Positions 1 through 64,000 of a stretch of 64,000 nucleotides of DNA are shown in pieces. The position numbers were made by a program, and so were the translations under genes. The notes beneath the pieces are model-generated. The model ran no database searches, was not told the DNA's origin, and was given only the letters and a program-made list of their open reading frames with translations. Origin of the DNA: Amphiscolops sp. MND2022 (Eukaryota); contig OZ076409.1 of the NCBI GenBank assembly GCA_964187785.1, positions 33,420,001 to 33,484,000 on the forward strand, written 5' to 3'. The stretch's first letter is position 1. Each line of letters starts with the position of its first letter.

Positions 1-392
1 AGTTCTACAAAAGTCTACGAAACTCGAAGGTGTCAAATGGGACCATTTGGCTCAGGGAACTGAACTATGAAAGTTGTTCCTTTTTTTTTCAGCGTAAAAT
101 ACAATACCGGGCTAGACAAAAGGGTCTCCTTCCTTTTCAGTTTTTTGGCATTGTGAGTCTTTTTTTCCAAAAATTTTTAAAATCTCGAAAGGGTACCCTT
201 CAATTTTTTCGATATTTTGCTACAGAATGGATGTTGAAAAATCCGGAAGGGTCCCCCCTTTTAGCGCAGCGCACAAAGTTCAACTTTTGGGTATTTTGTG
301 TACTATAAAAGAGAATAATAGACACTTTGAAATCCCTTTGCTATTTTTGAGCCTTAGATGTGACGTCGACTTAAGCCGTTACCGGCATGTTT
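1..392 (+). mobile_element. Helentron/DINE-1-like non-autonomous element, family A (5' end outside window)
   Basis: Internal AAGGGTCCCCCCTT units and a degenerate family-A 3' end (GCTATTTTTGAGCCTTAGATGTGACGTCGACTTAAGCCGTTACCGGCATGTT). Confidence 0.65.
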
Positions 393-480
393 CTAAATGG
401 GATGAATAACATTCGCACATTGCCAAGAAAGTTGACAATAAACTGGAAAGTTCGTGAATAACGAGCTTTCATATAAGGTG

Positions 481-1539
481 CCCGGGTTGACCCTCTTACT
501 AGCATCTTGGTTGTCTTGGCAAGATCTTGCCAAATTCTTACTGCATCTTGGCAACCGTAGATCCTATGGCAAGACTTTTATTAAGATCTTACTAAGATAA
601 TACTTATTCCAAGATCGTATCTTATCACGATGGACAAAATTTTAAGATTATAAAAAAACACTATACCTTCGGTACAAGCAGCCGAGACTCAATCTAAAGG
701 CTCATTTCACCCAACAACGACTATTTCTACTCGTTTTCATAATCAAAATGCTTAAACCTGCTGAAAAAATTTTGCATGCAAAAATGCGTGAAAAATTACG
801 ATAACGTAGTCTGGCTTCCAAAATTTTGACGAAAATCCTAATAACTGCTCACCTGTTTAGGACTGAGAAATGCGAATGTACCAAATAAAAGGTCATTTTA
901 AGGGCTTTCCAAAACTTGTAATTTATCACTCCTGTCAATTCCAGAGGCGGAGAAATATGCTCTCAAACGTCCAGACCCACAATCGGAAAGTTACAAAGGA
1001 AAAACCTTAAAATTCTGAAATTTTTGTAAAAATCATATTTCCAGCTTTCTTTGAGCCTGTTTCAGCAGACTTATTACTGCTAGAAACGGCGGTCATTGCT
1101 CTACTTTGGGTAATGATTCAACTCAAGGCTTTACTGACGCCGTTGTTGGCGACAGTTTTGCAATTGAAAGAACAATATCGATATCGAAATGGTTGTAAAA
1201 ATCATTCAGTAATTTTGTTTTGAGTGATGTCTGAATTATTTTTCCATAACTCTTAATTTGATGGTTTTCCGATTCTACTTTTTCTCGATATCGAGCAGTT
1301 CGTAGCAATTTTCTTCTTGCCATATTCGGCTTTTTAGTTAGATTTTTCTTGCCATATTGGGCTTCTTAGTAAGATTTTTCTTGCCATATTGGGCTTCTTA
1401 GTAAGATTTTTCTTGGAAACGTGGCTATCTTGATAAGATCTTACCATGGCATCTTGCAATTCTTGGCAATATCTTGTCACAATCTTAGCTAAGATTTTTC
1501 CAAGATCTTACTAAGATATCCATGGAGGGTCGACCCGGG
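481..1539 (+). mobile_element. Non-autonomous TIR DNA transposon, CMC/EnSpm (CACTA-superfamily)-like, copy 1
   Basis: TIRs CCCGGGTTGACCCTC / GAGGGTCGACCCGGG, dense subterminal AAGATCTT-type repeats at both ends, 2-bp TSD TG. A near-identical inverted copy lies at 61194-62241. Confidence 0.85.
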
Positions 1540-1875
1540 TGGTTGTAAGTTTGATCAGTTTGCCGGGAGGTGGTTTCTAGGAAAAAAGAATGTAATCTGG
1601 CCGAAGGTAACAATTAATTTCAACGGTGCTCGGATGTAGTCTAATCTTTTGGAAAAAGTCTAATCTTCGTTATAATACCATTTCAGACAACATGTCAAAA
1701 AATTCAGTTTCTAGTTTTGTGACTGATGAACTATTCTACCACGATTACTTGGAACTCTCTATAGTCTAACCTATTCAATATTGCAGCAATAATTTCGTTC
1801 CATTTAGACAGAATATGTCAATAATCGTCATTTGAAATAGGTTTTCTTTGTTTCACAGTTCTTGGCTCTAATCTA

Positions 1876-2521
1876 TTTTAGTCGGCGCCTTTTCCTTTAA
1901 AGGAAAAAAGTCCGACTATTACAGTGACTAGTTTTTTTTAGTCGGCGCCTTTTCCTTTAAAGGAAAAAAGCCCGAATATTGCAGTGATTAGTTTTTTTCG
2001 TCAGACAACAGAATGTATGCGTAGTGGACACTTTTTCTACAGAACTACAGACTACTGTACCGGCCAAGTCTGGCCAGCCGAAACGCATCTAAATTAGTGC
2101 AGATGGTCCCTTCCGTATTTTCCTTTTTTCTCGCAACATGCAAATTGAATTTTTAACGTAAGATACAAAACCGGACAGGACTATAGGGTCGCTCCTTTGA
2201 ATTTTTTCGGCACTGAACGACTTTTTTATCGATTTTTTTTCTTCAAAGGTTCCCCTTCAAAATTTTTGACAGTTTGCATCAAACTGAAGTTTCATATAGC
2301 CCAAAGGGTCTCCCCTTTTGAATTTTTCGGCATTGTGAGACTTTCTCAATATTCTCATTTTTCGTTTTTTTTTCAAAAGTTTTTTATAGTCTCCAAAGGG
2401 TCCCCCTTCAATTTTTTTGATATTTGGCAACAACTGAACTTTCAAAAAGCCCAAAGGGCCCCTCATTTACAATTCTTAAAACTTTAAATATAGCGCCGAC
2501 TTGAGACGTTGCCGTCTTGTT
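1876..2521 (+). mobile_element. Helentron/DINE-1-like element, family A
   Basis: 5' TTTTAGTCGGCGCC (tandemly duplicated ~60 bp), internal AAGGGTCCCC repeats, 3' subTIR GCGCCGACT followed by GACGTTGCCGTCTTGTT. Confidence 0.75.
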
Positions 2522-3008
2522 CAAATTTGTTCTTGAAAGTTTATTGGATAGCGTTTACAAGCGAAGTTTTCCAAAAAGGATGTTTGGCCTGACATTTCTA
2601 GTATTGCGTGGGGAGCTATGTTTAGTTGTGGGGGCTGTAGTAATAATTAGATGCGTAACCTTTTACATGAGTCTACAACGTGTGAAACTGTGGTTGCCCC
2701 AGTCAGGTGTTAACTTTTTCCAAACGTATTTTGTACCAGTACCACTGATACAAAACACTTTTCTCCTTTGCTTTAAGATTTTTGCGAACAGTTTTCCAAA
2801 TCTATACTCAACAATGCTTGTCGATATTTGCGATGCGAAAAAAATGGCTATGGGCAAAACGTCTAACGTGGGCCTCATAGCGGCTCAGGAATATCTTGAA
2901 AAGAATATGGTAATTTTGTGGAATCGTTTGAGTTTCCGCTTAATCTTGAAACTCTTCAGGAGATCTTGTTGCTTGTTTTTGTGAACTCTGGAAATCGCCT
3001 GCAATCAA

Positions 3009-6000
3009 TGTCGAATTCTGTATTCTCATATGGAAAAAATGTAATCATCAAACTAAACTGTTTTCAATCTTTTTTCAAAGTGATTAAGCTAATGCTTCAT
3101 ATGCACTTAGTTGGCAGGTACTAATGAAAATAACACAAATGACAGACAAACTAATGTTGACAGTCTCAGTTTGTAGACCAAGGTTTGGTGCCCTCTACTA
3201 CATCCCCCTTCCACTACTGAGTGAAAGTGATGCCCGACAAATTGGATTGCGCTCAACTTTTTGGTGGCGATTGTTCCTCCAATGGTCCATTGTTTGGTTT
3301 GTTTGTTGGAGGGCTTTTGCTGTTGCCACAATATTGCCTGGACCGTAACGTCTGATTGGGATTTACTGATCGGTCCGTGCTGGGCTGGTGTTTTCCATCT
3401 CCGGCTCTGTGTCGCCTCCGAGTTTAGTCGTTTTACAGTGTTTCCTGTAACCATGCCATACTGGGTTATTAAATCTAATTAATTCTTGTCAGCCTTGATC
3501 TGCGTACAGTATTTTCTTCTTTGAGTATAGGATCAGTTTCAGGTTAAGAATTTGAGATCAGGTTGCTTGCTAGCTCCAAGGGAGCTTCAGCTGAGCCGGC
3601 TTCTTATCAACTTTGGTGTACATCGACCAAGTGTGTCCTCCTGGACACTCGCGCTGTCTATCGACTCTGGAGTTGTCGGATTTTCTAGTTCCATTGGAGG
3701 TATTTCAGGCTCGTTGATTTTGCTTCGTTTATTTTGTCGTTTCGTGCAGCCATCGCGTGGTTCGTGCCAAACATTCCTATTTGTGGTTTGTAGGAATATG
3801 CACTTTCGAGTGTTGATTTCTGGTGTTTTTTCTAGGTACAGAAATAGGTAGTTACTAACTCCTTCTGTATTTTTCTTCAACTTCATGGGTAGCTGGTCAA
3901 ACACGCCGTCATCTCCACTGAATGAGTATACATGTAAGGTATCGAGGGTTGCTGAAATGGAACTTTTTTGCTTCATAAACATGTCTTATTCCAGCAAACA
4001 GCTGATTTCCGTACTAGGGTTGATTTCGGCTGTATTAGATTTCAAAGGCAGATTTTCTGTCCTAAAGGTTGTGTTCGCTCATTACTTCCAGAGACATGTC
4101 TAAAGCGTTCTGATGAGGTTAGAAGGTTTGCTTTCAATTTTTTAACACCTCGTTCTACCATGCCTGTGGGAGTATGAGTAAACAGTGTTTCCGTGTATTA
4201 ACATAATTATGTGCTTTTTGCGAAATCCTCTGAAAAAGCGACCGCTTAACAAGGTAGCTCTGTCCGTTCTGATCGGTTTAGGTACGGTATTCAACTGGAC
4301 GCACTCTTCCAGAAAATTTACCGCCGTCTTTAAGGCTGTTGATTTACAGAAGCTCGGAAAAAATGCAACACAGATTATGATTTTCTTGACCATATTGGGG
4401 CAAAAATTATAAAATGTAGAACTGACCGTGGGTTTTCCCCTTTGGAAAGTCCAATGAAATCTAACTGGATCTGCATTTTTCACATTTCTTTTGCATTGCC
4501 ACTGTCACCTTTTGCCCTCCTAAGGTGGCGTGCTGCGAGCGACCTCTTGATTATCGAGGCATATCTTTCGTGTAAAATGCTGAACATGGTGGCTCGGATA
4601 TACTTCGGGATTGCAATTTTATCTTCAAGAAAGCCCTACCGAACCAAAGTGACAGATTATGCTGGTGCATCTCAAATTCTAGATTATTTTGGTAATATTT
4701 TATGCTGTTGTTGCTCCAGGCATACCAAGGTTTCCAAAAAAATTGGGTCATTGGTGGTTTCTGTCGCTAATGGCTGCATGTCCGCTGAGAATTGTTTTCA
4801 GTTTCTCTTACAGCTTGCCCTAAGTCTGAGTCGTTGTCTTCTTCCGCTGCTACTCTTGTGCATGATCCTGTTTTGATTAAAGGACGCTTTTTACTTAGCT
4901 GGCACTTGTAGAACAGTAGGAGCCCGGCTTCGATGCGTGCTTCTTCCATGGGGATTGGTGCGTCCCGGTGTTGTCTCGTCGCAGCCGTTGAAGGTCCCTG
5001 TTGGTGGTTTTTTGGTGTGGCTGTAGGCGTTGGTGTGTCGATCTTCCAGAATGGATCAACGGTTCACTACTCCAATCGCCATATTCGCGGTCGGAAGCCC
5101 GCCCTATGTTTCGGTCCCATCTACTGCGGTGAATCTTCTTTGTCCACGGTTTCTTATAATTTGCTGTATTGTTCTTTTTTTCCAATTGCTTTCCGCTCAT
5201 TCATGAGGAATTTGGGCTCATGGTATTGCTTCCACTTACCACGGTCTTACGGTACATGTCCTTATCAGATCTCTGGTTTCAGCGGACGAACCTACAGCTT
5301 CAAGATTGTCGATCAATCTCGCATCCATTGCCGCGGGTTTGTTTGTCGAATTGTTCAAAGCTTTTACTTTTACCTGTGTGTACGCTGAGTAACTAGGGCA
5401 ACTAATGGAGGTTTGTTCTCGCGTGTCCGGAAGCCCTAATTATTTCATTTGTTGTTTGTTTTCCCGTTCTTTTGTTAGTTCCCTAAATTGTCGTCATAGT
5501 TGCTAAGGCAGCGATGTTTGGAATTGAAAATGTAGTGCGGTTGAAAGTTTTTTTGACGTGTTCGTATTCTTATACGTCATTTGTTTGTTGCTGTGCTGAT
5601 AGAATTCTACTCAGGTGCTAAGTGCTAAGTGCTTACCGGCTACATGGTTCGCGTTAATAGCGAATTGTGCTAATCGGTCCACCGTTCTTGTTAACCGTGC
5701 GCTAAATGTTTCGTTGGAGCGGTTTTGTCTATCCAACGCTTCTAGTCCCTGGTAATTCGTTAATAGTTGTAGGTTTGTCGTAAATGTGTGGACGAAACTG
5801 TTCTAAGCCCCCAAATTACTGCTAGTTGTTCAAGTTCATCTATCGCATCTTTCTTTCATCGTCTGAAAGAAACCAGCCTGCAAATCCCTAATATTTTCAG
5901 TTTTCGATAATATTTTTTCCCTTGGCGCTGCTCTAAGGCCTTCCGGTAATGGGGTCAGTTGTTAAGATGATCGGGCAATTCAAATCATAGTGGAATAGAC

Positions 6001-8615
6001 ACGATACTTCCGTAATTTTTGTTTGAGATTTCCGATCGCTTCTGTGTGTTCTTCTGCTCATATCCATTCATTTTTCGTCTTCAGTAATTGTCTCAGAGTG
6101 TCCATTTGTGCGAAGAGATATGGAATGGCCCCAAGAAAGAAATTGAATTTTTCGTATTGTTTGGCCGGTTCCATTCTTTTTTGCGAAAAAAAATCTTATA
6201 TTGGCGTGATGGCGTTCTGGTCGATTCTGTGACCAATCCAATTGACCTCCGTTTTGCGATGTTCGGATACTTTTTTGTGTGTTGCTCTTTCAAGCCATTT
6301 CTAACCTTGATGTCGTCTAAACACTGGGTGTAGATAGTTGATCGTTTGTCGATGGAGGACCGTTGGTATAATGGATAATCGGTAGAATCATTCCAGGAAA
6401 AAATCCTTCCTGGTTAAAGCAAATATGCATTAGATTGGCTTTTCTCGACAGTAGCATTTCGTTCGTCACACCAACTGCGATTTCTGAGTTATTCAGGAGA
6501 TTGAATCCTTCATTTTCGGCATTTTTGTTCTCCTCTTCACTGTGTTTTCATTTGCACGAGTCTAGTGCACTTTTCACCGACTTATCTTTCTTCACTGGGC
6601 TGACAGCTGGTCTAACGAAACAATTTTTATTGATAATAATTGTTTTTTTCTGTGGTTTTTTTTCTTTAGCTTTTCAATGTTTTTCCAGCTGATTGATGTA
6701 AATGGATCAAAATTGGTTTTTCCCTTTTGGTGTATCACTTCTGTAAACAGTGGTTCATTTTCAGGCCATTCGCTGTGTGGTTCCCGTTGGACGTTTTTGA
6801 AATTCTTCTTCGGGAAATTTCTATCCAGATCTTCTATCACGTGGTTGATTTGTGGATGGGTTCTACCGGTGTCGAGTGTTATCTATCCCTACTTTTTTCA
6901 TCCAGGCTAGTCCCAGTAATGGGACTGGTCTTCTTTGTCTTACCAAAATTTCAAAAGGGTCTTGTTTTCTGTCAATTTCAAAAATTGGCAGTGTTTTTCC
7001 TTCGAACTTTATTCGGATGCCGTTTACGTCTCTGTTTGCTGTTTCCAACGGATGCATTGTTGTTGTATCAATGAATTGTGACATCGATAAAAATGTTACC
7101 GGTGAACCGCTGTCTATTATTTATTCGATTGGTAGATTGTTGACCAATGCGTTGCTTGTGAAGAACTCCGAACAATTGTTGTTAGTTGAACTCGTTGAAC
7201 CGATCTTTTTTTGAGATGATGGAGTCCTGTGACCAGTCGCTTTCTCCCGTGCTACTTGTTTGTATCCGTTATATGGTTTACTTTATTGGATCGACAGCAT
7301 TTTTCCAAGTAGATTTCTACCCGCATTTTGCGCATTTTTTCCATCTAGCTGGTTATGCATGTTATCGTGACCAGTTTGGGGCCTCGCACTTGTTGTAGTC
7401 CAATCATCTGAATTTTTCCGGCTTATCGACTAGGTTCTTCGTAGATTTTTTTTAGTCTGCACTTTTCGTAGAAAAACGCAGACTATAGTAGTGACTTTTT
7501 TTAAGACCAACGAATTGACAGATTTTATAAGCTTTATAAGCTGACTTGAACTAACACTAAATGCAAAACTACTTCTACTGGCACTTGAGATAGAGGTTAG
7601 TTAGATCTTTTTGAGGTTTTTTTTACATTTTTTGGCACTATGCGACTTATCGGAGACCAAAAAAGTTTGAAAAAATCTTCGAAATAAATGGGATTTTTTT
7701 CAATTTTTTCCTCATGCGGGTATTGTAGAAGAGAATACTTGACACGTTGAAGTCCTGTTGCTATTTTTGAGCCTTAGATATGGCGCCGACTTGGGCCGTT
7801 CCCGGCTTGTTTTTTTATTGTGGGTGCATATTTTTCCTCCTCTTCTGTCTCAATTATACTCCGATGATCCATTTAACTTTCATACATATACTCATGTATG
7901 GCATCGGTTATTGCTTCCACCGACCGGTCGTTTCTTCTAATTTGTTTCCGAACTCGTTCTCACCGATTCACATTCCAATGAGAGATTATATTTCTGAGGC
8001 CAAAACTTTTGTTGTTGTTATGCTCAGTTGTTATACAAATTCAGTTGATGTTATGCGCTCAAATTCACTACTCTTTTACATTTCTACGACACGTTTCCAA
8101 ACAACCGCTGCTGATTTTCCAGTTGCACGATTAAGGTCGAATTAATCCGTCCTGTTACGTTGCTGGAGTAAACTGTAGGCGAAACAATGCGTTTTTGAAT
8201 ATTGGAATGGTTAGTTTCTGGATGTGAGTCCGGTCTCCGTCCTCTTCATTGTATCATTGGGCAGCAGTTGTATACCTCACCTGATCGTGATTCCACTGTC
8301 ATCTTTGTGTTTTTCCATTTCTCGGGGTTGTTTCTGTATTTCTTTCCATTTTGTGTTTCTTTGTGCGTCGGGTTTATGGCTGTCTGATTTAACCTCAATG
8401 GATATTCTGACTGCGCCATGTACTGTTATGTATTCTCTTATGAAAAAGAAATGTGATCATCAAAGGAAACTTTTCTCAATCTTTTTTTTTCAATGTGATT
8501 AAGCTAATGCTTTTCTGCACTTAGTCGGCAAGTACTAATAAAGTAACACAAATGACAGACTAATTGTTTTAAACAGTCTGAGTTTGTAGACTTAGTGTTG
8601 GCGCTCTCTACTACA
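3009..8615 (-). mobile_element. Decayed Ty3/Gypsy LTR retrotransposon (Gypsy-1)
   Basis: ~195-bp LTRs at 3009-3202 and 8419-8615 (TG..CA); flanks ATCAA/ATCAG (5-bp TSD, 1 mismatch); PBS TGGCGCAGTCAG at 8407-8418; polypurine tract at 3203-3210. Minus-strand remnants of protease (IIDSGSPVTFL ~7090-7120), RT (CFVRPAVSPVKKDKSVKSALD; CLDD ~6315) and integrase (IRTDRAT, 4142-4483). Confidence 0.9.
7446..7811 (+). mobile_element. Helentron/DINE-1-like element, family A, nested in Gypsy-1 gag
   Basis: 5' TTTTAGTCTGCAC; 3' GGCGCCGACTTGGGCCGTTCCCGGCTTGTT; inserted in a T-run. Confidence 0.75.
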
Positions 8616-11221
8616 ATCAGAAAGTTCAAAAACTCGGTGAGAGTGTAATACAAAGAGGCAAATGGCCTACAATACCACATGCGATAATGTGATGACGAAA
8701 GTGCTTCTAATTAGGGCGAAATTAAATGCTTGTATCAAGGTATTTGGCGAATTTCCCAATTTCTAAAACCAACAATGAATAAAACAATCGTAAGCGTAAT
8801 ATTTAAAAGTTGTAAAGACGCATCATCAGTGATAATTTTTAAATGAGAAATATATCATAAGCGTTTTCTATTTACAGTTTCTACCATTCGTTTGTCGAGT
8901 ATCAAATCTACCAGAATCGACGAAAAAAAATTCGTTAGTCATCTTTGATTCCATCTTACATAAAAAACAGTCTCGTGAAAAAGCATCCTTCATAGGCCGA
9001 GCTGACCTCGGAAATTTGACAAAATGAGGAAAAAAGACTACGTTATACCGCCAAAAACAGCCCAGAAATTGAGACTATACCATTTTAGACCGTACAGAGG
9101 ACAATTTTTTATCAGTTGAACTAAATCGGAAGTGGGAGAAAATTTATCTCCGCGGTTCGGATGGAGAGCAGACGAACTTCAAAAAAGGTACTTTTCCGAT
9201 ACAACAATCATGCATTATTGTCCTACTCGCAGACAGCTGGTTTTTCCAAACGTAAGCCATTCGAAGACTTAGTTATGAAACGATGAAGTTTGGAAATGTA
9301 AATTAGTGCAGTGTGCTTTCAAAGCTCACGATGGTGTCATGATAGCTCAAGATGATGTGTCGTTGAATTCGACCGGACATTAAACTCGACCAAGTCTTTG
9401 TTTGCTGAAATAATGTTTAATACACACAGTAACAAAATCTGTTCGTAGCTGAAAGAGTGGGTGAAATAATCAATCCCCTTTTGTAGGCACTTCCTTTTTG
9501 TTTTCAGTCTTCTAGTCGCATTGTAACATACTCGTAATTCTTATCACACCGACACCAGAAAAATAAAAAATGGCAATGCAATTACACTAGTCGGAAAAAA
9601 TCATGAAATACTTGCAAGTATTTTGCAACTTGCTTACGCGAAATGGTTTTTGAACAAAATTCTTGCATATCTAACAGTACTCTAGCAAGGCCATGCACAC
9701 CTAGCGATATTCAGGAGCAGAACCTTGTTGGAGGCTTCATATTTTCGAAAAAAAATCTACATGCATGGATTTCAACATGGATTTCAGTCAAAAAACTGAG
9801 AAAAGTTGTTCACTTGGTCTAGTGGTTGAATTAACTCGCATATAAATGAAACCCGAAAAAGTCACAAGTGTTAAAATGAATTTTTGAACTTGTTTTGTGC
9901 AAGTTTTGTAATGTAATAGCTCAAGCCCTAAGAGTTTGTCAGAAAAAATTTAGGACTGAGTGGGTAGCGGGCGTCTTGTTAACATAAGAAGCCACAATAT
10001 TTGAAATGGAAACTGATACCGTTCAGCAGCTAAAACAAGATTAGGAAAAACGAAGTGTTTGTAGCAAAGAATAATGAAAGCAATCTTCTTGAAAACAAAT
10101 TTGATTGCATAAATGATATCTCCCTTGATAATGGAATTCGGACCATTTCCGAGATGTATCTGGCTGGATTTCTGAAAGAACTCAATTACGCATCGAGGAA
10201 CCTCAAGAATATCCACCGGCAACCAAAAAAGCGATTCATTTTCGAAGTCTTTTACCACCTTATCAATATCTAACAATGAATAGGAACTTCCTTGAGGAAA
10301 GCATATGACTGGCCCAACAAGACGGGTGCAAGTCCTCACAGTGGTGTTGGGTAGTTGTGGTAGTGACAGTTTTTTTGGAAGTTTTCAAAGAGTGTGCAGT
10401 ACTACACAACTTCGCTGCACTCTAACTTAGCAAAGCCACTGTAAAATTCATTTTGGAAACCTTGCTGCGCTCCAGCAAAGGCATACAATAATAGTTGGAA
10501 GTGTAGTAGTTCCGAAACTTCTCAATCTGTGTCAAATGTCCCGGAATGGCATTGTTGCACTAAAAGACGTCAACTAAAGATGTTTTAGAGTTGACTGCAA
10601 GCAATGCTAGAAGTATCCAGGAAGATAAACGTTCCATTTTAGATTTTTCACATCCTCCCCGCAAAACAATCTAAAATCGGAACATCATAACAAGTCAACG
10701 TCGGGTTCGAATAAAACTATCTTCTATACGGAATCATCTCAGTTAAAGGGTTTTCCAGATGCATTAAAATTTCTAGTTGTTTGAACATTTCTCGACTTAG
10801 GGAGGCCTGAGGCTGACCAAAAAACTTTTTAAAACTTCTTTAATTTTTCAAGTCCGATTTCACTGGATCTTCAGCTAGAACGCTAAAAATGCGCCAAAAA
10901 ATCATTCTGCAGAGATCACCCCTTCTAAGTTAAATTTCAAAAGATGGTTATGAACCAAAAGTCTCGTTTTTCGAAAAAAATGACAGAAAAGTTTTGAGTT
11001 TAGTTTGTGAGTTTGCTTCCGAATTGAGCAGAAAATACCCTAGGGACTCACTACGACTTCGTGAAGTATTGACAAACACAAGCGACTCGCTTCGAACACC
11101 TGAGAGCAAGATATAGGCTCTCAAATTTGAAAAACGGATTTTTTTTGTCAAACAAGAGTTCGTTGGTCAACAAAAATTTTTCGAGGAAACGTCAACAGGG
11201 GGAAAGTTCGCAAGTTGTGCA

Positions 11222-11894
11222 TGAAAAGGCCTGAAAACCAGTACAGAAAAAGGACCTCAAATTGGGTGACTTTGCAGAGCCATAACTTCAACCCCTATGA
11301 AAGAATCAACCCCAAAATAGCGGTGATCCCCCTTTTTTGAGCCAAACTACCGATCTATTCCAAAAAACTGGAAGTCAAAGCAACTTTTTTTCAAAAAAAT
11401 TTTTTATGAGGGGTTTTTGGACTTTTCGATCAATATATCACTTTTATGGCAAATAATGCCCTCCATTTCCTGTTTAACCCACTTTAGCCCTCATATTTAT
11501 TTGTGATCGTGTTGTGAGAACATATTTGAGTATTCGTAGCCAATATTAGCCAACTTAGATAGGCAGAAAGTGCCCCAGATAGTGTATTTACTGACCACGG
11601 AAGTGTAGTTACTTGTTGAATATCAACGGATATACTCTCATAAATTCATATTTACGCATAAATATTTGCTTCTATATTGTTTACTCTATTAGTCGATGTA
11701 CCTGAGATGTTGTATAACCATATTAGAACGGAAAATTGACTTCTTGAAAGCAAGCTGTGAGTGTTTTTAGAAGTTGAAATATTCATTACGGGTTCGTAAA
11801 GTTTTCGGGAACTTTACAACTTTTTGCACGTTAAATTTATCCCAGGGACAGGCCGACGGTTCGAACGCATTAGCTACTAGAATCAGCCTTTACA
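11222..11894 (+). repeat. BEL-1 5' LTR
   Basis: Direct repeat of 18562-19241; TG...CA; followed by PBS. Confidence 0.95.
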
Positions 11895-12136
11895 TTTTGG
11901 TGCCGCGACCCGGGAACGGTTGCGTATTTGTTAACCATCTTTGATTTCTTCTGATCTTCAATTCTCAGCTTTGGTAGATTTGCAGATACCCAACAGGTTT
12001 GCTCTTATTTTGAAGTAGAACAATTTTCTTATTCAACTGGACATTGCACTTACGTCACAGAGGACCTGATTCATTGTCCACCGGGTTGACCAAATTACTA
12101 CATAGCAGGCAATTTAGCAGAAGTTACTGAAACGAG

Positions 12137-14947
12137 ATGGCGACATTTGACTTAACCGACCCGAAAGTAATGACAATGAAGAAAGGCGGAACAACACAGG
12201 TGTTGTTATTTTCGGACACCTTGAAGAATTCATCAACCTCCGCAGAATGGAGAGAACACGAAGTACGATTTGCTAAAACAATTGAAGTAATAGCACAGGT
12301 AACTTCGAAGTTCGAGGAACTGAAAACCAAAGGAAACGATTACGAACCCAGTATATACGAATTGGGTAGTCTTTATCAAGATTATAGCAAAGCCATTGAA
12401 GGGACATAAATACCGAATGCGACAGTTGCATTCGCTTGCTGAAAGACAAGTATCAGTCAGAGCGGCGCAAGGTTTTAAATTGTCAAACGAGTGGTCCTGG
12501 GCAACTTTACAAAGAATGCTCGACGATGTTCGGCAAACTGAAAAGCTGCTCAACAGTCCACCATCATTTGAAGGATAAAGGTCAGTTTTTTCGTTACTGT
12601 AAATTGTCAGACCAATTTAACGACGCCCGGGTTAGGATTCAAGACGAAATAGTCAAGACGGATTCATTGATTGAACAGGGCGCTAGATCAACTAAAGTCA
12701 AATCAGCTTTACCAAAAGTTCGAGAGATGAAAGACGTAATGGACAAAGCTCTGAAAGAGCAATGAACCCTGATGAGTCCGGAATTTGTCATTGTCAATCG
12801 AGACTTCTTTTCATCGAAAGAAGCCATTCTAGCTGAAGTTGAGAGAGAACGCAACAATTCAATGGTTCGGGTATGTAGATCCAGAGATCAGAGAAGCGAA
12901 ATCTAAGTCAGAGAAACCTGAGGAAGACGATGAAGCAGTGGCCGAAGAAAGTTCGGAAACTCACGATATTTTGGCTGATGCTGAAACAGATCAGGGCAAA
13001 CGCAAGAAAAATGCTGTCGAGAAAATGGACCAAAGCTTGAAACTTTTGAGGAGTCTTAATGACACATTTTCTCGAGACGAGTCAAGTAAATACGAGGAAG
13101 GCTCTACGAAATACGAAGCTCCAGGAGCCGAATATCAGGAACTGAAGCCATCTACCAGTGATTTCCCATCCACGATGAAAAGTGCTGCCAGTGAGCCTTC
13201 GAAGTATCAACATTCCAACACAGGTTCTCGATCTTCACGACTCAGTGAACGTCGTCGACTTGAGAGTCGAGCGAAGCTTCTGGAACAAGAATCTCGAATG
13301 GCGATTGAAAAGAAAGAAAGAGAACTTGAGCTAAAACGCAAGCAGCGGGAAATAGAAGCAATGCAAGGAGAAACAGAGTTAGCGGATTTACGGGATCAGA
13401 CATCCCTGAAGATGCAGGAAATGAAACTTCAAATTGAGGAAGCAGAAGGCTCCTGTCATGTTAGTCCCAGTCTGATGTCGTTTTCAATTGATGCCGATAA
13501 AAACAGCGACATCAAAAGCTGGTTAGATCAAAACAGCGACGTTCCAGATATCCAGAAACGAAAATCGTCTAATCCAGTGATTACAAGAAAAACAATAACT
13601 GCAATCACGAGCGATCCAGTGGCTTCAAGAATTTGTAGAGGACGACCACTGAAAGTAATTGAACGAAAAGATCCTTCTACCGAGCGCAAAGGCAGAAAGG
13701 TGAGTGACCGAGGTGATAGAAGCCAAAGCCGTTCGAAATCAAAACCAACCTCACCGAAACGACATCCCAATGCGAACAGTGAAGGGCTCAACAGAGAGTC
13801 ATGTCTCAATTCATTGCCTATGCAACAAACTGTCCAGTCACAATGGACATTTCAAACATCCAGTCTACCGGAACTGAAAATGACCGAATTTGCAGGTGAT
13901 CCTTTGGAATGACCCGAATGGTCCAGTCTATTTAATGCAGTTATTCACAATGCGCCAATCGACGATAATTCGAAAATGAGCCATTTAAAGACGTTGGTAA
14001 AAGGCAAAGCCAAGGCCGCAATAGCAGGTCTTGGTTACTCTGGAGCCTTATATCACACTGCTTGGGACACGTTAGTCCGCAACTTTGGTCGACCCCAGAC
14101 AGTGGTTAATGCTCAAATGAAACTCATTCACACATATCCTTTTATCAAATCCCACGACTCAGCAGCTATTAACAAATATGCCCAACTCATAACGACGTGT
14201 GTTAATGTTTTGAATCAATATGGTTTTACTGGTGATCTTAGTTCAAAGTCTGTGTTGAACAGCGCTGTAAGAAAACTACCACCAGAGCAGAAAACGAAAT
14301 GGCTGTTCTATGCAAAAAGACAGAAATATCAAAGCGCAAACTTCAGTAAATTTTGTGAATTGTTGAACGACGTTGCTTTCGTTCATGATGAACTGCTGGT
14401 TCAATTCAGACAAAGCAGCGACAAGAAGCAGTCTATGTCGACCGACCGAACAAAGACAGCAGGATCATCCATGTCCCCGACTACCAACGAGACTGGGTTG
14501 TCTACATTAAATTCTAGCCCTAAGACTCCACTTAAATGTGTGGTCTGTGGCAAGGCACATGGCTTATGGGCTTGTGATGCTTTCAAGAAACTTACCCCTA
14601 TCGAGCGGTACAAGAAAGTGAAGGAGAGCAAATTGTGCTTCCTATTTTTCCGTGGAGGACATGCTGTGAAGGATTGCAAGATGAAAGAATGTGGAATTGA
14701 CGGCTGCAAAAGGCGTCACAACAGATTGTTGCACCGACCAGAAGAGAACAAAATCCCAAACACAACGTCAACAGAGGCTGTAGAGACCCACGCAAGTGTA
14801 AGTTTGAACACTTTTGGCATCTTACCTGTGCACCAAGTGGAACTTTCAAACAATGGGAAAAGAGTGAAGGTTCTTGCATTAGTCGATAGTGGATCCAGTC
14901 TGTCATGGATAGATAAGTCATCAGCAGATCAACTGAATTTGCAATGA
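12137..14947 (+). pseudogene. gag: BEL/Pao gag-protease region (coiled coil, DUF1759-like region, three Cys/His knuckles, aspartic protease)
   Basis: ORF pieces 12137-12765, 12839-13912 and 13976-14947; LPELKMTEFAGDPLE; CVVCGKAHGLWAC..CFLFFRGGHAVKDC..CGIDGCKRRHNRLLH; ALVDSGSS. Broken by stops and frameshifts. Confidence 0.9.
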
Positions 14948-15330
14948 GTCAAACGGGGTCTAACTGTTAGCGGAATAAATGGTACTGAATGTCACGACAG
15001 TGAGCTTGTCAAAGTCACTATTCATTCAAAGGATTATGGAAACGAAGAAATCCAGATGGCTATTCATCAAAATCTTCTCATCGACGACAGTTTTTATGAT
15101 GTTCGAAGAATGCAGAGTCAGTACCCCCAATTGACTAAAGTTCCTTAAAACAATTTCAATTTCAACCCTGGGCCGTTCGATGTTCTATGGGGTGGACAGT
15201 CAGTGGCCCCTTGCCAAAAAGGATTGTGTCCTCATTGACATCATGTCATAGTTCGGTTCATCAACCTTCAGATTTCGACTTAAACGAATAAATCAAGACA
15301 TGGTGGGACAACGAAAGTTATGATTCACGA

Positions 15331-18300
15331 GTGAAAGTGGACGGGCGATCCAGATCAGATGTTAAAGCACTTGAAACTTTGGAAAAGACAACGCAGTGTG
15401 AAAATGACAGGTACACCGTGGGAATGTTGTGGAATTCTTCTCGTTCCAGTCTGCCAAACAATTATCGAAGTGCTGTTAAGCAGTTCTTGTCACTCGAAAA
15501 CCGACTGGCCAAGAACCCAGAACTCAAAGGTGCGTATTCAGATACAATCAAGACGGATAAAGATTCGGGTTATATTCGGATACTTGAACCAACCGAGCTT
15601 CAAGAGACTAGAAAAGAACCTCAGTGGCATTTACCCCATCACCCTGTTATCAACCCGAACAAACCTGGAAAAGTGAGGCGCGTCTGTAATGCGGCTAGCG
15701 AATTCGAAGGACATTCATTGAACAAAAGTCTCTTCATTGGTCCAGATTTATTACAGAATCTTGTGGGGATCATCTTCCGGTTCCGGGAGAAGCCGTTTGG
15801 CATGAGCGCAGACATTGAAGCAATGTTCTTGCAGGTACAAGTCCCTCCAGAAGATGCAAAATGTCTTCGTTTTGTTTGGCGAGAAAATCAATCAGACGAA
15901 ATATCCACGTATGAATACACTCGGCTTATATTTGGAGCCAAAGACTCGCCAACATGTGCAAATTATGCTTTACAACGTACAGCCACAGACAATGGGGAAG
16001 AATTCCCAGTCGCTTCTAGAATTGTGAAGCGAAATTTCTATATGGACGACTTCTTGAATTCTGCGGAAAATATCCAGGAAGCTGAATCTGTGAAACAGAA
16101 CCTGATATCTCTCTTGCGGAAAGGCAGTTTCAAGCTTTCTAAATGGCAATCAAATGTGAAAGAATTGTGCGAGAAAGAGAGTGATGCGGAGAGTGTTACT
16201 ACTTTGGGATTGGAATGGAACCTTATCGCAGATGACCTCAAATTGTGCCGTGGGTTTGCTGGCAAAGAACATTCAGTTATCACCCACAGAGTAGTTCTAT
16301 CAGTCGCGTCGTCAATATTTGACCCATTGGGTTTAGCATCACCATTCACAATTAGAATTCGACTTATTTTACGACTTATTTGGCAGAAAGCTTTGAAATC
16401 TTGGGATGAAGAAATTCCGCAAGATGTCGCAAAACAATATCTTGATTAATTACAAGAAATTCCAGCCCTGAAGGAACTCTCAATAGACCGACATTATGGC
16501 TGGCATCGTGGCAGTAATGTACAATTACATGTGTTTGCCGATGCATCAGAAATGGGACTTTGTGTCGTCGCCTACTTGAGGTTCGAGATTGATGGTAAAG
16601 TCAAAGTTTCTTTCGTAATGGGAAAAACAAGAGTGGCTCCTATCAAAACTACTACAATTCCAAAACTGGACATCCAGGCAGGTCTTCATGCTTCACGGAT
16701 AAAGGTATCCATCATAGAAGAACACGATTTCACCATAAATCAAGTTTTCATGTGGAGTGATTCATCAACTGTGATACAATGGCTGAATGCATTTGAAAGG
16801 AAGCAGCTAATTTTTGTTGCTAATCGTTTTGGAGAAATTTTGGAAAACACCAAGCTGGGTGAATGGAATCATATCCCTGGCGCATAAAAGCCAGCAGATC
16901 TTGGCACCCGAGGGATGAGAGCCAATGAAATTGCGTCAAGCGTGTGCCTAAACGGGCCGGCGTGGCTGAGTGAGAACGAAGCTCACTGGCCAAAAGCTAT
17001 TGCTGCCTGCACTATTGTTGAGGACACTTCAGAAACGTCTCAAGTGGTAACTCTTTTGCCAAACAAGCCACTTGAGATACAATGGGAATGATTCAGTTCT
17101 TGGACTAAATTAATTCACACAATTTGCTACATATGGCGCTGGAGACGACGCAATCAAAATAGAGGAGTAATTTCATTGGATGAATATCACTATGCAGAGC
17201 AAATCACATTCAAATTGATTCAAAAGGAATCTTTTACGACTGAATATGATACCCTAGTCAATGAAAAGGAGTTATCTTCCAAATCAAACATTGCACAACT
17301 TTGCCCGTTTATCGACAATCAGGGGATTATGAGAGCACGTGGGCGTTTATCAAAAGCTGATTTCGAATTCGATACTAAACACACAATCCTTCTACCATCC
17401 AAACATCCTGCAACGCGACTCATGATGCTGAAATGTCATTTGAACAATTACCATCAAGGCGTGGAAAGCATGCAACATGAATTGCAACCGAAGTTTTGGA
17501 TTTTGGGCCTCAGAAACGCCTTGCGGAACATCAAAAGTCGCTGCGTCCCATGTAGGAAATACAGTGCCGTTGTCCAAGCTCCAATTATGGCTGACCTACC
17601 AAGAGAAAGGTTGGAGAAAGTTGATTTCCCTTTTATTTATGTTGGAGTTGATTATTTCGGACCCATAGAAGTGAAATACATGAGAAAGACATTGAAAAGG
17701 TGGGTGTGTGTATTTACCTGTCTGTCTACAAGGGCCACACACCTTGAAATGGTGTATTCGCTAGACACTGACTCCTGTCTGAGTGCAATTACACAATTTA
17801 TAGCTAGACGAGGTCATCCGTCGAGTATTTGGAGCGATAATGGCACAAACTTCGTTGGTGCGAACAACGAGCTGAAGCAGTTTGCATCAATGTGGCAAAA
17901 TACCGACTTCCAAGAAAAACTTCGTCAAAAGAAGATCATTTGGAAATTCAACCCCGCCGCAGCGCCACATTTTGGGGGTTCTTGGGAGCGAAGGGTGAAG
18001 GCATGCAAACAGGCCATATACCACGTTCTTAATGGTCAAAGGCTCACTGACGAGCTTTTAGCTACAATTCTTTGTCTCACTGAGCAACTGCTTAATTCCC
18101 GCCCACTCACGCCTAACTCTAATGCCCCTTCCGACCTCGAAGCTTCGACACCTCATCATTTTCTATTGGGCCGGTCGAGTATCGCTATTCCTTATTTGCC
18201 AGATGCGCAAAAGTACCAAAATCACAGGAAGATGTTCCTAGTGGCTCAAGCTCACATGGATAACATTTGGGCAAGATGGCTAAAAGAGTACCTTCCGGTG

Positions 18301-18520
18301 CATAATATTCGCCAGAAATGGTACAAGGAACGTCCGCAATTGAAAGAAAACGACCTGGTATGGATTATCGACCATCGTCAAAAAACGGGGTTTTTACCGC
18401 CTTAGAAGAGTCAAAAGGTGTCATTCTGGGAATGATGGCAATATTCGATCTTGTGACATCCTTACCCAATCTGGAGTTGTTTCTCGACCTACAGTTAAGT
18501 TGTCCCGTGTGTTGGACGAC
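15331..18520 (+). pseudogene. pol: BEL/Pao pol (RT, RNase H, integrase)
   Basis: RT with HLPHHPV, ADIEAMFLQV and FYMDD; RNase H FADAS/WSDS; integrase with zinc finger CVPC, GVDYFGP, WSDNGTNF, PHFGGSWER. Several stops. Confidence 0.95.
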
Positions 18521-18561
18521 GTTGGGTGTGTTCCTCCCCAAGAAAAACACAGGGCCGGCGA

Positions 18562-19241
18562 TGAAAAGGCCTGAAAACCAGTACAGAAAAAAGGACCTCA
18601 AATTGGGTGACTTTGCAGAGCCATAACTTCAACCCCTTTGAAAGAATCAACCCCAAAATAGCGGTGATCCCCCTTTTTTGAGCCAAACTACCGATCTAGC
18701 CCAAAAAACTGGAAATCAAAGCAACTTTTTTTCAACAAAAGTTTTTATGGGGGTTTTTGGACTTTTCGATCAATATATCACTTTTATGGCAAATAATGCC
18801 CTCCATTTCCTGTTTAACCCACTTTAGCCCTCATATTTATTTGTGATCATGTTGTGAGAACATATTTGAGTATTCGTAGCCAATATTAGCTTACTTAGGT
18901 AGACAGAAAGTGCCCCAGATAGTGTATTTACTGACCACGGAAGTGTAGTTACTTGTTGAATATCAACGGATATACTCTCATAATTTCATATTTACGCATA
19001 AATATTTGCTTCTATATTGTTTACTCTATTAGTCAATGTACCTGAGATGTTGTATAACCATATTAGAACGGAAAATTGACTTCTTGAAAGCAAGTTGTGA
19101 GAGTTTTTAGAAGTTGAAATATTCAGTTTTCATCACGGGTTCGTAAAGCTTTTGGGAACTTTACAACTTTTTGCACGTTAAATTTATCCCAGGGACAGGC
19201 CGACGGTTCGAACGCATTAGCTACTAGAATCAGCCTTTACA
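18562..19241 (+). repeat. BEL-1 3' LTR
   Basis: Direct repeat of 11222-11894, followed by TSD GTGCA. Confidence 0.95.
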
Positions 19242-19313
19242 GTGCATGTGTGCTTCTTTTCGAGCAAATCGTAAAACAGTTTTCGGGATCGTTTTTAGAT
19301 ACTCTCCAAGTCA

Positions 19314-20022
19314 TTTTTAGTCGGCGCTTCATGAAGTGAAACGCGACTATTATAGTGGCTTTTCTTAGTCGGCGCTTCATGAAGTGAAACGCGACTATTA
19401 TAGTGGCTTTTCTTTTTTTCAATCCACACGAACTGACCAAAATAGTTCTTAAAAGTTCTACAAAATATTATTGCACCAAATTGCACTATTTGGTCTAGCG
19501 AACTGAACCAAAACTGTTTTTCCTGTTCTCCCGCGTACCATACCATACCCGGGGAGACCAAAGGGTCCCCCCTTCCAATTTTTTTTCGGCACTGCGAGAC
19601 TTTTTGTTCCGGAAATTTTTTCCCCAAAGGGTCCCCCTTTCAATTTTGTTTGCTGTTTTGCGACAGAATGGATGTTGGAAAATCCCAAAGGGAAGTTTTT
19701 TTCGGCACTGTGAGAATTTTTCCGAAAAAGAAAATTTTTCCCCTTTTCAATTTTTTGATGTTTTCCGACAAAACCCCTTCAACTGCGACAAAAATGTTGA
19801 CAATTTCGGAAGTGTCCTCCATTCAGCGCGCCAGGGGCTCGCGCTAGCGGGCCCCGGTGCGCCACTCGGTCCATTTTTTGAGTATGTAATTTTTTCGAAA
19901 TTTTGTTTTCGTAAAATATTCGATTTTCGAGTACTGCAAAAGAGAATACTTGACACTCGGAAGTCTTTTTGCTATTTTTGAGCCTTAAATATGGCGCCGA
20001 CTTGGGCCGGTCCCGGCTTGTT
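19314..20022 (+). mobile_element. Helentron/DINE-1-like element, family A (well-preserved copy)
   Basis: Duplicated 5' TTTTAGTCGGCGCTTCATGAAG; 3' subTIR GGCGCCGACT, hairpin GCCGG-TC-CCGGC, then TTGTT; highly similar to 27891-28575 in reverse. Confidence 0.85.
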
Positions 20023-20898
20023 CAAGTCTATTGGGGGTTTCGGTATGCGGCCCTTCCCATCCCTCGGACACTTTTTAAGGTATCCCACTCACCGAGTTGA
20101 AATTGATACAACCTGACACCACCTATCTTTAGAAAAAAACAAGAGTCCATCTCGAGTTGAACCCTAAGTTAAATTTTTTTTTCATATTTTCTGGACAAAG
20201 GACATCTTTTTTTCAATGTTCCATTGAATTGTCAAGAATATGTATAAAAGTAACTGAAATTGAACTCTCTAAAAAGAATGAAGTTTAAAAAGGATATGTA
20301 CCGCAGCAGGTCTCGAGGGTGAGTACAAAAAACAGTATTACTCCCTCAGCGGCTCGTTACGGTCTCGTTAAGAACAAATAAAGCACATCACAGTTATACA
20401 ATGACACCAAACTATCAGTCCATCAGTCCTAATCATGATAATTGATTGAAATTTAACCTCATTGATTCTAACATCGTCAAACTCGTCAGCGTTTTCGTTT
20501 TCGAAGGCAGACTTAGTTGGAAATTGATACTCAGTTCTTAACTTTACAGCTTCGAACTTTGAAGTTGCATTGGTGCGCCGTAATTTTCGCTCATACCACT
20601 GGGCCCAAATATTCAAGCCGATATTATGACAGCGTGGTACTTCACTGCAAGTCTACAATTAGAAAACCATGTTTTCAACCATTTTTTCATAATTAGACTC
20701 AGATTGATTCGGACCAGAAGATATATTTGAAAAACATCAAAGCCACAGGAACAATTTGATATAAAATTTAGTGTCATAAATGATCACGGATATCGAACTA
20801 ATGTTTGAAAAAAAGACTATTTTACAACTGCCGCCAAAAACTTTGAGTATCGATTATTGGGACTTAAGAACGCCATGATCTACACTTAAAACGGTCGT

Positions 20899-23800
20899 TG
20901 TATTGTGAAATCTTTGACTGTAGCTCATCAACTTTGTAACAACAATGGATCATCTCGCATGTATCACTAAGTATGACAAAAAGTATATAACATAAAAGGG
21001 GCAATCTAATAAGAACGCTGTAGAGCTTGTTATTCAACAACTCTGTGGTTGCTCGTTTCTGTAATGGTGTGACCTTGGCATGTCACATTCCCCCTCAGGG
21101 TAAGATCGGCGATGTGGGGTATTTGATAAAATTTGACTCCGAAGTTGTTGGTTATTGTTCGTATATTACGGTTTTCTTTCTCCTCACTGTCCTACTGTCG
21201 TCTTACTGGGTTGGCTTTCCTGTAATATTTCATAATTTAGTTTTGTTTTCTTTTTATTATTATTTGTATAATATGGAACACCGCCTAATTTTTCGGTGTG
21301 GTTGGCAAATGGCAATCTCTTTGACTTTCTTCTAAACATATATAGCTCAGTTGGTGATTTACCGTAATTTATACCTGTTTCCGTTATAGATTGGTTTCGT
21401 TCGGGCAGATTTGAAGTTCAACTTCGATGTTGGTGTGGACTGGTTTCCCTTGCTTGTATTGTAACAAATGAAGTCATCATCTGAGAGGATGCTCAGATCC
21501 AGGACCATTGACTTGCCAGTGGCTTTTCTGGGGGACGTGAACTGTTGAGTTTCATTTCGTGGCTGTTCTTTTCGTCCCAGCCAGTCCTCGCACCTCTCAA
21601 AGTTTTCGGGTTTCGGCGGTTCGTTTCATCTGTAACCGCATGATACTGGGGAATCGATGGTTTTGTGCAGGAGGGTTGGTCATTTGCTGTTATTTGCCTG
21701 GTGTTCATCCGTTTTGTCGGTGTTGAATTGTTCTGAATTAGTAACGGGTTGGATAATATTATTCTGTGGATAGCTTTAATTTTATCGGTGGTTACCATAT
21801 GGTCTGTTCCCAAAACTGCTATTTGTGGTCTATTGTCAAATTTATAGCCCAGGGAACTCTTTTTGTGAATTTTTGAAGAAAAAATCAACTGGTTTTTTGT
21901 ACTTCCCGAACTGGGCGTTTCTTTGTTTGGGTGAACGTCATTACCCGTTTGTATTTCCGATCATTGGTTTTCTTCTTCGACATCACCAAGTGATCCGTAA
22001 TCTCGAGGGCAGAACATCAAGTCATACAGTCTTCGACCCTTTGGAGTCAACTGAAACAGCTTTGTTAGATTAAATGGTTTAGTTCTGGATTTTCGTCCAA
22101 ATGAAGTTCAAGAGTGGTTTGATTGTTTCCGAATGGGTTGTGAATCTAAGTACGTGTAGTGCTTTATTTAAGCTATCACGTAGATTTTAGCTGTTCTCCA
22201 GAATCGTTTTCAGTAGATTTTTTGCTATCGGATGGTTCATTCGACCCCTCCCGTCCCGGTATGCAAATTCGCTGTGCGGCAATAAGGATTATTTTGTTTT
22301 CAATGCAGTAGTCATTATATTCGTTTGAGATGGTGGCTCTGCCTCTATTGGTTTTAATTGATTACAGTACGTCGTAAATATTGGTATATTCCTGCAGGAA
22401 CGTGGTTACGGTTTTATAACTGGTATTTTTACAGACAATTGCTACCGGCCAGCGGCTTTTTCAGTCGACGGCCGTTGGGTATAAAGCGGGAAGACTCAAA
22501 ATCTTTACTATGTAGGTTTCCCGTGAATTCCAGTTGGATTTCCTCGCCTGGAGGTTCTGGCAGTTTCATTTAGATTTTTCTATACTGTGCATTTAAAATT
22601 TTTGGTTTTCCTCGGCATTTAGGAAAGCGGAGCAGGTATTGGCATTCTTTTGGATATCTGCTCGCATGTTGGGCCACCGTAAAATAGCAGCACAGCTATC
22701 TTGATTATGCCCTGGTGTCCAAAGTGCCAAAGTGTAACGCATTGAGTGCTGCGTAAAGAGGCTCTTGGGGATATTATTACGGTTGTCGACCATTGTAGTT
22801 CCCCATCGTTGGGTGAGCCTCTTGGTGACCGGTGTGTAGTTTTCCGGTACTTGGTTTGAATTATTGTCCACGAGGCAGCATTGTAGTTCAATCAAGTCGG
22901 GATCGACGGCAATTTTTTCGAATAAAATTTGGAGATCACGCATGAAGTCCAGCTCTGCCGATCTGACGTTCTCTTCTAGCTTCTTATTCCTCACTGCTTT
23001 AGTTACTTCGACTCAGTTGATTCGGACGTAGTGCCCTGCGAATTATTCTATTGGCCTGTCGCGGAAGTCTATTACCGGAATTGCTGGGTTTGCCCCAGGC
23101 TCCTGGGTTGTTATTTGGGGACAGGTCTCCATCGGTGTGTCTGTAAATGTAGTGGATTTTTGGGAAGTAGCTCTCCAAAGTCCTTGAAATAGCCGCCACC
23201 GAGATGTGTGTCCGAGCCTTCTTTTTTTAAATGCCAATCGATCTTCTTCTTCTTCTATAGCTTTCACCCTTCTTCAAAGGGTACGCTCTCCTCTCCTTAC
23301 TGTGTGCAGGTTCGTCTGTGTCTGGCTAGGGTTGTTGCTGATACTAGGTTTTTGCAATTTGGAGATGCAAGGTATTTTGTTCTCTAGGTTCTGGCAGTTG
23401 ATTGTGGGGGAGAGTTATGAGGTTGTTTGGATGAGCGGCATGTTCTGGAGTGTCTTACAAAGTTGGAGCTTGATATCTCCTTCTTCCAGTTTAAACAGCG
23501 TTACGTTATCCCGTTTGTCGCTCCAACCTTGCATGATTCCTGGTGGTCTTTCATCGCACTTTCGAATCTGAAGCTACTATTGCATTTAGTACATTCGAAC
23601 ATGTTTGGGTTCCGGTTACTTTCGTGCAATCGTTTCATATGTATGCCCAGGCCCCCCGCATTCAGACATTGTTTTTGGCAGTATCTGCATGTGAGAGATT
23701 TCAGTTGTTTCGTTTCATTTCTGTTCATTTCTATTGTTTGTTCTCGTTTTCCTTTGCTTTTTTCCCGATTGTTCCAGAGAAGACATTCGTTTTCTCACAA

Positions 23801-26800
23801 TTTTCCTCCTTTCCGTTCTGTTTTCCGTCAGACGATAGAGGTCCGATGGGTCTATTCCCGCCTCCGTTATTAGTCGACGCCAGTATTGAGGGGTACTATT
23901 GCACTTTTTTCTTTGTCTATTAACAGTTTCCAGTAACGGGATCCATCCCTGGACTGCTCGTTTGGCCGGGCGTTCATCGCTGAGTCTCATTACATGGCCA
24001 ATACGCTGTAGGTTTTTTTTCGACTTTCTATTGGACCGATTTTATTCCCAGGAGGTTTCTTATGTCTTGCATGTTCTGGCTGGTTCTCTGCATTGTTTTG
24101 AGGGATGCTTCTTTGTGACTGTTGGGGCATCTCGCTTGAAGGTCTTCCAGGTCTTGACGATATTCTTCAATGGCTTCAATTCCATGTGTGCTTACTGGTT
24201 GGTAAACTGCTATCAGGACCAGGTCTTTGATATTGATGTATGTGGCGCGGGGTTTGAACTCCATCGGTTGGTTTCCTTCAACCCACTCGTTGAGAGCGCT
24301 ACCACGGAGGATGATACGACACCTCTGTGAATGGATAACTGCAGTCGTTTCCTCATCTTTTCCAAGCCAGATTACTCCTGGTCCTTCTGCACGCACTTCG
24401 GATATCAGTGTAATCTCCCATTCCCGTTTCCTGATGAAACCGATAGTGCGTTTCAGTCTTCTCCGGTTGTTCTCTCTCACTGATACCCCTGAAGGTTCCA
24501 GGTTACGATCCGTTTTCTGGTTGAGGTTGTTGTGGGAGACGGCTTTTCCCTCTTTCCGAGGCGTTTCTTTTTTCTTCTCTCGTTGCGTTCGGCTTTCCGG
24601 TTAGGGGTTCGTTCCGATTGGGGTGTATTGTCTCGAGTTGCTTCCTGACTAGCCTCTCACAGTGGAGTTCCTGCATCACGGGTCCGAGAGGGCCCTCGCC
24701 AATTGAATTTTTGAAAAGGACCGTTCCTTTTGCGTTCGTCTTCTTCTGGTCTTCTTGAGACGAGAATTTGTCTATCCAGTCATTTTTGGTACTGGTGCCG
24801 CATTGTTCCCGCTTTGACCAGTTCAACTCGTCTATCCACCGGTCAAAGGGTTTCAGGTGCGTTGTCCTTTTGTCTGACTCTTCTCATGATAGTGTCGTCG
24901 GCGCTCCAATGGTATTTTAACCTACCATCTCTGGAGCTTATCCGATTTTGGACAACAAGGATTGTTGTTATTGTCGCTCATTTTGTTTGATGGAGTGCAT
25001 TTCGCATTAATGTAATTATGCTGATTAGCGATCAAGGTAAAATTATCATGGCTGTAGTTTTGTTTGCAGCGGCGCGTACCAGTTTGTGTGCCTCGCGTAT
25101 AAAGCATGTCTATAGTAGTGGTGGCTACAAATCCGTCCGATACGGCTGTTTGCCGTCAATAGTTGCGCGATGGCGTTGATTACGAGCTGTTTTTCGTAGG
25201 TTCCTTCCAGTTCCGCGTTTTCGGTAAGCTTTCGGCTATTGAAGTCCGCAAACTTAAATTCCTTGCCTGCCGTGTACTTGAGTGTGGCATCAAAGTATTT
25301 TAATCCATCACGCTACCGCGTTAGTCGGGCGCTGTAAGGTTTGTTTGTTTTATTTTTCTCCAGCGGTGGTTCTAGGGCTTGATGGTCAGAGCATAAGTGG
25401 ACCTGTTTCCCGTGTAAGTGGAATCTAAACTTCCAAATCTTAACTTTCCAACGTTCCAAATCCCAGGCCACGGCGGATAATTTCAATTCAGCGACCGAAT
25501 ACCGTTGTTTTGTTTCTGTCATAGCCCTGTTTCGAGGCTAGTATTGCAGGCGTCCGTTGTTGATCGGTTAACTTCTTTTGTTACCGTTGTAATGTACAAA
25601 GCATGGTTGTGATGTTAGTTTGTTTTTGATGTTGTTGAATTCAGGGTTTCGTTCTTCGTACCATTCGGACTTTGTTCCCTTTTTTAGACGTTGTCCCATG
25701 TTGTCCGTCGTTTTGGATAAATTTGGAATTAATTTTGAGAAGTATTCCATTGCTCCAAGAAATGATTATAGTATCTTGGTATGTGTTAGGGTTAAGTCTG
25801 TAAATAGCTTCGGTTTTTTCTTTGTTCGGTGTGATACTGTTTTGGGAGAACGTATGGCCCAGTCAAGAAGTTTCGTTTAAACAGACTTTCGGTTTTGTCT
25901 TGCTGGCTATATAGCCTTCATTTTTGATTTTTGTGTTCGTGTGCACTGAATCCAATTTCGGGGTATTTTCTTCCATCGTGCCGCGGGTAACGACAATAAT
26001 GGTCTTTGGTGTCCGAGTGCGTGTTCTTTTTTATCCTGGAATGTCTTAGGTATGTGTGCTGGGCCTCAAAATCCCTTTAGGAATAGGTGGTAATTTTCCC
26101 CCGTAATGATGAAGGTACAATGTTTGCTAGTTTCTGGTGCTTGTTTTATTTGTCCGAATGGGTAGAAAAGATCTATTACAGATATCCAGATGGAATCGGA
26201 GTCGCTCCTTGATAGTTCGGAATATATTTGATTGAGTAGTTCACCCATTTTGGACTTATGTGGTTCCTTTTTCATACAGCTTTCGTTCTCAGTTTTTGAA
26301 TATCCAGTGCAACTTTAACGGATTCGTTCTTTTCTACCGTAATTACAACGGGTGACACAAAACAATTTTCTTCGATGGTTTCTAGTATTTCCAGATAACT
26401 GTGTTTAATTATTCGGTTTAGTTCATTCTTTACGTCGTCTTGTTTGTGGTATGGTATACCTACTTTCACTTCGGTGCTTTTGAATGTGTGGTTTGTCGTG
26501 AACCGTTTGTAATATTTTCTGTAGACGTGTTTTGATTGGTCCGTTTCCTTGTCCAGTGAATTCTTGTTTTTAGTAATTGGTAATTGTTTTAGCCAGCCAA
26601 CTCTCGCCCAGTGGTGGTGTATTGTCATTTTTTTGGTAATTGATACCGGTATTTTGGTTGTTATGCTGTTGTATACTGTGTTCATTCGAATCCTTCCGGG
26701 GTAACAGGGAAGCTGGTGTCGATGATAAATTTGTATTTCTTTCAGCTCATTTCTAATTCGACACCGTAATGATTGGTTTTGTCCGGCATTTTTCGGTTTA

Positions 26801-27170
26801 TTCTTCGGGTTTACCTTCTTTCTCTTCTTCAGAGCTTGCATCTTTGATATAGTTCAATTTCCTGGGGTCGTTGTTGTTCTATTTGCTGCTGCAAACCCGA
26901 GCAAAAAATCCGATTTTCTGGCAATTCTTGCGTTTCATGGCTATTGCCGGGCATATGTGCTGGGGGTCCACATCTGTTGTCCGCAGAATCCGCAGTTATT
27001 CTTCTTTTGCGTCGTTTTGTAGTTTGTCTTAGCGTATTTCCGACTTTGTCTTGTTTGTCTTATCTGGATCGGTTTTTGTTTGCTTTCTTTCCTTTTGCCA
27101 GTGCAGGTGGTATCGTGTATTGTCCATGCCGTTGGTCGTAGCTATTTTGGGTTATTAATTCTGTCGTTAA
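20899..27170 (-). mobile_element. Decayed Ty3/Gypsy element (Gypsy-2), 5'-truncated, with nested LINE
   Basis: Putative 3' LTR edge at 21087 (TGTGACA on minus) preceded by a purine tract. Minus-strand gag knuckle (~26900-26990), protease (FIIDTSFPVT ~26710), RT (CFVSPVVITVEKNESVKVALD), RNase H (YSVAELKLSAVAW, SDHQAL) and integrase zinc-finger/core (22100-22990). Outer limits approximate. Confidence 0.8.
23243..24726 (-). mobile_element. RTE-like non-LTR retrotransposon, RT domain deleted, with C-terminal zinc fingers
   Basis: APE motifs IVTWNLQG, ITLISEVR and LIAVYQP joined directly to a post-RT region (RIGHVMRLSDERPAK..GW), then CxxC..H..H/C fingers and a (GAA)n 3' tail. The Gypsy-2 linker sequence resumes on both sides. 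Confidence 0.75.
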
Positions 27171-27179
27171 CTGTTTCAA

Positions 27180-27397
27180 AATTCTTTTTCAGTCTGGAAT
27201 TGGGTTTTCGCAATACATACCCTCAATTAAAATTTTTAAATATTTTCAAAAATTTTGTCGTCATTTCCGGAGTAAAGCGCTATGTCCCATCTTCTGACGT
27301 TATATACGAGGTAAATTACGTTTCACTGAGGAGAAGACCTAGGATCGATTTTTTGAGTCTTAGATAAAGCGCCGAATTTAAACGTTCCCTTCTTGTT
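27180..27397 (+). mobile_element. Family A element, degenerate 3' fragment
   Basis: TTTTTGAGTCTTAGATAAAGCGCCGAATTTAAACGTTCCCTTCTTGTT end; start approximate. Confidence 0.5.
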
Positions 27398-27890
27398 TGT
27401 TTTTCCGATGCCATAAAATGCTCAGAAAATGTTTGTGTTTTGTGCTAGCGTTCATTCCGTTGTTTTGTAATTTTTATACACCTAAGCGCAGATAGCAAAT
27501 TCAACAGCGGATGCAAAATGGCTGCTAACAGCGCTTGGTTTAAGAAAACTTGACTTTTTTGTTTTGACAAACCTGAAAAAAACCCAAGTAAAAAAGCGTA
27601 GTTTGAACAATTTTGCAGTTTCTTTCGAACTTCGGGTGTTACTGCAAGTGTGAAGATCTAAAAAAGAGGTACAAATTTTTGGAAAGAGGATGAGAACGTC
27701 TTGAAAGAGAAAGTAATTGGCAGAGAAACCAGAAGTGAAACGACAACAACGAATAGTCGGACCCGTTTTACTTAGAGCGAAAGTCACAGCATGCTTCAAG
27801 TCCACCATCAGTTCTCCGCGTGGTTGAAATAATGGTACTGTAGTTTGCTTCAGAGTGATGGTATCGAGAATGGTACCAGTTTGGAAGTTG

Positions 27891-28575
27891 AACAAGCCGG
27901 GACCGCCCCAAGTCGGCGCCATATCCAAGGCTCAAAAATAGCAAAAAGACTTCCAAGTGTCAAGTATTCGTTTACAGTAGTCGAAAATCGAAAATTTTTC
28001 GAAATTTTTTTTTGAAAAAATTACATACTAAAAAAATGGACCGAGTGGCGCGCCGGGGCTCGCGGTAGCTAACGTGGCGCGCTAACGTCTCACAATGCCG
28101 AAAAACTGAAAGGGGGGACCCTTTGAGGTTTTTCAACATCCATTCTGTCGCAAAACATGAAAAAATTGAGGAAAAATTTTTTTTTTATTTTCGGGATAAA
28201 ATCTCACAATGCCGAAAAAAACTGAAAGGAGGAACCCTTTGGGATTTTCCAACATCCATTCTGTCGCAAAACATCAAAAAAATGCAGCAGGGAACCCTTT
28301 GAGGAAAAAAATTTCGAAAAAAAAATCCGAAAAAAACTGTCTCGCAGTGCCGAAAAAAATTGAAAGGGGGGACTCTTTGGTCTCGCCCGGTATGATATGT
28401 TACGCGGAAAAACAGGTAAAACCATTTTGGTCCAGTTCGCTAGGCCAAATGGTGCTATTTGACACCATAATATTTTGTAGAACTTTTAAGAACTATTTTG
28501 GTCAGTTCGTGTGGATAGAAAAAAAAAGAGTCACTATAATAGTCGCGTTTCACTTCATGAAGCGCCGACTAAAAA
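27891..28575 (-). mobile_element. Helentron/DINE-1-like element, family A
   Basis: Reverse complement of family A ends (AACAAGCCGGGACCGCCCAAGTCGGCGCC ... GAAGCGCCGACTAAAAA). Confidence 0.85.
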
Positions 28576-28832
28576 CGTGCGAATCTTTGATCCCGCTTAT
28601 ATCGGGAGTTGACGTTTTCTACTTTATTTTCAAATTTAGAGTTTTTGGCATTCGGGTTGCATTTTTGGAAAAGTTACGTGGGTACTGGTATCGACACAGT
28701 GCAGCGATAAACAACTAGATACTTAGCGTGTTCTTGACTGAAGTGTTGTATTCCAAAAAGGGATAAGATCAATAAAGAAGTGTCAAAATGTTTTTTAATT
28801 CAAAATGTTCATGCGAAATGCTAGAGGAGTTT

Positions 28833-28871
28833 GGGGCGGAAAATATCCCGCTTGTCGGCGGACGTCTTGTT
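28833..28871 (+). mobile_element. 3' end of Helentron/DINE-1-like family B element
   Basis: GGGGCGGAAAATATCCCGCTTGTCGGCGGACGTCTTGTT matches the family B terminus at 41959. Confidence 0.55.
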
Positions 28872-30420
28872 TTTTTATCAGTAGCTTTGGAGTTAAGGTG
28901 TAAGGTTCAAAATGTTTCGAAATTTTTTGAAAGTACAATGTCACATAACTTTTTAAATTCTACTGAGATTCCAGAACAGCAAAGACCATCGTAATTTTGA
29001 TCATACTCTGAGAGATGTTTGAACTTGAGATTTTAAAAAAAAAATAGAACGCTTGTGCCCGCAATTTTAGCTGTCTTTAGATTTTGGAACAATGGTTTTT
29101 AATGCGAGCATAGGCTACCACAGTCTATCGTGGATAAGTTGGTGAGGTGTTGATTATTGATACTGCTATTGTGGCTTTTGGTTTCGTTTTCTGGTTTATT
29201 AAGAACTGGGTTAATTCGCCAAGATTGTTGAATGTGCCACGTTGTATCAAATGATCTAATGCTAACTAGTGTGAAAAAAGCGTTTCAACTTGGAATTCAA
29301 ATTGTTTTTTCCCTAGAAGAGTTATCATGTGCCAGCTGTACTTTTCAGCAGTTTAAAATGGAGTGTATAATTCACAGTTACTTCTATCACACTTTTCTGT
29401 ATACCACGAACTTTTCTGTACTTTTTAAAAACATAGCGGGGTACTTTGATCTTGAACGACGCTTTGAGCCAAAATTAGGCTTCAAAAAGTATTCCAAATT
29501 CTGTTTACCGTTTTTGTTTGATTTAGTTCAAATTTTATTGTGCAACATAACTTGCAGGCAGCTTATATGAAGAACCTTTGAGCTTGCATGCATCTTTGAG
29601 GAGTCTTTCCCACAGGTATTCCAATCAAGAGGAAAATATTCAGTAGCTTTGATTGAATGAAAAGGAAGTCGGAGCTCGAAAAAATAGTTCATCGAAAAGT
29701 AAATTGGATCTATTTGAAACCGCCTTACATCACTGTTTCCCTAAACCTGGGTGATTGCTGATGATTGCTTCTTTTTTATATAAAATCAGACCCACCCCTT
29801 GACCTCGGAGTTGTTTCAGACAAAACGACAAGATCACAAATATCACGCATTTTGAGTGCAAATTATGCACTATACAATACTTTTACATTCATAGGCTTGA
29901 CTTAAAATTAATTGAAAAGGTTGATCGTTATAGGCCTCAAGCTAAAGAAATCAAAGGATCTTATGAACAATAGCCCCCCTAGACACCTTTTTTGAAGAAT
30001 AGGCCTCCCAGATATGACCTTTTGAAGAACATCACCCCTCGAGTCATTCTGCAAGAATTCTTTGTACTTTCAAAAATATAACCTTGCGCCCAAAAACGGA
30101 GGTGTTTGTAATAATAATTTTTTGGTGCTAATAGTTTTCAACAAACATAATATTACCTCATTTAAAATCTTTGCGATCTGGTGCTACATGAGGCCCGAAA
30201 TTCGTTTTTAAAATGTCACTCTTTGAAGTACAGACTCCCACCCGAACTTGTCGTTCATGAGATCTGAATCAAAGAATCATACGAGATAAAAGAAAAATAT
30301 GATGTGGATGTACGCATTTTAGAAATTTAGTCATTTCGATTTCCATTCATGGTATTACCACAATTGCTACCAAAATTTTGGAAAATAAAACAGGCGGCGA
30401 TTAGCATAGAAATATCAAAA

Positions 30421-30660
30421 AGAATCCTGCAAGTCTACTGTTTTTCGGACAAAACCTGTCCCGATCTTGCAGACGAGACATTACAGCAAGCCCATTTGAT
30501 TCTGACTGGCAAAATCTTCAAAGAAACGTTCTGGTCTTGCGTCTTTAGAATTTTTCGGAATTTTGTTCAAAATGGGTCCCAGAATCAAATGGGCTTGCAG
30601 TAATGTCTCGTCTACAAAACAAGGACAGGTTTTGTCCAAAAATAGCTGACTCCAAGATTC
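30421..30660. mobile_element. Foldback MITE-like element with ~80-bp imperfect inverted arms
   Basis: GGACAAAACCTGTCC..AGACGAGACATTACAGCAAGCCCATTTGATTCTG mirrored by CAGAATCAAATGGGCTTGCAGTAATGTCTCGTCT..GGACAGGTTTTGTCC. Confidence 0.6.
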
Positions 30661-30728
30661 GTTCCGATAATTCGAACTTCAGCAAAATTTGCAAAAAGTG
30701 TATGAGTGTTCAACTAGGATGGTCAAAA

Positions 30729-30851
30729 AAATTCAGAAACTGGAGTAATTTCAGTTTATGATGTTCAATTGACATTCAAGAAGACACCTTAGGGTATCTT
30801 CTTGAATATCAATTGAACATCATAAATTGAAATTACCCCAGTTTATGAATT
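30729..30851. repeat. Imperfect palindrome (~60-bp arms, almost no spacer)
   Basis: TTTATGATGTTCAATTGACATTCAAGAAGA mirrored by TCTTCTTGAATATCAATTGAACATCATAAA. Confidence 0.8.
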
Positions 30852-32435
30852 CTTTTTCATTCCTTTGTAGTTTTTGAAGAATTCTTTATGAAGTATTCTT
30901 ATGTAGTTTTATATTGACTTAAGGTAAAGGTCGCGACTTCTCTAGCTAGAACCATTGAAGATTAAAAAAACATTACAACTTATTCGGACCTATAGTTTTT
31001 TTGCATCTTTTCACAGGATCTTTTTAATATTCATTTGATCTGCAATTAATTTGCTTTCAACTGCATTCACGAAACTTGGATTAAATTGTCAAATCTGTGA
31101 AAAGACGCACTCCGTTGGTTTGTGAATACGACAACAGATTTTGAGAAAAAAGATCATTAACTTCGTTGACCTGAATTAACTCAGTTTTACTTTCACTCAG
31201 TTTTAATTCACTCAGTTTTAATCGTTCACACTCGACTTAAATCGATAATTGTCGTATTGTTCATAAAATCAATCTATGGAGCAAATGCAGCAAAAAATTA
31301 AAACTGAGTGAAAATTGCCAAAAGTGGCACATTGTAAGTTTTATTCAAACAAGAGACAACTTTGACCATTAACATTCAACAGAATTGATGCCAAAAGAAT
31401 CAATAACAAATTTTACGAATTATTGAAACCATGGACATTAAGGAAAGGTCTTTGAAAAGCTTTTTAACTGTGTGGTAAATTTCGGGAATGGAGGGGTGAA
31501 TTAAGGAAAACATGCAATTTTTGGTTCCTTCCGAGATTTAACCTCTACAGGATTTCGTCCTCAATTGAAGACAAAAATTTTTTGGCAATCAATAAAAAAA
31601 TTAAGAAACGCACAAAGCATATAGGAAAACGAAATATTGTCTTTCTTATCGACAATCTATTGGACTATCAGGGGTGAGTTGTTATTTGTGTCAATATAGT
31701 TTTTTTCAGAGCCACTGGCAAAAAAGTGACTGGAGAAAAGTGAAAATTTGAAGAAAATGACATTTCAGAAAATTCACTTTTTCTCAATAACCAAGCAACT
31801 GTTTGCTAAGTTACTGTCCCACTCTAGTAACACAATAGGCCACCAATGAAAACGCACATAGAAGTTTTTTCAATGAAGCTTCAGTTATGAATTCGACTGG
31901 CATATGAAAGGACCGGCGAAGCGGAAAACCAAACTGATTTGAGCTGCGGCTATTATTCGTGGAGAAATGAAGCTTTGAAAGTTTTGCCAATTTTTTGTCA
32001 ATTTTCGACTTCTCAGCGTACTGTCGAGGTTAAGCCAGTTACTGTTTTTACTGTCAGACCCTGAGAATTTTTTAGAGAACCTTGGAAAAAACTGGCGAGA
32101 AACCGTTTTGCTTCTTCGAACATCTGTGCATACTTTCATGATTTGTATTAAAACAACACAATTACTTTCTATTATATTTAGCCATCTAACGCCAAGTTCT
32201 AACAATCTTTCGAATAATTTCTAGCGTTTAGTACTTTTTGGACTGCGATGAATAACTCCAACTCTACACTAGCAAGAGTTCCCATAGCAATGCCATGAAA
32301 CTGATATACCATAGGTACCCATGATTCGCTATCGATAATTCAGCATGGTCTATTCATAGAACCTTGCTTAAAATCCAAAAAATTCAAATTGATGTTTGAA
32401 TTCAAATGACATGCAAGAATGGCACAATTTCTTAC

Positions 32436-32700
32436 CCAAGCAGACAGGGCCGCTGAATTGTATGAGTTTGCAGGTGATGGACCCCCCGAGGATCCAGCTG
32501 TAGTGTATGTTATATACTGCGAGGGAGGCTGTGTTGAAAACTGTGACCAGCACGTCCGAAGTTGCCAAGTTCAAGATGAAGTAGTTGGTCTGAGTTCGCA
32601 GGTTTTTGTTGCTCACTATCAGCCAGATCATACACGAGTTGCCAATCAGAGATACGATGATGAGAATGGCAAACATCACGTACGCTAACCCGATCTGCCA
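32436..32700 (-). CDS. Internal exon of a class A (rhodopsin-like) GPCR, neuropeptide/tachykinin-receptor-like, TM1 to start of TM3
   Basis: WQIGLAYVMFAILIIVSLIGNSCMIWLIVSNKNLRTQTNYFILNLATSDVLV...WILGGSITCKLIQF: GN (TM1), RTxTNYFxxNLAxSD (TM2), WxxG..CK (ECL1/TM3). Acceptor TTGTTCCAG and donor G|GTAAG; 265 bp, phase 0 to 1. Confidence 0.9.
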
Positions 32701-33139
32701 CTGGAACAAAAAGCATTTCCTAAATTCATGAAACACATATCAACAATCCAGTAGATGACAAATATATAACCTAACCAATTTCCTTTAAGGAGCACTTTAC
32801 ATCCTAACTATAAAATCCTAAAATTAGAAAAAAGACCTGGAGCTTATTGTGAATTTATTGAAATGTCGAAAATAGTAACACTCAAGACTCTTCTGTTTTT
32901 TAAAAAAGTAAGTTTTGGGTAACATATTCTGTTGGTTTTTAACAACAAAAACAACAAGTAGGATCCTTGCATCTAATTTGCTCCTAGAATCATAAAATCA
33001 ACTCCATGAGCATGTAAAAACAGAATGAGGCAGCTATCGCATACCGAACACACCCTTCAAGTTGCATGCATCGAAAGTGAAAAATCAATCAGCAAAAAAA
33101 ATATCTCGTGTTGAATTCAATGTTATTGTTCTTATACGG

Positions 33140-36100
33140 TGTAATACCGATACCAAGGTATTCGGTTCAGATACTGTCAAACTGTCAATCAATCTGATTT
33201 CCAAATGTGCAATAATGATTCTATTTATGTTGGTACATATTTATATACATTTTTACAATATGTACATTAGATTAGTTTAATAGAGAATCATTAGTATTTA
33301 TTTTTGCATAGACATCAGTTGGTACCAAATTGAAGACTTTATAGATACCTCATCGTTTTATCGAATCCTCCAAATAGAACATGGCGCAGTCAGCAATTCA
33401 TTTTATTAAGTAACATTATTTTACTGAAACCAAGAAGATGACGGAAGAAACAAAAATTGAAGTACCAAACTACGAAGCAATCACCGAAGGAAGGAAGACA
33501 TATACATCGAAACAATGGCTTGAAAGATTTCAGCAAAACACGAAGAGAAAACACAAAATAGACATAGCAGAACTGATACGGAGAACCGAAATGACAAAAA
33601 CCGGTTGGCCGGAAAAGCAAACAGAAGTACATGAAGATTTCATCAGGGGCATTGGCCCAAAAGCATTGTATCAAATGACACGGGCAAAATACAAAACTGA
33701 ACCGGACAAAAAAGAGATCAAAGACTTGATACGACTATTCAACGCGTACTTCTTACCAAAAAGAAATGTGTACCACAACGAGGGGAATGCATCTGGACAA
33801 AGCAGACAGAAACAGAAACCCCGGAGGAATTCTGGCGGAGGTTGATAGAAATTGAATTAGAATGCAACTTCGAAATTATATCAGCCGAAAAACTACTCAC
33901 CTCAAAATTCATGACCGCAATTACGGACAAAAAACTCCGAGACAAACTAATGAAAGAGAAAAAAGCCGAATTGAAAAAGACGGTTGAAATGGTAAAACAA
34001 AACACTTACGAGTGGAAGAAAAGCAAAAACACAATACCGGAAGCACTGATACTCAACCAAGAAAACGAGGTTAAAGAAGAACCGATCCAAAGATTGGATA
34101 AAGATGTGACAAAACCGAAAAATTATTTCAAAAACAACAGACCGTGTAAATTCTGCAATGCACCGAACTGGAACCCAACACACATGTCCCGCACTAGAAC
34201 AAACATGCAATAATTGCGGGGGAAAAGGGCAACTTCGCGAGAGCCTGCAGATCAGACGGAAGCAACGGAAGTGAACCGAGAATGAGAACACAGCGATTGG
34301 AGAAGAATCCGACGAATCAGAATCCAGCAACTACAGAATTGAAAGAATCAACAGAATAGTAGTCAAAAACAAACACCTGACAATGACCGTGAGAATAAAC
34401 GGAACAGAAAAAGATTATATAAAAGATACCGGATCACCCATCACAATAATGCCGGCAGACAAAGTAAAATTGAAAGGAACAGAAATAAAACCCCGATATC
34501 AAGACGCAAACAAGAACGAAATTCCGCGGAAAGATACCGGTAGACATCGAACACAAGAACAATAAACAAATATGCAACTGCTAATTACCGATAGAAATGA
34601 CATAACGCCTTCACTCGGAATGATCTGGCTAAAAAAACTCAAGTTAACAATTGGAAACATCCGAGTGGACGGGAACAACAAATCAGAAAAGAGAAGAGTA
34701 ATCAGTAAACTACCGGGTTTATTCAAGAACAACACCACCATCAAAGATGCCAAAGTTAACATACAACTAAAAACCGGACATTATCCGGTAAAACAAAAAG
34801 CAAGACCGATACCGCTACACCTCGAGAAAGCAGTCGGAAATAAATAAAGCAGGGCACCTGGAGAAAGTGAACAAGTAGATGAAGATTATTTTGTTTCACC
34901 GGTAGTTATAACGGTAAAGAATGATAAATCGGTAGAAATTGCTCTAGACTCACGTAAACTAAATGACAGTTGTGTTAAAAGTCGACCGCACATGCCAAAT
35001 ATGGAGGAACTTCTGAACAAATTTCGGTAGATAACTCAAGATATCGAAAATTTACGTGGACTACGGATACGGCCAAAAGAGGAGAAACAAGCCGACAATG
35101 AGTATTTGCCATAACGGAGGAAATTTAGCGGATACTACCGTTTCAAAAAAAGATTCTACAGGTTGGCCGACATCCCCACAATGTTCCAAGAAAAAACCGA
35201 AAAGTAGAATATTTGACACCGGCTTTGGCTGGATGATATAATAGTGGTAACGCGAGGAGATAAAGAAGAACACGAAAAGAAACTATTTGACGTGCACAGA
35301 AAATTAGAAAAACCCGTTACCGAGCAAGCGCGAAAAAAACTAAATTCCTAACAAACAAATTAAATTGCTGGGACACGAAATCGAGGAAAACGGAAAAAAC
35401 GAATAATGAAAAAGTGAAAACAATACTGGACCTGAAACTCCCGGAAAAACAAAAACACCTGAAAGCACTCCTCGGAGCGATACAAAATCTAGAAAGTTTC
35501 TACCAAGACTATCGGAACGAACCGATAGATTACGACAGTTACTAAAGAAAAACACCGAATGGAAGTGGGCAGAGGAACACTAACGAGACTTCACAACTAT
35601 AAAGGAAAAGCTCACCGAAGAGCCGAGAATAGCACAGTTTGCGAAAGATAAAGACATTATAGTAACCACCGACGCAAGCCAAACCGGCCTCGAGATAACA
35701 TTGTGGCAAAAGCAATGGGACGGCGAAATGAAACCGATAGCATTCGGAAGTAGATTTCTAAATGACACCGAAAAAAACTGTTCAACCGGAGAATGAGAAT
35801 TACTAGCAGTTGTTGGGTGATTAGAAAAATCCGATTTTAGCTATACGGAAAGAAGGTGTATTTATATACCGAGCATCAGGCTCTTGATCCGCTATTTAAT
35901 TGAAAAAGATGCAACAAACAAAACAATGCAAGAAAACCAACTAGCACACTTTGATATTGCTATACAAGATATAGCCGGAAGCAACCTGAAATTCACTGGT
36001 TTTCTTAGCAGAAATCCGGTATACGGCGCTTCGACCGGAAACGTATACGATGAACAAAACGTGATAAAAATTATCAACAAGCCGAATTGAGTTTGAAATT

Positions 36101-38782
36101 TTTGCAAGCGAATCACAAAACAAACAGAACAAAGTAAAGACACACGGGAACAACTCAGAAAATGACAGAGCAACCAAGAAAACGAGAAAAACAGGAGCGT
36201 GATCGAACTAAAAAAAAACAAACAAAAACCATTCCGATTAACAACTTGAGAAATTCCAAAAGCAAACAATACCAAACAAGTGAATTACCATTACCGCATC
36301 ACCAAAGCGAAATGGACCAAAATTATTTCCATTGCGGCGCAACGGCCAAAATTATGGAAACTATTCGAAAGAGAACGACGAGTCCGGAAACACTACGGTT
36401 GGTGGAAAGAAGGTTAGAAATCGCGAGACCTGGGACAATTAGAAGGAGATATGACCAGATTGCTCAGAGAACAATTTGGGTCCCGTCTAGGCCCGACAAA
36501 AGAAGCAGAGAAGAAATTGCGGAGATCGACGGAAAATTTATCAACTGGGCAAACAGACTGGGCGGAGGCTACTAACCGATAGCAGTAAGCGAAATCGAAC
36601 AAAACGAAGATATAGAAGCGGAGCCCGATGAACAAATAGAAGATCTCGAAAGCGATTGGAAAAATCAAATTATCAGAAGCGATAATTTACCGATTGTCTT
36701 TTTACGAAGCTACAACACGGACGGGAAAAAGGCACATTCCGTGCAAATAAACAAATAATCAGAGCAGTAACAGAAAAAAAGAAAGCAGCCACGGAAAGCA
36801 CAATAAAGAAAACCGAAATGGAATTTATGCTAGACTTGAAACGATGATAGCAAAATCTTCTACCGACGTCAATCTAAACAGAGTAAAACTAGCAAGAACC
36901 CGAAGGTTACAAGCAACGATTCAACAGCCTGTCAATGAAGTGCGGGTTGATATTCAACGACGACGACAAAATTATCTTCCCGAATGAACTCAGAAAGAAA
37001 TTTCTGGACACCCTGCACTACGGACATGCCGCAACAACAAAAATGGCAGAAGAAGATAGAATTTACTTGTGACCCAATATCACACAAGAAATCGAGGAAA
37101 AAGTGAAAAATGCGTGGCCTGCCTTGCATCCGGTAAGAATTTAAAATATCAAATACCGAAAAACAAAAGCGGAAAATTAAAAACACTAACCGAGCCGGGA
37201 CTAGAAATCCAAATGGATTTCTCCGGGAAACTACACAACAAAAACTTGAACGGGGAGAATCAAATATTAGTAGCAGTTGATAGCTTTCGTAATTAGCCGA
37301 CCGTTAAAATTTGTAAAACCTCGGATACAAAAGAAGTTATAAACTTTTAAACTCAAACGGAATACAGGAAAAGATTAATTCGGATAAAGGCGGAGCAATC
37401 ATTTCTAAAGAATACACCAAATTTTGCAAATCGAAAAACATTGCAATTGAATACTGCACCCCGAGAATACACACAGGTACGGGAGCAGCTCAAATCGCGA
37501 TAGAAACAACAAAGAACTTAATCATAGCCAATTTGGACGATAATTTTTGCTTGACCGAATGTGTTGATAGAGCGTTGAAAGTAATGCGTTTTACAACACA
37601 CACGGTATCAAATTTAACACCGTTTGAGCTTCATCACAGGAGGAAGCCAAGAACCGAATTGACCGATCTCATTAAAGACTGAAAATCGTATCTCTCTGAT
37701 TGGTCCGATTTATCTGTTTCAGCAGAAAAGAAACCGAAGATTACGATATGTTACCAGAGACTACGTTTTCATTTATTTGGTAATGGCGGAAACAAAGACC
37801 GAAGAAAAAGCGACAGAAAAGTTACCGAGAGAGATATCTTCGGTTAGTGAGTATCCTTTTATAATTGTTGATAAAAAACAAAAAACAAGGAATCGCCAAA
37901 AGGGAAATTCGAAACGAAATTACAAACCGCAGTTAGCTGAATGGAACATACCGTAACTATCGAAGACGGAAAATTGATTCACCAATTTAATTTCACAACG
38001 AAAAGAAGAACGAACGGGCTCCGCAAATTAGTGACAAGTTGACACCGAAACACAGACACTGCTTACGCGGAGAAGACGGGAAGTACAGTCAGTGGAAAGA
38101 GATCTTGAGAGATATCCTGAATGGAAAACTGAAAATCATCCAAAACCGGACGAGAAAATCAGATAACGAATCAAAGCGAGCGAGGAAGGAGAGATCGGCG
38201 ACCAAGATGAGAGTTACTACGGAATGGAAAACCCGGACACGTCCGAAAGAAACGAATATAAACTGATAACAATCAATCCAGAGGACGAATTGAAGCTGCA
38301 TACCGTTGGTGAAATGCTTACCAGTGAGAATAAAAACAAAAAATTAATAACGGACTATAGTTTCACAAGATGATCAATTCGGTAAAGTAGACAACCGAAT
38401 AGATACGGGGGGGTGCCATATACAAAAAACTTTTGGCCATAAATTTGGGTTTTAAAAGTTTGTTTCAGGATTTATCGGAAGAGCAGGAAACCTAGCGGAA
38501 CCGGCGGATTTCGAGTGAGAAGGAAGCCCGATGCCGGTTTCATCAAAAATGTAGAAGAAAGATCCCCAGCAGGGACTGCAAACTGTCAATCAATCTGATT
38601 TCCATATGTGCAATAATGATTCTATTTATGTTGGTACATATTTATATACATTATTACAAGATGTACAATAGATTAGTTTGATAGAGAATCATTGGTATTT
38701 ATTTTTGCATAGAAATCAGTTGGTTCCAAATTGAAGACTTTATAGATACCTCATCTTTTCATCGAATCCTTAAAATAGAACA
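33140..38782 (+). mobile_element. Decayed Ty3/Gypsy element (Gypsy-3)
   Basis: LTR homology 33179-33381 vs 38580-38782 ending AGAACA; PBS TGGCGCAGTCAG at 33382. Gag with knuckle CKFC, protease IKDTGSPIT, RT (WLDDIIVVTRG ~35228), RNase H (TTDAS), integrase (QMDFSG, SDKGGA). 5' limit approximate; TSD not resolved. Confidence 0.9.
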
Positions 38783-41010
38783 ATTGTCATCCAAGTCAAT
38801 TCCACATGTAAGGGAATTGGCAGTTTGAAAAAGATCTGAGGAATGACAAACCCAAAATATAAATGACATGCCGGTCTTGGCGAAGATCTTTAAACAGCGT
38901 CTGCAATTGAATATCTGCAAATGTCATCAAATGTAGAAACAGTAGAAAACTGCAAGTTAGTAAATTCCAAATAGCATTTTGGGGTCAGGGCAACTGTTTT
39001 ACTAGTCTTTCTCGAAACAAATCTCCAAAGAGCTGAATGGTGTCTGGTGCTAATCTTGTGCTAACTTCATAAATCAAAAGAGTATATGCAACTGACATTT
39101 GTCCTTGAATTCAAGCAGCTACTGCGATCGACTTTTTAGTCCAATTTCTGTGGTCTAGTTTGCGACTTTTGTTCCTTCAGTCTAGGAGCAAGAACTGAAC
39201 CAATCTCAATTTACATTTTGCCGGTATTCGAAGTACTTTGATATATGACTTTTACAAGACGCTGCCCTATGATGAGGGTCCTATTAGCACGACTCAAGCT
39301 TTACCTCAAAGCATATATGAATTGAAGTGATTTTAAAGAGTACATGTTTCCAAGAAAAAAAATTTAAAAAAATCAATTATTTCTGCTTCAATTATTTCTG
39401 AAAAGCTGTATGATAGTCTTTTTCAAGTAGGTGCCTTTTGTATTTAAAAAAATTGCCCCATTCCCAATACTTTGCGCGCCATTTCCAGCCGAACCAAGTT
39501 TTATAAAGAATAGTTGCCAGCTTCAGGATATCTGCTTAGGATAATGGAAGTCAAGGTTGAAGGTTCCCTTGATTAACAGTTATTAGACTATAGCTGATCG
39601 AAGCTGTCACATATTTAGCATTTCCCCCAAGGCAAACTGGGAAAATTCTTCGGGCTGAAATAAGCTGTAAAGCATGTAGTCTGTGATGAAATAAAGAGTA
39701 GCTTAAAGGCGGGTTTTTCTCAATAGGGTTTCATTGAAGCTATGAATCAATTAAAATCTAATGTGACAACCATTTTGAAACACAGCAGTTTCAAAAATTT
39801 GTTGTGTAACATTAGTATAGTTATTCATTCACATACCCTATGTTATAACCAAAAGTTGAAAGTCTTTGAGAAGCTTGTTGAACTGTCCAGAACCAAGCAA
39901 GACTATAATTTCAAATAAAATTCAGAAAAAAATATAATACCAATTTTATTGCTTTAACTCAAATTGACTTCCGTTGCATAGGTCTCGAGAATTTATCGAA
40001 AAAGTTACTGACTAGTCATCTACCGAGATGACGAAAGTTCAAAATTTTCGAGAGCAGCAGGCGAAACGGAATGACACTTTATACATAATTAGAGCCAGTT
40101 TATTCTTCAAATCGTTGAGTAAAAGAGAACAAAAAGTGTTTCTCTTCGGCAAAATTTTTTCCATTGTCCCATCAAGCCCCATCAAGATGCAATTAGCTTA
40201 ATTTGTGAACTCAGCGAGAAAAGTCTTCAAATTTGAAGAGCCTCATTTGAAGAATAATAATAAGGAGCGGGAATTAGATATTAAAATTCGATGTTAAATG
40301 AACTACCAAAAGTAAGTTCATAACTATAGTTATAAATTGACAAAAAATGAACAATTTTGGGTTCCCTACTTTGAATTTATTTCCAACTGTCTCAGCTGGT
40401 GATATCTGGAAACTCTTGAACCTTGGACCATCACTCAAGTTCTCAGACACACAATTTTGGTTCATTTTGATAAACTTTTTCCCGGAACTACTTTTTTCTT
40501 ACATCTTTGATATCTCATTTCGCCTCTGAACAATTTTTCCTACAGAAGAATAGACGTATATACAAATTTTTGACGTATATACAATCAAAGTAAGTCCTCG
40601 ACTCAGAGAAACGAAAATTCAATTGATTTAGGTGGCACGGTTGTCGATTTAGGAAACAATCTTACAAATTTCAATTTTGGAGAAATTCAAAGACGTATTC
40701 CTTCCAAGGAAAAAGATTCTTTTGTTACCTTTTGAAACAACTTTATAAACGCCCCTCTGTAACTGCAAAAGTTTCAATTGAAACTGGCCTCCTAAAAAGA
40801 TTGGTATCAATGACAGTTCACCAATTGTCACTTATTCTGGTCCGAAGTTCCACCAACGGAACACCGATGTGGCTTCCGGAGCTGTTGCGATGAACACCGG
40901 ATTAATAGTTCAATTGGTAAATCCGGGAAAAACCTTTTCCGGATCATGATGAAAGTAGATCAGAAAAATTACAATTAGCCAAAAAAGACTTTATGGAAAT
41001 AAATTAAATT

Positions 41011-41290
41011 ACAAGACGTCCGCTAAGCTAACCAGCGAGATATTTTCCGCATCAAAATGTTCTACAACGAGTATATCGAAGTTTCGACAAAAATTGCATA
41101 GAAACTATAAAAATGGAGAAATTTCTTTTTTTTGGGTCATTCTTTTTGACTTACTTTTTGGGTCATTCTGGGGTCATTTTGGTCATTCCCAAAATATTTT
41201 AAAAAATCTCTACAAATACATATCGCACGAAGCTAAATTTATGAGTTGATTTTTGTGGGTGACACCCTTCAATTTGAATATAACTTTGGA
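41011..41290 (-). mobile_element. Family B element, short degenerate copy
   Basis: ACAAGACGTCCGC..GATATTTTCCGC start and GGGTCATT / TACAAATACATATCGCA block shared with 41959-42911. Confidence 0.55.
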
Positions 41291-41958
41291 AAATGGCAAT
41301 AAACATGGAAAATAAAAGTTATGGGATCCAAGAATAGGGTCAATTAAGTGCTTAAATCTGATATTCAGAATCTCATTTAAAAAATTGGGATCAGATCTGA
41401 ATCGCTAAGATTTAGGGTATATGGAGAAAACATAAGTGATATGGAGAGCAGAGGAAGATCTGAAAAATGATCAAATGGAACAAGATTTAAAAATTTGACA
41501 TGCTTTTTCATCAGGGTGAAAAATATAATTAATTCGAAGCCATGTGCCATAGTTATTGTGTCAAATTGATTGCATGTAATGAAACCTAACTGCAATGTAG
41601 ATTTCGAAAAAAATATATTACAAACTTCTTTTATGCAAGCGTAATATTTAATTTCCTGCGATATCAAAAAAGTTTCAATGAAAAAATGAAAGAGGATTGA
41701 AATGGGAGGATTACAATTCAGAATTGTCTAATTGCTGTCGTGACAGTTTTCAGTTGGTGTGTTTTTTCAGCAATCCAGACTTTTGGAAAACAAGTTTAAG
41801 CTTGATTTAACCTCGAAACCTTTTTGAGGAGTACGGACCCGAACATTCTGAAAACTGATATTCAAAAATGATTGCAATCTAAAATCTGAACAACTTTCAG
41901 CTCGAATATTTAAAAATTTAACCAGAAATGTTAAAAATCTTTCTCAGTTGTTCCAAGA

Positions 41959-42911
41959 AACAAGACGCCCGCGGACCAGCGGGATATTTTCCGCCCCAAA
42001 TCTCTTCGAAAAAGACTACTGGACAACAAATTTGTTCCTTGTTGACTCTTTTCAACATTCCAATCTACGAAGTCTGTCGAAAATTTGACAAAAATTGCAT
42101 AAAAACTTTGAAAATTGGAAAATTTTGGGTTTTTTGTCATTTTCGGTTTCAATTTGATATATTTTTCATTTAGAAAACAGCCATTATCTCTTCGGAAAAG
42201 CATACTGGACAACGAATTCCTGCCATTCCTGTCACGCTGAGCGTTTTCAACATTCTAATCCACGAAGTCTATCGAAAATTTGACAAAAATTGCATAAAAA
42301 CGTTAAAAATCGAAAAATTTTGGAATTTTTTTTATCATTTTTGGGGTAATTTTTCTTTTTGAAAAAACGCATTTATCTCCTTAAAGAATACTATTGGACA
42401 ACGATTTCGTGCCTTGTTGAACGTTTTCAACATTCTAATCCACGATGTTCATCAAAAAAATGACAAAAATTGCATTAAAACGTTAAAAGTCGAAAAAATT
42501 TGGAATTTTTGTCATTTTTTGGTAGTTTTTCTTTTAAAAAACCGCATTTATCTCTTCAGAATACTATTGGACAACGAATTCGTGCCTTGTTGAACGTTTT
42601 GAACATTCTAATTGACGATGTTTATCGAAAAATGGCAAAAAATGCATGAAAACGGTGAAAATTGGGAAAGTTTTGAATTTTTGTCATTTTCGGGGTCATT
42701 TTTGGGTCATTATGGGGTCATTTCCGTCATTCCCAAAAAAGTCCAAAAATCTTTACAAATACATATCGCATGGAACTAAATTTATGTCAGATGAATTCTG
42801 TGAATGTACTTCTTCATATAACGTAAACAATAGTTCTTGGCAAATTTTGTAAAAAAAACCCGTTTGATTTAAATATTTTCCTTTCCCATATGAAATATGG
42901 GCGGAAAATAA
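41959..42911 (-). mobile_element. Helentron/DINE-1-like element, family B, with internal ~180-bp tandem array
   Basis: subTIR GGGCGGAAAATA / TATTTTCCGCCC, 3' hairpin CCCGC-N6-GCGGG and terminal CGTCTTGTT (minus strand); four tandem units starting near 42001, 42188, 42375 and 42551. Confidence 0.7.
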
Positions 42912-43652
42912 CAATGCCAAGATATGTCCTTAACGTTAGCTACCCAGATCATCGAGGTAAGTTTCAAAAATCAAAAATGACTCCTTATAGCCAGTGAAAA
43001 GACGCATTTTTATACCATGAGAGAGAAAGTTTTGGATTTTTTTCAGCGGTGATGTCCGGTAGATCACCAGTGTTCACCGAATAAAGCTTGATTGACTGTC
43101 CCAGATTCCTAAATTGTCTTCACTGGTGGTGATCACTGGTGGTCTTTGGCGGTTTCCGTTGGAGTGGTGGAGAGCCAGCCCGGATAGCGTTAGAAGGAAA
43201 ATAAACTCAATCGAAGTGAAAGCAAGACATTCCACGAATGTCAGGAGAAAAGTTCATTTTAAAAACATGAGCTCCCGTGGTTCTAAAACAAATAGTAGCT
43301 AGAAGTTTCCTGGATGGAATCACTTGATTGCAATTTTTAAAGAACAAATAGAAATGTTGTTTGGAAATAATGACAATTTTATCAACCGCGTCTCGTTGAC
43401 AACCTGGAAAACCGTACCTCATGTTAGCTGTATTAATACTTCTACTTTCAAGAATTTGTCATTTTCTTTTACGATGAAAGCATATTTCATGTTAACCAAA
43501 CAAATCAAGAACATTGTACATGTTTAATACATTGTTTCACGATTCTATCGAATGGGATATTAGTCTTTACGGAGCTGCAAGATACTGAAGTAAACAAAAA
43601 GGCAGTAGGCTAAATCGACTGAAGACTAAAGTTTCTACACGAGTTGACAATC

Positions 43653-45112
43653 TGTGAGAGTGTGCTGAAGGTCAATTGATGCTACACTCGTTATTAAGTA
43701 ACTGTCAAAAGAATTATAGAGTATTACGTATTTATTCGAACTTTTGCTGTTACCATATACACAACTTCATAATACATTCTTATAACAATCAACATTTTTT
43801 TCCATTTATTCCACTACAACATGGCAATGCGAGCATCATCATCATCGCAGTCAGCAAAATCTTCAACAACAACCTCGTTATTGGCGGGGTTACCATTGCT
43901 CTGGCATGAAGCCTCAAAATCTCCGTCGATGAATTAGGAGAAATGGATTGACCTTTTCGCAGTGGCGATGATGGCCAAGAATTCAATCTCATGAACGAAC
44001 TGGCCAGATCGGCGGATGAGACAAATTCGAGGGTGAAGGCATTGATGAGGGATATGCCAGGAGAAGCGGTAAACAGGAAGGTCGTGAGTATAACATTCCT
44101 GTCACTTGGCGAATGCAAACGGAAGATATTTAGAGACAATAATCCGAAACTTCAATATCGACATCGCAGGCAATGGATATGCTAACCAACTGTCAGAGCT
44201 GTTTTCATATAAACGAAACAGAACATTAGATAGACATGACTTTCTTACGAGAAAACAACTGCCAACGGCAAAGTAGTGAGCAAAGTAGTGAGCAAAATAG
44301 GAAACAAACAAAAGGGTCAATTCAGAACAATATGCGAAGGTGAGTTTCGAAATGTCTGATTTCGAAGAGGAAGTTAATTTCACTATCCTAGTCAGGGAGA
44401 GGGCACGCGGAAGCAAGTTGGAAGTGACATTCCGAAAACAGAGGACAATTTCCGGACGAAACAGATTATAAGCTGACTTTTCTGCCAAACAGGAAAACAA
44501 CTAGGTGTGTGAAAATGGACGTGGCAAAGAGCTATAGCCCCCACATGAAGCTGAGCACGTGAAGCAACTAAAAAAGAAAGCGAGAGAAGGGGATGAGAGC
44601 AATTACAGCCCACCAGTTGAGGCCATTGAGGCAAACGTTGACTCAGAGCCAGACAGGTCAGAAAGCTCTAGCATGTCCATTGGGACAGAAAAGTCAATTG
44701 GGACAGATATGGCAAAAATTGAACAAATGGCATCTCCAAGACAACGCCAATTCTGGAGAAAAAACAAAAAAACGCTGCGTCATCGATGTCATCATGGCAA
44801 TAGTAGAAGAGGAAAAGGCTTGAAAAAAGTCAACTGGCATAGACTGATAAACTGTAAACCATAAAGTACTCGTATGATTAGCTACATTACGTTAATTTAA
44901 CCCAATACTGTAATGATCTTCATTATTAAACTGGAGACTGTGAGAGTGTGCTAAAAGTCGTTTGATGCTAGACTTGTTAGTAAATACCTGTCAAAAGAAT
45001 TATAGAGTATTACGTGTTTATTCGAAACTTTGCTGTTGCCGTATACACTACTTCATAATACATTCTTATATCATTCAACATTTTCATTTCCAATTATTCT
45101 ACTACTACAACA
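43653..45112 (+). mobile_element. Short non-autonomous LTR element (TRIM-like) with gag remnant
   Basis: LTRs 43653-43821 and 44939-45112 (TG..CA), perfect 5-bp TSD CAATC, TGGC- PBS-like start at 43822, gag-like fragment (RKVVSITFLSLGE), no pol. Confidence 0.85.
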
Positions 45113-47032
45113 CAATCGAAAGCAACCCATCGAAGGGTTTCCCACTACATCCACAGCGGATACAGTAGATGGATTCATCCATAGCCTACCAGATAATGCC
45201 CGGAGTGTTGAGGTACCGATTGAGGTAAGATTGAGGTATTGAGGTACGATTTAACAACTGAATGTTTATTTGTGAGTCTCATCAGCTAAAAGTCAAAGAT
45301 TTGAAAGGCAGACAAAAATTTCTGCAGACAAATTATTTCTTTCTAGAATAATCATACTATGCAGTCGATGGAATTTTAGAGGAAAAAAGTTCAGAAGTTC
45401 TATCCAGGTTCTACAAAGAAGTCGCAATGTCATGAATTGTCAAATAAATCCTGCGATTTCTTTTAGAAATTGCTGACATATTTTAAAAACTGTTTTTGTC
45501 CTTTGATGAACGAAAATGCATAACTTTCTATAAATGTTACACCAGAACGACAAGCAGTACGATTTAGTGTTTTGCTGCTGTTAACCATCAGAACCATAGT
45601 TTGCAAGACCTGATTACTCTAAAACCCAAAAACTCTGGAATTAAGCATGTTTCTTCTGGAAAATTAATAAGCATATCGTGAGAGCTATATGAAGTTTTTC
45701 AACCTTATGAATGTAAGTAACATTTGAAATCATGATGACATCGTGGAGACTACATGAAAGTTGGCAAGACATAGCAAGAAAACGCTTTTTAACATAAAAA
45801 CATTACATCAGAGATTTATTATTTCAATCAATCAAAATTTGCTAATATTAATGTTTTAAAAAAGATGCGAAAAACTCGGAGTTGGTTCCATTCATAACCT
45901 CACCTTTTGTTTGACAGAACAAACCCGAAATTCGGCGCTTCATCCGGAAAGTCTGATTTCTATCTGATTTAATGTCACATTATACACATTGGGTACGTCA
46001 TCAGAAGATGCATAGTATAGCTCATCTTAAAAAGCTCAAAAACTCATGCCTTAGCAGGATTAAATCCCATATCCTGCATTTGAAATCCAGTCTGTGAACA
46101 TCTACACCAACTTGTAGTCAACGGTACAGCGGTTTTAAGTTAAAAACGATCTTTTCGCAAACATTATTGTAGAAACTTGAATGAAAAACAAGGCACCTTC
46201 TGACCAGCAGGATATTTTCTGTCCAAACTCTCCTAGCAACGACATAATTTTGAGGCTCAAGAGTAGCCAATGCCTATTACAACGCATAGCAAATTGACGA
46301 GAAAAAACTTTGACACTTGTTGATTAATGTCATCCCAATTCAAAAGGAAACACTTTAGGAAGACACTAAATACCTTGTTGTTTTGTTGTCGGATTGTGTG
46401 GATACCAAAAACTAACCGACCAGATCTTTATTGCCAAATAATGAAAATGCAGTCATTTTGCGGCGCTTTTCCAAGAAACTGCAGATCTGATTTGAAAAAC
46501 ACAGTGGATACTGGGTTCAGTCGTTGTTGAATGCCTACACCTTCATAACTTACGAAATCTCACGAAAGGATTACAAAAACTGCACAAATATTTTAAAAAC
46601 TAGAAAAATTCGAAAATTTGAATATTTTGGGTCATTCTGACGTACATTTTAATATAAAACTGCATATTCGTTTTATAAAAGTACTGCATGCCTAATTCAT
46701 TTGTTTAGAGTTAATTGAAACTTCTCAATTTCGAAAACTTGGTAAAATATTCAAGGAGACACTGAATTGTCAAAGCACTGTCTGGTTTTGATTTTTTTCC
46801 GACAATTTGAGGTCATTTTGAAGCTCTTTTCAAACGTAAATAATGTAATTGACCTCCAAAAAGCCTATTGGATAATGCATTGGTTCGATGTTCTTCTAAC
46901 AAAGGAAATTTCCCGGAGCGTTCACAAATTTTGCATGGAAAACGTTGTTTTATTACTGACTCATCAGGGTCGTTTTGAAGTGTTTTTGAAGGAAAACACT
47001 GCAACTCACTCTTCAACTTGATTGGAGTCTTC

Positions 47033-47169
47033 AAATTTTTTGTGGCGGATAAGTAAAAAAATTCAAAATCAAACAAAACAGCTATTCAGTATGCTTCTTT
47101 GAAAGAAGCATACTGAATAGCTGTTTTGTTTGATTTTGAATTTTTTTACTTATCCGCCACAAAAAATTT
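47033..47169. repeat. Perfect palindrome, 68-bp arms, 1-nt spacer
   Basis: 47033-47100 is the reverse complement of 47102-47169. Confidence 0.95.
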
Positions 47170-47399
47170 ACACCAAATGCACGCATGAAAAACGCCAAAA
47201 ATTGTGATTTTTCGTTTTTTGATTTTTTGGGGTTATATTGAGGCTTATTTCAAATTAAAACCAGCTTTTGTTTTTTCTTCAAAAAACCTACTGGCCATTG
47301 AATTCAAACCATGGAACGGGTCAAAGTGCTGATTCACAAAATTTTTCAAAAGATTAGGAAAATTGCGTTAAATATTTCAAAAATTGTCAAAAGTTTAAA

Positions 47400-47733
47400 A
47401 TCTCGAAATTTATTTGTCGCCAAAGGGTCCCCTTCAAGTTTTTTGATATTTTGCAGCAAACTGAAGTTTCAAAAAACCCAAAGAGTCTTCCTTTCAAAAT
47501 TTTAGGCACTATGACGCTGTTTCGAAATTCTCAATTTTCGTTTTTTCAAAAATTTTTCAAAAAGTTTTACGAATTTTTTAACATGTCTCCAAAGGGTTTC
47601 CTTCCAATTTTTTTGATATTTCGCAACAAACTGGATTTTGAAAATGCCAGAAGGGTCCCCTTTTAGAATTTTACAAACTTTGCGCTTTTTGAGCTTTAGA
47701 TATAGCGCCGAATTTAGACATTCCCGTCTTGTT
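47400..47733 (+). mobile_element. Family A element, 3' part
   Basis: AAAGGGTCCCC units and AGATATAGCGCCGAATTTAGACATTCCCGTCTTGTT end; start approximate. Confidence 0.6.
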
Positions 47734-48607
47734 AGATTTTTAGAGGCTTGTTGGTTGCCCTAGTCGAGATTGCTCGAACTTTTTACATGCTGCATGGAAA
47801 TATGCAGGCTAACTTTTTATAAAACATGGAAAATTCCGGGAACGTGCATAGAAATATTTTGTAGGATTACAATGCAGCCTTCACTATTTGAATTAAAACT
47901 GAAAACTATTCCACTTCTTCGCCGCAGCGATCACTTTGTTTTCACGCGTACGTTTCTCATGTAAGTACCTTATGTAATCACCGTTAGCCAAATAGCACAC
48001 TGGATATGACGCTACTTTGAAACTTATAATGTGACTGAAATTTGTTTGCATTGAAAGCGCGGTAAAATTGATTAAGGTCTCAGCAGCTTTCAAAATTAGA
48101 ACGGCGTCTTCATGAAACCTGCAAAACGTAACAGCGCAGAATTGCCGCCAAATTTAAGATGCATTTTATAGGCAGCTTGGTAAAATTAAATCGAATCTGT
48201 GAAGATTTAATGCATGGACATTTCTTAGAGAATTTTATAAAATCATGGAAAATTAGCTTGGTAACCTACACAAACATGTAAAAAGTTCAAGCAGGGTGAG
48301 ACTATTTCGTTGCTTTTTCGTCTGCTAACAAATCAGTGATGTAAAATGACTTTTTTCTTCCGGAAGCCTCTCATAGCAGTAAAAGAGAAATATCGAAAAG
48401 CCACTGCGTCACTTGTCCAACTTAGTTCCAACTGGAGATGGCAGTCGTTCACAAAGTAAAACTTTTCGAAATTATCATTTTGTTGACGGAGAATGACATT
48501 AAAGCAAACTCACAAAAATGCGTAAATTGTTTCATCCAGACAGTTTCATTGTTTCAAACCTTGGTTCATTGTTTTAAAGTCTTTGGTTATTTTTTAAGGT
48601 ATGGTAA

Positions 48608-49102
48608 AACAAGACGGGAACGTCTCAAGTCGGCGCCACATCTAAGGTCCAAAAATATTCAAGGAACAACTATTGAAAACATTTGGAAAAATTAATATTT
48701 TTTTCAAAAGAAGTATTTGGTTAAAATAGTCGCACAATGCCGAAAAACCCATGAAGAGGTCATTTAGGCCTATTAAACGTTTTTTACAAACCTAAGATTT
48801 CAAAAAAAATGCAAAGAGGTACACTTTGAATAAAAAATCGAAAATTTTCAAGAAAGTTGCATAGTGCCGAAAAAACCCAAAGGGGGTCGCTGTGGTCTCA
48901 CTTGTACTCTTGGAAAGAAAATTTATCGTTTGGTGCGAGAATCGAACCCAGCTCTCCGGGTTCAGAAAATTGGTCGAAGTTGAACAAATGAACAAATTGT
49001 AAAATGTGGACCACTCAGAGTGAGATTGTCAACTGAAAAAAAACTACTCACTGTAATAGTCGGGTTTTTTTTCCTTAAGGTAAAAGAAGGCGCCGACTAA
49101 AA
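48608..49102 (-). mobile_element. Family A element
   Basis: AACAAGACGGGAACGTCTCAAGTCGGCGCC ... GGCGCCGACTAAAA. Confidence 0.75.
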
Positions 49103-50489
49103 TCACTGAATTTCTTTTTCAAATGAAACGTTATTGTTAAATTATTAAAGACAGTGTCCAAGACTGAAAGACAAAATTATTGAATTAATGGTAAAATGGA
49201 AGTACATATTAATAAATTTATATAACATTGAAACCCGTAACCTCTCCAACACTTCTTCATATATTCTGGATGCGCTATTTTATGTGATATTTCACCTATA
49301 AAGTGTCGTTTCAGTTTACTTTTATTAAATTCGATAGAAAATTTTCCCTTGAATAACATTAGCGGTAGGCTGCTCCACGGGGGTAAAACTCTCATGAAGA
49401 AGCTAATTTCATGAAAGCACTTTTTCCGTTGTCCGTGACTGCGTTTTTATCAGAGCAGTCGTTGTTTAATTTGAGCTCTTGAAAGCAGGTAGTAAGTTAT
49501 TCTGATTTTTCCAGAAGTAGGTGACTGCTTCGAGATCTAAAAAAATTCTGATCGGAAAGATATTGCGCTTCAATTTTAGATCAGTAGTGGATTAAAACTT
49601 TCCTCGGTTGAAACAAGCTTTTACACCCCAATTTAGTTGTTTCGCTAGGGATGTAATTAAAATTTGCAAAATTCCATTAGTTATTATTGCTGGATAATGT
49701 ATATGGCTAATTACAAGAGAGTTGAGTAGCAGTGGACATGTTTTATCTGGTAGAAACGATTTAATAGTAAAACGTTTTAATACCACATGCCATTCTCTTT
49801 AGCACATTTTTCACTTCATACTCATATGTCAAATTTTGATCCTAGTATATTCCAAAATATTTCACAAACGAAGAATGCTTTGTCAAATGATTTCTAACAC
49901 GGAGTATTAGGAGTTTTGTAGAATTGTAGTTTTATAGATCTTTTACAGAAAACAATGAAATCAGTTTTACTCTTGTTGAGGTTCAATCGATGCTTTCCAA
50001 AGTAGTCAACTAAGTTGGCAGCATTAGTTCCAAGTTGACTTATGGCAGTATTGAGACCTTCATTGGAGACAAATAGAAAGGTGTCATCAGCCCATTGAAC
50101 CAATTCACATGGTGTTTGGATTGCATTCTGCATACATTTAACAAATAGATTAAATAGAAGAGGACCCAGAACAGTACCTTGTGGAACACCCTGGTATAAA
50201 TCTATCCAATCAGAAGTTGTATTTTGGAGAACAACTTTTTGCGTTCTGTTACATGGGTAACTTTTTTAAATGAAGAAATAGCTACTTGATCGAACCCAAA
50301 TTTCTTGAACTTTTCCAAACGAAATTCATGAAAGATGGAATCGAAAGCTTTAGATAGATCGAGAGAAGCTGCAGCTAACATTTTGTTATTATCAGTATCA
50401 GATCTCATTTTTTCCGGAGCATACAAGAGAGCATCTGTTTTTCGAGTACTCTTGGCGTATGGCATCAGAAAAATTTCGTGGAGTAATTA

Positions 50490-50560
50490 GTCCACTTAGC
50501 ATAGTGGTTCAGTGTTTGCCTTCGAACCACATTGTGCGAGTTCGAATCCATGAATGGGCA
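50490..50560 (+). ncRNA. tRNA-like (Pol III type 2) cassette in BEL-2 5' LTR
   Basis: 71 nt; A-box TAGCATAGTGG, B-box GAGTTCGAATCC, partial acceptor stem GTCCACT/AATGGGC, CTTCGAA loop, downstream TTTTT. Confidence 0.6.
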
Positions 50561-53090
50561 TCTTTTTGTTTCTTTAACTTTGTTGTATCATTCACTTCGA
50601 TTGACCTCTAATTATTTGATCGTACTGTTGCTCATTTCTCATTTATAATATTTACCGATGCTCACTTCTTCATCCATCAAATGCTCAATAATGTAAACGC
50701 ATATAAACAACCTGCAGAAACCTTTTTGTTGCCCTCGGGTTGTAAGTGCCATTTATGTTTCCCAATACCCAGTCAACAACCAGTCGTCATACTTTCACTC
50801 TTCTTCTTTCATTTGTTTATCATACACACCGTCAATAAACGTTCTCAAATATAGATATCTTGCCTTGAGTCAAGACCCAAATCGCAATACTTTGAACTCT
50901 GTCTTTGAGTTCCTTCAAATTGCTTAGTTCGAACTCTTTCTTGAGTTTCCCCGTTGTAGCTTGAGAGCTACTCCGAAACATCGGTGACCTCGACGTGATT
51001 TCAACATCAGATGGTCCACGCAGTTCAGACGGCTCTGGTGGTGAGATGAAGTTGCCTCAGCTCAAGCGATCAAGAGGGGCTCATCGCAGCGTCTTCACTA
51101 GACGGGCAACAGCAATCCGGCAACCCGGTGGAGCGCACGAGGACTTTCAAGCCACATTGGAGTTCTTGATTGATCGTCGCAAGATGCTGACAGAGATGGA
51201 CTCTCAGCTTCAACAACTCATTGAAGACGAGTATGGGTTAGTAGCCGATGTGGGGGAAGCTGCTGACGTATTCATGGCAGCTGAAAGGGCAGTGAAGTGG
51301 TGTCAGGGCAAAATCAAGGAGACGCAGCCTCCAAGCACGAGCGTCGCAGTGGCTCCATCAAGTAGCAGTCTGACCATGAAGCTCCCCAAGTTGAACCTTC
51401 CTTCATGCAGCGTTGAATACACACAGTGGGTCTCTTTCTAGGACCAATTCACAAAAAACTGTTGGAATCGACGAACGAACAGGTGCAAGCACAAGAAGCT
51501 TTGAGGTTTCCCGTCAATCAATGGGAGGTAATACTAGTGTACTGGCTGCTGGAGAAACTAGATGCTGAATCAAGGAAGCAGTTTGAATCGGCTCATCCCG
51601 GCACAGATGTGTTATCATTCAAGTAGTTAACCACATTCATGGATAGACGAAGCCGCGCATTGGAAGCCAGTGGTGACCGGCCTGAGGTATCTACCCCAAG
51701 ACGACGCCCAAGAAGGTGCATCTCTCGCCTTATATGTGATGGTCAAAGTATATCAGATGATACACTTTGAAGCCGAGTTCAAAGCCTTCTCAAATGGTGA
51801 GTCAATCAACCCGGAGAGTTCAAAAGCATCCCCCTATCCATTCATGGACAATGGCGTCATCGGGGTTGGCGGCAGATTGGCCCACGGCTACTCAAGGACT
51901 GACGATCAGCGGTTCCCTTTACTGGTGTCACACCGAAGCAAACTCGCTACAATTGCACTCAACGATGCCCACAAACGAACCCTTCATGGTGGTCCTACAG
52001 TAACTGTGGCAGAGATGAGACGTCAAATCTGGGTCACTCAGGCAATAAGAAGGCGTCAGCGTGTGTCAAGAAGTGCGTCACGTGCTTCCGCTTCGATTCA
52101 AAGCCAACACAGCAGCTCATGGGTGACTTGCCTTCCAGTCGCATTGAGGTTCCCGACCATACCTTCTTTTGTATAGGCCTCGACTTCGCAGGACCTCCTA
52201 CATTCAAAAATGGAACTGAATGTGTCAAGGGTTACGTAGCTGTGTTTATATGTTTTGCTTCAGAGCAGTTCATCTAGAGTCATCATTGAAATCAGATGCG
52301 ATGGTGGCAGCCCTAAGACGATTCATTGCAAGACGAGGCATCCCCGGTCAAATTGTGTCCGACAATGCAACCAACTTCTTGGGTGCAAGGCGTGACCTCA
52401 ACGAATTGGAGAAAGTGGTTCGGGCAATGACACAATCATACCGCAGCAATGAATGCCTTTTCATTCCTCCTCGCTCACCCAACTTCGGTGGACTATGGGA
52501 AGCAGCGGTGAAGTCGATGAAGCACCATTTGCGTAGAGATTCCATTCTCAACTACGAGATAGCAACTATTCTTTGCCAAATAGAACAAGTATTGAACAAT
52601 CGTCCACTGATGGCTCTCACAAACAATCCAGATGACGCCTTTGCGATCAGTCCGTTGATGCTTGTCAATGGCAGCGAATTGGATGCTATTCCGCAACCCA
52701 GTTTGCCGAAGATGGATGCCCGAGGGCATCCAGTCAAACAATTTCGCAGTCTTCAACAGCTACTCTCTCAATTTTGGAAGAGATGGTCTTCTGAGTATGT
52801 TGCATCACTCCAACCTCGTAGCAAGTGGCGACAATAACGTGCAAATCTCTCAGTTCATCACAGACGATGGCATTCCACCACTGCAGTGAAATATCGGTCA
52901 ACTGATGCAACTGAAACTTGGTCACGACAGCTTAGCACGAGTGGCATTGGTGAGAACATTGCGCGGTGAGTTCACAAGGCCTGTCAGCAAGCTGAGACGT
53001 CTACCAGTTGAAGACAATGACCTCCACAATGCCCTCCACAACATTGAACGTCATGCACACAAGGAGAAGCAGCACGAGCGACAACGAAAC

Positions 53091-53177
53091 TGCGTGCTGT
53101 GGATTAGTGGCTAACGTTGACTCAACAGTGACCCATTAGATATCCGCCAGGTCGGGGGTTCGAGCCCTGCCCACGCC
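53091..53177 (+). ncRNA. tRNA-like cassette in BEL-2 3' UTR
   Basis: Acceptor-like stem GCGTG/CACGC, A-box GTGGATTAGTGG, T-arm GGGGTTCGAGCCC. Confidence 0.5.
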
Positions 53178-53393
53178 CCCACTCCTGCCTCAATGTGGCG
53201 AGTAGGTTCTATTTTCCTAGGGGAAATTAGATCTGGATTCTCAGATCTGGAGTCTTTTCTCACGGGGGTTGAAGGGGGGCGAGAGAGGAGGTTTAGTGTG
53301 TGAAGAAAAGAAAAGAAGCCAGCCATTATTTTGATTTTTTGCAGCCACACGCACCCTACTCAAATACCCAAAGTATAACCAATTCCCTTATGG

Positions 53394-53465
53394 ATGATGA
53401 TGGTGCAGTGGTAAACTCAATAATCCCTCATCAGAAGGTCTAGAGTTCGAATCTCCAAAACACAA
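53394..53465 (+). ncRNA. Second tRNA-like cassette in BEL-2 3' UTR
   Basis: A-box TGGTGCAGTGG (53401-53411) and T-arm AGAGTTCGAATCT at tRNA-like spacing. Confidence 0.45.
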
Positions 53466-53652
53466 AAATTTATTTTGTCCTCTTCAACTCAAACTTATGA
53501 TATTTGCTACTTGTATTATTCACGGGTGCTAGCCATTCATAATATTTCAAACTGTATTAGCACGAGTGCTAACCATATGTTCAATAAAGCTGGTACCTCA
53601 TGGCCGGCGGAATGTTGGCGTATGACATCAGAAATATTTCGTGAAGTAATTA

Positions 53653-53723
53653 GTCAACTTAGCATAGTGGTTCAGTGTTTGCCTTCGAACCACACTGCGC
53701 GAGTTCGAATCCATGAATGCGCA
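53653..53723 (+). ncRNA. tRNA-like cassette in BEL-2 3' LTR
   Basis: Copy of 50490-50560 with the same A/B boxes and T-run. Confidence 0.6.
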
Positions 53724-54475
53724 TCTTTTTGTTTCTTTATCTTTGTTGTATCATTCACTTCAATTGGCCTCTAAATATTTGATCGTACTGTTGCTCATTT
53801 CTCATTTATAATATTTACCGATTGATACACACTTATTCATCGATCAAATGCTCAATAATGTAAACGCATATGAACAACCTGCAAAACCTTTTTGTTGCCC
53901 TCGGGCTGTAAGTGCCAATTATGTTTCCCAATAACCAGTCAACAACCAGTCTTCATACTTTCACTCTTCTTCTTTCATTTGTTTGTCATACACACCGTCA
54001 ATAAACGTTCTCAAATATAGATATATCGCCTTGAGTCAAGACCCAAATCACAATAGTTTGAACTCTATCTTTGAGTTCCTTCAATTTTCTCAGTTGGAAC
54101 TCTTTCTTGAGTTTCCCCGTTGTAGCTTGAGGGCTACCCCGAAACAAGTACTTACTCTGGAACAAATGTTCATTTCGAAATGGTCTACGATTTGATTTCA
54201 AAGTACTTTTTCCAAAATTTTCGATAAGACTGGAGTTATTGATAAAGGTTTATAACTTTTGGGTTCTTCTGCGTACCATTTTTGTATATTGGTACTACAT
54301 GAGCTCTTTTAAGATGGTTTTGATTTTTTTCGTGTTCAAGAAATGCATTTATTAGGAATGCGTGTGGTTCAGCAATGATGTTTCGAGAGTCTTTGAGCGC
54401 CCATGCAGGTATATTAGATGGTCCAAGTGGTTTCTTTGTAATTAAGATCCTTACTAGTTTTTTTGCAGTCATACA

Positions 54476-54691
54476 GAGTTATCGGATGAAAACTGTAAGT
54501 TCCCGTTGTACACACGGCCCATCGCTACTGTTGATTGGACGGTCAAGCTAGATGCTGGGAAGACCTCTTTCGACACTTCGGCTGATTTGGCTAGAGGAAG
54601 TAAAGTCGTAACAAGGATTCCGTAGGGGAACCTGCGGAAGGATCAGTGTTGGACCAATTGGGTAGTTGGTCTCGATACAGCATTATGATCA
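54476..54691 (+). mobile_element. 216-bp insertion carrying an SSU rRNA 3' end, flanked by a 9-bp TSD
   Basis: AGTCATACA at 54467-54475 and 54692-54700. The LINE ORF2 peptide ..GPFHCMT | MTAKKLV.. rejoins when the insert is removed. Confidence 0.8.
54506..54645 (+). pseudogene. SSU (18S-type) rRNA 3'-terminal fragment (helices 44-45), divergent
   Basis: TTGTACACACGGCCCATCGCTAC ... AGAGGAAGTAAAGTCGTAACAAGGATTCCGTAGGGGAACCTGCGGAAGGATCA, matching the universal eukaryotic SSU 3' motifs with a few changes. Confidence 0.9.
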
Positions 54692-57610
54692 AGTCATACA
54701 ATGAAAAGGGCCTGACAAACCCGAGAGTTTAAAAAGCTCACTCCAATCTGATAGTTCATGTAATTGAACTCTCTCGGTAGCAACTGAGGATGGAACACTG
54801 ATTTCAGTGTGCTGAAAGTTCTGAAGGCTACCAACATGAGAGTTCATGGCCTCAGCTGAAAATGACTCGACACATTGCATTTGATCTTTAGTTTAGGAAT
54901 TACCTCTATCAAACCAATTGATCTTTAGCACACTTGTCATTACCCTTATGTTGAGTTTTTTGAAGCGGTGGGGTTTTGAACGATTCAGATAACAACTCAT
55001 CTGGTCTCCCGTCTTGAAACACAAAATGGCTTGTGATTATTGCTAGTTTCGGTGATACTCAACTCCCGAAAACAAAAGGGGTCTGTTTTACACCTGCAAA
55101 TTTTGGTAAATTTGGGATCGAAGAAATAATAAACGTTTCTTCTTTGAAAAATTTGCAGTGCCCTATAAAATCTCCCACTTTCGAAAATCTATATTTTGCT
55201 ACTTTTTTATCTGTAACAATATCACCAAAAACATACGGATTTTTTTGGATTTCTTTAATTGCGATCTAAATTAAGATTACGAATAAATTGTTGTATTTTT
55301 TCGTAGCTTAGGTCATTTGGATTCATTTTTTGCTCTATTTTTGTTATGAAGACGTTTGTTCTCAGTAGAAACCCACTTCTGATTATTGGTCAGATTGCTC
55401 TTATCATTGCGGATAAAGACTTTAGTTTTTGATATCGATTTACGCAAAGAACTTTCCTCGCTAATATTGAGAACATTCCCTCAGGACACGTTTGTCCCAA
55501 AAGCATCTCCAGTTACAATTAACAAATTAGTTTTGAAAAATTCTTTTTTATATGACTTTTCATTGTAGATTTCTTTCATGAAAACGTTCGACGAGGGTTG
55601 CTATTCGATGTTGCTTTTGCAGCAAGTCGCAAAATGATCAATTAGTTCATTAGTTGATGTACGGAAAGCGGTGTCAGATAAAAGTATTGAATAGGAATTA
55701 ATATTATAGTGATCCGTGATAATATAATCTATCAATGACCCCGATTTATTGCCTATTTTGGTTGGTTGATCAGTATTGATTGTTGTTAACTCAAATGGCA
55801 ATATAACAGTCTCGAGATCTTCCCTATCACTTTGGTTCAAATGATTTTTATTGTAATCACCCATCATTGTCAGTGGTTTATTTTCGACTATTGCATGATC
55901 TATATTTATGGATAATTCTTCAAGAAATTGATGGTAATATGCTCTTTTTGGATTGTAGCTACCATTAATCAATTGCTTCTGCTTATTGGAAGAATTATCA
56001 TTCAAAGTGCATTCGATCCGAAGGCTTTTCGAAGAGTTCTTTATTCAATGAGTTTAAATCGTTGCACGTTTTAGGATTAAGGCATGCAGGAATTATTAGC
56101 ATTTCTCCTCCACATTTTCTCTATTGCGTGCTTCTCTATCAGTCCGAAATGTTTTGAAATGAGTTGAGCTCATTTGCCATAAATTTTGGTCATCGTTTTT
56201 TCTTAACCAAGACTCTGGAAAACCAAAAATGTTGTTCGCACATAGTTCTTGATGAGATTTTCGAGTGTCGTTTTTTTAGGTAAGCTTTGTCCTTTTAGGT
56301 GGAAAAACCTCAAACTCCTATTATTCTTCTTGAACGAGGTTGTTAAATACTTGATGTTCATTTGAGGTCCTGGGTTTATTCAAAGTCCCCGCTGAAAAAA
56401 GTTTCCATTGAAAAAACATGTTCAAGGTGGTTCGCAATCTCAAAAAGAAGGAATTACTTGACTCTCTAATTGATGTTTGTTTCGAATTTTTCTAAGAGAG
56501 GAACGTTTGTTTTAATTAGTGGAGATTCTAAGGATGTCAAGAAATAATTATGCTTAAAATGCTTGACATGCACTTGGATTTTAGTTCGTACCTCATTGGG
56601 GATTGTTCGTTCATTGGTTGCACGGGCATTTCTTTTGATACTTATCGAATAATTTTTAGACCAAACATAATGAAAACCTTTGGGCTTTTTTCACATTTTT
56701 GGGTTAGGAATGCCCGTGCTCTGATTGAAGTTGAACATCATTCAATGCAGTTATCACACGTCGCTCATATAGTGGAATGTGGTCAGTGGCTGATGATGAT
56801 AGTACTGATATTGGTTCCTGTGTATATATTTCGGGTAATTTGTACTTTGTTTCCAACAACTTGAATTTGGACGATAGTAGGTAGTATTGATTCGGGGCAA
56901 TTTATTAGAATACCAGGTGATGTATTTCCTAGGAACGGAAAGCCCAGCTGAAAGTTGAAGTGAATGTCATCGAAGTATTGAGTTCCGGATTTTGAAGGAT
57001 TTTACTTGCTTGTTCAAATCGATTGTTTGAATATTTTCACTATCTCCATTAATGCTCATGTAAAAATAGTTCGACTCCTCAATTCTAATCTTAGTGATTT
57101 TGCTCCTCTCATAAAATTGCAGTGGTGGAGTCTCACACAGGAATACATTTTTCGGCTCGAATTTCTGGATGGCTTCTGTTACAAGAGGTTGGAAGTTTTC
57201 GAATAATTCTGAAATATTCTTCTCCCGATTTTTGAGAATTGTATTTGTTCCGTCTTGAATCGTCAAAGGTTGAAAATGCCTTTCCACCACGTAATCACGT
57301 TGAAATTCAAGTTTTTGACTACTAGTAGATGCCGAATAGGCATCAACTTGTACATCTCCGGGCAAGGATTTATTGGGCATTCGCTTTATGATACTGAACC
57401 AAAAATCAACTTTTCGATATTGCTGTTGACTGGCAGGGGTTCATTGGTATTACTAACTGTTTTGGTGACTGTTCGTTTCGTGCTGGTTTTTTGTCTTCAC
57501 TAGCTTCTTTATTCTCTGTAGAAAAATTGAAAGTTTTAACTAACAATTGATTGGTGTCGTCCATTCTTGCTAACCATTGGGTAAGTAGCATCTTCAGAAA
57601 ATCGTGGTCG

Positions 57611-58016
57611 TTTTTTATTTGGCGCTTTTCAAGAGAAAAGAGTCGACTATAGTCATGCTTTTCGTCAGTGTTTTTTAAGACCACCTGAACTGACCAAAAT
57701 AGTTCTACCAAAAGTTATACAAAATTTCAAAATTCACCTGTTGGCCCAGGGAACAGAACCAAAAAGTTTCCCGCATAACATACAATGCCGGACGAGACCA
57801 AAGGGTCCCCCCTTTCAGTTTTTTTCGGCATTGCGAGACTTTGTTTCTGGAAAAAAATTTTCCCCAAAGTGTCCCCCCTTTCAATTTTTTTCGGCGTTGA
57901 GACTTTTTTCAAAAAAACATTTTATTGCTGTAGAAGAGAATACTTTGAAACTTTGATGTCCTTTTGCTATTTTGAGCCTTGGATATGGCGCCGATTTGGG
58001 ACGGTTCCGGCTTGTT
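57611..58016 (+). mobile_element. Family A element nested in LINE ORF1
   Basis: 5' TTTTTTATTTGGCGC; AAGGGTCCCCCCTT units; 3' GGCGCCGATTTGGGACGGTTCCGGCTTGTT. Confidence 0.75.
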
Positions 58017-59979
58017 GCTTTTAAAGGTCGGTGTATATCGAATATGATTTTTTATTCAATTTCTCATAGGTTTCAAAAGACAACATTGTCTATAACTGTT
58101 GTGATGATTGTTCGTTTCAAAGCACAGGCACAATGTTTTCTTTTTTCATGAAGAACTTCAGATGCGACTGTGTATAAACAAATCATGCGCGATTCTTGCG
58201 CGACGTGAAAACAAGCACTCGAAAGAGGAGACAAAAATGAATAGGGCAAGGACGAGCAACCAGATTTATCCTATCGTGAGCAAGTTACTTTTAAACCTCA
58301 GCTTCCAGCTGACGTTTGCCTAACCATTTGGTTGCAATTACGATATTGTAAATTGCTTCGGGGAGATAGTTTTCGCAAAAAGCACAGTTTTTTTAAAGCA
58401 GAATTACTTGTTATACCTCTGCCCCGCTGAGTTGCTGCAATGAACTTTGTTTTTTTTCTTCTCGACTTATGACTGTTTAATGAAATCAACTTAATGTTTT
58501 TTGGATGTTTCTTCGGGCATGAGTGTCCATAAAAAACAACCACTAATCATTGAGCTTCTTGACTTTTAGCTACTTATGATTTATTTAGCTACTTATATAA
58601 AAGTATGGCGATGCATATGAAAAAAAAAACGGAAATGAAAAATGTCAAAAATATGAAAGATATGCTCAAGTCTCAAAACACAATCTCAGCTAGAATGGTT
58701 TGGGGCGGAAAATATCGAATTGTAGTAGTTTGTCTCAGGCAAAAAAACGGTTAGAAGTTCAGCTTCGGCTTTTTCCATCTCAGGACTCCGCAAGCGAACT
58801 TAGGCGAATGAGCAATTCTACCATTCTGCTGAAGAAGACATTTGACCCCGTGCAAAAATGTTCTTCACAAAAATAGTCTTTCACATCTTTCCTTTTTTCT
58901 GAAACAAAAAATTTTCAAAAGCTCTCCCCTTTTTTCCCTTTGGATGTCTAGTTAAAACTCTTCTGAGCACTCTTTTAAAAAAACAAAGAATTAAGAACTG
59001 AGAAATGAATCAAGTTTTTGGTCAACAGCACATTGCTGCTGCTGAAACTGTCAGAATCTGTTGTTTTTGAAACTAGAGCAACAAGCTGCGGCATCTTAGG
59101 TGCTTTGATCAAAATGTTTTCCATGGAGGTATTTTGTTATTTTTCTCTATTTTTGATATGCTTGCCCTCTTTGAGCTTCTGGCACATGTCGTAATCTTTT
59201 TACATGCTGAAAAACCGTAGATATCCCGAACGCCTCCTATTTTTACAAAAACGTTTTCGGTATCTTAGAGTATAACAAAAGCAAATTTAAAGTACGCTCT
59301 CAGTGGAAACTGGAGCGGAAAATTCTTTACCATCAACTTTGAATGCATATTGAAGAAATCTTCTTGTTATGAAAATTCGTAGCTTGTTCAACGTTTCTCA
59401 TTGTCAAAGCGAGAAATGTAAAACTAGGCATTTTCACAGTTCGTCAAAGGTTTCCCAAAAGATTTTTGAATTTTTGTTCCAATAAAAAGAAATTTGTCAG
59501 ACCTTTGTCTTAATTTTCATCACAGGGTATTGGATCAAAGCGTCCATGGTTTCAAAGAAACCTGACAGTCTTTGAAAAAATTAATGCCTGAATTTTTCAT
59601 CCCCAAGTCTTACATAATTGTCCCTTCATAAAAGTCTCAAGCATGTTCCCGTATTTTAAAAATATAATGAATTATTTCAAGGCTTCAAAAACTAAATAGA
59701 ACGTGGGACAAATTAATCTTTTGGTTCCACGTACACTTCAGAACAAGCGTCTTCTGAGGAGACATTTTTTTGATATCGAGGTCTTTTCATCGTACTTCTA
59801 AACTTTTTCTGAAAAATTTTCTTGAACATTGATGGAAATGTTCTGAATGTTCACAGAAGTTACTATCATTTGTCTAGTTTTCATTTAATTTAACAGAAAG
59901 AACATTCAAATTAAATGTACACGATCGAATTTACAGTTCGATAGCCAAGTTTTCAACACCATATGGTGATTTTCAACAC

Positions 59980-60143
59980 CATTACCGATGATGATTTTCA
60001 AGATGCATAGATGATGAAAAATTTTACGATGTTTCAATCGGACTCTAAACGTTAATGTGAATTCACATTAACGTTTAGAGTCCGATTGAAACATCGTAAA
60101 ATTTTTCATCATCTATGTATCTTGAAAATCATCATCGGTAATG
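59980..60143. repeat. Near-perfect palindrome, 82-bp arms, no spacer
   Basis: Centred on GAATTC (60059-60064); one mismatch seen between the arms. Confidence 0.95.
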
Positions 60144-61193
60144 CCTCGAATTGAACTGAAATGAATTGTTTGGATGGCATAAAACACTCCTGTCCAAATT
60201 GATTGGAAAACATTTTCTGATTGTATTATTGCACTGAAATTCAATTACTCTGATGAGAAAAAATAGGTGGAATGCATCGTATTTATTAACCCTTGATGTA
60301 TTCAAAGTTCAATAACCTTATAATCTAATAAACTGGGCATATTTAGATATAATTAAATTACCATCATTTTTTTCTGCTGGGAAGACAACCAGTTTCCATA
60401 AACGGATGCATATCGCTCACACTGGTAGTTCAATAAATCTAAAACTCACAAAATTCTGATTTTCCAAACTTTTCCAGTCTTCAATTCCAGCACTTTTCCA
60501 AGATTTAATGACCGGAAAGAAAAATCACTATGCGTCCAAAATTAGCAAAGTGGATTATTATTGGTGCGCAATTCACTTGCCAACAACACAAGAAACAAAT
60601 TTGGCATTTCCTAAGTGACGTAATCTTTTCGATTTTGCCAGTTTTTATCTGCCTTGTCAGCACTGAGGGGCTCAAGAGTTCATTCGATTAGCTGAGTACA
60701 CGTGCAAGGACATATTATGCGCAAATATGGGCTCATAAATGTCACAAAATGCTCCACTAAATATGTCGAAATCTATTGGATTGCCAACACAAATTCCCAA
60801 AGTTTCCTGATTTATTGTACTTGCTATAAATTTAGAAAATTGAAAAATTAGATTAGATTAATCACCTTCACGTATCAAGTACATTTGAATTAATTCCTCT
60901 CCTATCTGATTTTCTATGACATTTCAAATGACAGTCCAGTCGCCATATATGGTATTTTATTTGTCTCGTTGAACAAATTCAAGGTACTCAAAAAATTACT
61001 ATTCCTGCAACGTTTTTCGTGTTGACTTGCCTGACAATATAATCAATTTTCAGATTAAAAAATCCATTAATTTCGTGGTTTACACCACGTAACAACGCAC
61101 AGACAGACTGACAACAAAAGGTTGAAAAATTGGCAGCAAATCTTGGTTCGGCCAAGTTGTTCACATGTGAATAATTTTTATAAGTTTTAACCT

Positions 61194-62241
61194 CCCGGGT
61201 CGACCCTCCATGGATATCTTAGTAAGATCTTGGCAAGATCTTGCCAAGATCTTGGAAAATTCTTAGCTAAGATCGTGACAAGATATTGCCAAGAATTGCA
61301 AGATGCCATGGTAAGATCTTATCAAGAGAGCCATGTTCCCAAGAAAAATCTTACTAAGAAGCCCAATATGGCAAGAAAAATCTAACTAAGAAGTCGAATA
61401 TGGCAAGAAAAAAATTGCTACGAACTGCTCGATATCGAGAGAAAGTAAAATCAGAAAACCATTAAATTAAGAGTTATGCAAAAATAATCTAGATATCACT
61501 CAAAACAAAATTACTGAATGATTTTTACAACCATTTCGATCTCGATTTTTTTTTTCAATTGCAAAACTGTTGCCAACAACGGCGTCAGATAAGCCTTGAG
61601 CTGAATCATTACCCAAAAATGAGCAATGAGCGCCGTTTCTAGCAGTAATAAGGCTGCTAAACAGGCTCAAAGAAAGCTGGAAATATGATTTTTACAAAAA
61701 TTTCAGGATTTTAAGGTCTTTCCTTTGTAACTTTCCGATAGTGGATCTGGACGTTTGAGAGCATATTTCTTCGTCTCTGGAATCGACAGGAATGATAAAT
61801 TACAAGTTTTGAAAAGCCCTTGAAATTACCTTTCATTTGGTACATTCGGGATTTTTCAGTCTTAAACAGGTGAGGAATTATTAGGATTCTCGTCAGAATT
61901 TCTGAAGCCAGACTACGTTATCGTAATTTTTCACGCATTTTTGCATGCAAAATTTTTCCAGCAGGTTTAAGCATTTTGATTATGAAAACGAGTAGAAATA
62001 GTCGTTGTTGGGTGAAATGAGCCTTTAGATTGAGTCTCGGCTGCTTGTACCGAAGGTATAGTGTTTTTTAATAATCCTAAAATTTTGTCCATCGTGATAA
62101 GATACGATCTTGGAATAAGTATTATCTTAGTAAGATCTTAATAAGAATCTTGCCATGGGATCCATGGCTGCCAAGATGTACTAAGAATTTGGCAAGATCT
62201 TGCCAAGACAGCCAAGATGCTAGTAAGAGGGTCAACCCGGG
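61194..62241 (-). mobile_element. Non-autonomous TIR DNA transposon, CMC/EnSpm-like, copy 2
   Basis: Reverse complement of 481-1539; CCCGGG..CCCGGG ends; 2-bp TSD CT. Confidence 0.85.
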
Positions 62242-63686
62242 CTTTTTGCAACAACTTTAATCCTCCAGCCACCGAAAGTGCATTGGTGATTTCTATGCTG
62301 CATGGAACAGTTATTGGTAACTAAGACGACAAAACTGACAGCCATTGACTATCATTATAACGTGAGCAACAATAGGTTACGACCCTAATGAATTCATAAA
62401 CATTGCTGTTCATCGAGAAAAACGGCATCTGAAACCTCGAGTTATCGATCCATGGAGTCGCAACGAAAAGAGGCTCCATTTATATTGACGGTGATTCATT
62501 CTACTAACAGAAGTCGCCTAATTTAAAAACATTCAAGTTCTTCAGGGAAAGGTCATATTTAGTTCATATTTTAAATTCGGTTCATGTTTCACTTCATATA
62601 AAGGAAGAGTAAAAACACTATTAAGAATCATTCAACGAAAGAAATTCTCAACTTCGGACCAATTATTCCGCATTGAACTATGTTTTTCTGTAAGGTACAG
62701 CAGCTAGAGGCGTAGCTGAAGTTCCCTAAACTTCTCAAAAACGCAAGAAGAATAATTAACTAATCAGGAAAGGTTCACCAAAAAGCAAGGGATCTTACAA
62801 ATGTGACGAAATTACCAAATAGAAACAGCTTTACTTTGAGAGCGATATCGTTGGAGTCTTTTTGAAGAGACAAATATCGTCTCAAATAAAAAGTCAAATC
62901 TTTAAATCTGTGCAGCTTCTTCTTACTAGCGTTTATGTAACATTATACATTCGCATTTTGTTCAATGGAGGGCACTAAATTTAATTACAAAACATATGAA
63001 AGAATTCTTTTTCACCCTTTGTTAACCCATTGAGATAACTAATCTGTTTTCCTTGATGCATTTGGTGATTCATCGCTACTACAACTAAGCTACCAAACCA
63101 AAGCCACGTGATCAACGTCTGAAAGCTCATTGTTTTTCAATCAATAAAACATGAATAGTTAGTCAGAATTCGCCGCCAAATACCTAAAGTTTAAAGAAGT
63201 CAAAAGCCCTCTTTATACCATGGTGCCGCAAAAAGCTACAGAATTTACACAGCACCATACATTACCATGCCAAACTGGTATATTTGTGAATTGTTTGAAT
63301 CCACACAATAATGTTTGTATGTTTAACGGCTGCTTTTGCGGAATTCACGGAACTTTGTGGATTCCACAAAATAATTTTGGCCATTGCTTGGAATCCACAA
63401 AGCTAAAAGAAGCATTGCGTTGAATCCACAAAATGAAAACGTGGATTCCACCAAAGTAACTCTCCCATTCGCATAGTTGTTCGACAGAGTTTATTTTTCC
63501 TTTTAGAGTTGTTATAATCTCCTAAAAAACAGATAGTAAAGCCAGATACTAAAGCCAAGAAGATCTTATTTTGTCATTTGTCGAATTTAGCAATTTACTT
63601 TCATTAAAATGTGTGATGTTAATACCCGGTCTGGAGGTACATATCGTGTCTTGTGCATATGATATTTCACGGAGGCCAAAAAGATC

Positions 63687-64000
63687 ATGGATTCAGTTAG
63701 TAATACATCAGATCGAAATAACCGCCTCAGTCAAATTATAAGGCTAATGGAAAAACGTTCGAGCGAAATTCAACCATTCGATTCACAAATACATGACGTT
63801 TTGCAAGTCGATGAAAGCAAACTCAACATCTTCTGCAGATCTGATAATCAAACATTCATCAACAATGACACGATAAAACCTTTCCTCCATAATATAAACC
63901 AAACCTCTGAATCTACAGGCGTTAGCACTGCTGCATCCTCGTATACGCTGAACAGTAAGGCAAACAGAAACAATACAATGTTACCAAAATTTATTTTTCC
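63687..64000 (+). CDS. Open-ended ORF, possible extracellular N-terminus of a membrane receptor (GPCR-like)
   Basis: ATCATGG start after an in-frame TGA; more than 100 codons with no stop to the window end (MDSVSNTSDRNN...DNQTFINNDT...NQTSES...NNTMLPK), with five N-x-S/T sequons and no obvious signal peptide. Confidence 0.45.
   Translation, partial: MDSVSNTSDRNNRLSQIIRLMEKRSSEIQPFDSQIHDVLQVDESKLNIFCRSDNQTFINNDTIKPFLHNINQTSESTGVSTAASSYTLNSKANRNNTMLPKFIF

Follow-up and report, generated by a model that had tools for sequence, protein, structure and literature searches.

Pol III promoters in LTR elements

Pol III promoters have so far been described in two kinds of LTR elements: short non-coding TRIMs, in which their presumed role is to drive the element itself, and a few vertebrate retroviruses, in which they produce small RNAs. 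In the BEL/Tas group, C. elegans Cer7 reportedly encodes, near its 3' end, a tRNA-like primer proposed to pair with the PBS; a literature search returned no confirmation of this. The closest known system is Helenus (TRIMp3; Kojima 2024, PMC10886601), in whose LTRs tRNA-like A- and B-boxes have already been described; the earlier note on the present DNA omitted it. In the same account, autonomous partners are expected to rely on Pol II and to lack LTRs of this kind, and the word “BEL” does not occur in its main text. A literature search for earlier reports of the trait, in BEL or in autonomous elements, returned PMC10886601 as the only relevant paper; subscription papers and Repbase lay outside its scope, so absence from print is not implied. 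In chromatin, tDNAs are described as barriers and enhancer blockers (10.1101/412247).

The BEL/Pao copy at 50450-54146

The window, i.e. the whole 64-kb stretch of DNA analysed, contains at 50450-54146 a dead, internally deleted copy from a BEL/Pao lineage, spanning 3697 bp with gag-pol relics. All its features lie on the forward strand. It is framed by a 5-bp TSD (AGTAC, 50445-50449 and 54147-54151) and comprises a 5' LTR of 531 nt (50450-50980), a PBS (50981-50999) that we take to be of the tRNA-Trp type, a gag relic (51010-51674), a pol relic (51709-53048), a PPT (53601-53612) and a 3' LTR of 534 nt (53613-54146). The gag relic matches the relative P0016 (1689 aa) over its residues 2-144 and 224-297. 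The pol relic, which holds the end of the RNase H region, the integrase and DUF5641, is interrupted by frameshifts and stops; deletion has removed the protease, the RT and the greater part of RNase H from this copy. The LTRs are 93% alike, with 33 substitutions over 530 aligned columns.

The LTR lengths fall within the 0.2-1.2 kb of BEL/Pao elements, which likewise have a PPT and a TSD, and the gag-pol is of the BEL type: the gag and integrase/DUF5641 relics are 63-78% identical to P0016, which, like P0145, harbors DUF1759, Asp protease, Peptidase_A17, Integrase_H2C2 and DUF5641 domains. Pol II signals are still present in the LTR. In the 5' LTR, TATA-like motifs are found at 50644 (TATAA) and 50702 (TATAAA), the latter altered in the 3' LTR, and a poly(A) motif (AATAAA) at 50834.

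Three A-box/B-box cassettes

Both strands of the window were scanned for an A-box (TRGCNNAGYGG, up to two mismatches) located 38-70 nt before a B-box (GTTCRANYC), both patterns being generic motifs. Four pairs were found in the 64 kb, all four inside the element and on its forward strand, with A-boxes starting at 50497, 53100, 53401 and 53660 (0, 1, 1 and 0 mismatches, respectively). The three pairs of the UTR and 3' LTR (53040-54146) were reached in none of 2000 shuffles of that segment, and the four pairs in none of 500 shuffles of the element and none of 40 of the whole window.

These four sites, the number given in the earlier note, represent three distinct units that have little in common except the boxes. 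U1 is present once per LTR and was duplicated with it. The 5' copy, U1a (50490-50567; A-box 50497-50507, B-box 50540-50548, T5 50563-50567), starts 40 nt inside the LTR, in its 5' portion (probably U3), and not at its first base as had been claimed; its counterpart U1b occupies 53653-53730 (A-box 53660-53670, B-box 53703-53711, T5 53726-53730). The two further, different units reported after pol (53091-53177 and 53394-53465) were found at these places. U2 (53092-53215) directly follows pol, with its A-box at 53100-53110, its B-box at 53158-53166 and a first T4 at 53212; it can form a 5-bp terminal stem and a helix pairing 53104-53110 with 53133-53139. A spacer (53216-53393) containing a purine-rich tract and a T6 at 53335 leads to the third cassette, U3 (53394-53476; A-box 53401-53411, B-box 53445-53453, T4 53473). 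A run of four or five Ts thus follows every unit, its distance from the start of the A-box being 66 nt in U1, 112 nt in U2 and 72 nt in U3. No further copy of any unit occurs elsewhere in the 64-kb window, and the second BEL element of the window contains no A/B pair.

The runs of Ts bear on the possibility that Pol III produces the genomic RNA from U1, as in the Cassandra/Helenus model, or that a cassette RNA primes reverse transcription. The presence of U1 in both LTRs, like in Helenus, is in line with it. An element-length Pol III transcript, the Helenus trait, is opposed by the sequence: a T5 lies right after U1, 14 nt past its B-box, the sense strand carries 14 runs of at least four Ts, and the family is coding and kilobases long. 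It is unlikely that Pol III drives the genomic RNA, since terminators follow the units and the TATA-like and poly(A) signals remain. Self-priming was rejected: the longest pairing between a unit and the PBS is 5-7 nt, G-U pairs allowed, and no cassette holds a PBS complement, in agreement with the earlier view that self-priming is not evident. Taken together, this possibility appears highly improbable.

Promoter cassettes rather than tRNAs

The term “tRNA-like”, used in the earlier note, holds for the boxes and their spacing and fails for the cloverleaf. ARAGORN at default settings reports no tRNA gene. At an 80% threshold it calls U1a and U2, two of 40 calls and hence background level, and U3 stays uncalled even at 60%. 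The Rfam tRNA model does not match at E≤10, whether the three units are scanned singly or as the segment 53060-53760; matches of the units to mir-23, Yar_3, CRISPR-DR55 and snoRNAs, far under the gathering score, were attributed to chance. The U1 acceptor stem retains 6/7 pairs in the 5' LTR and 4/7 in the 3' LTR. Its T-stem is broken in both (1/5 pairs), and the pairing is not regained in the relatives P0239 and P0240. A CCA at 53175-53177, the position of a mature tRNA end, was discounted: it is embedded in a run of Cs, and relative P0182 does not clearly show it. Because neither program finds a tRNA and the U1 T-stem is broken, U1-U3 are, as far as sequence can tell, promoter cassettes and not tRNAs. 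The tRNA mimicry, processing signal and primer roles suggested earlier find neither a cloverleaf nor PBS pairing to build on.

The folds are weak. Those of the units are no better than those of shuffled sequences (z -1.22 to +0.89), and stable pre-miRNA stem-loops were not found among them. The stretch between U2 and U3, described as hairpin-rich, does not deserve the name: its folding is no better than that of shuffles (z +0.46 and +1.51), and its centroid fold shows a single 7-bp hairpin (53229-53248). Relatives give mixed support, as two both-sided changes in P0182 preserve the pairing of the U2 helix (3.8% of random trials, simulated after the data had been inspected) and one pair of the U1 hairpin is newly broken in P0240. 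Given the weak folds and this broken pair, no pre-miRNA-like product is evident.

These results also bear on the idea that the units are structured 3' UTR elements of the genomic RNA, serving packaging, RT binding or tRNA-like processing, with boxes that are mere left-overs of tRNA loops. All three units lie, in sense orientation, within the 3'-terminal part of the genomic RNA, and the paired changes of the U2 helix would fit. The U1 T-stem, unrestored in the relatives, and the U3 cassette that escapes ARAGORN do not; moreover, tRNA-like cleavage would cut the genome and the T-runs would be superfluous. This makes such a role very unlikely.

Cassettes in related copies

The relatives are known here as degenerate read-through or spurious-ORF peptides, found by similarity to the window and mutually related. 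Peptides from other copies cover all three units. The region of the U2 A-box is read through in six of 138 related proteins (P0018, P0145, P0017, P0158, P0182 and P0197); most of the others do not extend past the normal pol stop and give no information on this region. The identity of these six to the window integrase, measurable in five, is 71-89%. P0145 is an uninterrupted 1700-aa gag-pol in which, of the cassettes, the U2 A-box alone is visible. In a non-gene frame over U3-PPT-U1, six of seven matches reach a cassette: U3 in P0236, P0241 and P0237, U1 in P0239, P0240 and P0242. The spacer is also found in P0237, P0184 and P0235. Cassettes or boxes are deleted in P0237, P0242, P0184, P0235, P0007, P0142 and P0238.

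Since other copies' peptides cover all three units, U1-U3 appear to belong to the element, in line with the earlier note, and to be features of its family and not private SINE insertions. Independent insertion of tRNA-derived SINEs was rejected on further grounds: only 6-nt chance repeats surround the units, without any TSD longer than 6 nt, and the units terminate in a T-run without a SINE body or tail.

Searches for the DNA of close relatives yielded none in 17 candidate stretches of viral contigs and 28 of genome contigs. Pattern scans gave 0, 3 and 7 matches, all ten attributable to chance and no longer than 26 nt, and a word-indexed protein search using the non-gene frame scored none of three candidates. 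JGI metagenomes provided 37 distant BEL loci (36-55% identity). ARAGORN found a tRNA in none of them, and their 359,691 bases contain three A/B pairs (up to two mismatches), a cassette position being shown for none. In the sample formed by these loci and the second BEL element of the window, the trait is thus not shared by BEL elements at large.

The boxes are recognizable in the relatives: 13 of 16 box read-outs fit the pattern without mismatch and three with one, as does that of P0145, counted separately; the background fit is 0.13-0.15% of sites in polyproteins. The comparison of boxes with their flanks, which the earlier note had put forward as a check, did not go in favor of the boxes: in a pooled tally that omits P0145, P0007, P0184 and P0235, whose tails the aligner left unplaced, 16 of 66 box codons are changed versus 236 of 749 in other non-coding DNA (p=0.27), i.e. 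the boxes are not significantly better kept. Between the two LTRs, 0/22 box positions are changed versus about 1.4 expected, too few to be informative. A separate observation is that changes in the U2 A-box stay within the pattern more often than random change: the A-boxes of P0158, P0018 and P0182 differ from the window by at least 1, 2 and 5 changes and fit fully, which random changes achieve in 3.9, 1.7 and 2.2% of trials, in simulations chosen after inspection of the data. The U1 B-box of P0239 requires two changes from the window and still fits.

The absence of a significant pooled difference is what would be expected if the units were neutral passengers, i.e. pieces of tRNAs or heads of SINEs that an ancestor acquired in a single capture and that have since been passed on free of selection. 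In several copies cassettes are deleted, capture during reverse transcription would by itself give the sense orientation, and Repbase LTRs with partial tRNA similarity are “not a few” (PMC10886601, section 3.1). On the other hand, both boxes and the T-run are retained in three separate units whose tRNA stems are lost, the relatives vary at free positions of the A-box, and the hallmarks of a SINE, as well as additional unit copies in the window, are missing. Neutral inheritance is thus unlikely, without being negligible.

Proposed element-borne Pol III mini-genes

Pol III transcription and TFIIIC-based insulation, both suggested in the earlier note, remain the leading readings. The best of these, which we hold tentatively, is that the cassettes are element-borne Pol III mini-genes making RNAs of ~75-125 nt. 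As in Pol III miRNA cassettes, A-box/B-box/terminator units are clustered in a Pol II-type retroelement. The genome of this BEL/Pao lineage would harbor three different type-2 (tRNA-type) mini-genes, clustered within 640 nt at its 3' end: two follow pol, and the third belongs to the LTR and is duplicated by reverse transcription. tRNA or SINE-head sequences may have been captured through template switching, which would also explain their sense orientation; the cloverleaf would then have decayed, with boxes and terminators being retained. Once the DNA is integrated, TFIIIC and Pol III would produce three separate short RNAs of ~75, 125 and 80 nt, while the genomic RNA would still be made by Pol II from the LTR. 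By analogy with the Pol III cassettes of foamy viruses and BLV, the most likely use of such abundant RNAs would be to counter silencing by the host, either as decoys or as precursors of small RNAs; a likely additional benefit would be open chromatin around the active cassettes.

The cassettes might instead act in cis. TFIIIC/TFIIIB, bound to the 3' cluster and to the outer margin of the 5' LTR, would bracket gag-pol and form heterochromatin barriers or nucleosome-free sites, any RNA being a by-product. U1a precedes the TATA-like motifs by ~140-200 nt, the 3' end is closed off by three units, the folds are weak although the boxes are kept, and tDNAs have a barrier and enhancer-blocking role (10.1101/412247). 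However, the same source reports that tDNAs adjoining a Pol II promoter can repress it, and the units differ from one another in sequence, which, like the terminal stems and the compensatory changes of U2, hints that the RNA matters. Such an action in cis is rather unlikely, if somewhat less so than neutral inheritance.

On the mini-gene reading, the lineage may, like foamy viruses, produce small RNAs of its own. Three cassettes with terminators in a coding BEL lineage would bring the retroviral small-RNA pattern to a retrotransposon, counter to the published expectation that such LTRs are missing from autonomous elements. Such a lineage would also provide a compact test of Pol III RNAs or TFIIIC barriers as means by which transposons resist silencing, and an alternative origin for TRIMp3, by deletion from a coding ancestor. 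For annotation, such units are a source of false tRNA or SINE calls.

Comparison with known systems

Like Helenus, the element carries tRNA-derived A- and B-boxes in both LTRs, retained after the tRNA function was lost, and a canonical PBS and PPT with a unit devoid of PBS complementarity. Whereas Helenus is described as non-coding and 311-1263 bp long (PMC10886601), the present copy, a relic of 3.7 kb, comes from a coding BEL family. Helenus is tied to Gypsy (in animals, with a 4-bp TSD) or Copia; here, the proteins are of the BEL type and the TSD is 5 bp. Membership in Helenus was rejected: the LTR boxes are there, but not the short non-coding TRIM, the Gypsy-type PBS partner or the 4-bp TSD. 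Each Helenus LTR has a single unit, regarded as the driver of the element RNA, as compared to three different units here, two of them outside the LTR and each with its own T-run. Cassandra and Ajax also possess a Pol III promoter within the LTR, although of the 5S-derived type 1 and in short non-coding TRIMs, the Cassandra element RNA being made by Pol III (PMC10886601).

With Belpaoviridae the element shares LTRs, PBS, PPT and a gag-pol with BEL-type domains (PMC8742986). The family profile lists no Pol III units, as against three here, and gives an 18-nt PBS with tRNA-Arg or tRNA-Gly primers (PMC8742986), as against the presumed Trp type. The units also set the element apart from Cer7 as reported: there are three, and none pairs with the PBS.

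The cassettes of foamy viruses and BLV are similar in that a coding Pol II retroelement holds an independent A-box/B-box/terminator cluster in its LTR/3' region (PMC3993851). They yield validated miRNAs from stem-loops (PMC3993851), whereas the present units have no significant hairpin; they also differ in their tRNA-like box spacing and in belonging to an env-less, invertebrate-type retrotransposon. There is also a bolder and more doubtful proposal: an autonomous BEL/Pao lineage would encode a set of three Pol III small RNAs, with new folds that arose from tRNA-type genes, and use them to blunt host RNA silencing. This would be a retrotransposon counterpart to the Pol III RNAs of viruses, and internal deletion of such coding elements might be one way in which Pol III-bearing TRIMs such as Helenus arise.

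The host element and its surroundings

The BEL/Pao copy at 50450-54146 is flanked by a 5-bp target-site duplication (AGTAC) and comprises a 5' LTR (50450-50980) and a 3' LTR (53613-54146), both on the plus strand, a PBS from 50981 and a PPT at 53601-53612. The LTRs differ by 33 substitutions over 530 columns; with 16 transitions against 17 transversions, the transition bias is unusually low. The interior is a gag-pol relic matching residues 2-144, 224-297 and 1224-1673 of a related 1689-residue protein (P0016) at 63-78%, and by comparison with this protein the protease, the RT and most of the RNase H are absent. BEL-type Pfam domains are present in the best protein matches; BEL elements are metazoan (PMC8742986), and the host organism is eukaryotic. 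The element is a dead, internally deleted copy. It is surrounded by a decayed reverse-transcriptase gene on the opposite strand. This interrupted gene (minus strand, 49894-50449 and from 54152 on) is LINE-like by look; both its left-hand frames match RVT_1, and neither of the two right-hand frames tested does. A decayed 128-nt piece of a eukaryotic 18S rRNA 3' end (54513-54640; 54.1 bits, E 9e-13) lies 370 nt downstream of the element.

Other features of the window include a second, longer BEL element (11221-19241; LTRs 96% alike, 5-bp TSD), with a different PBS and a protein about 30% identical. The minus strand of its LTRs bears a motif resembling a B-box (11866, 19213); no A-box is within range. 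An inverted repeat with perfect 68-bp arms 1 nt apart is found at 47033-47169, an inverted pair (89%) at 480-1544 and 61189-62242, and a dispersed repeat family, 70-90% alike and in both orientations, at 1-400, 2157-2521, 7717-7831, 19352-20025, 27888-28575, 47375-47733 and 57601-58038.

Promoter boxes and tRNA identity

The entire 64 kb was scanned for a generic A-box pattern 38-70 nt ahead of a B-box pattern. Only four pairs were found, all inside the element and in sense (plus strand): U1a (A-box 50497, B-box 50540), U2 (53100, 53158), the U3 cassette (53401, 53445) and U1b (53660, 53703). Shuffled sequences never attained the observed counts (0/2000 for UTR plus LTR, 0/500 for the element, 0/40 for the window), and the cassettes described in the earlier note do exist. 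The first run of at least four Ts follows the A-box start by 66 (U1a), 112 (U2), 72 (U3 cassette) and 66 nt (U1b). Apart from the boxes, U1, U2 and the U3 cassette have little in common. The cassettes are real as promoter boxes, and the feature is real, non-random and heritable.

The same note called the units tRNA-like, a description that holds for boxes and spacing and fails for tRNA identity. ARAGORN at default settings finds no tRNA gene, and at an 80% threshold it calls U1a and U2 among 40 background-level calls; no unit scanned matches the Rfam tRNA model at E<=10. The cassettes are not tRNAs. The U1 acceptor stem forms 6/7 pairs in the 5' LTR and 4/7 in the 3' LTR, the T-stem 1/5. Compared with their shuffles, the units show no clear gain in folding (z -1.22 to +0.89), and the supposedly hairpin-rich spacer between U2 and the U3 cassette shows none either (z +0.46 and +1.51). 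That the cassettes act as elements within the genomic RNA is highly unlikely.

Presence in other copies

Because gene-calling software reads through mutated stops and into non-coding frames, the resulting database peptides report the DNA of other copies. Six of 138 related proteins with inspected ends read into the U2 A-box, most others stopping at or before the normal stop. Three different frames are used (P0018, P0145 and P0158; P0017 and P0197; P0182), and P0182 additionally spans the U2 B-box, up to about 53220. P0145 is an uninterrupted 1700-residue gag-pol with 75% identity to the window integrase; its tail over the U2 A-box shares 6/7 residues with that of P0018, and its box fits the pattern with one mismatch. 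The database labels it a cyanobacterial MAG protein, but it most probably stems from animal DNA that ended up in the MAG bin. When a non-gene frame across the U3 cassette, PPT and U1 served as phmmer query, seven of 1.84 billion proteins matched: P0236 and P0241 cover both U3-cassette boxes and P0237 the A-box, P0239 and P0240 cover both U1 boxes and P0242 the A-box, while P0238 reaches no cassette. P0240 represents a divergent LTR type (55% identity). A second LTR subfamily (P0142, P0144, P0236, P0237, P0238, P0240, P0241) has the same PPT and LTR start and a different sequence right after; P0240 suggests that U1 is retained in it.

Because these read-through and non-gene-frame peptides cover U1, U2 and the U3 cassette, all three are present in further copies and subfamilies and belong to the element family. 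Independent SINE insertion finds no support in these peptides or around the units, where neither TSD nor tail was found. One or more cassettes or boxes are deleted in several copies (P0007, P0142, P0184, P0235, P0237, P0238, P0242), which speaks against a fixed need, though dead copies may show such losses. No comparable arrangement was found in 37 distant BEL loci or in the second BEL element of the window, and the trait is apparently lineage-limited within BEL.

Conservation of the boxes

Evidence for selection on the boxes, as read from these sequences, is mixed. Among 16 box read-outs in relatives, 13 have no mismatch and three have one, against a background fit of 0.13-0.15% of sites in polyproteins; this high fit owes much to the relatedness of these copies to the window. 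More telling are U2 A-boxes that have changed and still fit the full pattern: they are at least one (P0158), two (P0018) and five (P0182) bases away from the window sequence, and random changes keep full fit in 3.9%, 1.7% and 2.2% of trials, respectively. The corresponding value for the P0239 U1 B-box is 4%; three other boxes are uninformative (25-41%). A seven-pair U2 helix (53104-53110/53133-53139) is preserved in P0182 by two both-sided changes (3.8% of random trials), a post hoc observation in one sequence with an adjoining indel, and the U1 hairpin has one additional broken pair in P0240. Better conservation of the boxes than of their flanks was not borne out: in a pooled codon test, which excludes four peptides whose tails the aligner did not place, 16/66 codons are changed in boxes versus 236/749 in other non-coding codons (p=0.27, not significant). 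That the cassettes are neutral captured relics is unlikely.

Possible roles of the cassettes

Downstream of U1 lie AATAAA (50834 and 54000) and TATA-like motifs, one shared by both LTRs (50644) and one in the 5' LTR (50702). U1 would therefore be located in the U3 region of the LTR. Pol III is unlikely to drive the genomic RNA, given these retained LTR signals, a T5 14 nt after the U1 B-box and 14 runs of at least four Ts on the sense strand. Self-priming, which the earlier note had found not evident, was rejected because no unit pairs with the PBS beyond 5-7 nt. Pol III transcription of the genome or self-priming is the least probable reading, and very improbable.

We tentatively favour independent Pol III mini-genes producing small RNAs that serve the element against silencing. 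The observed part of this account consists of the boxes, their spacing, the T-runs and the family-wide presence. U1, U2 and the U3 cassette would yield Pol III RNAs of about 75, 125 and 80 nt, which would act for the element against silencing, and the genomic RNA would carry each unit once, as a 640-nt 3' cluster. The capture route, transcription and any function are what we infer. A bolder version, in which the retrotransposon has a Pol III RNA repertoire of its own directed against silencing, is doubtful. The same boxes could act purely in cis as a TFIIIC barrier, which is somewhat unlikely as the whole explanation and compatible with the mini-gene reading.

Comparison with known systems

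C. elegans Cer7 reportedly encodes a tRNA-like primer and, if so, would be a partial precedent inside BEL. The ICTV profile of BEL/Pao does not mention Pol III units (PMC8742986), and 'tRNA' does not occur in the text of a BEL/Pao survey (PMC3118150). No description of multi-cassette BEL elements was found in the open literature, closed-access papers and Repbase lying beyond the reach of the search. According to the Helenus paper (PMC10886601), 'not a few' Repbase LTRs are similar to part of a tRNA. Helenus itself, a TRIM 311-1263 bp long that encodes no protein, is linked there to Gypsy or Copia; its autonomous partners are expected to rely on Pol II and to lack LTRs of this kind. Both Helenus and the present element have tRNA-like A/B boxes in their LTRs, but the latter falls outside Helenus by its size, coding and partner. 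The Pol III cassettes of foamy-virus LTRs and BLV (PMC3993851) have clear stem-loops, unlike the element's units; in layout, however, the element is closer to these viral cassettes than to Helenus.
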